Part shown: positions 1-42,655 of the stretch, in pieces
Position numbering within the stretch: position 1 is the stretch's first letter
How the letters are laid out: every line of letters starts with the position of its first letter
Source: Desulfobacteraceae bacterium
Lineage (GTDB): Bacteria; Desulfobacterota; Desulfobacteria; Desulfobacterales; SURF-7
Reading direction: 5' to 3'
Assembly: GCA_030618465.1 (NCBI GenBank)
Contig: JAUXDD010000002.1
Coordinates: 1-42,655, forward strand
DNA length: 42,655 nt
Notes under the pieces: model-generated
The model's input: only the letters and a program-made list of their open reading frames with translations
What the model was told of the DNA's origin: nothing
Databases searched by the model: none
Made by a program: the position numbers and the translations under genes

Positions 1-590
1 CCCCTGTTTTCCATTACCAAGTGCCCATTGGCGGAATCGTATTTTCCCCCGGTCAAAATTTCTTTTTCAATGTCAAATTTTGAAGCTGCGGCCCAGTTTA
101 AAAATTTACCCTTTGCGGCAAAATAAATAATACTTGGCGGCGTCGGCGGCGGCGGCGTGTCAACACTAAGAAAAACAGCTGTATCTCCAAACGCTGCAGC
201 ACTCTTGTATGTTGCACTACCATATGCTGTCAAAGCAATGCCGGAATCAATCGATACAAATTTTTCCGAACCTGAATTATAATAATACCAGGTATCCGGG
301 TCAAAATAACCGGCATAGCCAGATGTTGCACTAAAACTATCGTCGTAACAGTCAGTACTGGAATCCGTATACGCCAGGTCAAACATACTGGCGGAGTTAT
401 CTATGATCAGCAGAAGGTTTGGATATATGTCCGCCGAGCTGATAAAGGGCGGATTGGATTCATACATGCTCGCCGTATACGTAGGATGGGACCCTGCCGC
501 CATTAAGGAGGAGACAGACATGTTGGACACCAGCCCCAAAATAGAAACCATGCAGCATATAATGATTATCTGAGCATTCTTTTTAACCAT
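1..590 (-). CDS. PilY1-like type IV pilus tip-associated protein, N-terminal vWA part (partial; continues beyond window start)
   Basis: The minus-strand frame is open to the window edge, so it is absent from the ORF track. ATG at 588-590 is preceded by a GAGGTG SD. Hand translation gives MVKKNAQIIIICCMVSILGLVSNMSVSS (signal peptide) followed by PNLLLIIDNSASMFD, a vWA MIDAS DxSxS motif. It lies directly after the PilX-like gene, as in fimU-pilVWXY1 operons. Confidence 0.6.
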   Translation of the reverse strand, partial: MVKKNAQIIIICCMVSILGLVSNMSVSSLMAAGSHPTYTASMYESNPPFISSADIYPNLLLIIDNSASMFDLAYTDSSTDCYDDSFSATSGYAGYFDPDTWYYYNSGSEKFVSIDSGIALTAYGSATYKSAAAFGDTAVFLSVDTPPPPTPPSIIYFAAKGKFLNWAAASKFDIEKEILTGGKYDSANGHLVMENR

Positions 591-723
591 TTTTCTCACC
601 TCATAATAAATTCGAGTTTAACATTTATTAATTGAATTACGTGTTATTTCTGTGTCAATTCCTTTCCTTTATTTCATATTTACAACCATGTAAAAATCTT
701 CCAAAGCACTCTCCTATTCGGAT

Positions 724-1410
724 TTAGTATATACATTCACTCTCCTGGCCAATCAGGTGTAGCCAGTCAAGCCCCACTTCAGACTGCATGGTACTTTTTC
801 CCATTCGGCCTTCACGGAGTGAATATATTTCAAAACTTATCACTGCACCACCGCCGGCTGAGCCCTTTCCCTTGCCCTCATACCCGGCTGCCATCTGAAT
901 GGCACCGCCCGGTGCTAACGCAGCATTTCCACCCATTTTCACATAGGTGGTAACGTCGGCGCTTGAACTTCTTGGAAAATAAAAATCGTAGACTCCGTCA
1001 TGCACGGAACTGCTGCTGTCTGATGACGGTCTCAGCTCATACGCATCATCAAGATCATTCGGATTTTTCCAGAATGCAAGGTCTGAAAAATCTCCTGTTT
1101 TTGCCTGGGCCATTATCATTAAGTCACCGATTTCCACGTAAGCATAATCATCGTTCCCGGTTCCGCCGGCAGCAGTAAACCCCCCCGGACAGTTGATATT
1201 TTGTTCAAGGATTTCAATACCCACATTTGATCCGGCCTCTGCATTATAAAAGGCTTTTTTTTGAAAATTGTCATTTGCCGATATCTGGGTTTCCAACATG
1301 CTGTTTCGTATTGTCAATGTACCAATTATTGTCAGAAGCACCAGCAGCAGGATAACGACCACTATCAAGGAACCGTCTTCATTATTCATAATGTTAGAAT
1401 ATTTTTTCAT
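724..1410 (-). CDS. PilX-like type IV pilus minor component (PilX_N-type N-terminal helix)
   Basis: The N-terminus DGSLIVVVILLLVLLTIIGTLTIRNSMLETQISANDNFQKKAFYNAEAG matches the PilX_N pattern (hydrophobic helix then A-F/Y-x-AEAG). It occupies the fourth position in the minor-pilin operon. Confidence 0.65.
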   Translation of the reverse strand: MKKYSNIMNNEDGSLIVVVILLLVLLTIIGTLTIRNSMLETQISANDNFQKKAFYNAEAGSNVGIEILEQNINCPGGFTAAGGTGNDDYAYVEIGDLMIMAQAKTGDFSDLAFWKNPNDLDDAYELRPSSDSSSSVHDGVYDFYFPRSSSADVTTYVKMGGNAALAPGGAIQMAAGYEGKGKGSAGGGAVISFEIYSLREGRMGKSTMQSEVGLDWLHLIGQESECIY

Positions 1411-1425
1411 AATATGACCTCATAC

Positions 1426-1893
1426 CTATATTATGTCTGCTTTTGCAGACTGTAACTTTACCGTTTTCCCGCCTTGCCTTAAATACCTGACGTTGACCGT
1501 TATGGTTTTTGTATGATTCACCGGCGTATCATCCTGAATATTCCAGGTGACATCATAAATCCCATCTCTCACAACCGCAACTGCCGGATGTGAACCGGCT
1601 ACCAGGAATTGTTCATCCGCTTCATCAATTGAACCGTCACTGTCGTTATCAAGGCCGTCATTATTCGCATTATACGGCAGGGCCATCAGCTGCTCCATCT
1701 GAACTGCCCCCCACGAAGCTCCTTCTGTCTGGGTTCTGGCACGGGTGCTGTAGTCACTGGAAGAAAAATGAAGGGCGGCTACGCCTAAAATACCCACTGA
1801 AAATATAGCCATGGCAATTAATACTTCAATGAGTGTAAAACCCCGATTATTCATTTCTTTTCTATCCACGGTATTGGATGTTTTCCTTTTCAT
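1426..1893 (-). CDS. PilV-like minor pilin (prepilin-type N-terminal cleavage/methylation domain)
   Basis: NNRG|FTLIEVLIAMAIFSVGILGV is a class III signal peptide with Glu at +5. Size is 155 aa. The true start may be the internal Met just before NNRG. Confidence 0.7.
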   Translation of the reverse strand: MKRKTSNTVDRKEMNNRGFTLIEVLIAMAIFSVGILGVAALHFSSSDYSTRARTQTEGASWGAVQMEQLMALPYNANNDGLDNDSDGSIDEADEQFLVAGSHPAVAVVRDGIYDVTWNIQDDTPVNHTKTITVNVRYLRQGGKTVKLQSAKADII

Positions 1894-1912
1894 GTTTGGC
1901 TCCCTTTAAAAA

Positions 1913-2674
1913 TTATAGCCCCAGATTGCGGCACCTGATTTCCGACGTCAGAATCATTCGACGAAAATTGTCATTTGGAGTGGCCAGGATTGTCGATCCC
2001 TGAAGGTTTGAATAGGAATTCGTATCCTTATAATCCAGAACATTTCCGCCGGTCCGTGCGATAATTGACAGCTGCACCGTTGTAATATCCTCCCTGGCCG
2101 CGGAATCTAACGGATCAAGTACATTGCCGGAGATGTCAAGATAGACAAAATTCATTACATCAATTTTATCTGCAAGGGTCCGCCAGCCATGTGGATTGAC
2201 GCCGTCATCCACATAGGCCTGTAACACATTTGTATTATCGTAGTTGGGTGAAGCAGCCAGCCTGAAGGCAACCTGCTCATCCGTATTGGCATCTACAGCG
2301 CCCGCCTCATCCAGCTCATCATAATTACCATCCGTGTCATTATCCAGGTCGTCTGCTGCTGACATATCTATTGTAAAAGCAATATTACCGGCATCCGTGG
2401 TCCCCCCATAATCATAATCCGGCAGACTGCTCACAAATCCAAAGTCACCGGAATCCGAAGGATCAAATCCTGCCATTCGGATGCCTTTCTCCATGTAGTA
2501 CATGGCCGCCCTCAGGTTCTGTTGAATCTCAACAATCTGCTGCTGAGTCCGGAAAGATTTTTGCTGTGACCGCTGGGCAGCAAATATGGACACCATGATG
2601 ATCAGTGCAATAGCCATGGCAACAAGAAGCTCTGGAAGCGAAAACCCTCTGTTATTAGTAATTACATTCCGCAT
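1913..2674 (-). CDS. PilW-like minor pilin (prepilin-type N-terminal domain)
   Basis: MRNVITNNRG|FSLPELLVAMAIALIIMVSIF carries the G|FxxxE motif. Size (253 aa) and operon position are typical of PilW/GspJ-like minor pilins. Confidence 0.7.
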   Translation of the reverse strand: MRNVITNNRGFSLPELLVAMAIALIIMVSIFAAQRSQQKSFRTQQQIVEIQQNLRAAMYYMEKGIRMAGFDPSDSGDFGFVSSLPDYDYGGTTDAGNIAFTIDMSAADDLDNDTDGNYDELDEAGAVDANTDEQVAFRLAASPNYDNTNVLQAYVDDGVNPHGWRTLADKIDVMNFVYLDISGNVLDPLDSAAREDITTVQLSIIARTGGNVLDYKDTNSYSNLQGSTILATPNDNFRRMILTSEIRCRNLGL

Positions 2675-2692
2675 TGCTTTCTCCCCGTAATT

Positions 2693-3235
2693 TTACAGTA
2701 TTTTAATATTTCCCGTGGGACTGATCTGAATCCGTTTCGTCCTGTTATGACTGTCTTTCAGATAAACCGACCCCCTTCCCATAAAAAGTCTGGCACCTAC
2801 AATTTCTTTTGGAAGGCCGTTTGGCATAAATGTAATGGATCTTCCTGCCAGGCTGTAGTCAGGATCACCCACTGAAAAACTGTCGTCATATTCAACATTG
2901 TAATCAGCCAGAGAAACACTCCTGACCACTTCTTCACCACTGTCATATGACAGGTTGGGAGGGTCTGTATCTGAATCTAAGTATACGAGAAAACTGTTAG
3001 CAGAGTTATCAAAGGTTATGGAACAATAGGCCCCTGTTTTAATTGCCTTCATCCTTGCATGCTGTAAAAAGGAAAAGATATCTCTGGTGGACTTGCTGAA
3101 TTGGGCTTTTGCTCGCCAGGTCATAATTCCAGGCGTAGCCACAAGACTGAGTATTCCAATAATCGCAAGGACAACAATAAGCTCAATAAAAGTAAATCCC
3201 TTCTCTTTTTCATCAATGAAAGATTTTTTATTCAC
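2693..3235 (-). CDS. FimT/FimU/GspH-like minor pilin
   Basis: KEKG|FTFIELIVVLAIIGILSLV is followed by a FLQHARMKAIKTG helix typical of GspH/FimT. The track ORF extends to a TTG at 3310. A GTG at 3233-3235 with a GGGGG SD 5 nt upstream gives a normal 13-aa leader, so 3235 is the preferred start. Confidence 0.65.
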   Translation of the reverse strand: MNKKSFIDEKEKGFTFIELIVVLAIIGILSLVATPGIMTWRAKAQFSKSTRDIFSFLQHARMKAIKTGAYCSITFDNSANSFLVYLDSDTDPPNLSYDSGEEVVRSVSLADYNVEYDDSFSVGDPDYSLAGRSITFMPNGLPKEIVGARLFMGRGSVYLKDSHNRTKRIQISPTGNIKIL

Positions 3236-3536
3236 GATACCCCCTTTAACATTGGTCCGGATATTCGGATCATGAAATAGTGAATTATTTTTCCAGACTT
3301 TCTCATTCAATTTATATGCCAGACATGATTTCCTATTCTGCTGCAGGTTTTATCGCAGAATCAACTTAATTCATATGCACTTGATTTATTTATTTTTTTA
3401 TCAGTTCGCTGGGGTGACATTCCATTTCAAATGATTTCTTTTTTAAAAAATCCCTTGAAAGGAATTATAAAAAAATTTAAGCGGACTATTAATTTTTTTT
3501 ATAATGAATTCGGGTATATTGAAAAATAGTATCTAT

Positions 3537-3947
3537 TCAGGCATATGCTCTGTTAATACCCGGAAAATTAACTTTACTGATGATTTTTCTGAATACATCT
3601 CTTACATCTGAAAAATCGCTGTCAGCATAGGTTAAAAATCTCGGTCTCAGGACAAATCCTTTTGTAATGGTATCTCTGTTCTGATCCGGTAAAATCAGGA
3701 TAGTGGGGATTCTGAGAATCATATCTTTGAATTTCTGAAGCTCGAGCAACTCCTGGTATGTTGAAACCAGAATAATTGCTGCTGCAATGCCATGCATCGG
3801 CTGGCTCAAAACCCTGAAAAGTTTTTCCATGTTGCAAACAATAACAATATTTTCCCGCACCACCACCGACGCAACCATTGTCCGTAGTTTAATCCCGTCA
3901 GCCTGCGCCGGAGGCAGGTAAAGCAGGATGTTCGAATTGTGTACCAT
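3537..3947 (-). CDS. Hypothetical protein with degenerate receiver-like (pseudo-REC) pattern
   Basis: 136 aa. The alternating beta/alpha pattern (ILLYLPP..., AAIILVSTYQEL, IPTILILPDQ, KGFVLRPRFLTY) resembles CheY-like receivers. The acidic pocket and phospho-acceptor Asp positions are not conserved. Confidence 0.35.
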   Translation of the reverse strand: MVHNSNILLYLPPAQADGIKLRTMVASVVVRENIVIVCNMEKLFRVLSQPMHGIAAAIILVSTYQELLELQKFKDMILRIPTILILPDQNRDTITKGFVLRPRFLTYADSDFSDVRDVFRKIISKVNFPGINRAYA

Positions 3948-4401
3948 ATTATATATATACCTTTTATATATTCATTGCTGGAACATTTTTTAACAAGAGG
4001 ATAGGAGTGTTTACTATTCAAATTCTACTTCAAAAACCAGGCCAAATGCCATTTTTTCATCAATAAATTTATTTTATTATATATTCAGATAGTTACATTC
4101 AAACAGCCAGAAAGCAGCTCCATATATTTCAATGATCCCGGCAATGTATGTATCACCATACAGGACATTCATCCTGTTTTAAAGGACGACAGGGAGGTTT
4201 TGCCTATGATCGATTCAGGATCCGTATATAGGCAAGAATTCAGCAATTCCGGTGAACATGAAGTGTTGATCATTTTGATCATTGCTGATCGCAGGATGTG
4301 AATTGTCATTTTTGAGGGAATGAAACGGACTGTTAATAAAAACATGCCCCTGTGATATCATATTTTCCTTATGATACACATTTTGCCCGGGCAGTTGTCA
4401 T

Positions 4402-4436
4402 AAAAAAAGGGAACAGAAATAATCCTGTTCCCTTTT
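4402..4436 (-). terminator. Rho-independent terminator after rpsI
   Basis: Stem agggaacag (4408-4416) pairs with ctgttccct (4425-4433). On the minus strand it is followed by a T-run (the A-run at 4402-4408 on plus). It lies 26 nt downstream of the rpsI stop. Confidence 0.6.
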
Positions 4437-4461
4437 GAATGCAGAAATAAATATAAAGGTT

Positions 4462-4857
4462 CTAACGTTTGGAAAACTGAAAACGGGCCCGGGCGCCTTT
4501 CTGGCCGTATTTTTTTCTTTCCTTGACCCTGGAATCACGCGTAACAAAACCGGCTTTCTTTAAAACATCTCTCAAATCCGGGTCAGCTACCATTAGAGCT
4601 TTTGTGATACCATGCCGGACTGCCCCTGCCTGACCTGAAATACCACCGCCTTTTACCCTGATCATCACGTCAAAATTATCAAGATTATTTGTGACAACAA
4701 GCGGCTGAATCAAATTTCGTTTTGAAGAACTTATGGTGAAGTACTCATCCATTGGACGATCATTTACGGTAATTTTACCATTCCCCGGTTTAAGCCATGT
4801 TCTGGCAATGGAACTTTTCCGTTTTCCTGTTGCATAAAAACTTTTTTCTGTAGCCAT
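4462..4857 (-). CDS. rpsI: 30S ribosomal protein S9
   Basis: 131 aa with the typical S9 sequence ([12 protein letters not shown]..., C-terminal [18 protein letters not shown]), immediately downstream of rplM. Confidence 0.95.
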
Positions 4858-4882
4858 TAAATACCCCGGTAATTAATACAAT

Positions 4883-5329
4883 TTATTTTTTAAAACTATT
4901 TTCAAGGACTTCGGGATGTTGAGACGCATGAGGATGCTCAGTTCCGGAATACACTTTCAATTTTGCCAGGAGTTTTCTTCCGAGCCTGTTCCTGGGAAGC
5001 ATCCCTCGTACAGCCTTACGAATCATCTCTTCCGGTTGTTTTTCAAGAAGTTCCCTCGCTGTAATACCCTTAATTCCACCCATGTAACCGCTGTGCCGGT
5101 AATAGATCTTCTTATCCCACTTTTTTCCGGTTAAAACAATTTTTTCAGCATTGATTACAATAACCGAATCACCAGTATCCACATGGGGCGTATAAAGCGG
5201 GTTATGCTTGCCCCTAAGGCGGGACGCCAGCTCCGTTGCAATTCTGCCAAGAACCGCACCACTGGCATCAACGATATACCATTTATCTTTATTGTCTGAC
5301 TGTTTTGCACTGTATGTATATTTTTTCAC
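4883..5329 (-). CDS. rplM: 50S ribosomal protein L13
   Basis: 148 aa. [29 protein letters not shown] is the canonical L13 N-terminus. Confidence 0.95.
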
Positions 5330-5357
5330 TGTCTTTTCTCCTAAAAAGAATCAGAAA

Positions 5358-5386
5358 TATTTAATTGAATTTTTGCCGTATGTCAA
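5358..5386 (-). promoter_or_regulatory. Candidate sigma70 promoter for rplM-rpsI
   Basis: Minus strand reads TTGACA (5386-5381), a 17-nt spacer, then TAAATA (5363-5358). It lies about 30 nt upstream of the rplM start. Confidence 0.45.
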
Positions 5387-5410
5387 GAAAAATAATAAAT
5401 TTCTGAAAAA

Positions 5411-5500
5411 ATGTTTGCCGGTTCACCAGTTGGCCGGTTCGCCGGTAATGACAACAACCTTATCTAACAGGCCAACCGGCAAACCGGAATTTGACACCTT
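5411..5500 (-). repeat. Copy A of a structured intergenic repeat (see 24590-24706)
   Basis: The reverse complement reads aaggtgtcaaattccggtttgccggttggcctgttagataaggttgttgtcattaccggcgaaccggccaactggtgaaccggcaaacat. It shares the blocks aggtgtcaa, tttgcc, ccggttggcctgtt (14 nt), ataaggttgttgtcat (16 nt), cgaaccgg and aacat with copy B. Its outer inverted repeat is tttgccggtt/aaccggcaaa. Confidence 0.5.
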
Positions 5501-5553
5501 CATTTGTTTTCAATATATTGATTCCTGAAATTAAAAAAAACAGGAAAGGCTCA

Positions 5554-6183
5554 ATGGACCCTCTGGAAATTGAAGTTAAATATTTTTTAACAGATATTGA
5601 ATCCGTTCGCAAGCGTATTCTTGATCTGGGTGCAGATTGCAAAGGATTTTTTTTTGAGACCAACATCCGATATGAAGATGATGGGAAAAGCCTCATTAAA
5701 AACAAATCCCTTCTACGTCTCAGAAAAGATTCCGGAACAACACTGACATTTAAATCTCAACCACCCTCTGCTCTGAAAGATAAGACAGGGCATCGTTTCA
5801 AGATTCACAGGGAACTGGAAGTTGAGATCAGTGATTTTGCTATAATGAATCAAATTCTTGAATCCCTTGGTTTCCACAACGAACAGATATATGAAAAAAA
5901 TCGGGAGACCTTTATAATCAACGAAACACTCATGTGTCTGGACACCATGCCCTATGGAGATTTTTTAGAAATTGAGGGTCAAAAGGAATGTATCAGGGGA
6001 CTGGAAACAGAAATGGGCCTGAAATCTGAAAACAGGATTTTATTAACCTACCTTGATATGTTTGAACGTATCCGCAATAAATTCAATCTCTCTTTTTCTG
6101 ATGTAACATTTGAAAATTTTCAACATCTAAAACTTGATCTATCAGGGTTTATTCGTCTGTTTGAAATTGGAAATTCAGAATAA
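5554..6183 (+). CDS. CYTH-domain protein (class IV adenylate cyclase / triphosphatase family)
   Basis: The N-terminal LEIEVKY is the ExExK signature of CYTH domains. The preferred start is ATG 5554 with an AGGAAAGG SD. The track ORF starts at 5491. Confidence 0.75.
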   Translation: MDPLEIEVKYFLTDIESVRKRILDLGADCKGFFFETNIRYEDDGKSLIKNKSLLRLRKDSGTTLTFKSQPPSALKDKTGHRFKIHRELEVEISDFAIMNQILESLGFHNEQIYEKNRETFIINETLMCLDTMPYGDFLEIEGQKECIRGLETEMGLKSENRILLTYLDMFERIRNKFNLSFSDVTFENFQHLKLDLSGFIRLFEIGNSE

Positions 6184-6203
6184 TAATAGATACTTATTTA
6201 ATT

Positions 6204-6566
6204 CTATGCATTAAACTCAATTTTATTCTTTGAATCCTTTACGACGGTACATGTTACTTCTGCATTCAAGACACCGCCTTTTTCAACAGTAATATCTTTG
6301 CACGAAACCTTTCCGGAACAATTTCCTGTTGAAAGAATCACCAGCTCATCTGAAGCATGAATCTCACCTTCAAATACACCGCCAATGGTCATACTGGCCA
6401 CCGTGGTTTTAGCAAAAACAGAACCTTCCTTTGCAAGAATCACTGTTTCACCGACAAGTGTTCCTTTTACTGTTCCTTTTATAACCAGGCTCCCTTTGCT
6501 GGAAATGGTCCCCTCAATACTCAGCTCCTTATCGATGATAGACAGATTTGTTGAATTATTTTTCAC
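6204..6566 (-). CDS. Bactofilin (polymer-forming cytoskeletal protein, DUF583)
   Basis: 120 aa of repetitive beta-helix pattern: IEGTISSKGSLVIKGTVKGTLVGETVILAKEGSVFAKTTVASMTIGGVFEGEIHASDELVILSTGNCSGKVSCKDITVEKGGVLNAEV. Confidence 0.85.
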   Translation of the reverse strand: MKNNSTNLSIIDKELSIEGTISSKGSLVIKGTVKGTLVGETVILAKEGSVFAKTTVASMTIGGVFEGEIHASDELVILSTGNCSGKVSCKDITVEKGGVLNAEVTCTVVKDSKNKIEFNA

Positions 6567-6613
6567 AATGTGTCTCCTGAAAATTGGGTATATGAACTGG
6601 TTTCTGCCATCGT

Positions 6614-7621
6614 CTAATTTATTTTTGAAGTGGGTATACTTCGATTTAATTTTTCAGTACCGGTTTCCTTCTGACCAGGAAAAATTTCGGCCGCCTGGTC
6701 TTCAGTGCGGACAGGTTCGGTCTCAGATTTTTCTATAGCTGAGGTATTGTTCTTTAATGAAGCAGCAGGTTCAGAAATAATATTTTGTTGAGGTTTTACC
6801 GGCTGTCCTGTGGTCTTAATGTTTACAGGTATTTTTTCTTCCAGGATCTTATCCCCGTCTTTGGAATATACAAATATTGTGGCAATTTTATAATCTTCAG
6901 AAGCAGCAACTCCTCTGACTTTGAATTTTACTGTTTTATAGCGGCTGATCTTGAAAAACTGACCTCTTCTATAATCGGCCGGCTTTCCGGAATTCAGTTT
7001 TACAGAAGGAACAACCACCCATCTTTTCTGATCGGTTTCATCATGCTTCAAGAGTACAAATATCCGCCCGGAAACTTTTTTTGAATTCAAGTCGGCATTT
7101 TTTACAATAAAATTTACACGCAGCTCTTTTGTGCCGATATTGTGGATAAACTGAAAATCTTTAACTCCTACAAGTTCCTTTTTCACATTTTTTTCAACAT
7201 CTGCTTTTAATGATGCGGCCGGCGGTTTCTTAACAGACTCTTTGATCATCTTTTTTTTGACAGACATGGCTTCATCAATTTCAGACTGAAGCATAACCAG
7301 GCGTGTATTAAGTATATCCTTTTCATTCTGCAAAGACTTGACCCGTTCACTTGTTTCCGTAAAAGAATTCTGCATCACCTGTTGTTCGTGTCTGTTGCCC
7401 ATATATAGAAAGAAAAAATATATGGCAGCGGCCAGTGCAATTATAAACACAGATAAAAAAATAATCACCAGCTGCTTAAATTTTCTGACAGTAATAGTCT
7501 GTCCAAAATTATCGACAAGCAGTATACTCCAGCTTCTTTCTCTTGCCGCCTGTGTTGGCAGCGTATATTCAGCCACATTTTTTGATAGATTTTTTGCCAG
7601 GTTTCCCTGTATATCTTCCAT
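6614..7621 (-). CDS. Hypothetical single-pass membrane protein with coiled coil and C-terminal beta-rich domain
   Basis: TM helix LVIIFLSVFIIALAAAIYFFFLYM, then a heptad-like segment (SERVKSLQNEKDILNTRLVMLQSEIDEAMS), then a beta-rich C-terminal region. No family recognised. Confidence 0.5.
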   Translation of the reverse strand: MEDIQGNLAKNLSKNVAEYTLPTQAARERSWSILLVDNFGQTITVRKFKQLVIIFLSVFIIALAAAIYFFFLYMGNRHEQQVMQNSFTETSERVKSLQNEKDILNTRLVMLQSEIDEAMSVKKKMIKESVKKPPAASLKADVEKNVKKELVGVKDFQFIHNIGTKELRVNFIVKNADLNSKKVSGRIFVLLKHDETDQKRWVVVPSVKLNSGKPADYRRGQFFKISRYKTVKFKVRGVAASEDYKIATIFVYSKDGDKILEEKIPVNIKTTGQPVKPQQNIISEPAASLKNNTSAIEKSETEPVRTEDQAAEIFPGQKETGTEKLNRSIPTSKIN

Positions 7622-7734
7622 TGTTCACCTTCCAGCTTTGACGGCGTCGTATATGGATATTGACACATTGATAATTACAGTTGCTGCAGGACTCAACTCA
7701 CGTTTCTCATTAATCACCAGAAATAAAGCCGGAA

Positions 7735-8787
7735 TTAATCATCTCCAGAGGTAAATTTTCTGCCGACAGTATAACCGAGATGTTTGTAAGCTGATGCAGA
7801 CGCTTTTCTGCCGGAAGATGTTCTGACGACCAACCCGGTTTTCAACAAAAACGGCTCAACAACGTCAACCAGCGTATCCGTCTCCTCCTGAAGGGTGGCG
7901 GCAATTGCCTCAATTCCCACAGGACCGCCATTATAGTATTTGATAATGGTTTTAATAAAACGGCGATCCAGACGGGTTAATCCTCTATGATCCACACCTT
8001 CAAGGCCCAGAGCCGCTTCAACATTTTTTTTTGAAATCGTACCGTCGGCTCTTACCTGGGCATAATCCCTGACACGTTTAAGGAGCCTGTTCACAATTCT
8101 CGGTGTCCCCCGGGAACGTTTTGCAAGCTCATGGGCACTCTCGTCATCAATTGTCACATCAAGCAGGGCAGCCGATCGCTTCGTAATATTCAAAAGATCG
8201 TCTTCGGAATAAAAGTCAAGGCTTCTGAAAATGCCGAACCTGTCACGTAAAGGCGCAGAAAGCAAACCCACACGCGTGGTAGCGCCCACAAGGACAAACT
8301 GTTTCAACCTGAACCGGTGACTCCGGGCGTGAATTCCCTTGTCAAACACAAAATCCACCGCAAAATCTTCCATAGCAGGATAGAGAAATTCTTCCACAGT
8401 CTTTGGTGTCCGATGAATTTCATCCACAAACAGGATATCCCCTTCTCCAAGATGTGTAAGAATCCCCATGAGGTCACCACCTTTTTCCAGTGCAGGCCCT
8501 GAAGTTACGGTAAGGTTACTCCCCAGTTCATTTGCAATAATATGCGCAAGCGTGGTTTTACCCAGGCCGGGCGGGCCGTGAAGCAGCACATGCTCCGGCG
8601 GCTCTTCGCGCATTTTGGCTGCCTGGATGGCAATTTCAAGTGTTTCAACTACTTTCGGCTGACCGATATACTCTAAAAAGGTTTGGGGGCGTAACGACAG
8701 AATTTCCGGTTCCCGATCAACCGGCAGGGCTGAGTTTGCTACGACACCCTGTTTTTCAGAAGAAAATTTCAGAATTTCATTTACCAT
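7735..8787 (-). CDS. ruvB: Holliday junction branch migration ATPase RuvB
   Basis: Walker [17 protein letters not shown], and typical RuvB length (350 aa). Confidence 0.95.
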
Positions 8788-8851
8788 TTATTATTTGCCA
8801 TCCAGAGATATGAATCTATAAACTAATTTTAGTTATACACGTTGAAATTTT

Positions 8852-9466
8852 TCAGCCGGTCTGGCCTTTGTATACTTCATCAAACAGCGCCTCAGGAGTT
8901 GAAATTGAGCTGTTTTGCTCCAATGCATCTTCGATTAACTGCCTGGCATCAGTACTTTTATGGCCAAGCTGAGTAACCAGCACATTAAACACCTTGTCAA
9001 CAAAATCTCCGGTATAAACCGCTTTTATTTTCTCATCCTTGCGGATCAGGGCGAATTTATTAACCTTTCCTTCAAGTGTTGCAATTATTTTCTGGGCTGT
9101 CCGTTTTCCAATCCCGTTTAACCGCTGAAGCTCCCCGGCATCTTTTGTTTCAATCGCCCTGGCAATATCACACACAGGACAACTCATGGCTTTAACGGCT
9201 TTTAACGGACCGATGGCCTCGACTGAAATAAAATGTTGAAAAAATTCTTTTTCCGCCTCCAGGTTAAACCCGATCAGCACCGGTTTTGGCTGCCGTTCGG
9301 TCTGGTGATAATAAATATAAAGGGAAATTTCATCCCCCACATCTTTTGATTCTATGGTACCCATTATCACAGACGGGAGAAGAACTTCGTATCCCACCTG
9401 GTTCGCAAGCAGAAGGATGCGGTCGTCTTCTTTCTTTAATAGTACTCCCTCAAGATATCCGATCAT
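8852..9466 (-). CDS. ruvA: Holliday junction DNA helicase subunit RuvA
   Basis: MIGYLEGVLLKK... is a canonical RuvA N-terminus. HhH region LNGIGKRTAQKII. 204 aa. Confidence 0.9.
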   Translation of the reverse strand: MIGYLEGVLLKKEDDRILLLANQVGYEVLLPSVIMGTIESKDVGDEISLYIYYHQTERQPKPVLIGFNLEAEKEFFQHFISVEAIGPLKAVKAMSCPVCDIARAIETKDAGELQRLNGIGKRTAQKIIATLEGKVNKFALIRKDEKIKAVYTGDFVDKVFNVLVTQLGHKSTDARQLIEDALEQNSSISTPEALFDEVYKGQTG

Positions 9467-9474
9467 ATTTTATA

Positions 9475-10002
9475 CTATTTAATATTCTTTTGCCGGGCCG
9501 ATGTTCCTGTTTTAAACAGCAATTCGTTTTCATAGCGAAAAAGACCTATAAGCGCTAAAGCCAGCGCATCTGAAGAATGGTTGGGCCGAATCGGGACAGG
9601 ATGGTTTAATAGATGCCGCACAGACTTTTCCAGCTGTATTTTACTTGCATTACCATTCCCGGTGATGACCTGCTTGGCTTCACGGACCGAAACTTCCATT
9701 ACAGGAAGACCGGCCTGGAATCCGGCCAGGAGAATAACACCGCTGACCTTTCCCAGTGTAATCCCGGATTTTGGATATTTCTCCATGGAAAACACATCTT
9801 CAACAACCATGATATCCGGGTTTTCATCCTTTAAAATATCAAGGATCTTTACAAAAATCTCATCAAGACGGGAAGGAAGAGCAGTATCTTTTGACGTATC
9901 AATACTACCAAAGGAATAGCTGTCAACTTTAAATCCTGTCCCGCTGGCCAGTCCGATACCTGTTGCTGCCAGTCCGGGATCTATGCCGATTATTTTTACC
10001 AT
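9475..10002 (-). CDS. ruvC: Crossover junction endodeoxyribonuclease RuvC
   Basis: IIGIDPGLAATGIG is an RNase H-fold N-terminus. 175 aa, adjacent to ruvA. Confidence 0.9.
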   Translation of the reverse strand: MVKIIGIDPGLAATGIGLASGTGFKVDSYSFGSIDTSKDTALPSRLDEIFVKILDILKDENPDIMVVEDVFSMEKYPKSGITLGKVSGVILLAGFQAGLPVMEVSVREAKQVITGNGNASKIQLEKSVRHLLNHPVPIRPNHSSDALALALIGLFRYENELLFKTGTSARQKNIK

Positions 10003-10102
10003 AAATCCGGCTATTTAGTGTCTGAACGAAAATGAATATTTTGAGGATTAAAATTTTTATCTGACACCGAAATTGGGGGAATCAGGCGTTTCCGTTCAGG
10101 CA

Positions 10103-10957
10103 CTATTTATATCCCTTCAATTTCTTTTTGGCCACACCCGCTTCATTTGATTCGGGAAATTTCCGGATCAATTCATTTAACACAAGACGCGCATTTGCCT
10201 TTTCATCAAGATTATGAAACGATAACCCCTGTTTTAAATACGCTGCGGGTACCTTATTGCCTTTGGGGTAGTTTATGATCACCTTCTGGTATTCCAGAAT
10301 GGCTTTTTCATACCATTTTTCCTTGTAAAAAATCTCACCCGTCCAGAATTGAGCATTATCTGCATTTTTTGATTTCGGGAATTTATCCAGATATGTCTGA
10401 AATCCATTTATAGCACCTTCAAAATCACCCTGATCAAACTTTTTCTTCGACCGGGCGTATAACTCCTGCTCAGGCATTTCCCCCTGAGACAGTTTTTTCT
10501 TATTTGCGCTTTTTTTCATGGCGGACTTGATATCGCTCTTTTTTACAATCTCAAGTCCCAGATACTCTTCCAGTTTTGCCAGGCGGTCCGAATTTTTGGT
10601 AACGGATGTATCCAAACCGGTTACCCTTTTTTTGTTGGCTCTATCAGAATCACTTTTACGGTTTATTGCGTATTCAATCTCTTCCAGCCTGCCGTTTATT
10701 GCCTGGGCGTCTTCCCTGAGTTTGTCAACTGTAACCCGCAAACCGGCATATTGATCTCTTAATGCCTGCTCCTTCTGGCTGCGAGATACATCATAATCTA
10801 TTAACCGGGAATCAATTTCACTGTTCTTTTTCCTGGATGAGGAATTCGTTTTTTCAAGTAATGCAATTCTGTCATCCAGCACCGCAAGGTCTCTGTCCAT
10901 GGCGCATCCGCTGCAAATTACAATACAAATTGTAATGATAAGATTTATAACTTTCAT
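10103..10957 (-). CDS. cpoB: Tol-Pal system protein CpoB/YbgF (coiled coil + TPR)
   Basis: Lipoprotein-like signal peptide, coiled-coil N-terminal half, and a C-terminal TPR-like region (YARSKKKFDQGDFEGAINGFQTYLDKFPKSKNADNAQFW...). It lies downstream of pal. Confidence 0.8.
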   Translation of the reverse strand: MKVINLIITICIVICSGCAMDRDLAVLDDRIALLEKTNSSSRKKNSEIDSRLIDYDVSRSQKEQALRDQYAGLRVTVDKLREDAQAINGRLEEIEYAINRKSDSDRANKKRVTGLDTSVTKNSDRLAKLEEYLGLEIVKKSDIKSAMKKSANKKKLSQGEMPEQELYARSKKKFDQGDFEGAINGFQTYLDKFPKSKNADNAQFWTGEIFYKEKWYEKAILEYQKVIINYPKGNKVPAAYLKQGLSFHNLDEKANARLVLNELIRKFPESNEAGVAKKKLKGYK

Positions 10958-11244
10958 GGCAGATAATAAATATGAACTGTTATTATACGATAGCGATTAT
11001 ATTATAGCTCTATCCATTGCCGGGAACACGAATCCCCGGGTAAGGACTCCATAATGCTGGTCTGCATATCCGGCATCTCACTCCAAACGGCTCTATTCCG
11101 GTGGAGGGGAATTGAAACAGCAAACCAGCATAAATATTATAGTGTGGTTCATACAGCTTTCGAGTCTTCCCGTGTCCGCGGAGTCAACCAAACCAGGCAG
11201 ACAATGGCTTCACCTTTGTAGTAAACCCGCTTCCGTTCAGAAAG

Positions 11245-11814
11245 TTAATCGATTGCAAAATGTGCCCGCCTGTTCTTTACCCAGGCTTCTTCGTTGTTGC
11301 CGGGATAAATAGGCTGTTCTTCACCGTAACTGATCGTTGACATGCGGGTACCATCAATTCCCAGATCCTCTAAAAATACTTTTACGCTTTGAGCACGCCT
11401 GTCACCAAGGGCAAGGTTATACTCAGTCGTACCGCGTTCGTCACAATGCCCTTCCACAATAGCCTTTACATCCGGAGTGGCCTGCATCCATACGGCTTTT
11501 CTTCTTAAAATATCCTGTGCTTCGGGTGTCAGAACAGACTGATCATAGTCAAAATAGACATCCTCATTTAAAAACATCTCCCTGGCTTCTTTTGCCTGGC
11601 GCATGATCTCTGCTTCCTCAAGAGCGCGTTGTTTTGCCAGTTCCTCTTCTTGCTGGGCATCCACATCAGATACATCGGCCTGCTCAGCCGATTCCGGCGG
11701 CTCGGTCTCTATTTCCTTCGGTCCACCACACGATGCAAAAAACAAAAGCCCTGTGATTGCAACCACCACTAACAAACCCATCCATAAATTCTTCATCTTT
11801 TTTTCTCCTTTCAT
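11245..11814 (-). CDS. pal: Peptidoglycan-associated lipoprotein Pal (OmpA-like domain)
   Basis: Lipobox LFFASC, then an OmpA-C-like core (VYFDYDQSVLTPEAQDILRRKA..., EGHCDERGTTEYNLALGDRRAQSV). Confidence 0.9.
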   Translation of the reverse strand: MKGEKKMKNLWMGLLVVVAITGLLFFASCGGPKEIETEPPESAEQADVSDVDAQQEEELAKQRALEEAEIMRQAKEAREMFLNEDVYFDYDQSVLTPEAQDILRRKAVWMQATPDVKAIVEGHCDERGTTEYNLALGDRRAQSVKVFLEDLGIDGTRMSTISYGEEQPIYPGNNEEAWVKNRRAHFAID

Positions 11815-11823
11815 GTTTAACAG

Positions 11824-13161
11824 TTAATTGTTGGTAATATTTGACGACCATTTCGGATTCGTCTGCTCACCCGGCAAGGCAAGCAGACGCCGCTGATCGG
11901 TGCCAAACGACGTCATTACATAGATCCTGGCCTTGCCTTCACGTGTTGAACCGAAAACAATAAGCGTCCCGTCAGGAGACCACGCAGGCGATTCATTATC
12001 ACCGGCTTCACAGGTTAAACGGAGGGGCTGTTTGTCTTTAATATTTACAACATAAATATCAAAATGCCCATCACCGAGAGAGGAATAAGCAATTTTATCA
12101 CCTGCGGGAGACCAACTCGGTGTTGTGTTGTATTGCCCCTCAAAGGTTACTCTCTCCACCTGTTCGTTATCCAAATGTTTAATATAAATCTGCGGTGTTC
12201 CTGATCTCTGTGAAACAAAGGCCATTTTATGACCGTCTGGAGAAAACGATGGGGAGACATCGATTCCCCATTGTCTTGTCAGTCTTTTAATAATTTTTCC
12301 GGTCCCGGTCAACATATAAATTTCCGGATCTCCTGAAAATGAGAATGTTGCCGCCAGGGCGAATTTACCTGGAATCCATGCCGGTGATATATTTACCCCC
12401 TTGAGGGCAACAACAAATCCGCGTTTTTCCGTTAAATGTTTGATATAAAGATCCGGATTACCGTTTTTATAATCTGTATAGGCTATCCACTTGCCGTCAT
12501 ATGACCATGCCGGGGACAGTGTAATACTTTTTGTATGGGTGATCTGCCTGGCATTATACCCGTCAAAGTCACATATAAATATATCCTTGTTTCCCGGGCC
12601 TGTGGATTCAAATGCAATTTTACTTTCAAATATCCCCCGCTTTCCTGTGAATTCATAAATAACCGCACCGCAGAACTTACGGATGATTTGCCGTAAATCC
12701 GCCTGTTGCCCTTTGTATCGTTTTCCGATAAGCAAACGATTCTTAAATGTATCAAACAGTCTCAATTCAATTTCAATGACACCATCTTTTATAAGAATAC
12801 CACCTGTTATCAAAAGCTCCGCACCGATTCCGGTCCAGTTTAAAAAATTGATCTGTGATTCAATAATTCCAGCCTTCCGGGTATCCTCCAGGAAAGACGC
12901 ATGATCCATTATCTTGAAGAAGCCTGTAAACTCTAGTGTCTCCGATAGCAGTTGAGAGCCGTTTTCAGATATTTTCTGTTCATTACCGCTGGCGGACATG
13001 GATTTAAAATGGGGTACGGCAATGGGAATTTTTCTTAGAAACGGGTTTGATATGTCAATATAATCATATTTTGCCGGGCAAAATCCCGGCATAAAAAGAA
13101 CCAGCATCGTCGTAATTAATATAATCGTTCCGCATCGTCTTCCGACCAATTCAAAATTCAT
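11824..13161 (-). CDS. tolB: Tol-Pal system beta-propeller protein TolB
   Basis: 445 aa with repeated SP(A/S)WSPDG propeller blades (SPAWSYDGKWIAY, SPSFSPDGHKMAF, TPSWSPAGDKIAY, SPAWSPDGTLIVF). Confidence 0.9.
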   Translation of the reverse strand: MNFELVGRRCGTIILITTMLVLFMPGFCPAKYDYIDISNPFLRKIPIAVPHFKSMSASGNEQKISENGSQLLSETLEFTGFFKIMDHASFLEDTRKAGIIESQINFLNWTGIGAELLITGGILIKDGVIEIELRLFDTFKNRLLIGKRYKGQQADLRQIIRKFCGAVIYEFTGKRGIFESKIAFESTGPGNKDIFICDFDGYNARQITHTKSITLSPAWSYDGKWIAYTDYKNGNPDLYIKHLTEKRGFVVALKGVNISPAWIPGKFALAATFSFSGDPEIYMLTGTGKIIKRLTRQWGIDVSPSFSPDGHKMAFVSQRSGTPQIYIKHLDNEQVERVTFEGQYNTTPSWSPAGDKIAYSSLGDGHFDIYVVNIKDKQPLRLTCEAGDNESPAWSPDGTLIVFGSTREGKARIYVMTSFGTDQRRLLALPGEQTNPKWSSNITNN

Positions 13162-13193
13162 ATTTAATATTAATACAATCCCTAAAATATTTG

Positions 13194-14000
13194 CTATTTT
13201 AAGCCGGAAGGAGTAAATCTCAGGCCAATTTCGTAATAATGTCCTGTAAATTCAGGAGGAAGCGACGGTAATGGATTTGATTTCAAAACAGCTTTTTCTG
13301 CCTGGTCATCAAAAGAACCGTCTCCCGACTTTTTATCAAACCATATATCACGGATTTCACCGTCCGGCATAATTTTCATCCCTATCTTGGTTTCCAGCTC
13401 CGCGTCCCTACCCGCAAACTGGAGCGGCAATGCCCAATTTTTCTGAATCAGTGAAAATATTTCAGCATTATAAATCTCCAACCGGGTAATCGCTCTTTTC
13501 CCGGACAACCCTCTCCCCGACGGCAATCGGCCATTGTTTAAGAAAGCATCCTTTTCAACCTTACCCCTCAACCGGTCAAACACCCTGTCCAAATGATCCG
13601 GCCGTGAATCTTCAACCTTTTTTTCAATATTCCGGATAGCGCTGTCAACTACTTTTGATGATTTATATGTCTTTTTTTTTAATGATTTTTTGGCTTTTTT
13701 CTTTGTTGACGTTTTTTTATCAATGGTAACCGCATTTTTTGATGATGATTGAACAACCTTCTTTTTTTTCTGCCTCACGGACGTTATGTCCTTCACCGTA
13801 CCAGCCGGCCGTTGTGTTGGTATTGAAACCAGATCCACATTAATAACAGACGGCACAAAACTTCTTTGATGGGTATTCACCGGTGCAGTGATAACTATAA
13901 TGAACGCTATAAAATGGCATATTGCTGAAACACCAAAAAACAGGCTCCACACACGAAAATCATTTCCCGCATTATTCAGCAACGAAGCATTTAAATACAT
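13194..14000 (-). CDS. tolA: TolA-like/TonB-family energy transducer
   Basis: N-terminal TM helix, Lys-rich linker, and a C-terminal TonB_C/TolA-like domain. It sits between tolR and tolB. Confidence 0.6.
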   Translation of the reverse strand: MYLNASLLNNAGNDFRVWSLFFGVSAICHFIAFIIVITAPVNTHQRSFVPSVINVDLVSIPTQRPAGTVKDITSVRQKKKKVVQSSSKNAVTIDKKTSTKKKAKKSLKKKTYKSSKVVDSAIRNIEKKVEDSRPDHLDRVFDRLRGKVEKDAFLNNGRLPSGRGLSGKRAITRLEIYNAEIFSLIQKNWALPLQFAGRDAELETKIGMKIMPDGEIRDIWFDKKSGDGSFDDQAEKAVLKSNPLPSLPPEFTGHYYEIGLRFTPSGLK

Positions 14001-14077
14001 AACTTAATTCAGCTGGTGTCTGTTAATAGTGTTCAAATTCCCGGAATATGCCACCCAGCTTAATCATTTTTACAGTT

Positions 14078-14491
14078 TTACTTTTTTTCATCAACCGGTT
14101 CCGTCAACATCCCGAGTTTCTCAATTCCGGCACCTTTAATTTCAGACATGACCAGGACGACCATGCCGTAGGGTATATCTTTATCCGCCCTCAACAACAC
14201 TTCCCGGTTCTTCCGGGTCTCAAGAATTTTACTCAATTTTTCCTTGAGAAAATCAACCGTTACCTGCAAATCATTTATATACACCTGTTTTTTCTTATCT
14301 ATACTGACAACCAAACGCTCATCATCGATAGATACAGGACCGGATTCAACCTGCGGCAGGGAGACATCAACCCCCTGAACCATCATGGGGGTAGTGACCA
14401 TGAAAATAATCAAAAGAACCAGCATGACATCCACAAACGGTGTCACATTAATCTCAGACATCAATCTATCATCACCGCCGCCCGGCTTCAT
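14078..14491 (-). CDS. tolR: TolR/ExbD family protein
   Basis: EINVTPFVDVMLVLLIIFMV is the ExbD/TolR signature. 137 aa, with a 4-nt overlap with tolQ. Confidence 0.85.
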   Translation of the reverse strand: MKPGGGDDRLMSEINVTPFVDVMLVLLIIFMVTTPMMVQGVDVSLPQVESGPVSIDDERLVVSIDKKKQVYINDLQVTVDFLKEKLSKILETRKNREVLLRADKDIPYGMVVLVMSEIKGAGIEKLGMLTEPVDEKK

Positions 14492-15222
14492 TTGCTTTTC
14501 TCCTTTGCCCGCATCAGATCCCTTTCAACTATATTTAAAAAATCTGCGGAAAAGCTATTGAGTTCAGATTCAATAACCCTGATTTTCTGTGTAAAATAGT
14601 TGAACGCCATCACAGCCGGTATGGCCACAGCCAGGCCGGCAGCCGTTGCAACCAGTGCTTCTGAAATACCCGGGGCCACAACCGCCAGAGAGGCCGATCC
14701 CCTTTGCCCGATACCGTGAAAAGAATTCATGATTCCCCAAACGGTTCCAAACAGCCCGATAAACGGTGCCGTATTTCCCGTTGTAGCAAGAAAGGGCACC
14801 ATCTGGGTCAGCCTGGTAATTTCCGTATTGATCGCCCGGCGCAAGGCCCGCTTAACATTATCTGTGCCGGCAAACATGGAACTCAAAGATGCCATATCCG
14901 CCTCTGGAGGTGATTGCGATGCAACCGGCGCACCGGAACGGCTCAACTTTTTCAGTTCCATATAACCAATGCGGAAAACCCTGGCAACCGGACTGGAACG
15001 AAGTACTTTTGCCTTTGCAAAGGCATCTGAAAAATCCCGGCTCTTCCAGAAATAATCAATAAACATGGAGGATTCACTGAACGACTTTTTTATATAGCGG
15101 TATTTGATCAGTATTATTGCCCATGAAGAAACAGAAAAAAAAAGAAGGAGAAGAAGAACAAACTGGACCATGAGCCCTGCATTCAGGAACATCTGCACCA
15201 GATCAATCTTAGCGGGAACCAT
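14488..15222 (-). CDS. tolQ: TolQ/ExbB (MotA family proton channel)
   Basis: 244 aa with three TM segments. The TAPFIGLFGTVWGIMNSF motif is typical of the MotA/TolQ/ExbB family. Confidence 0.85.
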   Translation of the reverse strand: MVPAKIDLVQMFLNAGLMVQFVLLLLLFFSVSSWAIILIKYRYIKKSFSESSMFIDYFWKSRDFSDAFAKAKVLRSSPVARVFRIGYMELKKLSRSGAPVASQSPPEADMASLSSMFAGTDNVKRALRRAINTEITRLTQMVPFLATTGNTAPFIGLFGTVWGIMNSFHGIGQRGSASLAVVAPGISEALVATAAGLAVAIPAVMAFNYFTQKIRVIESELNSFSADFLNIVERDLMRAKEKSK

Positions 15223-15275
15223 TCACTCACTCCGGATTATAATATTAAATTCAGAACTATATGCGGACGGTGTCT

Positions 15276-15304
15276 AAAATATCGAGTTTTTGCCTGAATG
15301 TCAA
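15276..15304 (-). promoter_or_regulatory. Candidate sigma70 promoter for the tolQ operon
   Basis: Minus strand reads TTGACA (15304-15299), a 17-nt spacer containing ggcaaaaa, then TATTTT (15281-15276). It lies about 55 nt upstream of the tolQ start. Confidence 0.45.
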
Positions 15305-15400
15305 GAAATTTGGGATACCCGAGAGAAAAATCACCCCTTTTGGGGAAATTATTCCATCCTGAATTTTGAAATATTCCTGATCAAACAAACTGTTTTCAAT

Positions 15401-15434
15401 AAAAAACCCCCATGCATTATGCATGAGGGTTTTT
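15401..15434 (-). terminator. Rho-independent terminator after groEL (possibly bidirectional)
   Basis: Stem cccccatgca (15407-15416) pairs with tgcatgaggg (15420-15429), with one mismatch. It is flanked by an A-run on plus (a T-run on minus) and a T-run on plus. Confidence 0.65.
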
Positions 15435-15484
15435 AATGGTTATAATATCACATATTTTTTAAACGTCACAGGCTGAAAGGCATC

Positions 15485-17164
<1,680 letters not shown>

Positions 17165-17168
17165 TTAA

Positions 17169-17456
17169 TTATTCAACAACTCCAAGAACATCGTCTTCAC
17201 GCATAATAAGATATTCTTCACCCTCAATTTTTACATCCGTACCGCCATACTTTCCAAAAAGAATTCGATCTCCCTTTTTAATTTCCAGGGGAACTCTCTT
17301 GCCGTCATCGCCCACTTTGCCTTTACCGACAGCGATTACATTTCCTTCAATCGGTTTTTCCTTAGCTGTGTCAGGGATAATGATACCCCCTTTTGTGGTT
17401 GCTTCCTCTGCGACACGCTGTACCAGAATACGATCCTGTAATGGTCTTAGTTTCAT
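17169..17456 (-). CDS. groES: Co-chaperonin GroES
   Basis: [18 protein letters not shown]... is canonical GroES. The start is chosen at ATG 17456, which has an AAGGAGAA SD. The track ORF extends 9 codons further, to 17483. Confidence 0.95.
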
Positions 17457-17657
17457 GCTAATTTTCTCCTTTTCTTTAGACACATTGACTTCAAATTTTC
17501 ATACAGCAATAACGTACAAACGTTTATTGCCGCCATAAAATCTAAAACTAGTTTTTCAATCTTTAAGTAGTATCTGATTTAACAAGGACATAAAGAATGA
17601 TTATTCCAGAAAAAATAATCACATTTTTTAATTTGTAAAGGGGATGCTTAAAAAAAA

Positions 17658-17933
17658 TTATTCTGAAGCTTTATCCGCTTTTTTTTCTGTCTTTTTGGTT
17701 TCTTTTTTCGACGTCTCTGCTTTCTTTTCAGAAGAATTGGAAGATTTACCGGGCTCGCCTGCATAATCCGTTACATACCATCCGGAACCCTTAAGATGAA
17801 ACGCGCTATGGGATATGAGTTTCTGCAGTTTGCCTGAGCAGTGTTCGCATTTTGCAAGAGGTTTGTCGGAAAAGTTCTGTAAGGCCTCTATCTGGCTGTG
17901 GCATTTCGTGCATTCATATTCATAAATCGGCAT
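17658..17933 (-). CDS. FmdB-family zinc-ribbon protein
   Basis: MPIYEYECTKCHSQIE...CEHCSG has the CxxC...CxxC FmdB signature, followed by a Lys/Glu-rich tail. The start at 17933 has a GGGAG SD. The track ORF starts at 17996. Confidence 0.8.
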   Translation of the reverse strand: MPIYEYECTKCHSQIEALQNFSDKPLAKCEHCSGKLQKLISHSAFHLKGSGWYVTDYAGEPGKSSNSSEKKAETSKKETKKTEKKADKASE

Positions 17934-18056
17934 TTTAAAATCTCCCTTCCAAATATTTGCTAAGGTAAATTTTTTAACAAAACAAATCCTTAACAAATCT
18001 TCCCGTAAAATAACCTGAAGAGAATATATTCAGTGGTTCCATGTTGTCAAGGTTTA

Positions 18057-18608
18057 TTAATGACATTTTTTTACCAGCTGGACATTGTCTATGGGCAGGG
18101 TCGATTTATTACAAAAATCCAACACCTCCCGTATACCGGCGACTGAATGTTTACTCAATATTTCAAGCGTTTTCTCATGAACACGTGCCTCTTCTGCAAG
18201 CTTTTCCCCAGGGGATGCTTCAAAATTCTGAAGAAATCTGCTGAATCGAATAATATGAACCAGTTCATGAATAATAATGTAAAGGGTAAACGCAAACAGA
18301 TTTAAGCCGGATGTCTTCCTGATTGCTGCAATGATGGAATGGTCCTGAATACAGATTTTGTAAAAATCATAGGATGCGGATCCGAGGGTGGTGTCTTTTT
18401 TTCGGCCCTCATAACGAATAACCTGGGCGAATGCGCCATATATTATTTCGTCCGGGCTAAGGTCAACCATGGTTTTTATATCGTATCTATGGCGCAGCAA
18501 TTGATTGACCGACAGCTTATAGAAATTGCACACAAGCTCCTCGGCCATTTCCACAGATTGATTTACAACCTCTATCTGTTCCTTATTAAATTGTTCAGAC
18601 GTCTCCAT
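18057..18608 (-). CDS. Hypothetical protein with HExxH motif
   Basis: 183 aa, with IIIHELVHIIRF (HExxH) about two thirds into the protein. No further family recognised. Confidence 0.45.
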   Translation of the reverse strand: METSEQFNKEQIEVVNQSVEMAEELVCNFYKLSVNQLLRHRYDIKTMVDLSPDEIIYGAFAQVIRYEGRKKDTTLGSASYDFYKICIQDHSIIAAIRKTSGLNLFAFTLYIIIHELVHIIRFSRFLQNFEASPGEKLAEEARVHEKTLEILSKHSVAGIREVLDFCNKSTLPIDNVQLVKKCH

Positions 18609-18725
18609 ACTCCATAAAAAAATTTCTTAAAAAAATTGTGGACAAACAAACAAATTGATATTAGTATCATTTTTTATTTAACAAGTCATTATAAAATATA
18701 ATTACTAAAGATTGGGGGTGATCTG

Positions 18726-18824
18726 TTGGGCAGCGTTGTTAAAAAAAGAAGAAAGAAAATGCGCAAACATAAACACAGAAAGTTGCTGGCTCGCACACGG
18801 CATCAGAGAAGAAAAGGCAAGTAA
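18726..18824 (+). CDS. bS22-like (AURKAIP1/COX24-type) 32-aa basic micro-protein, TTG start
   Basis: Hand translation from TTG 18726 gives MGSVVKKRRKKMRKHKHRKLLARTRHQRRKGK and a stop at 18822-18824. A GGGGGTGA SD lies 6 nt upstream, and a perfect terminator hairpin follows. It resembles the mycobacterial bS22 sequence as I recall it (MGSVIKKRRKRM..HRKLL..TR.QRR). It is absent from the ORF track because it is too short. Confidence 0.6.
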   Translation: MGSVVKKRRKKMRKHKHRKLLARTRHQRRKGK

Positions 18825-18865
18825 TTAATAATCCAGTCTTTTATATAAAACCTGACCTGAAAATA

Positions 18866-18899
18866 AAAGCGCCCTATAAACTATATAAGGCGCTTTTTT
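18866..18899. terminator. Bidirectional rho-independent terminator between the bS22-like ORF and hflC
   Basis: Perfect 8-bp stem aaagcgcc (18866-18873) / ggcgcttt (18889-18896) with a 15-nt loop, followed by a T-run on plus. An A-rich stretch sits on the other side of the hairpin. The two genes converge here. Confidence 0.7.
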
Positions 18900-18956
18900 G
18901 TTTCGTGATCCTGAAAAAATATCTTTTTTTCCGGAAAGCTCTCTATTATCTCTATT

Positions 18957-19916
18957 TTATTTTCCGGAATACCCTTTCAGATATTTAAGAAACTCGGAAT
19001 CCGTGGAAAGAACAACCGAACTTTTTTCACCTAATGCATCTTTGTATATTTCAAGTGTTTGGGTGTATGAATAGAATTCCGGATCAAGTCCATAAGCCCT
19101 GGCATATATTTTTGTTGACTCAGCATCCGCCTTACCCTTAATTTCCTGGGCCAATTTATATGCCTCGGATGTTATCATTTTCAAATCTCTTTCTTTTTCA
19201 CCTAAAATCTTTTTGGCTTCTCCCTGGCCTTCAGAGCGAAACTTTTCCGCTATCTGTTTCCGCTCTGCAACCATACGCGCATAAACAGACCGCCGTACTT
19301 CTTCGACATAATTTATACGCTTAACCTTCACATCAACCAGTTCAATACCAAATTTGGCCAGCTTGGGCTGGGCCTGCTTCATAATCCCCGCTGTTATTTT
19401 TTCCCTGCCCGTCTCTATATAATAGGTCGCTGACTTATCTTTTTCCGTTCCTTCCGTGTATTCAATACCGGCTTCAAACGTATCGAGTTTTCTGTTTGTC
19501 ATTCGAACCGTCTCAATCAGACTGTAGGATGTAATAAAATTCCTCACAGCCGGATCAATAATGTCGTCAAGCCGTCCTAAAGCGCTGAACGTGTTATTAA
19601 CCGTCTTAAAAAATTTAACCGGATCAACGATTTTCCACCTGGCAAATGTATCTACCCAGATATATGTTTTGTCCAGTGTGGGAATCTGCCCCGGGTCACC
19701 ATCCCACTGCAGAAGATTCTTCGGGAAATAATTAGCGGTCTGAATCGGATCAGGCAGCTTGAATTTAATCCCCGACTCTGTAATCGGTTTGCCGATTACT
19801 CTACCGAACTGTGTTATAACAACTTGCTCTGTCTCATCAACCTGGTAAGCAGATAAATAAAGCCCAAAAGCGGCTACACCAACAACAACCAGTAATACAA
19901 TTAATTTGTTATTCAT
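18957..19916 (-). CDS. hflC: Protease modulator HflC (SPFH/band 7)
   Basis: N-terminal TM helix plus an SPFH domain. It overlaps the upstream hflK-like gene by 4 nt. Confidence 0.85.
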   Translation of the reverse strand: MNNKLIVLLVVVGVAAFGLYLSAYQVDETEQVVITQFGRVIGKPITESGIKFKLPDPIQTANYFPKNLLQWDGDPGQIPTLDKTYIWVDTFARWKIVDPVKFFKTVNNTFSALGRLDDIIDPAVRNFITSYSLIETVRMTNRKLDTFEAGIEYTEGTEKDKSATYYIETGREKITAGIMKQAQPKLAKFGIELVDVKVKRINYVEEVRRSVYARMVAERKQIAEKFRSEGQGEAKKILGEKERDLKMITSEAYKLAQEIKGKADAESTKIYARAYGLDPEFYSYTQTLEIYKDALGEKSSVVLSTDSEFLKYLKGYSGK

Positions 19917-20971
19917 TTTACCACACCACTCTGTTTTTCAAGATTAAGGAAAGGGAGAACATTCTTCTGATCTGAATCTATGATATATTTATTGTCCAGT
20001 CTGGGAAAAAGCTCTTTCACCATCTCCAGATACATCCGCCGTTTGGTGACATCTTTGGCTTTGCTGTACGCATTATAAAAAGCCACAAATCTGGATGCAT
20101 CGCCCTTTGCCCGGTTAACACGTTCCATGGCATACCCTTCGGCAGCCTTGACAACACGTTCGGCCTCACCCCGGGCTTCCGGGATCGCTTTATTGTAATC
20201 TTCTTTTGCCTGATAAATGAGTTTTTCCTTTTCCTGTGTCGCCTGGTTCACTTCATTAAATGAAGGTTGAACCGGGGCCGGCACATTTGTCTTTTTCATC
20301 TCAACGGCAACAATATTGATACCCGCCTCTGCCTTGTCAAGTTCCTCCTGAAGAAGGATTTTCGCTTCGGCCGCCATCTCCTCACGCTTGCTTATCACTT
20401 CGTTTATACTTCTGTCCCCTACAACCAGGCGCATGGTTGCCTCGGCCATGTCCCGGAGCAATCGTTTCACATCACTTACCTTGAACAGAAACTGATAGGG
20501 ATCTTTAACCCTGTACTGAACAATCCATGGAACCAGGGCAACATTTAAATCACCTGTAAGCATAAGCGCTTCTGCAATATTATCATTTTCAGAGGAGTAC
20601 TGATTCCGTGTTGTCCGAACAGCACGAAACCCGAATTCTTCTTTTTCAACACGTGTTACTCTCACTTTTGTTAATCGTTCAATTCCATTCGGCAATTTTA
20701 TCTGCAGTCCCGGCTGGACAGTCCGGACATATTTACCAAACCGCTGAATCACACCGACTTCATCCGTATTCACCTTAAACACCGTAGTCATGCCAAAATA
20801 AATAACGATAATAGCCGCTACAATTAAAATGGAGCCCCCTGAAAACTTAAATTCTTTCATTTTCTTAAAGAGTTCGTCCATCTCAGGAGGCATGCCGCCA
20901 CCACCATCACCTGTACTTTGCTGTCTTTTCTGCTGATTTTTTTGCTGAAGTTTTTCCCAGTCCCAGTTCAT
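19913..20971 (-). CDS. hflK: Protease modulator HflK (SPFH/band 7)
   Basis: MNWDWEKLQQK..., TM helix and SPFH domain, then a C-terminal coiled coil. The start at ATG 20971 has a GAGGAA SD. The track ORF starts at 21019. Confidence 0.85.
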   Translation of the reverse strand: MNWDWEKLQQKNQQKRQQSTGDGGGGMPPEMDELFKKMKEFKFSGGSILIVAAIIVIYFGMTTVFKVNTDEVGVIQRFGKYVRTVQPGLQIKLPNGIERLTKVRVTRVEKEEFGFRAVRTTRNQYSSENDNIAEALMLTGDLNVALVPWIVQYRVKDPYQFLFKVSDVKRLLRDMAEATMRLVVGDRSINEVISKREEMAAEAKILLQEELDKAEAGINIVAVEMKKTNVPAPVQPSFNEVNQATQEKEKLIYQAKEDYNKAIPEARGEAERVVKAAEGYAMERVNRAKGDASRFVAFYNAYSKAKDVTKRRMYLEMVKELFPRLDNKYIIDSDQKNVLPFLNLEKQSGVVK

Positions 20972-21174
20972 AGTATATTCCTCAATATTACCCTTTTGTT
21001 TTCCTTTTTCTGCACACACATTCCTGAAAAATAAATAATGCCTAATGAACTCATTAAACAGAGAAATATGTCAGAAGGCATGAATGAATGTAAAGACAAA
21101 AACTATTTAAAACATTAGTAAGCTAACTTTATACTCCGGATTTCATTTTGCAAAGGAAAATAATTATTTGAAAA

Positions 21175-21203
21175 TATATAAAATAGCTTCTCTTTCAAGT
21201 CAA
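21175..21203 (-). promoter_or_regulatory. Candidate sigma70 promoter for hflKC
   Basis: Minus strand reads TTGACT (21203-21198), a 17-nt spacer, then TATATA (21180-21175). Confidence 0.4.
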
Positions 21204-21344
21204 GAAAAAACGTGGGGACCTTCAGGGGAGCAAATATTGAGATAATTGTTTTTTCCCTATACTTTTGCAGCAGCTTATCCTTTTTTCAAGTTTGACTTCC
21301 AATAAATTCAATACATTTTAACTCAAACTGCCTGAATATAGACA

Positions 21345-21373
21345 TTGACTGAAACCATGTTGAAAAATATAAT
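21345..21373 (+). promoter_or_regulatory. Candidate sigma70 promoter for the NUDIX gene
   Basis: TTGACT (21345-21350), a 17-nt spacer, then a consensus TATAAT (21368-21373). It lies about 77 nt upstream of ATG 21450. Confidence 0.55.
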
Positions 21374-21449
21374 AATAAATAGTATTAGAAATCATATTTA
21401 ATTTTTTTACATGATGGACATACAATTTAAAAGATAACGGTCAATACCT

Positions 21450-22127
21450 ATGAAAAATAATAACCATTTGAATTGCAACGAAAAACTGTTACACCAGATA
21501 CAATCAAATCTAAAGGGATTTAATATACGAACCCATGAGCAAAAGGGAAGTAAACGCGCGGCAGTTGCTATTACGGTTGTGGACGGCGGACATGGTGCCG
21601 GTGCTTATGGTTTATCTTCCCATAAACACTGGAGCAACAAGGCGGCACTTATTCTGACCCGGAGGGCCTCAAAACTCAGAAAGCATCCAGGCCAGTGGGC
21701 GTTTCCCGGTGGTAAAATGGACCCGGGAGAAAAACCTGTGGATACAGCCTTAAGAGAGCTTTCAGAGGAAGTGGGCCTGGAACTGGGACCAGACAGCGTA
21801 ATTGGACGTATGGATGATTATACCACACGTTCGGGTTTTACGATTTCACCCGTGGTGCTTTGGGGCGGATGTGTGGAGACTCTAATCCCCAATCCCGATG
21901 AAGTGGAATCGATTCACCGCATACCCATAAAAGAATTTTTACGTAATGATGCACCGATACTTGAAGACATACCGGAAAGCCAGCATCCGGTTCTTCTTAT
22001 GCCTGTGGGGCACAGTTGGATCGCATCACCAACAGCGGCAATGATCTACCAGTTTCGGGAGGTGGCAATCCTGGGCAAAAAAACGCGAGTGGCCCATTTT
22101 GAGCAACCCTATTTTGCGTGGAGTTAA
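21450..22127 (+). CDS. NUDIX hydrolase (CoA pyrophosphatase-like)
   Basis: Nudix box GGKMDPGEKPVDTALRELSEEVGL. Confidence 0.85.
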   Translation: MKNNNHLNCNEKLLHQIQSNLKGFNIRTHEQKGSKRAAVAITVVDGGHGAGAYGLSSHKHWSNKAALILTRRASKLRKHPGQWAFPGGKMDPGEKPVDTALRELSEEVGLELGPDSVIGRMDDYTTRSGFTISPVVLWGGCVETLIPNPDEVESIHRIPIKEFLRNDAPILEDIPESQHPVLLMPVGHSWIASPTAAMIYQFREVAILGKKTRVAHFEQPYFAWS

Positions 22128-22142
22128 CAGGTACGGTATTTG

Positions 22143-23093
22143 CTACCATCGCCACAAATGCCTGGGCAGACGAAGTTTATCACAGTTTCTGCACAACCGG
22201 TTGGTAACATTGTTTGTGATAAACTCATTTCTGAGTGACTGCATCGTTTTACCGTTCCAGATTTCGGAAAGAGTCTGAGCGCCCACATTTCCAAGAACAT
22301 ATTTTTTATCATAGTCGTAACAGCAGGGAACCATATCACCGTCCCACATGACCGTCATTCGTTCCCACGGAAAATTGCAGACAACCGGTTGTAAAATATC
22401 CGGTGTATTATGGCTTTTGCCTGCCAGTAAATTTATATCTGACGTATCTCCATCCCACGTGGAAAAATCCTTTAATAGAAAATTGTCAATACCGTCAAGG
22501 GATTCCCAGTATTTTTTTGTTTTTTCCACACTTTCGGCATTTAAATGGAAATCAATCATGGAGAGAGTGACGGTTACACGGGGATTGTATTTCTTTTTCA
22601 GCTCAAGGAACTGAAGGACATTATCTTTTGATCGCTGATAGATGTTTTTCACGCCGCGAATTTTTTCAAACGACTCCTCATCATGGCCGTCCATGGATAT
22701 ATATATAATGTGCGGTCTGGATCTTAACAGCTCCACAGCCACATCATGTGTCAGCATTACAGGATTTATTGAAAGGCATGCATGGATTCCCTTTTCCCCC
22801 GCATATCGAATAAACCTCCCGAATTCTTTGTGCAGCAGGCTTTCCCCGAAATGATGCAGCCAGACAGGGTGCTTCTCTTGATAGTCCGGGTTGACGGCAA
22901 CAAGCTCGTCTATGACTTTTTTAAAAAGGGAAAACACCATAAATCCCTGTGGGCGTGTCATGTTGTTTGTCCGGGGACACATCACACACCGCATGGGGCA
23001 TTTGTTTGTCATCTCGATATTGAACACCCCCGGCGCGTAATCAACAACAGGTTGCCTGTTTTTAATATCTGTTTCCGGTATTTGAATCATCAT
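22143..23093 (-). CDS. Radical SAM protein with SPASM/twitch-like C-terminal Cys cluster
   Basis: The CPMRCVMCP sequence is a CX3CX2C motif near the N-terminus. The C-terminal region has CNFPWERMTVMWDGDMVPCC ... CRNC. Confidence 0.85.
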   Translation of the reverse strand: MMIQIPETDIKNRQPVVDYAPGVFNIEMTNKCPMRCVMCPRTNNMTRPQGFMVFSLFKKVIDELVAVNPDYQEKHPVWLHHFGESLLHKEFGRFIRYAGEKGIHACLSINPVMLTHDVAVELLRSRPHIIYISMDGHDEESFEKIRGVKNIYQRSKDNVLQFLELKKKYNPRVTVTLSMIDFHLNAESVEKTKKYWESLDGIDNFLLKDFSTWDGDTSDINLLAGKSHNTPDILQPVVCNFPWERMTVMWDGDMVPCCYDYDKKYVLGNVGAQTLSEIWNGKTMQSLRNEFITNNVTNRLCRNCDKLRLPRHLWRW

Positions 23094-24395
23094 TTAATCA
23101 GAATTCAAATAGGTGGTGATGCTCCGGGTAATTGTGTCCCACGTCCATTTTCTTTTTTCATCATCCATTTCAAGAAGAGTTACACGAAACCCTTTTCTTG
23201 CGCAGCAGAATCCGGTTAAAGGAACAACGCAGATCCCTGTTGATCCCAGCAGGTAATATACAAACCGTTTATCCACTTCAACATCCTGCACGATACCCTC
23301 CACATATGCCTTTACCTCTGGATTATCAATGGGAAGGGCCTGCCTGTCATTCAATACATCATCATTAAAAAGAATGGACATATAAAATGCACCCTGGGGT
23401 TTGACCACATGAATCCCGTCAACTTCGGAGAATGTTTTCCACGCTTCATATGCCCTGTGTTCAAACGTTTTCCGTCTTTTCTCCAGATGCGTCTCATATC
23501 TGGGATCACCCATCACAAGAGGAATTGAATACTGGGGCAGACTGGTAGAACAGACTTCAAGCATTTTTGCATTTACCAGAGATTTAATATACCGCTTAAA
23601 TTCAGGCGTTGAATCCTGGTTAAACACTTCAATCCAGCCGCACCGGGCACCTGGCCAGGGATATTCTTTTGATATTCCCCGCAACGCAATACCCGGCACA
23701 TCCCGTATGACTTCACTTAAACTGACAGCCTCTGATCCATTGTATGTCAGATTTGCATAAATCTCGTCGCAGATCAGAAACACATTATATGTTCTTGCAA
23801 TATCAACCATTTTTTCAAGTATGAAGCGGGGATAGACGGCGCCAGTGGGATTGTCAGGATTAATGATAAGAATTCCTGAAATGGAATCATTATATTTTAC
23901 TTTCTTCTCAAGGTCTCCAAGATCAGGCATCCAGTTATTGTAAGGATCCAGTTCATAGGTAAGATGCTCATACCCGGAGTGGGAGGCTTCTGCAGAAGAA
24001 TGGGTGGAATATGCCGGTGAAGGGCCAATGACCCGGGCCTCTCTTTTAAGGTAACCAAATATTTTGGCCACAGCATCCCCCAGGCCGTTGAAAAAAATGA
24101 TATCATTTGATGTAACCTGGTAACTTCCACGTCTATTCACCATTTCAGCCACAAATTCCTGGGTTTCCCTTACGCCCCTGGTGGCAACATAGCCGTATGT
24201 TTTATTTTCAGATACCAGCTGGATGATGATATCTTTGATCCACTGAGGCACTCTTTCCCCTTTCGCGACAGGGTCCCCAATATTTTCCCACGTAATATCA
24301 ACACCCAGCTCCATTATTTCCTCAGCCACTGCCACGATTTCTCTGATCTCATATGAGAGCTGACCCCAGCCCACATGTTCAATATCTCTTCGCAT
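23094..24395 (-). CDS. PLP-dependent aminotransferase, class I/II
   Basis: 433 aa. The GISKEYPWPGARCGW motif contains the PLP-lysine. NPDNPTG is typical of fold-type I aminotransferases. Confidence 0.85.
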   Translation of the reverse strand: MRRDIEHVGWGQLSYEIREIVAVAEEIMELGVDITWENIGDPVAKGERVPQWIKDIIIQLVSENKTYGYVATRGVRETQEFVAEMVNRRGSYQVTSNDIIFFNGLGDAVAKIFGYLKREARVIGPSPAYSTHSSAEASHSGYEHLTYELDPYNNWMPDLGDLEKKVKYNDSISGILIINPDNPTGAVYPRFILEKMVDIARTYNVFLICDEIYANLTYNGSEAVSLSEVIRDVPGIALRGISKEYPWPGARCGWIEVFNQDSTPEFKRYIKSLVNAKMLEVCSTSLPQYSIPLVMGDPRYETHLEKRRKTFEHRAYEAWKTFSEVDGIHVVKPQGAFYMSILFNDDVLNDRQALPIDNPEVKAYVEGIVQDVEVDKRFVYYLLGSTGICVVPLTGFCCARKGFRVTLLEMDDEKRKWTWDTITRSITTYLNSD

Positions 24396-24589
24396 GATAT
24401 TTATGCCTGTCTTTTTTTCTATCGATTGTAGGGATTTAAATTCTTATTTTTTAATGTAACATATCATTGACATTATTGCCAATATTTTAAAGCCCGCCTG
24501 TTGTTCCCGATTCTTCAATCTAATCCTGGTATGGACCATTCAAATTTGCCATTTTCCCGTGGACATGGCATATATAGATGTATGGAAAT

Positions 24590-24706
24590 AGGTGTCAACA
24601 TTTTTAAAAGTGTTTGCCAGTTTCCCGGTTGGCCTGTTGACCGGTTCAATAAGGTTGTTGTCATATTTTACAGGTTAACCGACGAACCGGCAAACTGGCT
24701 AACATA
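24590..24706 (+). repeat. Copy B of the structured intergenic repeat (see 5411-5500)
   Basis: The sequence is aggtgtcaaca...tttgccagtttcccggttggcctgttgaccggttcaataaggttgttgtcatattttacaggttaaccgacgaaccggcaaactggctaacat. It is the inverted counterpart of 5411-5500. Its outer stem is gccagttt/aaactggc. It ends 14 nt before the rsmG ATG. Confidence 0.5.
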
Positions 24707-24719
24707 AAAGAAAGTATAA

Positions 24720-25427
24720 ATGAAAACAGGTTCAGAAAAATGGAAACGTCTTGTTGAACAGGGGGCGCACGATATTGGCATACACATTGACAGTGATACG
24801 GCCGATCAGTTTGCTGTTCACGCGGAAACACTTTTAACATGGAGTAGAAAATCCAACATCACAGCAATAAAAGATCCCCTTGAAGTTGCGGTTAAGCATT
24901 TCATTGATTCAATGGCACCCGCAAGGTATATTACGCTGGAAACAACCCTGCTCGATATTGGTTCAGGCGGGGGATTCCCGGGAATTCCACTGAAAATCCT
25001 GGTACCTTCTTTATCTGTCACCCTGATTGATGCATCCCGTAAAAAAGTCAGTTTTTTAAATCATGTCATTGGAACACTCGGGCTGGATAATATTAACGCC
25101 CGGCACATCAGAGCGGAAGATCTGGCAAAGGAACATTGTACCTATGATGTGATTATCAGCCGCGCCTTTTCAAGCCTTGCAACCTATGTAAAACTGGCAC
25201 TGCCGTTACTTTCAGAAGGCGGGCAGATAATTGCAATGAAGGGGAAGGAAACCAGTGAGGAGATGGACTCTCTGGCGACGCTTTCCGCCACACTTTCTGA
25301 TGGCCGCACTATATGCATGAACAATCTGGATATGGATGTAAAAGCCTATTCCCTTCCGTTTATTCAATCCCGGAGAACACTATATTTGTTTAACTTGAAA
25401 AACATTCACTTCGGCATATTTCCTTGA
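24720..25427 (+). CDS. rsmG: 16S rRNA (guanine527-N7)-methyltransferase RsmG
   Basis: SAM motif LLDIGSGGGFPGIPLKI, RKKVSFL, and typical GidB length. Confidence 0.9.
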   Translation: MKTGSEKWKRLVEQGAHDIGIHIDSDTADQFAVHAETLLTWSRKSNITAIKDPLEVAVKHFIDSMAPARYITLETTLLDIGSGGGFPGIPLKILVPSLSVTLIDASRKKVSFLNHVIGTLGLDNINARHIRAEDLAKEHCTYDVIISRAFSSLATYVKLALPLLSEGGQIIAMKGKETSEEMDSLATLSATLSDGRTICMNNLDMDVKAYSLPFIQSRRTLYLFNLKNIHFGIFP

Positions 25428-25492
25428 CACACCCCTGCTAAATAACGTAGGTTTGTAAACTTTATAATTGAGAAATGGATTTGGAGCTATAA

Positions 25493-28288
25493 ATGGATTA
25501 CAAAAAAACACTCAACCTTCCCAATACCAAATTTCCCATGAAGGCAAGCCTGGCAAACCGTGAGCCGGAACAGTTGAAAGCATGGGAAGAAAATCACCTG
25601 TATGAAAAAATCAGAGCGGCATCCAAAGGAAGAAAAACATTCACACTACACGACGGCCCCCCCTATGCAAACGGCAACATTCATATTGGAACCGCTCTTA
25701 ACAAAATATTAAAGGACATCATTGTACGGTCAAAAGAGATGGCAGGATATGATGCGGATTACGTTCCGGGCTGGGACTGCCACGGCCTGCCTATTGAACA
25801 TAATGTTGACAAGAAACTGGGATCAAAAAAGCGCGATGTCTCACAGGCGGAAAAACGCCGGCTGTGTCGAAAATATGCTGAAAAATATATTGATATACAA
25901 CGTGATGAATTTAAACGGCTCGGCGTTATGGGAGAATGGGACAATCCCTACCTCACAATGAATTACCTGTATGAAGCGGTGATTGCAAGGGAATGCGGCC
26001 GGTTTTCACTGGACGGCAGCCTGTTTCGAAGCAAAAAACCCATACACTGGTGCTGCAGCTGCAAAACAGCGCTTGCTGAAGCGGAAATTGAATACAAGGA
26101 TGATATGTCTTCATCCATTTTTGTAAAGTTTCCCATGATAGATGCCCCTGGCAGGGAAATTCCCGAACTGGCCGGCAAAAAGGTTTTTGTTGTGATATGG
26201 ACTACAACCCCGTGGACACTGCCTGCCAATCTTGCCATAACCCTTCATCCTGATTTTATATATGCGGCTGTGGATACGGGTAAAGATGAAGTCTTAATCA
26301 TGGCAAGGGATCTTGTGGACGACTGCATGAACGCATTCGGATATTCGGACTTTTCCATTCTAACCGAAATTGATGCGCCGGCCCTTGAGCGAAAAAAATG
26401 CCGCCATCCCCTTTATGACCGGGACTCTCTTATCATTCTTGGCAACCATGTGACCCTTGATGCCGGCACAGGATGTGTTCATACAGCCCCTGGCCATGGC
26501 CGGGAAGACTATGAAGTCGGTCTTCTGTATGATCTTGATGCGTATTCACCAGTTGATGATAACGGATGTTTTACAGATGATGTGGATTTTTTTGCAGGCC
26601 GGTTTGTATTTAAGGCAAACAAAGAAATTACGGAAAAGCTGCGGAATGACGGTTACCTTGTTGCTGAAAGTAAAATAAATCATTCCTATCCGCACTGCTG
26701 GCGATGTAAAAAACCGGTTATTTTCCGGGCCACACCCCAGTGGTTTATCTCCATGGATAAAACCAGTTTAAGAGAAAAATCCCTTGATGAAATCGACAGG
26801 GTTCAGTGGATACCATCCTGGGGAAAAGAAAGAATTTACGGTATGATCGAAAACCGTCCGGACTGGTGCGTTTCAAGGCAGCGGTCCTGGGGGGTTCCGA
26901 TTACTGTTTTTTATTGTGAGGAATGCGGTGAGCAGCTAATTAATCAGGATACAATAGATCACATCTTTTCACTGTTTAAAGAAAACGGTGCTGATATCTG
27001 GTTTGAAAAAGATGCAAAAGATCTGCTTCCTGAAAACACATCCTGCGAAAAATGCGGAAACAGCACATTTACAAAAGAAACCGACATCCTGGATGTCTGG
27101 TTTGATTCAGGGGTAAGCCATGCAGCGGTTCTTGAAGAACGTGAAAAGCTTCAGTGGCCTGCCGACCTGTATCTGGAGGGAAGTGATCAGCACCGGGGGT
27201 GGTTCCACAGCTCTCTGTTAACAGCTGTTGGCAACAGGGGAAGTGCACCGTACAAATCTGTATTAACCCATGGTTTTGTTGTTGACGAACATGGCAGAAA
27301 GATGTCCAAATCCGTGGGAAACGTCATTCCCCCGGACAAAGTAATCAAGCAGCACGGGGCAGAAATCCTTCGCCTCTGGGTATCTGCGTCTGATTACAGG
27401 GATGATATCCGCATCTCCCAAAACATCCTGAAACAATTAAGTGACGCCTACAGAAGGATCAGAAATACCTGCCGCTTCATATTAGGAAATATCGGTGATT
27501 TTAATCCTGAAAAAGATGCGGTACCCTATGAATCTCTGTATGATATTGACAAATTCGCCCTGCACACGTTAAACAAACTGACTGCAAAGACACTCAATGC
27601 GTATGATTTATATGAATTCCATACGATTTATCATTCCCTTTACAATTACTGCTCGATTGATCTTTCGGCATTTTACCTTGATATATTAAAGGACAGGCTG
27701 TACACATCTTCCCCGGAATCAGCCGGCAGACGAGGTGCCCAGACAGTGATGCATATAATCCTGGATTCCATCATAAAAATCATGGCGCCCATCCTTCCTT
27801 TTACTGCAGAAGAGATCTGGAAATTCATGCCTGATCCACAAAACAGGGAGGAAAGCATCCATCTCGCAGGTTTTCCTGCGGTTGATGCGTCCCGGGAAAA
27901 CAACAAACTTGCTGAAAAATGGGAACAGATCCTCAACATCAGAGGTGAAGTGACAAAAGCCCTTGAAGAAGCCAGAAATAAAAAGCAGATCGGGCACCCC
28001 CTGGATGCATCGGTTATCATCAGTGCAAAAAATGAACTCTATGATACCCTCAATTACTATGCGGATGATTTGAAAACCATTTTTATCGTTTCAAATTCCA
28101 CGCTTGTGAAAGACGCAACCCTGTCCGATGCTTTTGTAAGTGAAGAGCTTGAAGGAGTATCCATAAAAGTTGAACCAGCTCGGGGCATAAAATGCGAACG
28201 GTGCTGGATTTATGACACATCGGTGGGGACGAATACGGAACACCCCACTGCCTGCAGCAGGTGTGCAGATGTACTGAACGGCCTGTAA
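25493..28288 (+). CDS. ileS: Isoleucine--tRNA ligase
   Basis: 931 aa, with a HIGH-type motif ([11 protein letters not shown]), KMSKS, and a C-terminal Zn finger (CERCW...CSRC). Confidence 0.98.
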
Positions 28289-28416
28289 TCATGTCCCGTC
28301 AGTTTTCATAAAAGTCAGTGGCTGTTTGTTACTTTTAATTCTAAAAAACGATAATGCGCCGCGCAAAGCCGCTTTTATTATTTTGCGTGCTTTGCGTCTT
28401 TACATGAGCATTCTAA

Positions 28417-28938
28417 ATGACTGAGATTAAAACCTGTACTGATATGACCATTGAAGGCAGATCAAAATATATTAGACTGGTGTGTATTGCCGGGCTGATT
28501 ATACTTGCTGACCAACTGACCAAACTTCTAATCCTGAATAATCTGGCTCTGCATCATTCCATAACCATCATCCCGGGTTTTTTCGATATTACACATGTAC
28601 GCAACCCTGGCGGTGCATTTGGCTTTCTGGCAGACCAGAGTTCAACCGTACGTGCCACTCTGTTTCTTTTTGTATCATCTCTGGCCATCTGCTTTATTTT
28701 CTATTTTTATAAAAACACGCCAGGTACCCATCCCTTTCTTGCGGCAGGACTTGCCATGATTTTGGGGGGGGCTGTGGGGAATCTTATTGATCGAATTCGT
28801 CTCGGGGAAGTCGTTGACTTCCTTTATTTTTATGTAAACGACATGCACTGGCCGGCATTTAACATTGCTGACAGCGCCATTTCCGTTGGCATGACAATTT
28901 TTGTTTTTCATATTATTTTTAAAAAAATGCCGGCATAA
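28417..28938 (+). CDS. lspA: Lipoprotein signal peptidase (signal peptidase II)
   Basis: DQLTK, NPGGAFG, NLIDR and FNIADS motifs, in the ileS-lspA arrangement. Confidence 0.9.
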   Translation: MTEIKTCTDMTIEGRSKYIRLVCIAGLIILADQLTKLLILNNLALHHSITIIPGFFDITHVRNPGGAFGFLADQSSTVRATLFLFVSSLAICFIFYFYKNTPGTHPFLAAGLAMILGGAVGNLIDRIRLGEVVDFLYFYVNDMHWPAFNIADSAISVGMTIFVFHIIFKKMPA

Positions 28939-28955
28939 CCGTCTGAAAATAATCT

Positions 28956-29738
28956 ATGTACCCTGCCCTCCTAAAAATATTTGGTGTTACCATCCATACG
29001 TATGGTTTTTTTATAGCCATGGGGTTTTTAGCCGCTATCATACTTGCAAAGCGTGAGGCTGCAAGGCTTGGTGAAGATCCTGAAAAAATTATGGACTTGT
29101 GTTTCTGGTTTATTGTCTCCGGGATTATAGGTGCCAGGCTGTTATTCGTTGCCACAAAACCAACTGCGTACCTGAATAACCCCATTGAAATTTTGATGAT
29201 CTGGAAGGGGGGGCTTGTTTTTTACGGTGGATTTATTTCAGGATTCATTACCCTTTTTATTTTCATTAAAAAATACGCTATGCCGCTGTGGAAAACCATT
29301 GATATCTATGCGCCGTCTCTTGCTTTTGGCCATGCAACCGGCAGAATCGGCTGTTTCTTTGCAGGGTGCTGCTATGGTAAAACGTGCGACCTGCCCTGGG
29401 CGGTCACATTTACTCATCCGGACACCCTTGCACGGTCAGGTGTGCCTCTGCACCCGACCCAGCTTTATTCATCGGTCTCTCTTTTTATCCTCTTTGGATT
29501 ATTGATGGTTTTTAAATCCAGAAAAAAATTTGACGGTCAGTTAGCCCTCACCTATATCATGCTCTATGGACTCACCCGTTCAATTCTGGAAATTTTCAGG
29601 GACGATTACAGGGGAGGGGCTGTTTTCGGCATACTATCCATCTCCCAGACAATTGGACTGGCCAGCTCGATTATTGCCCTTATCACGTTGATATACCTGG
29701 GCAGGCAAAAAGCATCCACGTTAAAAAAAAATGCCTGA
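28956..29738 (+). CDS. lgt: Prolipoprotein diacylglyceryl transferase
   Basis: IHTYGFFIAMGFL, GARL, GRIGCFFAGCCYG and HPTQLY are Lgt signatures. Confidence 0.9.
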   Translation: MYPALLKIFGVTIHTYGFFIAMGFLAAIILAKREAARLGEDPEKIMDLCFWFIVSGIIGARLLFVATKPTAYLNNPIEILMIWKGGLVFYGGFISGFITLFIFIKKYAMPLWKTIDIYAPSLAFGHATGRIGCFFAGCCYGKTCDLPWAVTFTHPDTLARSGVPLHPTQLYSSVSLFILFGLLMVFKSRKKFDGQLALTYIMLYGLTRSILEIFRDDYRGGAVFGILSISQTIGLASSIIALITLIYLGRQKASTLKKNA

Positions 29739-31185
29739 AATTAAACATACAGAACTGAACGCCTATTTAAAAAACCTGAAAAAAAACACCATTGCCCCGG
29801 TATACCTTATCTATGGAGAAGAATTTCTTTACAAAAAAGCATTTGAAGAATTGTTAAACATACTCGTTCCTCCGCCAAAAAGAAATTTAAACTATGAGCC
29901 CATTGACGGAACAGACGGCAATGTGTTTGATTGCATCGAGCATCTGAATACATTTTCATTTATGTCCGGCAGAAAAGTTGTGGCTTTATGCGATTCACGA
30001 ATATTTTACTCAAAGCTTGATAAAGGCAAACTCCTTGAAAAGGCAAAGGCCGCATATGACAACAACGAGTTAAAAAAAGCCGGAAAATCTATTGTCAATC
30101 TTTTGAGCCTGCTAAACTTATCTCTCCAGGACATTGAAAAAGAAAACCGAAGTGAAAATCTGAAGCTTGATCCGGCAAAATACAGTGATGCGAAATGGCT
30201 GGATCAGGTTATCCGCTATTGTAAGGAAAACAACCTGACCGTACCGGCTGGGATTGATCATGCAAAAGCCCTTCAGAACACCCTTGAAAAAGGATTCCCA
30301 AAGAAAAATCATCTGATTATTACAACCGATACAATTGATAAAAGACGCGGACTATTTAAATGTATAAAAAAAGAAGGAATGGTCATTAACTGCGCGGTTC
30401 CAATGGGAAACCGGTTTGCAGACAAAAAAGAACAGGAATCTGTACTTTCTGAAAGAATGCATGCCATCCTGTCAAAAAGCGGAAAAAAAATGAACCCCAT
30501 GGCATTTAAAGCCATTTACGACATGACAGGCTTTGATGTCCGTACGTTTTCCAGCAACCTGGAAAAACTCGTGACCTACATTGGAGAAAGGGAAAAAATT
30601 TCTGTCGATGATGTTACGGCCATACTGAAAAAGACAAAACAGGACCCCATATATGAACTGACAGGTGCCATATCAGACAAAGACACCCAGGGTGCCCTTT
30701 TTTATGTGGCTTCGCTTTTATCAGATGGTATAAATCCGCTCCAGATTTTAGCCGCAATGATCAATCAGGTCAGAAAAATTCTTGCATACAAGGGGTTTAC
30801 TGAGAGCCGTTATGGGAAGTCATGGCGGGCAGGAATCGATTACAGACAATTTCAAAGTACGGTTATGCCGGCAATCCTGGAATATGATAAAAATTTCCTG
30901 GATCAGATAAATGAGTGGGGCAATCTGATTTCAGAAAATAACAATCCGACCGCTAAAACCCGAAAGAAAAAACCCGATACCGACCTGGTACTGGCAAAAA
31001 ATCCCGGAAGCCCCTATCCGGTTTTTCAGATTTGGAAAGCATCTGAAAAATTTACCAGAGAAGAGCTCCTTTCGGCTCTTGAATCTTTATCGGATGCAGA
31101 CCTTCGGATGAAAACCACCGGACAGGATGCAAGACGAATCCTGGAAAAAGTAATTCTCGGAATCTGCAAAACTGTCAATGGCTGA
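29731..31185 (+). CDS. holA: DNA polymerase III delta subunit-like (HolA family), unusually long
   Basis: The N-terminal APVYLIYGEEFLYKKAFEELL pattern is typical of delta subunits. 484 aa, with an 8-nt overlap with lgt. Confidence 0.65.
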   Translation: MPEIKHTELNAYLKNLKKNTIAPVYLIYGEEFLYKKAFEELLNILVPPPKRNLNYEPIDGTDGNVFDCIEHLNTFSFMSGRKVVALCDSRIFYSKLDKGKLLEKAKAAYDNNELKKAGKSIVNLLSLLNLSLQDIEKENRSENLKLDPAKYSDAKWLDQVIRYCKENNLTVPAGIDHAKALQNTLEKGFPKKNHLIITTDTIDKRRGLFKCIKKEGMVINCAVPMGNRFADKKEQESVLSERMHAILSKSGKKMNPMAFKAIYDMTGFDVRTFSSNLEKLVTYIGEREKISVDDVTAILKKTKQDPIYELTGAISDKDTQGALFYVASLLSDGINPLQILAAMINQVRKILAYKGFTESRYGKSWRAGIDYRQFQSTVMPAILEYDKNFLDQINEWGNLISENNNPTAKTRKKKPDTDLVLAKNPGSPYPVFQIWKASEKFTREELLSALESLSDADLRMKTTGQDARRILEKVILGICKTVNG

Positions 31186-31674
31186 CAAAATCATTTGATA
31201 AGCGTATAAATTTCAGTAAACATTAAAAATCAATCTCAATCCAGCTAAAAAAAATTCATGAAACCTCTTGAATTTTTTTTTTTCTTATTTTAAGATAACT
31301 CCCGGTTAATAATTTAGAAAGCAGTTTATTCTCAATGGATTGATTTTCATACAACAAATTACACTGCGGTTTCAGTCACCAGAAGTTAGTATTAGCTGAT
31401 TTAAAAGTTTCAGTTAGTTTACCTTTACAGCACTCGCCTTACAGCATTGTGTATTTTTTTTATGCAATTAAGGGAATGATTGTTTTTGGTTTTGTTTTTG
31501 GTTTTTGTAAAACAATGTTCCTTTTGAGAAAGTGGTATCATGAGATGGGAACTTTGACTCAACAAAACGAACCGTGTTCCGGACATGGCAATACTGTTTT
31601 GAGAATCCGGGTTGCTGTCATTGTACCATGGCGTATTAGTACAAAAACTAATAATGAAAAGGAGGTTCGGTATT

Positions 31675-31878
31675 ATGGCTCAAGGTATTGTAAAATGGTT
31701 TAGTGACAAAAGAGGTTTTGGTTTCATTGAAGAGGAAGAAGGTGGCGATATTTTTGTTCACCACTCTGCAATCAATATGCCCGGATTCAAAACCCTTTCG
31801 GAGGGCGAGAGAGTGTCATTTGAAATGGAAGATACAGATAAAGGACCTGCCGCAAGGAATGTTGAACGGGTCTTATAA
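31675..31878 (+). CDS. Cold-shock protein (CspA family)
   Basis: [33 protein letters not shown] carries the RNP1/RNP2 motifs. An AGGAGG SD precedes ATG 31675. The track ORF starts upstream, at 31612. Confidence 0.9.
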
Positions 31879-31913
31879 AAATATATAAAGTAAAACAACC
31901 CGCGGTTTACCGT

Positions 31914-31945
31914 CGCCCTGCCATTTATGGCAGGGCGTTTTTTTT
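31914..31945 (+). terminator. Rho-independent terminator after the cold-shock gene
   Basis: 11-bp stem cgccctgccat (31914-31924) / atggcagggcg (31927-31937), followed by an 8-nt T-run. Confidence 0.8.
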
Positions 31946-31986
31946 GTCAGCTATTTCTTTTTACAGACGGAAACCAGTGACCAGTA

Positions 31987-33033
31987 TTATTCTTCCGGAA
32001 TGGCAGGTGGAGCACACAAACCAGAATCCCCCCAGATGTATTTTCCGTACTTCAGGTACCCCAGAACGTTGTTCAATCGTAAATCAATATTATTTTTAAT
32101 CGGTATAATATCACCCTGGATTAAGGGTTGAAGAAACTTTGACAGTTCCATGCTTCCGCCGCCGGTTAAAATAATGCTGTCAATATCCCAGTCAGAAGAC
32201 CACAGTCTGTTTAAATCATTTGCAATCGTTTCAGCTGTCTGCTGATACACCTGATCCCGGATATTGGTAATATTGTACTCCTGCCCTTTCAATTTAATAG
32301 TACCGGTTTCAACGGCATTGTACAGCCGATACAATTCTACTGCAACACCGCATTTTTCATGAAGTTTGTTGGCAATCACACTGAAACAGTGTGAAATTCC
32401 AGTATCAATTGTACGGCTTCCACGCTCCACATATCGCAGGCTGTCAAAAATTGTAACGTCGGTTGTTCGGAATCCAATATCAACCACGCCAACCTTCTGA
32501 CTGGTCATTTCCATATTAATGATTCCCCCCTTGTCATCCATCAACAGATTAAAAAAGCTGCCCAGGGGCTGAGGCATCATGCGGACCTTGTTAATAAATA
32601 TCTTTTTTATGACTTTATTGCCACCCGGCTCATGATAAATAACTTTATGATGGCCCAGCAGGATCTTTGAAAACAACTTGTTGTTTTTTCTGTAATAACC
32701 GACTGGAAGCCCGGATACAACATTGATCGGTATCTCTTTATCTGCAAACCGCCCCACAACAGTCAGCGCCAGTATCTTAACAAAATCAGACAAAAGTTTT
32801 TCATGCTCCAGGGTAAACTGGCGCGCAGCAGACTGCTGTTCAGCAAAATCACCTACGAAATAGGAGTTGTCTTCTATTGTGACATGTAAATTGCTGGTAA
32901 AGGTGGTATTACCAAAATCCGACACAAAATTGATTTCCGATGCTTCACCCAGAATCGACTTAAACATCAGAGATTCTTTCCCATTGCTCGCTTTTGTAAA
33001 TCCGAACCCTATATCAATGCCAAGGACTTCCAT
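31987..33033 (-). CDS. ParM/StbA-like actin-family ATPase (orphan, chromosomal)
   Basis: Phosphate-1 motif LGIDIGFGFTKA, phosphate-2 motif VGVVDIGFRTTDV, and adenosine motif IILTGGGS. The preferred start is ATG 33033 with a GGAGGA SD. The track ORF starts at 33045. Confidence 0.7.
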   Translation of the reverse strand: MEVLGIDIGFGFTKASNGKESLMFKSILGEASEINFVSDFGNTTFTSNLHVTIEDNSYFVGDFAEQQSAARQFTLEHEKLLSDFVKILALTVVGRFADKEIPINVVSGLPVGYYRKNNKLFSKILLGHHKVIYHEPGGNKVIKKIFINKVRMMPQPLGSFFNLLMDDKGGIINMEMTSQKVGVVDIGFRTTDVTIFDSLRYVERGSRTIDTGISHCFSVIANKLHEKCGVAVELYRLYNAVETGTIKLKGQEYNITNIRDQVYQQTAETIANDLNRLWSSDWDIDSIILTGGGSMELSKFLQPLIQGDIIPIKNNIDLRLNNVLGYLKYGKYIWGDSGLCAPPAIPEE

Positions 33034-33158
33034 TTCATCCTCCATTACACGTAAGCGTATTAATTTTCAATTTCCTGTATGTTTTGTAATGCTGCGGCAC
33101 ATTCCTTAATTTTATTATCATTGGCTGGGAAGACTGTGCTCTTTTCTCCTAAAACAAA

Positions 33159-33174
33159 AGCAAATAATATGCCA
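33159..33174 (-). promoter_or_regulatory. Candidate sigma54 (-24/-12) promoter upstream of the ParM-like gene
   Basis: Minus strand reads TGGCAT-ATTAT-TTGCT, against the consensus TGGCAC-N5-TTGCW. The GG and GC are at the correct spacing. It lies about 115-140 nt upstream of the start codon. Confidence 0.45.
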
Positions 33175-33760
33175 CGCCATATACAGTATTATTTTCATCA
33201 ACACCAAACCCTGTCAGTGCCTTGATAAAATGCATTGAAAAGTATCCTTATCATAAAAGCGCAGCTTCGCAAGCAATAAATTATGTCAGATATACATAAT
33301 TTTCCCTGTTTATGCCAATTTTTTGGCTCCGGTAGCGTCAATTTAATTACGGATTACCAATACATTTAAACAATCCGTTTACAATAAGTATAAAAATTTC
33401 CTTTTTCACTCTCTCACAACAATTCCCATGCAAACAGCCCTTCACCAGGACTGAATGGAGTCAAATGTATGATTCCTGCTGTACATAGGCTGATGTTTTT
33501 TAAAAAAATATTTTAACGCCTTGATTTTTGTGTGTTTTTTATGGTAATAATATATATTAGTTGTTGCCATTTCATTTGACGCTTCCCACAGCCCGATAAA
33601 TGAAAACAATAAATATGCCTTAAAAATTTCAAAAAAAGAGGATTAAAGCCGGTCAAAATATGATATATGATAGATCAGGAATCTTGATGTCCATATCAAA
33701 TAACAGCAGGATTCGTTGAATGTTTGTTCTGTTTGCTCATAAATAAAGGCTAAATAGCTC

Positions 33761-34495
33761 ATGAAAAACGTTTTGATCGTAGATGATGACTCAGCAACAC
33801 GCGCTTTGCTTTCCCGGGTGCTGAAAGTTCACGCCGATGAATTTGATATCCTTACCGCAAAAAACGGCAGGGAAGCATCTGACATCATCAGTTCCAATAA
33901 AATCAATCTTATTATAACAGATATCCAGATGCCTGAGCTGGATGGGTTTGGCCTTATCACTCATGTTGCCAATAATTATCCGGAAATCCCGGTTCTAGTC
34001 ATGACGGCTCATGCAACATCTGACGTTAAAGCCAAACTGAAAACCCATCACTCACCAAAACTGTTTGAAAAGCCCCTGAATATGGATATTCTTACGGAGG
34101 CCATTTCTGAAGAGCTGGATGCCGGTGCTGAAGGCAAAATAAGGGGTATCAGCCTTGCTTCTTTTCTGCAGCTCATCGAGATGGAGAAAAAAACGTGTAC
34201 TTTAAAAATTTCATGCAAAGGTCAATCCGGTAATATGTACTTTCAAAAGGGTGAAATGTTTGATGCTAAAATGGGGGATCTGAAAAAGGAAGAAGCTGCG
34301 TATGAATTAATCTGCTGGGACAAAATTGAAATCGATATAAAAGATGTCTGTAAAAAGCAGCAAAAGGTAATCAACCAGCCTTTAATGAATCTCCTGATGG
34401 AAGCCCTTAAAATAAAAGATGAAAGAGAAGCAAAGGAAAACGTCAGGCGGGCACCGCTAAAACCGTTAAAAAACCTCACCCTCAAAAAAGCCTGA
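33761..34495 (+). CDS. Response regulator: receiver domain + PATAN/DUF4388 domain
   Basis: The receiver domain shows VLIVDDD, LIITDIQMPELDG and FEKP. The C-terminal half (GISLASFLQLIEMEKKTCTLKISCKGQSGNMYFQKGEMFDAKMGDLKKEEAAYELICW) matches the DUF4388/PATAN pattern. Confidence 0.75.
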   Translation: MKNVLIVDDDSATRALLSRVLKVHADEFDILTAKNGREASDIISSNKINLIITDIQMPELDGFGLITHVANNYPEIPVLVMTAHATSDVKAKLKTHHSPKLFEKPLNMDILTEAISEELDAGAEGKIRGISLASFLQLIEMEKKTCTLKISCKGQSGNMYFQKGEMFDAKMGDLKKEEAAYELICWDKIEIDIKDVCKKQQKVINQPLMNLLMEALKIKDEREAKENVRRAPLKPLKNLTLKKA

Positions 34496-34588
34496 ATTGA
34501 CAATTGAAGAGTATTTAAATACTGCCGATTTTAAATAAATTGAGCCGGGCGAAACCACAAATAGTCAATCGTCACTCCTCAATCATTA

Positions 34589-37500
34589 CTATTCCGCCTG
34601 AACCCCGGCCAGGAATCCTCCAGCAGCGCCGATTTCTTTCACCTGCAAACCGAAATCGTCAAAATAGACTGCTTCCGAGTTCTCCGAATCAATACCAAAT
34701 GTATGCAGCCCCACTTCGGAAGGGGTTGAAGCGCCGGGATCATCATAAATCTCAGAAGTAAGCTGGTTACTGAAAAGAGCGGTGCTGTTAATCGCCCTCT
34801 CACAGATCCTTTTTGTGGCTATTGAAGTGGAGCCGCCGATTGTTACATGAAAGGCGGAATTATTTTTGCTGTTATAGTCTGACCAGACAACCGGGGTAAA
34901 CGGAAATGATTCATCTTCCGGCCATTTCAGTGTGTCCCCGCGGCCGTAAACATCTGGACCGGCAAACCATGCTTTTATGATGTTGTACCGTTCATCGCTT
35001 GAATTTCCGCAGTCTCCGGCAAGAGTTTCATCGAAGAAATCGTCTTTTTCTTCCATAATTCTTGCCATGAGGGTGACCCATTCTTTGAGATAGATAATAT
35101 AGTTCATGGATTTCTGAGTATCCACATCCTGACCGGGAAACACATAGGCGTCAGTAGAAACCGACAGTGTTGTTGTACCGCTGTCATAGTGATAAACTAT
35201 GGCATCAGCAGGCTTACCGGTATCAAACGTATAATCCACGCCACTATATGACAGGGTCTGGGATTCAACAATGCCAGGATAAACGGTTGTCAGTTTTTTT
35301 GCGGCAACGATTTCAGGCATCCTTGGGTCACCGGTTATTATGGCATCACACCATATATCGGATTCGGCAAAAATCATCACTCGTCCGTCTTTTTTTGAAC
35401 CCGGGGGAACGTTGTATTGCGTACCCGGGACGGGATCGGAAAAACTGAATATGTCCCGATACTGCTGGGAACCGGTAGTTGATGTTTTAAACTTTACAAT
35501 ATCACCCAGGATAGTCTCTGTCCAGATTCCCAGATAATCGCCGGATTGACAGGTAAGATTCAACCCATCCCAGGTTTGAATCCCTGTTGTATCAGAGGCT
35601 ACCAATCGTTGGGAATCGCGAACGGTAAAATCATTTCCACTTTTACTGGCAGTAAAAATATAAAAAGAACCGCCGCCTTGATCTATATAGGCCTTAAACC
35701 GTGTTATCGTTCCATCGGTAGTTGCCGGTTCACTCTCGTCAATAAAAATATGATGGTTATTAAAACCACCGGTATTACCCAGATATGGCTCACCGCTTTG
35801 TAATTCTTCACCGCCACCCAGGGTATAACTCCCCGATGGATAGTGATACAATGCCACATCCTCATCGCCGCAAAGCGGCATATACGCCAGCCAGTCAGTC
35901 AGCAGTTCCTCATAGTTTCTGATCCACACAGGATTGTAGGCACTGTTATATTCGTCCAGGTCATCGGCCTTCTGCCAGAGCAGGATATAGGGCACACCGC
36001 TGATCATAGGACTGCCGTCCCAGCCCGCTGATTTACCGGCCGGGTTGTTTACACACATATAATTCAGGTCTGCAGACGAAGCAGGATCTTCAAAAAGAAA
36101 ATCATCCGGGATATCGTCAGGATCAGGATTTGCGCCCAGAGCATTGTTGTCAAAAAGGGGCCTTACAAAAGAGAGTCCGTAATATTCCCTCAGGTCTGAA
36201 TATCCTTCATTCGGTGTACGAACACGAAACAAAAAACCCGGCATATACGTCCCCAGAGGATTACCGGTATCGCTGTCTTCCTCAGCAGTAAATTTGATTT
36301 TTACCTGAAGATCATAGTATAAGCGATCATTGAAATCACTTCTAAGATCCTCCATTGTCTTTTTTTCCCCTGACTCATTCGTAAACTCGAGATCCTGCTT
36401 GAGTTCCAGAAAACTCTCCTGGACATCTTTTCCAGCATATGCTGTGGCAATCGTAGAGCCGCCAACATCCGTTCCCCCCTGTGCGGTTGATACCTGAATC
36501 GCTGCGTCTCCATTAATCGATGTAAGGGTATGCCCCCCCAAAGCTGTCCCCGTATTCCAGTTATCAAGATTATCAAAGGAATCATCCAGCTTATAATTTA
36601 TTACCATGTTTCCTGTGATCAGGGGCAGATTTATTTTCAGGGACCGGGTAGCCTGGTATGCGCCCGTACCGGCAGTGCCGGTTGAAGTAATTAATACGTT
36701 TTTGTTTAATATAAATGTCAAACTGCTTGCCGATACGGTATTATCTTCCAGTGCATATAACGTTGACGATGCATTTCTCACATTGGTAAGAGTGGATGTT
36801 TCAGAATCAACCCTGTCATAAATCAGCAGATAATGATTCGTGCCGTCTGTTACGGTTATCACTCCGTTTAATTTCGGGAAAACACTGAAAGTTCCCGCGT
36901 CAAGGGGTGTTGTTGAACCATTTGACGCAACAATTTGCAAATTATTGTCCGGCTGGATGACCCTGACGTTTCCTGGTGTACTCGAAGCATAAAATGAGGG
37001 ATAAACAGAGGTTCCGGCAGAAATGGCAACGGGTACAGCTATTGATAAATTCAATGTCCATTGCCCAGGCGACGGCTGGTCCCTGTCTATGCTGTCAACA
37101 GGAATATGGATGGGATAACCGTCAATAGCGATTGTTCCGGCAGTAATGTGAGCGTATGCGTCCGGAAATTCATAAGGGGCCCGCACAATCAGTCTGCTGA
37201 AACTGGCAGCATGGTCACCGACCGTTTCAAACCAGTATGAATCAATACCGATGCTGAAACTGTTCTCAGGTGTCAGTTGACAGGTAGTTCCGGCAAGTGT
37301 TTTTAATGCGTCAAAATCGCCGCCTTCCTTCCCGGTAAATGTGTATCCGGCGTATCTGTAGCCTGACTCGGCATTATAATAGGCACGGGTATTTAATAAA
37401 GGTGTTATCGAGCCTGATGTTGACGTGTTCAAAAGTGTTATCACACCTGCGCCAACCACAGAAACCACCACCATGGTAGCAATCACACCGATGAGAACGC

Positions 37501-38242
37501 TGCCCTGCTGGCAGTTGATCATGATCGTTGTGCTGGTTTTTGAAGGAAATAAAATCAGCTGACGTCTTCCTGCCATATACCACAGCAATATCAGGGATAA
37601 AAATATTACAGACACACCCGCACATGAATAATTTTCAGTACCGAAAGCTGCGGCAGTTATAAAACAGGGTGATGTCCCGGGATTTATCCCGGGTGTACCG
37701 GAGACCAGATTAGCAATATCTTCAGGTTGATACAGGTTTCTGGGAACCACCTGTGCCGAAAACGGCACGGACGTTCCTTCTGCCATGGTCATTGAAAAAG
37801 CAATATCTATTCGCGCCAGATCTGAATTAGGGGATGCGGTCCAGGGTGTGGTGCCGTCATTTTTCCAATATGAAAAAGAAAAATCGGAAACATCCTCGGC
37901 CAATATATATGTGTTACCGCCAACAGTTATTTCCAGGGTGTTGCTGCTGTAACTGTACTGCTCGGTTTCCTGGCTGCCGTCCCGGTCAAACGTAACCGCT
38001 ATCGACGTTGATATGGGTTCCGAAGCTATGGAATTTATATCAGTAATATTTCTGAATGTCCGGGTCATCCGGCCCATGGCCATTTGCCCTTTTTGTGAAA
38101 CGTCTGAAACTCCTCTGGCATAAACCAGTGCCCTGGTCCCTCTTAATAGGCCAAAACCTGCTACTGCGGCAAGTATGCCAACCAGTATAAGCGAAGCAAT
38201 GATTTCAACAAGCGTAAATCCTTTATTATTCATTCCCTTCAT
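34589..38242 (-). CDS. Giant (1217 aa) prepilin-headed protein: PilW/GspJ-like module + internal anchor-like segment + PilX_N-like helix + large lectin-like region
   Basis: The N-terminus MKGMNNKG|FTLVEIIASLILVGILAAVAG is a class III signal with E+5. Residues 193-227 read CFITAAAFGTENYSCAGVSVIFLSLILLWYMAGRR. Residues 245-298 read QQGSVLIGVIATMVVVSVVGAG...AYYNAESG (PilX_N-like). The rest has no recognised enzymatic motif, but it shows FDNLDNW ... GFLFRV ... YYGLSF ... VYFDDFGLQV, which resembles a LamG/ConA-like jelly roll. Confidence 0.75.
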   Translation of the reverse strand: MKGMNNKGFTLVEIIASLILVGILAAVAGFGLLRGTRALVYARGVSDVSQKGQMAMGRMTRTFRNITDINSIASEPISTSIAVTFDRDGSQETEQYSYSSNTLEITVGGNTYILAEDVSDFSFSYWKNDGTTPWTASPNSDLARIDIAFSMTMAEGTSVPFSAQVVPRNLYQPEDIANLVSGTPGINPGTSPCFITAAAFGTENYSCAGVSVIFLSLILLWYMAGRRQLILFPSKTSTTIMINCQQGSVLIGVIATMVVVSVVGAGVITLLNTSTSGSITPLLNTRAYYNAESGYRYAGYTFTGKEGGDFDALKTLAGTTCQLTPENSFSIGIDSYWFETVGDHAASFSRLIVRAPYEFPDAYAHITAGTIAIDGYPIHIPVDSIDRDQPSPGQWTLNLSIAVPVAISAGTSVYPSFYASSTPGNVRVIQPDNNLQIVASNGSTTPLDAGTFSVFPKLNGVITVTDGTNHYLLIYDRVDSETSTLTNVRNASSTLYALEDNTVSASSLTFILNKNVLITSTGTAGTGAYQATRSLKINLPLITGNMVINYKLDDSFDNLDNWNTGTALGGHTLTSINGDAAIQVSTAQGGTDVGGSTIATAYAGKDVQESFLELKQDLEFTNESGEKKTMEDLRSDFNDRLYYDLQVKIKFTAEEDSDTGNPLGTYMPGFLFRVRTPNEGYSDLREYYGLSFVRPLFDNNALGANPDPDDIPDDFLFEDPASSADLNYMCVNNPAGKSAGWDGSPMISGVPYILLWQKADDLDEYNSAYNPVWIRNYEELLTDWLAYMPLCGDEDVALYHYPSGSYTLGGGEELQSGEPYLGNTGGFNNHHIFIDESEPATTDGTITRFKAYIDQGGGSFYIFTASKSGNDFTVRDSQRLVASDTTGIQTWDGLNLTCQSGDYLGIWTETILGDIVKFKTSTTGSQQYRDIFSFSDPVPGTQYNVPPGSKKDGRVMIFAESDIWCDAIITGDPRMPEIVAAKKLTTVYPGIVESQTLSYSGVDYTFDTGKPADAIVYHYDSGTTTLSVSTDAYVFPGQDVDTQKSMNYIIYLKEWVTLMARIMEEKDDFFDETLAGDCGNSSDERYNIIKAWFAGPDVYGRGDTLKWPEDESFPFTPVVWSDYNSKNNSAFHVTIGGSTSIATKRICERAINSTALFSNQLTSEIYDDPGASTPSEVGLHTFGIDSENSEAVYFDDFGLQVKEIGAAGGFLAGVQAE

Positions 38243-38253
38243 TGTTTTACCCT

Positions 38254-38718
38254 TTAGAAACTGATACCACCCCTGTCATAAAATAAGGATGTTAATGTGA
38301 TCCCTGTTGACGAATCCGTAAGTGTAAGCCTCATGATCGGGCCATTTACAGAAGGTGAGCTCAATACCCCGCTGCTGAATGAGGCATATCGCTTCATATC
38401 ATCTGCCGTGTTGATAAAATCAGCGTAGTTCGCGTTTATAAATATGGAAAGTTTATTTAATACATGGATTTCAGTCGGATTATAAAGCAGGTTAAAATAA
38501 TACAGATTAATATTTTCCATAACCAGTTCCATGGCATATGTCCGCTGTATTGCCTCAATGGGTTGCGAACTTCTTTGCAGGGCAGAGCCTGTAATGGTTA
38601 CCAGCATTGTGCCCAAAATGGCTGCAACAATCAGTGAAACAATAATTTCCAGCAAGGTAAACCCCTGCTCACTTTTTACCAGCATTTTATATGTTTGATC
38701 AGGCAGTGTTGTTTTCAT
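38254..38718 (-). CDS. Prepilin-type N-terminal domain protein (minor pilin/pseudopilin-like)
   Basis: SEQG|FTLLEIIVSLIVAAILGTMLV. 154 aa, with a 4-nt ATGA overlap with the upstream gene. Confidence 0.7.
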   Translation of the reverse strand: MKTTLPDQTYKMLVKSEQGFTLLEIIVSLIVAAILGTMLVTITGSALQRSSQPIEAIQRTYAMELVMENINLYYFNLLYNPTEIHVLNKLSIFINANYADFINTADDMKRYASFSSGVLSSPSVNGPIMRLTLTDSSTGITLTSLFYDRGGISF

Positions 38719-39170
38719 GGAATATACCCTGTATTGGGAGTTATGAGGATGTCATCCCTGTTGCCGACCTTATATGTATTATTTATCACCGTATTGTTAT
38801 TTACCCCGGTATAGGGCCGCCCCCATGTATCAAAAGAGATATACCCGGCAGCGGTTATACCGTCCGGCATATTCACATTGACTGTATCTTCACCCGGGAG
38901 AGTAAAATCCTGTTGAGCACCGTCAAACTTATACAGTTTGTATGTTGAACTCTGAAACTCAATACCCCACACGGAACCTGTGTTCATTGCCATGGACTGA
39001 GCATGGCGCATATGTGATTTCAGTATGGCAATCCGGATCAACTGATTACTCTGGTTTGTCGTATCAACTACCCTGACAGCTACCACCGCAGAGACAATCC
39101 CTATTAAGATCAATACCACAACAATCTCAATAAGGGTAAAACCGCGATTATTTTTTATGATATTAGTCAC
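38715..39170 (-). CDS. GspH/FimT-like minor pilin/pseudopilin
   Basis: MTNIIKNNRG|FTLIEIVVVLILIGIVSAV, then a LKSHMRHAQSMAM helix, with FDTWGRP and ITPNTGYI near the C-terminus. 151 aa. Confidence 0.7.
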   Translation of the reverse strand: MTNIIKNNRGFTLIEIVVVLILIGIVSAVVAVRVVDTTNQSNQLIRIAILKSHMRHAQSMAMNTGSVWGIEFQSSTYKLYKFDGAQQDFTLPGEDTVNVNMPDGITAAGYISFDTWGRPYTGVNNNTVINNTYKVGNRDDILITPNTGYIP

Positions 39171-39456
39171 ATTAAGTCTCTAAATTTCTTTACGATTTCT
39201 GGAATTCAGGTCTTTATAAAATCCGGCGGGTTTCAATTCAGGCAGATCAGCATGTATCAAGTGACATTTAATCCCATGTCATATTCCCTGAAATTACAAT
39301 GAAATTTATAATAGCTAAATAATACCACAATTTACATGTTGAGGAAAGAAAAATGGTTTCCAGGGGCAGGGCAATTACATTCGGCTTGGCAGTTAAACAG
39401 CAATATTATCATAATGGATAGTTTTTCCCTCAACCTGAGGGAACGCATCACACCCC

Positions 39457-39669
39457 TCAGCCGCCCGGCATTGATCCGCCACAGGCAGGCCCGTCAAAGC
39501 CGCCGGAACCAGTGGGAATTCCTTCTGCCCTGAAACTTCCGGCAGACATGAGTTTTTCCACATTTCCTTTTCCGCATTTCGGGCACAGGGACACAGAATC
39601 ATCCGAAGATAAAAAAAGTTCTTCAAATTGATGGTTACAGTCTTTACATTTAAACTCAAATATTGGCAT
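39457..39669 (-). CDS. FmdB-family zinc-ribbon protein (second copy)
   Basis: MPIFEFKCKDCNHQFE...CPKCG, with a Gly-rich tail. ATG 39669 has a GGAG SD. The track ORF starts at 39738. Confidence 0.8.
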   Translation of the reverse strand: MPIFEFKCKDCNHQFEELFLSSDDSVSLCPKCGKGNVEKLMSAGSFRAEGIPTGSGGFDGPACGGSMPGG

Positions 39670-39714
39670 AATAAACTCCTTGGACAAAAAAACGTAATTT
39701 TGAATAACAGATTT

Positions 39715-39743
39715 ATGATAAACCATACACACTCTCATATCAA
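39715..39743 (-). promoter_or_regulatory. Candidate sigma70 promoter for the FmdB-like gene (and possibly the pilin-like operon downstream)
   Basis: Minus strand reads TTGATA (39743-39738), a 17-nt spacer, then TATCAT (39720-39715). Confidence 0.45.
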
Positions 39744-39812
39744 GACGGTTTTTCCATATTTTCTAATGGCTTGATATTCATCTGAAAAAATAAAGTTTTA
39801 TCGGTGGACGAA

Positions 39813-40559
39813 ATGACTCAGTACAAAATTCATCCCATTGTCATGGGAACAAAAATTTTTGATAAAAGCATGATGACTTATCAGTACAACAACGGTGTCG
39901 AATATACCATTCCGATCTACTGCTGGTACATTGAAGGCGGCGACAAAAAAATACTGGTGGATACAGGGGAAATGAGTCCTGTTCAGTCTGAAGAGAGGGA
40001 AAAATCCATTGGCGGAAAGATTTATACATTTGAAACCGGTTTGAAACGGTGGAAGACAGCACCTGAAGATATTGACATAATTATTCATACCCATCTTCAC
40101 AATGATCATTGTGAAAATGATTACAAATGTGTGAATGCGGAAATTTATGTACATGAAAAGGAGCTTGAACGAATACATGATCCCCATCCTCTGGACTACC
40201 GGTATCTGGAAGACTACATTGAGGATGTGGAAGAAAACGGTCAGGTGAGAACAATAACTCAGGATTGTGAAATTCTGCCGGGAATAAACGTCATCCACAC
40301 ACCGGTTCATACGGAAGGGGGGCTGACCGTACTGATAGATACGGCTGAAGGAAAAGCAGCCATCACTGGATTCTGTGTTCTCATGGAAAATTTTGACCCT
40401 CCGGTTGAAATCAAAGCCATGGAAATGGAGGTCATACCGCCCGGCACCCATGTGAACGTGTATGAATCCTATGACATCATGTTAAAAATTAAAGAGCTGG
40501 CTGACATCCTGTTGCCGCTCCATGAGCCGGAGTTTGCAGCAAAAGATACGATTCCTTAA
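39813..40559 (+). CDS. MBL-fold metallo-hydrolase (AHL-lactonase-like)
   Basis: HTHLHNDH contains the HxHxDH zinc motif. Later His/Asp ligands are present. The start is either GTG 39804 or ATG 39813. Confidence 0.8.
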   Translation: MTQYKIHPIVMGTKIFDKSMMTYQYNNGVEYTIPIYCWYIEGGDKKILVDTGEMSPVQSEEREKSIGGKIYTFETGLKRWKTAPEDIDIIIHTHLHNDHCENDYKCVNAEIYVHEKELERIHDPHPLDYRYLEDYIEDVEENGQVRTITQDCEILPGINVIHTPVHTEGGLTVLIDTAEGKAAITGFCVLMENFDPPVEIKAMEMEVIPPGTHVNVYESYDIMLKIKELADILLPLHEPEFAAKDTIP

Positions 40560-40949
40560 GCTGGTTACTTTTAAATTATTAAAATTATGCCCTTGTTAAA
40601 CACCCAGTTTTTTCCGTCCCTTATCCGGCAGAGTAAAGTTATGATATGACCTGAAACAGATTATAAGGCAAATATTTTTTTATTTATTGACAAAACATAA
40701 TTTTATTTTATAAACATTGTTATTATTTAATTTTTATTTTGTATTATTTTACTGCTGGCAGACAGCAACTGTGAAAAGTTTGTAATATTAATATACGCTC
40801 TTTTTCACAATTTTTTATTTTAGTGCCGCCAGGATAACTATTTGTTCTTTTTGATATTTCTTCTATGCGATGAACAGGTATGATTCTTGCTTTCTGATTA
40901 CTTAATTATTAAAGGGTTCCAAAATTACGTCAAGTATGGAGGTGTGAAA

Positions 40950-41639
40950 GTGAAACAATTAATCAGACAGTTTCTGATATTTGGAATTGCGCTTTTTGTG
41001 TTATGTGCATTCACGCCGTCAAACAGTTTTGCCGGTGTGAATGTCTTTGCAGAAGGAGCGTATACGGCGACTGACCTCGTTGTTTATATCTATGCAGACA
41101 TTGATGGTGGTACCGTGTTGAGGAGTGCGGGCGTCAAACTGATGTATCCGGCCGCAGAGCTGAATGTAACCAGCGCAGAAAAAAATGAAACTGCCTGGTT
41201 TTTGGGCAGCGAGTCGTACATGGACCCGGACACGGGCACGGCCGGTGAAGTGATTTTTATCCTGGGCAAACTTGACACTGCGGCACCCGCAGAAGGTGTG
41301 AGTGGAACCAGGGTTTTGCTGGGAAAAGTCACTTTTGATCGCACGGACAGCACCATGCCGTATGCGCCTGTATTGAGTATGGTTCTGGGTAAATCAGGCG
41401 ATTTCGCCAACTTTGTTGATACAGCAACTCCTGCTGTTGTGATGGATGGGAGTGTGACTTTTGGTACGATGACGGTGAGGGAACGCGGTGATGCTAATGG
41501 GGATGGGAATATCAATTCCGTTGATTATGTTGCCTTACGAAATAATCTGGGCACGACGTATTTTCCACCCTATATGGACTGTAACGACGATGGATCGATT
41601 AACTCAGTGGATTATGTGTGTGTGAGAAATAAGCTTTAA
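40950..41639 (+). CDS. Secreted protein with cohesin-like beta-sandwich and C-terminal type I dockerin
   Basis: A GTG start follows a GGAGGTG SD. The signal peptide is KQLIRQFLIFGIALFVLCAFTPSNSFA. The C-terminus (41487-41636) carries two EF-hand-like dockerin repeats, DANGDGNINSVDYVALRNNL and DCNDDGSINSVDYVCVRNKL. The central region is beta-rich with cohesin-like patterns (weaker evidence). Confidence 0.6.
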   Translation: MKQLIRQFLIFGIALFVLCAFTPSNSFAGVNVFAEGAYTATDLVVYIYADIDGGTVLRSAGVKLMYPAAELNVTSAEKNETAWFLGSESYMDPDTGTAGEVIFILGKLDTAAPAEGVSGTRVLLGKVTFDRTDSTMPYAPVLSMVLGKSGDFANFVDTATPAVVMDGSVTFGTMTVRERGDANGDGNINSVDYVALRNNLGTTYFPPYMDCNDDGSINSVDYVCVRNKL

Positions 41640-41772
41640 AGGTTACTATAACTGTATACCGGATCTTTAAACTTATTAAACTTGGGATCTCTGAGATCCT
41701 TAACTGCTCCCTTTGCTTTATGTGGTGTGAGCACAGGTGGCATAAAATTTAAAAAAGGAGAGGGGGAGTGCC

Positions 41773-42243
41773 ATGATAGACAAATCAATTATTTTTATTT
41801 CTTTTGTTTTATGTTGTTTGTTTGTTCAGCCAGTGTACGCAGACACTATTGTTAGTTTTGACCTGGATGGGCTGGATGTTGCATCTTTCGAGTTTGCCGT
41901 AGTGGACGAAGATTACGCTGTTGCCGATTTCACTACCAGTTTGCCTGATGGGTGGATGGACATGTCTTCAGAAGATACTTTCGCTTCACTTGACATGGGG
42001 GGTAGCAACTCACTGACATCAGGTGATATCGGACTTTTCACTGCTGACGGCGTCATATTAGGTAACTTTGTTCTTGGGAATCAGGCTGCTGAGACTCTTG
42101 TTCAAAATTCAGATTACTGGGTTCATGAGATAACCGGCGCTTACCTGGTATCTGCATCAGAGACAATTCCCATCCCCGGAGCATTCTGGCTTCTCGGTTC
42201 TGCTCTGATCGGGCTTGTGGGAGTTAAGAGAAAATTTAATTAA
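41773..42243 (+). CDS. Small secreted protein with PEP-CTERM/VPLPA-CTERM-type sorting signal
   Basis: Strong SD GGAGAGGGGGAG. The signal peptide ends in VYA. The C-terminus IPIPGAFWLLGSALIGLVGVKRKFN is a Pro-rich motif followed by a TM helix and a basic tail. Confidence 0.6.
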   Translation: MIDKSIIFISFVLCCLFVQPVYADTIVSFDLDGLDVASFEFAVVDEDYAVADFTTSLPDGWMDMSSEDTFASLDMGGSNSLTSGDIGLFTADGVILGNFVLGNQAAETLVQNSDYWVHEITGAYLVSASETIPIPGAFWLLGSALIGLVGVKRKFN

Positions 42244-42376
42244 AAGGACATGAACCATATAGCATTAAGGGCAGTGTTTTAATACCACTCCCCTTTTATT
42301 AATATTCAAGATGTTTCCACAATTTCTAACACCCATGCAAAAAACCCTCTTGACATGGGTTAAGAAATCGGGGCTT

Positions 42377-42561
42377 CATGGCCGGTGTGAAACAGGTAAG
42401 ATTAAAGGAATTATATAGATCATTTTTTTGTCTCTAATAATATCCTGCGGACGGATCCCTGCAATTTCAGCAGGACCGCCCGGATACACTTCCATACCGC
42501 CTTTTTCGGGATGGTGGCACTCCGTGGGTTCAGGCGCGGACTTCCATCCCCGCTTTACTAT
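42377..42561 (-). pseudogene. Possible remnant of a PDZ-domain gene
   Basis: Minus-strand translation of 42436-42498 gives GMEVYPGGPAEIAGIRPQDII, a PDZ carboxylate-loop/GD-I pattern. The frame is closed by a stop at 42562-42564. The upstream frames hold only short pieces (GIDSKAGMEVRA* in another frame). Confidence 0.25.
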
Positions 42562-42655
42562 CTATTCCCGGATCTCCCGCATCCCCTGCGACCTTTTCCT
42601 CCATGGCCCGGTCTGAAATCCGGATTAATCTTTTTCATCTCAATCATATGGGCAA

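What the first reader, a model, noticed from the sequence alone, without database searches (positions are those of the whole stretch)
34589..39170. Second, atypical prepilin operon ending in a 1217-aa pilin-headed giant: candidate undescribed type IV filament tip/adhesin module
Three co-directional, tightly coupled ORFs each begin with a class III signal (G|FTL-I/L/V-E). They are joined by an ATGA overlap at 38715-38718 and an 11-nt gap at 38243-38253. The first is GspH/FimT-like and the second is a small minor pilin. The third starts as a PilW/GspJ-like minor pilin but runs for 1217 aa and includes a PilX/GspK-like helix. Together this gives an H/I/J/K-type priming or tip set in which the K-like member carries roughly 950 aa of extra mass. 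That mass could be displayed at a filament tip. No extension ATPase, platform protein, PilMNOPQ or secretin lies in the window, and a conventional minor-pilin operon already exists at 1-3310. This set may therefore re-program a shared machine for a different function such as adhesion, cell-cell contact or gliding. The closest analogy I know is MshO/MshP/MshQ of MSHA pili, but the arrangement and the fusion differ.
Basis: partly seen in the sequence, partly recalled or inferred. Interest (0 to 1): 0.8.

Follow-up and report, generated by a model that had tools for sequence, protein, structure and literature searches.

The report
Fused minor-pilin tip module with giant cap
Three adjacent genes encode a complete four-part starter and tip set for a type IV pilus, in which two parts are fused into one membrane-threaded precursor and the capping part carries about 900 extra residues, and this uncharacterised family occurs across sulfate-reducing and syntrophic Desulfobacterota.

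Summary
Three coupled minus-strand ORFs (39170-38715, 38718-38254, 38242-34589) each carry a prepilin signal above the Pfam threshold. The 1217-aa ORF is intact in a second assembly.

It is not a one-off. An exhaustive HMMER search found 356 representative relatives. A genome scan found 119 loci, nearly all in Desulfobacterota, with conserved H-I-J-K order.

J and K are separate genes in 31 of 80 genomes and fused in 40. In fused forms the join is always a membrane-spanning linker, usually a full CFI-box-CTERM domain used internally. The window keeps only CFITAAAFG, one TM helix and RR.

After the linker comes a basic loop ending in a near-invariant Gly (143/144). A hydrophobic helix without Glu5 follows. 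This is a K-type class III signal, the same as in stand-alone K homologues. I infer a double-cut precursor that releases a 970-aa cap. That cap has a hypervariable insert and a conserved extreme C-terminus (GF/LLPGVQxE).

In relatives the set sits beside its own machine: a PilQ-type secretin, an ExeA-like ATPase, an ATPase with an MshEN domain, a platform protein and a sigma-54 regulator. It is not MshQ and not GspK by any model tested.

Verdict: a real, widespread, uncharacterised new variant of a known kind.

The parts
38715..39170 (-). ORF1, an H-type (GspH/FimU/ComGD-like) minor pilin of 151 aa. The leader is MTNIIKNNRG|FTLIE.
   Evidence: N_methyl scores 33.6 bits, above the cut-off. TIGR01708 gspH gives 3e-13 and 50 bits, below the cut-off of 80, and covers profile positions 2-90. 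ComGD gives 2e-10. Orthologues occupy the same position in about 74 loci.
38254..38718 (-). ORF2, an I-position small minor pilin of 154 aa with site QG|FTLLE. It overlaps ORF1 by ATGA.
   Evidence: N_methyl scores 25.8 bits. It forms its own conserved family of 57 ORFs in 57 loci, always between H and J. Beyond the N-terminal helix it has no similarity to GspI models.
34589..38242 (-). ORF3, a 1217-aa J-linker-K precursor with three predicted membrane spans.
   Evidence: The ORF is intact in a second assembly. The same fused architecture occurs in 40 of 80 species loci and in about 80 of 150 representatives.
38219..38242 (-). First class III leader, aa 1-8 (MKGMNNKG), with predicted cleavage at G8|F9.
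   Evidence: N_methyl scores 23.7 bits. G8, F9, T10, L11 and E13 are invariant in the J alignment.
37673..38218 (-). J-position pilin module, aa 9-190, ending in the conserved VPRN motif (aa 166-169).
   Evidence: It aligns end to end with stand-alone J proteins of 150-215 aa that stop just after PRN. phmmer hits appear in 77 loci. No GspJ/PilW model hit extends beyond the helix.
37559..37672 (-). Linker, aa 191-228: a vestigial CFI-box motif (CFITAAAFG, aa 193-201), TM2 (aa 205-225) and RR.
   Evidence: Hydropathy analysis. A family-specific CFI HMM matches only the motif, at 10-11 bits. The curated NF041770 model does not hit the window protein. It does hit 8 of 8 long-linker homologues at 58-87 bits, at internal positions.
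37502..37558 (-). Basic cytoplasmic loop, aa 229-247, ending in QQG247. This is the candidate internal class III leader for K.
   Evidence: G247 is conserved in 143 of 144 sequences. The -2 position is K/R in 88 of 136. Fused loops have a median of 5 K+R and 0 D+E, like the leaders of stand-alone K (median 3 K+R). No Shine-Dalgarno sequence lies before M241.
37334..37501 (-). K alpha-1 helix, aa 248-303 (SVLIGVIATMVVV...), without Glu at +5.
   Evidence: AF2 predicts one 55-residue helix. Position +5 is G, A, S, P or T in at least 131 of 145 sequences, and Glu is not among the six commonest residues. PilX_N hits 2 of 58 family members but not the window protein.
36605..37333 (-). K N-terminal beta region, aa 304-546: a four-strand sheet right after the helix, then further beta domains.
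   Evidence: AF2 model of aa 248-554 has pLDDT 85.2 and pTM 0.82. This is the best-conserved part of the family, covered by most hits. No significant PDB fold match.
35867..36604 (-). First half of the conserved beta-sandwich, aa 547-792 (motifs LYYDLQVKIKF, YMPGFLFRVR, YYGLSFVR, DDIPD, PYILLWQ, WLAYMPLC).
   Evidence: Conserved columns Y643, Q646, K648 and G669. AF2 gives beta strands of moderate to high confidence.
35123..35866 (-). Lineage-specific insert, aa 793-1040, the hypervariable region of the family and the candidate ligand-binding part.
   Evidence: AF2 pLDDT is below 50 across K-part residues 559-806. Homologues carry different inserts here: about 105 aa in P0002, a Cys-rich insert in P0003 and MAM-like/Reelin-B-like domains in 17 and 12 of 58 members. 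No Pfam hit in the window protein.
34670..35122 (-). Second half of the conserved beta-sandwich, aa 1041-1191 (NYIIYLKEWVTLMARI ... EVGLHTFGID).
   Evidence: Matched by P0020 at 48% identity over this part. AF2 predicts confident strands.
34592..34669 (-). Conserved C-terminal signature, aa 1192-1217 (VYFDDFGLQ ... GGFLAGVQAE-COOH), the candidate terminal beta-strand that returns to the K pilin sheet.
   Evidence: The YFDDF motif occurs in 103 of 150 family members. The GF/LLP(P/G)(I/V)Q(Q/E) motif ends 0-2 residues from the C-terminus. The last strand is modelled at pLDDT 87. The concept comes from PMC13533445. The contact itself was not tested.

Best explanation
**What it is.** The locus encodes the four core minor pilins (H, I, J, K) that nucleate and cap a type IV filament. 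They belong to a large, uncharacterised family that is almost confined to Desulfobacterota.

**Shown.**
- The gene order is H-I-J-K and is conserved across the family.
- H, I and J have class III signals with Glu5.
- K has a class III-like signal without Glu5, which is the hallmark of the apical K subunit.
- In this genome J and K are one ORF.

**Inferred topology.**
- The J helix runs in to out, and the J globular domain sits in the periplasm.
- A vestigial CFI motif and TM2 run out to in.
- A basic cytoplasmic loop of about 20 aa ends in Gly247.
- The K helix runs in to out, followed by a 970-aa K ectodomain.

**Inferred mechanism.** The loop plus Gly looks like the leader of stand-alone K homologues. 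Prepilin peptidase would therefore cut twice, at G8|F9 and at G247|S248. This would deliver J and K in 1:1 ratio at the same membrane site. K would cap the complex, I and J would dock beneath it, and H would adapt to the major pilin. An MshE-like ATPase would then extend the fibre.

**Inferred display.** K's conserved extreme C-terminus probably folds back to complete its pilin-like sheet, as in GspK and CpaL. That would leave the hypervariable insert (aa 793-1040) exposed at the tip as an adhesin or receptor-binding module.

**Confidence by sub-claim.**
- HIJK tip/priming module of a real family: about 0.85.
- K as a tip-displayed adhesin carrier: about 0.6.
- Internal cleavage by the peptidase: about 0.45.
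For: - All three ORFs score above threshold for N_methyl. The H-like protein hits gspH and ComGD models over 90-100 residues, below cut-off.
- The family comprises 356 representative proteins with E<=1e-3 and 119 genomic loci.
- H-I-J-K synteny holds in essentially every locus that is long enough.
- States are 40 fused and 31 split. Split J stops right after PRN and often overlaps the K start. L012 has a stand-alone J that ends in a true C-terminal CFI box.
- NF041770 CFI_box_CTERM is found internally in 8 of 8 long-linker homologues tested.
- Gly(-1) is conserved in 143 of 144 sequences, the -2 position is basic, and Glu is absent at +5, in both fused and split forms.
- Fused loops are basic and leader-like.
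- Fused and split states interleave on a crude NJ tree, with about 8-12 changes. This suggests the two forms are functionally interchangeable.
- The extreme C-terminus is conserved. This matches the C-terminal beta-strand licensing signal described for K-family and PilY1/MshQ/CpaL proteins (PMC13533445).
- Bulky inserts between the last strands of PilX have precedent in cyanobacteria and in ComZ.
- A dedicated secretin, AAA_22 protein, MshEN-T2SSE ATPase, T2SSF platform, sigma-54 regulator and small pilin lie next to the set in relatives.
- Substitutions between the two strains suggest purifying selection, with 16 synonymous and 10 non-synonymous changes.
Against: - No fold match to GspK, PilX or any pilin for the K N-domain model or for the whole K model.
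- The I and J assignments rest on position, size and signal only.
- PilX_N does not hit the window protein.
- Prepilin peptidases are not known to cut behind a 240-residue, two-span 'leader'.
- After such a cut J would still carry TM2. That should tether it to the membrane unless another activity removes it, and I have no explanation for this.
- In long-linker homologues the hydrophobic stretch after the CFI box is about 40 aa. It is sometimes predicted as two spans, which would break the topology.
- No machine genes, prepilin peptidase or candidate major pilin lie in the window.
- 37% of the K model has pLDDT below 50.
- The contact between the C-terminal strand and the pilin sheet was not modelled.
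Confidence: 0.55

Rival explanations
1. The J-K fusion is not cut internally. ORF3 would remain a three-span inner-membrane protein. It would act as a membrane-anchored nucleator or as the base of a short periplasmic pseudopilus, as in a T2SS. The 970-aa domain would then work in the periplasm or at the secretin rather than at a distal tip.
For: - The linker always contains a TM segment.
- NCBI pipelines name homologues 'type II secretion system protein'.
- The ATPase and platform of relatives score as high on the GspE and GspF models as on PilB and PilC.
- No retraction ATPase was noticed among the conserved neighbours.
- No precedent is known to me for internal prepilin-peptidase cleavage.
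Against: - Thirty-one of 80 species encode J and K as separate, ordinary prepilins with no linker. States switch repeatedly on the tree. Covalent linkage therefore cannot be required for the mechanism.
- Gly(-1) and the leader-like basic loop are kept in fused forms. An uncut internal helix would not need them.
- The secretin of relatives is PilQ-type and above cut-off.
- A hypervariable insert is typical of exposed binding modules.
Confidence: 0.22
2. The set is an alternative priming complex. It would use the same machine as the conventional FimT-PilV-PilW-PilX-PilY1 operon at the other end of the window and build a second, functionally distinct filament.
For: - No machine genes lie near the set in this window.
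- A canonical minor-pilin and PilY1 operon exists in the same genome.
- Two core minor-pilin sets share one machine in cyanobacteria (bioRxiv 10.64898/2026.02.12.705559).
- The closest K homologue, P0002, is a solitary gene far from any pilus genes.
Against: - In 43 of 80 related loci, and in the close relative L082, the set lies directly downstream of its own secretin, ATPase, platform and small pilin. This argues that the family co-evolved with a dedicated machine.
- The rest of this genome is unseen.
Confidence: 0.2
3. The 1217-aa ORF is an assembly or sequencing artefact, or a decaying pseudogene made by loss of a stop codon between two genes.
For: J and K are separate in many relatives, often with overlapping stop and start codons. 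A single-base change could therefore fuse them.
Against: - Two independent assemblies have the identical frame with no indel over 3654 nt, and synonymous changes exceed non-synonymous ones.
- The same fused architecture, with a dedicated TM linker, occurs in 40 species-level genomes and about 80 representative clusters.
- A simple read-through of overlapping genes would not create a TM linker.
Confidence: 0.02

Closest known systems
GspH-I-J-K of type II secretion, and FimU-PilV-PilW-PilX (PilH-I-J-K) of type IVa pili
   Same: - Four consecutive pilin-like genes in the same order.
- The first three have Glu5 and the last lacks it.
- The H protein shows sub-threshold GspH and ComGD similarity.
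- The predicted role is nucleation and capping of the fibre.
   Different: - No equivalog model reaches its cut-off.
- The I, J and K globular parts have no detectable sequence or fold similarity to solved GspI, GspJ or GspK.
- J and K are fused through a membrane-spanning linker.
- K is about 5 times larger than PilX and about 3 times larger than GspK.
K-type tip pilins with an adhesin inserted before the terminal strand: CpaL (Caulobacter Tad), ComZ (Thermus) and cyanobacterial PilX-EPS/HpsA
   Same: - An N-terminal pilin-like module without Glu5.
- A large, variable middle region.
- A conserved extreme C-terminus that could complete the pilin sheet in cis (concept from PMC13533445 and bioRxiv 10.64898/2026.02.12.705559).
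   Different: - No homology was detected.
- The middle region is predicted as beta barrels and sandwiches, not a beta-solenoid.
- None of these is reported fused to its J partner.
MshD/O/P plus MshQ of Vibrio MSHA pili
   Same: - Minor pilins are followed by a protein of about 1200 aa at the 3' end of the operon.
- The ATPase of relatives has the MshE-type c-di-GMP-binding N-domain.
- An ExeA/MshM-like AAA protein is present.
- MshQ is proposed to be tip-associated through its C-terminal strand.
   Different: - MshQ is a separate, non-pilin protein acting in trans on MshP. Here the giant protein is itself the K pilin.
- No MshQ-type domain was hit.
- The secretin is PilQ-type, not MshL.
CFI-box-CTERM domain (NCBIfam NF041770)
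   Same: The motif CF(I/V)ATAAYG is followed by about 50 residues and a hydrophobic span. It is present at 58-87 bits in long-linker homologues. One stand-alone J protein (L012) carries it at its true C-terminus.
   Different: - In this family it is mostly internal and joins two pilin modules.
- The window protein keeps only the 9-residue motif and one TM helix, and it fails the curated model.
- The function of the domain is unknown, and no paper mentions it.

Membership tests
Type IV pilin-like proteins (class III signal, PF07963/TIGR02532) | An N-terminal G|(F/M)xxxE motif followed by a hydrophobic helix, scoring above the curated cut-off. | tested here: met
   All three ORFs pass: 33.6, 25.8 and 23.7 bits against 21.2. 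TIGR02532 also passes at 30, 21.3 and 22.4 bits against 16.3.
GspH/FimU/ComGD (H-type minor pilin) | The equivalog HMM scores above its cut-off over the globular domain. | tested here: inconclusive
   For ORF1, TIGR01708 gives 50 bits against 80 (E=3e-13, profile positions 2-90 of 169). ComGD gives 41 bits against 70. Pfam GspH (PF12019) does not hit. ORF1 takes the first position in the operon, as expected for an H subunit.
GspK/PilX (K-type apical minor pilin) | A class III-type signal with Gly at -1 and no Glu at +5. | tested here: met
   The site is QQG247|SVLIG. Gly is conserved in 143 of 144 family members. Position +5 is G, A, S, P or T, and Glu is not among the six commonest residues.
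GspK/PilX (K-type apical minor pilin) | A match to PilX_N (PF14341) or to the gspK equivalog. | tested here: not met
   The window K part has no Pfam or NCBIfam family. PilX_N hits only 2 of 58 family members at 4e-4.
GspK/PilX (K-type apical minor pilin) | A pilin fold similar to solved GspK or XcpX. | tested here: not met
   The confident AF2 model (pLDDT 85) has a 55-aa helix followed by a four-strand sheet. Foldseek against the PDB gives no hit with E<1e-3 and no pilin among the top 50.
GspK/PilX (K-type apical minor pilin) | A C-terminal beta-strand that completes the K sheet (PMC13533445). | tested here: inconclusive
   The extreme C-terminal motif is conserved family-wide and is modelled as a confident strand. 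Model coordinates and contacts were not available, so the pairing partner is unknown.
GspI/PilV and GspJ/PilW (I and J minor pilins) | Sequence or profile similarity in the globular domain. | tested here: not met
   Profiles of the I and J families match PDB and NCBIfam entries only over the N-terminal helix. The assignment rests on gene order, size and Glu5.
MSHA pilus system (MshQ; MshL; MshE) | MshQ-type domains in the large protein. | tested here: not met
   No Laminin_G_3, DUF6701 or any other Pfam or NCBIfam hit in aa 273-1217.
MSHA pilus system (MshQ; MshL; MshE) | An MshL-type secretin and an MshE-type ATPase in the associated machine. This could be tested only in relatives. | tested here: inconclusive
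   The secretin scores 335 bits on PilQ TIGR02515 (cut-off 284), but only 98 bits on MshL TIGR02519 (cut-off 250). The ATPase has the MshEN and NF053729 c-di-GMP motif at 53.5 bits against 38. The features are mixed, so the system is not a bona fide MSHA.
CFI-box-CTERM (NF041770) | The curated HMM scores above 40 bits and the domain lies at the C-terminus. | tested here: not met
   The window protein has no hit even at E<=10. Only the CFITAAAFG motif matches a home-made family HMM, at 10-11 bits. Homologues pass the score (58-87 bits), but at an internal position.
Substrate of prepilin peptidase at an internal site | Cleavage after Gly247. | not testable with these tools
   This is inferred from conservation of the site and the leader-like loop. 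It needs biochemistry.

The most novel reading that the evidence does not exclude
ORF3 and its roughly 40 species-level fused homologues would be natural tandem prepilins. Each would be one polypeptide with two class III signals, threaded three times through the inner membrane by a co-opted CFI-box anchor. Prepilin peptidase would cut it twice, so the J and K subunits of the tip complex would be born side by side in 1:1 stoichiometry. This would be the first case of prepilin peptidase acting on an internal site. It would also be the first functional context for the orphan CFI-box-CTERM domain. The K product would be a PilX-PilY1-in-one cap with a hypervariable binding insert. It would define a Desulfobacterota-specific type IV filament that may matter for aggregation or partner contact in syntrophic and sulfate-reducing consortia.
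Probability: 0.4. Interest if true: 0.78.

Novelty: new variant of a known kind. Interest (0 to 1): 0.62.

Why it matters
- Minor-pilin tip complexes decide whether, where and with what specificity type IV filaments assemble. Current work is showing that the K subunit and a terminal beta-strand license assembly (PMC13533445).
- This family offers natural experiments on that mechanism. J and K occur covalently linked or separate in close relatives. K carries its own adhesin and a strongly conserved terminal peptide.
- If the internal site is cut, the known substrate range of prepilin peptidases widens. The uncharacterised CFI-box domain would also gain a role.
- The family is widespread in Desulfobacterales, Syntrophales and relatives, where pili are invoked for aggregation, syntrophy and electron transfer. 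A lineage-specific tip adhesin with a hypervariable insert is a concrete candidate for partner or surface recognition.

Tried and rejected
**Searches that led nowhere**
- The word-index homology searches found only the protein itself and one pilin fragment, with the full protein and with the 150-sequence alignment. I suspect, but did not test, that the candidate lists were swamped by N-terminal pilin words. The exhaustive HMMER search was needed to see the family.
- Pfam and NCBIfam on the 950-aa region and its sub-pieces gave nothing, even at E<=10.
- PDB sequence searches with family profiles for H, I, J and K matched only N-terminal helices of MshA, geopilin, PilA and similar proteins.
- Foldseek against the PDB gave no significant or sensible match, for the whole K model or the confident N-domain model. 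The best local similarities were small beta-barrels (T5 pb9, EF-Tu domain 2).
- The literature search found no paper that mentions 'CFI-box'. No description of J-K fusions or of this Desulfobacterota family turned up either.

**Ideas considered and set aside**
- Internal translation start for K: no Shine-Dalgarno-like sequence precedes M241 or M223. I do not favour it, but it is not excluded.
- MshQ orthology and bona fide MSHA membership: rejected.
- T2SS GspHIJK orthology: rejected at equivalog level.
- Assembly artefact: rejected.
- A conserved functional link to the window neighbours (ParM-like actin, the response regulator with a PatA_N domain, the Zn-ribbon protein, the MBL-fold protein): not supported. 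None recurs next to the set in other genomes. The response regulator hits in 14 loci were not examined further, and two of them are neighbours labelled as sigma-54 regulators.

Full report

Yes. Three minus-strand ORFs lie at 39170-38715 (151 aa), 38718-38254 (154 aa) and 38242-34589 (1217 aa). The ATGA overlap and the 11-nt spacer are as described. Each ORF starts with a short basic leader ending in Gly, followed by FTL(I/L/V)E and a hydrophobic helix. Pfam N_methyl scores 33.6, 25.8 and 23.7 bits, against a gathering cut-off of 21.2. A second public assembly (GCA_028571845.1, contig JAPVVX010000136, L001) is 99% identical over 9.4 kb. It carries the same 3654-nt frame without any indel. There are 16 synonymous and 10 non-synonymous differences, so the long ORF is not an artefact and looks constrained.

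The rest of the window is ordinary chromosome: rpsI/rplM, ruvABC, tol-pal, groEL, ileS, lspA, lgt and holA. None of the ORFs scanned, which are most of those of at least 100 aa, is a pilus ATPase, platform, PilMNOP or secretin. The other minor-pilin operon (GspH-like, PilW-like, N_methyl, PilX_N; 3310-724) is real. It continues into a PilY1-like gene with a vWA-type 'LLLIIDNSASM' motif that runs off the window start.

**2. Anatomy of the 1217-aa protein**

Hydropathy shows three membrane-length segments: aa 9-35, 205-225 and 248-272.
- Residues 9-190 form a pilin-like module that ends in VPRN.
- Residues 193-201 read CFITAAAFG. TM2 and Arg-Arg follow.
- A 20-residue loop ends in QQG247.
- Next comes SVLIGVIATMVVV..., a helix with no Glu at +5.
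- About 945 residues without any Pfam or NCBIfam match follow.

AlphaFold2, run with a 58-sequence family alignment, gives four regions:
- a single 55-residue helix (aa 248-303);
- confident beta-rich domains up to about aa 546;
- a conserved beta-sandwich split by a low-confidence region (aa 793-1040);
- a confident final strand at the very C-terminus.

A second model of aa 248-554 alone reaches pLDDT 85 and pTM 0.82.

**3. It belongs to a large family**

The word-index searches saw only the protein itself. An exhaustive HMMER scan with aa 235-1217 found 356 representative proteins at E<=1e-3, of which 22 are at E<=1e-30. They come in two architectures:
- proteins of about 750-880 aa that start directly with the K-type helix;
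- proteins of about 1000-1280 aa that start with a GFTLIE prepilin module and reach the K helix at residue 230-345, like the window protein.

A scan of one genome per species gave 119 confirmed loci (80 kept). Almost all are Desulfobacterota: Desulfobacterales, Syntrophales, Desulfarculia and Desulfurivibrio. Cultured members include Desulfosarcina alkanivorans PL12, Desulfosudis oleivorans and Desulfocicer vacuolatum.

Public names for members are generic: 'prepilin-type N-terminal cleavage/methylation domain-containing protein', 'type II secretion system protein' or 'hypothetical protein'. I found no paper that describes the family.

**4. Synteny**

In essentially every locus that is long enough, the order is H (150-165 aa), I (130-155 aa), J, K.
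- J and K are fused in 40 genomes and separate in 31. The rest lie at contig ends.
- Separate J proteins are 150-215 aa. They stop a few residues after the PRN motif, often overlapping the K start codon.
- One genome (L012) has a separate J of 343 aa that ends in a complete CFI box and hydrophobic tail. A few others end in a remnant '...CFI...'.
- On a crude neighbour-joining tree of the K N-domain, fused and split states interleave, with at most about 12 changes. Some apparent changes are inflated by contig-edge cases.

**5. The linker**

Eight of eight long-linker homologues hit NCBIfam NF041770 (CFI_box_CTERM) at 58-87 bits (cut-off 40). The hits fall at positions about 190-290 of proteins of 1087-1264 aa. 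A domain named for its C-terminal position is therefore used here internally. The window protein, like P0003, P0004 and P0012, has a short version. Only the nine-residue motif and one TM helix remain. It fails the curated model and matches a home-made family HMM only over the motif.

A TM segment is topologically necessary for any J-K fusion. The J C-terminus is periplasmic, and the K leader must be cytoplasmic. This explains why every fused form has such a linker (inference).

**6. The second signal**

- Across 144 aligned family members the Gly before the K helix is conserved in 143.
- The preceding residue is Lys or Arg in 88 of 136.
- The +1 residue is Ser or Ala.
- The +5 residue is Gly, Ala, Ser, Pro or Thr, and Glu is not among the six commonest residues.
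- In fused proteins the loop between the previous TM helix and this Gly has a median of 5 Lys+Arg and 0 Asp+Glu. The N-terminal leaders of stand-alone K proteins have a median length of 17 aa and 3 Lys+Arg.
- Lack of Glu5 is the recognised hallmark of the apical K subunit (PMC13533445; bioRxiv 10.64898/2026.02.12.705559).

From this I infer that prepilin peptidase also cuts after Gly247 and releases K. This is not shown. No ribosome-binding site precedes the internal Met241, so a separate internal start is not favoured.

**7. The C-terminus and the insert**

In 103 of 150 family members the protein ends with ...E.GLHTFG...VYFDDFG(L/I)Q, then 10-16 variable residues, then GF/L(L/M)P(P/G)(I/V)Q(Q/E). 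This final motif ends zero to two residues before the stop codon. The window protein ends ...VYFDDFGLQVKEIGAAGGFLAGVQAE.

A 2026 study shows that an extreme C-terminal strand of 6-10 aa completes the K sheet and licenses tip-complex assembly. The strand is supplied in cis by GspK, ComGG and CpaL, or in trans by PilC/PilY1 and probably by MshQ. The conserved terminus here fits the in-cis case. I could not inspect model contacts.

Between WLAYMPLC and NYIIYLKEWVTLMARI the family is hypervariable in length and content. The region is about 105 aa in P0002, Cys-rich in P0003 and about 250 aa here. In 17 and 12 of 58 members it matches MAM-like and Reelin-B-like beta-sandwich domains that map to this region. 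This is the pattern expected of an exposed binding module (inference).

**8. The machine**

The window has none. Among the 80 related loci, the conserved neighbours are:

| Neighbour | Loci |
|---|---|
| T2SSE ATPase with an MshEN domain | 43 |
| Sigma-54 response regulator | 37 |
| T2SSF platform | 26 |
| Multi-span TPR protein, TMTC-like | 20 |
| AAA_22 ExeA/MshM-like protein | 19 |
| ECF sigma factor | 19 |
| Putative partner of the ECF sigma factor | 15 |
| GT2 glycosyltransferase | 12 |
| Secretin | 9 |

Typical order is secretin, AAA_22, ATPase, platform, regulator, small pilin, H, I, J, K. This order holds in the close, fused, short-linker relative P0004 (L082).

By NCBIfam the secretin is PilQ-type (335 bits against 284), not MshL (98 bits against 250). 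The ATPase and platform fall just below both the Gsp and Pil equivalog cut-offs. The ATPase carries the MshE-type c-di-GMP motif. The system is therefore its own branch of type IVa-like filaments with some MSHA-like traits.

The closest K homologue (P0002, 41% identity) is a solitary gene among housekeeping genes. The module is therefore mobile within genomes.

**9. Comparison with known systems**

In function the set works like GspHIJK or PilHIJK. The giant K resembles CpaL, ComZ and cyanobacterial PilX-EPS, which carry an adhesin between the pilin core and the terminal strand. It also resembles a PilX-PilY1 or MshP-MshQ pair rolled into one protein.

Membership fails at the model level.
- The H protein is sub-threshold for GspH and ComGD.
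- I, J and K match known proteins only in the helix.
- The confident K N-domain model has no PDB neighbour.
- No MshQ domains are present.

The J-K fusion through a membrane-spanning CFI-box linker, followed by a second class III site, has no precedent that I could find.

**10. Verdict**

It is less singular than claimed, because it is a widespread family. It is also more peculiar, because of the tandem-prepilin architecture.

Confidence by claim:
- HIJK tip module of a genuine family: about 0.85.
- Tip-displayed adhesin cap: about 0.6.
- Double cleavage: about 0.45.

Main unresolved points:
- the fate of the TM2 tail left on J;
- the topology of the long-linker forms;
- which machine serves the set in this genome.

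Noticed in passing
window 1-~640 (minus strand), continuing from the operon at 724-3310: An ORF running off the window start begins MVKKNAQIIIICC... and contains 'PNLLLIIDNSASM', a vWA/MIDAS-like motif typical of the PilY1 N-terminus. The first operon is therefore a full FimT/GspH - PilW-like - PilV-like - PilX - PilY1 set. The genome thus has one PilY1-type tip set and one giant-K tip set.
   Followed up: partly
L053:5979-8099, L006:5632-7794, L082:16561-18402, L058:5620-6558 and about 20 further loci: A multi-span membrane protein with C-terminal TPRs (weak TMTC_DUF1736 hit, GT-C-like) lies next to the HIJK operon in 20 genomes, usually divergently. A GT2 glycosyltransferase (polyprenyl-phosphate-sugar synthase type) does so in 12 genomes. 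This suggests glycosylation of these pilins or of the K adhesin. Neither gene is near the set in the window.
   Followed up: partly
L024:3476-6438 and L024:8315-12736: One Syntrophales genome carries two copies of the module in the same locus: a split J (183 aa) plus K (797 aa) pair, and a complete H-I-fused-JK set. An ECF sigma factor gene lies between them.
   Followed up: no
L084 (contig JBMXUB010000138), gene at 10001-12601: The closest homologue of the window K part (P0002, 866 aa, 41% identity) is a solitary stand-alone K gene. It lies between phosphoglucomutase and a Bax1-I gene, with no H, I or J nearby.
   Followed up: no
window 31987-33045 (-) and 33761-34495 (+): Directly downstream of the giant ORF lie two genes. 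One is a response regulator with a PatA_N/DUF4388 domain. The other is a ParM/Alp-type actin-like protein (ALP_N 1e-37; sub-threshold hits to ParM, PRTRC protein D and the 'filament morphology' FcmB). It sits in a chromosomal rather than plasmid context. Neither is a conserved neighbour of the module in other genomes.
   Followed up: partly
window 40887-41639 (+) and 41773-42243 (+): One secreted protein ends in a type I dockerin domain (1.3e-10), which is unusual outside cellulosome-producing Firmicutes. Its 156-aa neighbour ends '...IPIPGAFWLLGSALIGLVGVKRKFN', which looks like a PEP-CTERM-type sorting tail. Pfam found no family for that neighbour.
   Followed up: no
window 39457-39738 (-) and 17658-17996 (-): There are two paralogous FmdB-type zinc-ribbon proteins (PF09723). 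One lies immediately upstream of the pilin operon, and the same arrangement is seen in L001. Its function is unknown.
   Followed up: no
L026:9307-9957, L023:9129-9935, L047:6129-6893: Some 'split' J genes end in a remnant CFI motif (...YACFIDSIL*, ...YSCFVRVAAQ..., ...YSCFIGGVARIF...) and overlap the K gene out of frame. These may be recent fissions of fused genes by frameshift, or assembly errors.
   Followed up: no

What the first reader, a model, noticed from the sequence alone, without database searches (positions are those of the whole stretch)
37349..37666. In-frame junction inside the giant ORF: C-terminal-anchor-like CFI box + TM + RR followed by a second, PilX_N-type membrane helix
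Residues 193-227 read CFITAAAFGTENYSCAGVSVIFLSLILLWYMAGRR, that is a Cys-Phe-Ile motif, a hydrophobic helix and a basic stop-transfer. This looks like the C-terminal end of a protein. From memory it resembles CFIATAAYG-type C-terminal anchor/sorting boxes, but I cannot verify that. About 17 residues later a new PilX_N-like start appears: QQGSVLIGVIATMVVVSVVGAG...AYYNAESG. Compare KAFYNAEAG in the PilX-like gene at 724-1410. The ORF therefore looks like two ancestral genes (J-like and K-like) joined with no stop codon. The internal Met at 37520-37522 has no SD upstream (ttccttcaaaaaccagcacaacgatc ATG), so independent initiation is not obviously supported. A pilin with two further membrane segments is topologically odd. 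It may imply proteolytic separation or a novel anchoring mode.
Basis: partly seen in the sequence, partly recalled or inferred. Interest (0 to 1): 0.65.

Follow-up and report, generated by a model that had tools for sequence, protein, structure and literature searches.

The report
Two pilus-tip pilins fused by anchor
One real, conserved 1217-residue gene of a cold-seep sulfate-reducer relative joins two neighbouring pilus-tip subunits through a membrane-anchor cassette that normally ends proteins. The cell probably has to cut the product back into two pilins with its pilin-processing peptidase, a use of that enzyme I found described nowhere.

Summary
It is not an assembly artefact: four independent metagenome assemblies carry the junction without indels, and its variants are mostly synonymous. 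The ORF (34589-38242, minus strand) has three parts:
- a GspJ/PilW-like minor pilin;
- a shortened CFI-box C-terminal anchor (invariant Cys193, a transmembrane helix, then RR);
- a GspK/PilX-type second pilin helix with a giant domain.

About 93 of the 150 best 50%-identity cluster representatives have the same fused layout. The NCBIfam CFI-box-CTERM model (NF041770) matches the junction at E <= 0.001 in 49 of those 93. Split intermediates exist. In one, the stop codon of the J+anchor gene is followed directly, in frame, by the ATG of the K gene.

The topology is coherent rather than odd: TM1 in-to-out, TM2 out-to-in with a positively charged cytoplasmic loop, TM3 in-to-out. The Gly just before the second pilin helix is invariant in 121 of 121 fused and split relatives. 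A loop Met is present in only 26 of 93, so internal initiation is not the general solution.

Most likely the protein is a three-TM precursor that prepilin peptidase cuts twice. That cleavage is inferred, not shown. Verdict: new variant of a known kind, interest about 0.62.

The parts
34589..38242 (-). Single 1217-aa ORF, a J-anchor-K fusion precursor (stop codon included)
   Evidence: Intact in four independent assemblies and in the 99% variant P0002.
38219..38242 (-). First prepilin leader, MKGMNNKG (residues 1-8). Predicted cleavage is G8|F9.
   Evidence: Pfam N_methyl 23.7 bits and TIGR02532 22.4 bits over residues 4-28.
38135..38218 (-). TM1: class III signal / pilin alpha1-N helix, FTLVEIIASLILVGILAAVAGFGL...
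   Evidence: The AF2 model has a helix at 11-64.
37733..38134 (-). GspJ/PilW-like globular pilin domain (residues about 37-170), ending in the conserved PRN motif
   Evidence: AF2 pLDDT is about 90 here. The ten best Foldseek PDB hits are all GspJ homologues: EpsJ (2ret, 3cfi) and XcpW (5bw0), probability 1.0, TM-score normalised to the target 0.50-0.57.
37667..37732 (-). Pro/Gly/Ser/Thr-rich linker (residues 171-192)
   Evidence: Low pLDDT over 177-208. Variable in alignment A1.
37640..37666 (-). CFI box, CFITAAAFG (residues 193-201). Cys193 is invariant.
   Evidence: C invariant in 93/93 and F in at least 90%. The homologous position in 49/93 relatives is the start of an NF041770 domain match.
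37568..37624 (-). TM2, CAGVSVIFLSLILLWYMAG (residues 207-225). Predicted orientation is out-to-in.
   Evidence: Hydropathy 2.04. AF2 helix at 208-227. The variants at C207, V212 and A224 are synonymous.
37502..37567 (-). Basic cytoplasmic loop, RRQLILFPSKTSTTIMINCQQG (residues 226-247). It doubles as the leader of the second pilin and contains M241 (37520-37522).
   Evidence: In relatives the loop has a median length of 16 aa and is net positive in 88/93. No SD precedes M241.
37499..37504 (-). Predicted second prepilin-peptidase site, G247|S248
   Evidence: G invariant in 121/121, K/R at -2 in 73/121, G/A/S instead of Glu at +5. The window's own PilX_N protein has the same 'G|SLIV' pattern.
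37361..37501 (-). TM3: PilX_N-type pilin helix through the AYYNAESG motif (residues 248-294)
   Evidence: hhalign against the window protein 724-1410 gives 90.7% probability, E 1.2e-6. PF14341 hits 7/93 relatives directly. AF2 helix at 248-304.
34592..37360 (-). Giant beta-rich K-like periplasmic/extracellular region (residues 295-1217). Conserved N-terminal and C-terminal domains flank a poorly modelled middle part.
   Evidence: AF2 model of residues 241-1217 has pLDDT 77, but model residues 569-713 fall below 50. No Pfam, NCBIfam or PDB relative was found. The C-terminal 240 aa are 44% identical to the G032 homologue.
38254..38718 (-). Upstream small prepilin (154 aa), in the GspI/PilV position
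   Evidence: N_methyl 25.8 bits. Conserved directly upstream of J-K in G032, G022, G035 and L120.
38715..39170 (-). First gene of the module: GspH-like prepilin (151 aa)
   Evidence: TIGR01708 gspH, E 3e-13, 50 bits, below the cut-off of 80. Synteny is conserved.

Best explanation
The ORF is a natural fusion of the last two genes of a four-pilin tip (priming) module ordered H-like, I-like, J-like, K-like. The J-like minor pilin had first acquired a CFI-box-type C-terminal membrane anchor (motif, TM helix, basic tail). Loss of its stop codon then joined it in frame to the leader of the downstream K/PilX-like giant pilin.

The product inserts as a three-TM precursor:
- leader 1 sits in the cytoplasm;
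- TM1 runs in-to-out;
- the J domain and CFI box are periplasmic;
- TM2 runs out-to-in;
- a positively charged loop lies in the cytoplasm;
- TM3 runs in-to-out;
- the giant K domain is periplasmic or extracellular.

The genome's prepilin peptidase then most likely cuts at both G8|F9 and G247|S248. That would regenerate the same two products as the split gene pairs: a J pilin that still carries its C-terminal anchor, and a free K pilin, in fixed 1:1 stoichiometry and side by side.

Shown: the sequence, its conservation, its evolutionary origin, the coherence of the topology, and the invariance of the site. Inferred: the cleavage itself and the fate of the anchored J.
For: The ORF is real and under purifying selection.

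The J part has a GspJ fold. The K helix is PilX_N-like. The gene order H-like, I-like, J-K is the only conserved synteny.

The junction is an NF041770 domain in orthologues. Canonical carriers end with TM plus a basic tail.

The Cys-to-Gly(-1) distance is bimodal: 42 short forms (44-80 aa; the window is 54) and 50 long forms (100-131 aa), with visible deletion intermediates.

Split intermediates have true stops, either TAA followed by an in-frame ATG or an ATGA overlap. On the K-domain tree, well-supported branches alone force at least 8 changes of the split label, so the two states appear interchangeable.

All fused proteins have three hydrophobic segments. The loop is net positive in 88/93.

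Gly(-1) is invariant in 121/121, with K/R at -2 in 73/121.

One Peptidase_A24 gene is present in the genome (80 bits).

From my own knowledge, not verified here: GspK-family pseudopilins lack Glu5 yet are processed by prepilin peptidase (XcpX; Bleves et al. 1998).
Against: There is no protein-level evidence, and no RNA or proteomic data exist for this uncultured organism.

Prepilin peptidase is known only to cut N-terminal leaders. A 247-residue, two-TM 'leader' is unprecedented.

The window's own junction hits neither NF041770 nor PF14341 directly.

The K globular part has no recognisable GspK/PilX structural match.

After cleavage J would still be tethered by TM2, which conflicts with extrusion at a pilus tip unless there is a second processing step or a short pseudopilus.

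The role of the invariant Cys is unexplained.

Long-form CFI domains have a second, weaker hydrophobic helix. If that helix spans the membrane, the topological parity would break.
Confidence: 0.6

Rival explanations
1. The protein is never cut at the second site. It works as one three-TM inner-membrane protein that holds J-like and K-like domains together, for example as a membrane-retained priming platform or a short periplasmic pseudopilus cap that is not extruded.
For: J carries a membrane anchor even in the split forms, so membrane retention of at least J seems to be part of the design. The K helix lacks Glu5. No cleavage data exist.
Against: Gly(-1) is invariant in 121/121, and K/R at -2 is kept in fused forms just as in split ones whose leaders must be removed. 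Fused and split states interchange repeatedly, which argues that they give equivalent end products. An uncleaved cytoplasmic loop would block extraction of the two pilin helices into a filament (inference).
Confidence: 0.2
2. An unidentified sorting enzyme recognises the CFI box (motif, TM, basic tail, as in sortase- or exosortase-type signals) and cuts or transfers J at or near Cys193. Together with cleavage at G247, this would excise TM2 as a small peptide and free both pilins for assembly. This adds to the best explanation rather than excluding it.
For: Cys193 and Phe194 are (nearly) invariant even in short forms that lost the rest of the domain. That is more than a plain anchor needs. The tripartite layout resembles known C-terminal sorting signals, which is why NCBIfam names the domain CTERM. 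Release would resolve the tethering problem.
Against: No cognate enzyme is known. I found no literature on the domain. No conserved neighbour exists beyond the pilins. The own genome has no other NF041770 protein, and in G022 and G057 the pilin copy is the only one. A dedicated sorting system for a single substrate is unusual.
Confidence: 0.15
3. The K part is made separately by internal translation initiation at M241, giving an ordinary prepilin with the 7-aa leader MINCQQG. The long ORF would then yield J-anchor plus read-through as a by-product.
For: M241 lies 6 residues before Gly247 and would give a leader of typical type IVa length.
Against: There is no SD-like sequence upstream. Only 26 of 93 fused relatives have any Met in the loop. 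No stop codon is present to permit termination-reinitiation coupling. The J frame continues under purifying selection through the loop.
Confidence: 0.05
4. Sequencing or assembly error, or a recent pseudogene-like loss of a stop codon with no functional meaning.
For: The window comes from a metagenome-assembled genome. The closest family-level relatives (f1) carry split J and K genes without a CFI box.
Against: Four independent assemblies show no indel. Nine of 13 variants are synonymous. About 93 fused representatives of 50%-identity clusters share the layout, as do seven families of the order.
Confidence: 0.02

Closest known systems
GspH-I-J-K minor pseudopilins of type II secretion, and the equivalent FimU-PilV-PilW-PilX (type IVa pilus) and MshO/MshP tip or priming sets
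   Same: Same gene order: H-like, I-like, J, K. The J part has a GspJ (EpsJ/XcpW) fold. The K part has a PilX_N-type helix with Gly at -1 and no Glu5. A prepilin peptidase is present.
   Different: J and K form one polypeptide. J carries a C-terminal TM anchor. The K part has about 970 residues, with no detectable GspK alpha-domain or PilX match. No PilY1/MshQ-like gene follows, and the giant K may take that role (inference).
NCBIfam NF041770 CFI-box-CTERM domain (putative C-terminal anchoring or sorting domain, function uncharacterised)
   Same: The CF[IV]xTAAxG box has an invariant Cys, followed by a TM helix and a basic cluster. Orthologous junctions pass the model's cut-off.
   Different: Here the domain is internal, not C-terminal. 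In this window it is shortened from about 115 to 54 residues between the Cys and the next Gly(-1), and it no longer matches the model. It is the only such element in the genome.
Modular type IV pilins with grafted C-terminal modules (for example Streptococcus sanguinis PilB/PilC; PMC9934059, listed)
   Same: A pilin N-terminal module carries additional functional domains on one polypeptide.
   Different: Those have a single class III signal and one TM helix. This protein holds two complete pilin modules separated by a membrane-crossing anchor and a second peptidase-type site.

Membership tests
Type IV pilin / pseudopilin (class III signal peptide proteins) | N-terminal leader ending in Gly, followed by a hydrophobic helix with Glu5 (GFxxxE) | tested here: met
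   MKGMNNKG|FTLVEI. PF07963 scores 23.7 bits (cut-off 21.2) and TIGR02532 scores 22.4 bits (cut-off 16.3).
GspJ / PilW-type minor pilin (J part) | GspJ-like globular fold after the alpha1 helix | tested here: met
   The ten best Foldseek PDB hits are all EpsJ or XcpW, probability 1.0, TM-score normalised to the target 0.50-0.57, E 1.4e-3 to 5.5e-3. The sequence models gspJ and PilW are not hit.
GspJ / PilW-type minor pilin (J part) | Encoded between an I-like and a K-like minor pilin | tested here: met
   The order GspH-like (50 bits), small pilin, J, K is conserved in G032, G022, G035 and L120.
CFI-box-CTERM domain (NF041770) | Score at or above the curated cut-off (40 bits) against the 69-position model | tested here: not met
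   The window's junction gives no hit at E <= 10. Orthologous junctions score 82.4 and 71 bits, and the model matches 49 of 93 at E <= 0.001. The window copy is a homologous deletion derivative, not a member by the model.
CFI-box-CTERM domain (NF041770) | Located at the extreme C-terminus, followed only by a TM helix and a basic tail | tested here: not met
   Here 990 residues follow it. Canonical carriers in G018 do end '...TM-RRRCNE*', and split J+CFI proteins end after the basic tail.
CFI-box-CTERM domain (NF041770) | CF[IV]xTAAxG box with conserved Cys | tested here: met
   CFITAAAFG at residues 193-201. The Cys is invariant in 93/93.
PilX_N (PF14341) / GspK-type minor pilin (K part) | Match to the PilX_N model (helix plus the A-Y-x-AE-G motif) | tested here: inconclusive
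   There is no direct hit for the window piece. Seven of 93 relatives hit at E <= 0.01. Profile against the window's bona fide PilX_N protein gives 90.7% probability, E 1.2e-6.
PilX_N (PF14341) / GspK-type minor pilin (K part) | Gly at -1 and no Glu at +5 | tested here: met
   Gly is present in 121/121. Position +5 is G, A or S.
PilX_N (PF14341) / GspK-type minor pilin (K part) | GspK-like globular structure | tested here: not met
   No GspK or other significant PDB match was found for the K model or profile.
Prepilin peptidase substrate at the internal site | Cleavage after Gly247 by a Peptidase_A24 enzyme | not testable with these tools
   Only indirect evidence is available: the site is invariant, the loop is predicted cytoplasmic, and the enzyme gene is present.

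The most novel reading that the evidence does not exclude
Prepilin peptidase acts here as a polyprotein-processing enzyme. An internal class III signal, placed directly after a C-terminal-type CFI-box anchor, lets one translation product deliver two adjacent tip pilins at 1:1 stoichiometry. The J subunit stays leashed to the inner membrane by its C-terminal TM helix, or is released at the invariant Cys by an unknown enzyme. Either way this would be a new way of controlling or limiting the start of type IV filament assembly.
Probability: 0.45. Interest if true: 0.72.

Novelty: new variant of a known kind. Interest (0 to 1): 0.62.

Why it matters
Minor-pilin tip complexes prime every type IV filament: pili, type II secretion pseudopili and competence pili. 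They are always described as separate subunits, each with one N-terminal signal.

A widespread family in Desulfobacterota instead encodes J and K as one chain through a membrane-crossing anchor. This has three consequences:
- It predicts an internal substrate site for prepilin peptidase, which is unprecedented.
- It shows that a pilin can carry a C-terminal membrane leash, which constrains models of how tip complexes leave the membrane.
- It gives the uncharacterised CFI-box-CTERM domain a defined, experimentally tractable context with a single substrate per genome.

It also matters for annotation. These ORFs are currently named only as prepilin-type or CFI-box proteins.

Tried and rejected
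- The word-index homologue search found only the protein itself.
- The search for related loci failed with alignments A2 and A1 (no conserved stretch), and with the single protein it found no relative.
- The 'open_frame_aa' column of the genome search reads through single stops. It made genus g3, G028 and G033 look fused. Direct inspection showed ordinary split genes with TAA followed by ATG or GTG, and no CFI box.
- Direct Pfam and NCBIfam scans of the window's junction, K N-terminus and C-terminal half gave nothing.
- Foldseek and PDB profile searches of the K part gave no meaningful match. An MshQ/LamG-like reading of the C-terminal region, a lead from earlier notes, could therefore not be supported here.
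- I looked for a conserved neighbouring gene that could be a CFI-box processing enzyme and found none within +/-10 kb in four fused loci.
- A lipobox reading of the Cys was rejected. There is no upstream signal helix or L-x-x-C context (read from the sequence).
- Literature searches for CFI-box-CTERM, CFIATAAYG, fused minor pilins and prepilin peptidase polyproteins found no description.
Full report
**Observation**

The window has one uninterrupted 1217-codon ORF on the minus strand, 34589-38242.
- Residues 1-28 are a canonical prepilin signal, MKGMNNKG|FTLVEI. PF07963 scores 23.7 bits and TIGR02532 scores 22.4 bits.
- Residues 193-227 read CFITAAAFGTENYSCAGVSVIFLSLILLWYMAGRR.
- After 17 more residues comes QQGSVLIGVIATMVVVSVVGAG...RAYYNAESG.
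- The finding's coordinates, 37349-37666, are exactly residues 193-298.
- The only Met in the loop is M241 (37520-37522). The 38 bases upstream have no Shine-Dalgarno-like purine run.
- A hydropathy scan finds three hydrophobic segments: the pilin helix, residues 207-225, and residues 248-272.

**Is it an artefact?**

No.
- Contigs from four independent cold-seep metagenome runs, from different studies, cover the junction with substitutions only. No inserted or deleted letters and no joints appear.
- Of the 13 population variants between residues 169 and 299, nine are synonymous, including C207, V212 and A224 inside the middle helix. The four replacements are conservative, and none creates a stop.
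- A 99%-identical 1217-aa variant, P0002, carries ten substitutions in the same frame.

**What the parts are**

*J part.* An AlphaFold2 model of residues 1-620, built on 64 homologues, has mean pLDDT 78.9. It shows a long helix at 11-64 plus a beta-sheet at pLDDT about 90. The junction (177-245) has low confidence, with a helix at 208-227. A second long helix at 248-304 leads into a beta-rich domain. The ten best Foldseek PDB matches are all GspJ homologues: EpsJ in 2ret and 3cfi, and XcpW in 5bw0. Probability is 1.0 and the TM-score normalised to the target is 0.50-0.57, although the E-values are only 1.4e-3 to 5.5e-3.

*Upstream genes.* The two upstream genes are small prepilins. The first is GspH-like (TIGR01708, 50 bits, E 3e-13, below the cut-off). 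The module therefore has the order H-like, I-like, J, K. This three-gene unit is the only synteny shared with fused loci of G032, G022 and G035 and with a split locus, L120. The G043 locus shares only the J-K gene.

*Second helix.* It does not hit PF14341 directly. Seven of 93 relatives do. A profile of the family aligns to the window's own bona fide PilX_N protein (724-1410; PF14341 42 bits) with 90.7% probability and E 1.2e-6, from the leader through AYYNAESG.

*K globular region.* The model of residues 241-1217 has pLDDT 77. No relative was found in Pfam, NCBIfam or the PDB.

**The junction is a C-terminal anchor cassette**

- A search of 60 related genomes found single-frame fused ORFs in seven different families of the same order: G000, G032, G022, G043, G035, G038 and G057.
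- The junctions of G057 and G022 score 82.4 and 71 bits against NCBIfam NF041770, CFI_box_CTERM, whose cut-off is 40.
- An exhaustive HMMER search of 1.84 billion cluster representatives gave 587 hits. Of the best 150, about 93 are fused.
- All 93 keep the Cys. NF041770 matches 49 of them at E <= 0.001.
- The distance from the Cys to the Gly before the second helix is bimodal. There are 42 short forms (44-80 aa; the window is 54) and 50 long forms (100-131 aa, mode 114-115). Partially deleted intermediates are visible.
- The window copy is therefore a deletion-shortened derivative. It keeps only the box, the TM helix and the basic residues, which explains why it no longer matches the model.
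- Canonical NF041770 proteins in G018 end with the domain, one clear TM helix and a basic tail ('...LICFRRRCNE*'). The cassette is thus a genuine protein end.

**Origin by stop-codon loss**

Split intermediates exist with real stop codons.
- In L120 the J-like gene ends '...ALAFVTRRCK' with TAA. The next codon, in the same frame, is the ATG of the K gene ('MKTIILNHKG|SMLISL...').
- In L119 a J gene with a full CFI domain ends '...VVRRKRGTAR*' and overlaps the K start as ATGA ('MKKRIGRSSRG|FMLVG...').
- Other relatives, including all sampled members of the window's own family, have plain J and K genes without any CFI box.
- On a tree of the K domain, the fused and split states are clustered but interchange. 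Well-supported branches alone force at least 8 changes of the split label. Some 'split' representatives may be truncated gene calls, so that number is approximate.

**Topology and mechanism**

- TM1 is a class III signal running in-to-out, which places the J domain and CFI box in the periplasm.
- TM2 returns the chain to the cytoplasm.
- The loop after TM2 has a median length of 16 residues and is net positive in 88 of 93 relatives. This fits the positive-inside rule.
- TM3 can then insert N-in/C-out like any pilin helix.
- The Gly immediately before TM3 is invariant in 121 of 121 fused and split K N-termini. K/R occupies -2 in 73 of them, and G/A/S replaces Glu at +5. The window's own PilX_N protein shows the same 'G|SLIV' pattern.
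- The genome encodes one Peptidase_A24 prepilin peptidase (80 bits).
- Only 26 of 93 relatives have a Met in the loop, so internal initiation cannot be the general way to make K.

The most economical reading is a three-TM precursor cut at G8|F9 and G247|S248. That gives the same products as the split gene pairs. The cleavage is an inference from conservation and topology, and nothing here shows it directly.

**Open points**

- After cleavage, J would still be held by TM2, as it is in the split J+CFI forms. That is hard to reconcile with extrusion at a pilus tip.
- The Cys and Phe of the box stay (nearly) invariant even where the rest of the domain is deleted. This suggests a recognition or chemistry role beyond anchoring.
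- No candidate enzyme is linked to the locus.
- The genome has no other NF041770 protein. In G022 and G057 the pilin copy is the only one.
- The domain itself is common in the phylum. In an even sample of 401 genomes, 166 matched the junction profile, mostly over its CFI-box part, and at least eight had full-span CFI-to-K hits.
- Long-form domains have a second, weaker hydrophobic helix whose membrane status I could not settle.

**Context**

By GroEL the organism is a Desulfobacterales MAG (87-88% identity to Desulfobacteraceae/Desulfobacterales MAGs), and it comes from cold-seep sediments. It has five PilB/GspE-like and two PilT-like ATPases, so the cognate machine is not identified. The same window also holds a conventional, unfused minor-pilin cluster (about 3-3310) with its own PilX_N gene.

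**Comparison with what is known**

The protein works like the GspH-I-J-K, FimU-PilV-W-X or MshO-P tip sets. It differs in three ways: the covalent J-K link, the C-terminal-type anchor on J, and the very large K. It is not a member of NF041770 by that model's own criteria, neither by score nor by C-terminal position, although it is homologous to members.

Full-text searches found nothing on CFI-box-CTERM, on the box sequence, on fused minor pilins, or on prepilin peptidase processing polyproteins.

Earlier notes of this scan describe the same architecture in other genomes, with the same reading. I treated them as leads only, and the tests above were made independently.

**Verdict**

This is a new variant of a known kind, and this window holds one (short-form) member of a widespread, undescribed family.

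Noticed in passing
window 3-3310 (minus strand): The same window holds a second, conventional minor-pilin cluster. It has a 205-aa prepilin (2693-3310), a PilW-like protein (1913-2674; PF16074 17.7 bits, weak), a 155-aa prepilin (1426-1893), a PilX_N protein (724-1410; 42 bits) and a following large ORF cut by the window end (3-599). The genome therefore has both an unfused and a fused tip set.
   Followed up: partly
window 41773-42243 (+): A 156-aa protein ends ...ETIPIPGAFWLLGSALIGLVGVKRKFN, a PEP-CTERM/VPLPA-CTERM-like sorting signal (TIGR03370 20.3 bits, below the cut-off of 25.35). This suggests an exosortase-type system in the genome.
   Followed up: partly
window 40887-41639 (+): A 250-aa secreted-looking protein has a C-terminal dockerin type I domain (PF00404, 41.8 bits). 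That is unusual next to pilus genes in a Desulfobacterales MAG.
   Followed up: no
window 31987-34495: An actin-like ALP_N/MreB-like protein (31987-33045, 130 bits) and a response regulator with DUF4388 (33761-34495) lie directly downstream of the giant pilin gene. They are not conserved next to fused loci elsewhere.
   Followed up: partly
L014 (G046:C147) 689-1438: A J-like gene ends '...GCFIGILRQGGPTP*', just after a CFI box with no TM helix. The K gene starts separately in another frame. It looks like a secondarily split and decayed descendant of a fused or anchored form.
   Followed up: no
G018 (L033-L036); phylum sample: Canonical CFI-box-CTERM domains are common in the phylum. The junction profile, mostly its CFI-box part, matched 166 of 401 sampled genomes, with several copies in some. 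The carriers are otherwise unrelated secreted proteins of 130-1500 aa. The domain appears uncharacterised in the literature I could search.
   Followed up: partly
Genome search output: The 'open_frame_aa' column joins frames across single stop codons. J and K genes separated by TAA+ATG in the same frame (genus g3, G028) appear as one frame of about 1075-1200 aa. This can mislead fused-versus-split counts.
   Followed up: yes
G000 contig C268: The genome's single Peptidase_A24 gene (2631-2954) lies on the same contig as one of five PilB/GspE-like ATPase genes (14600-15784). That machine is a candidate partner for the module.
   Followed up: no
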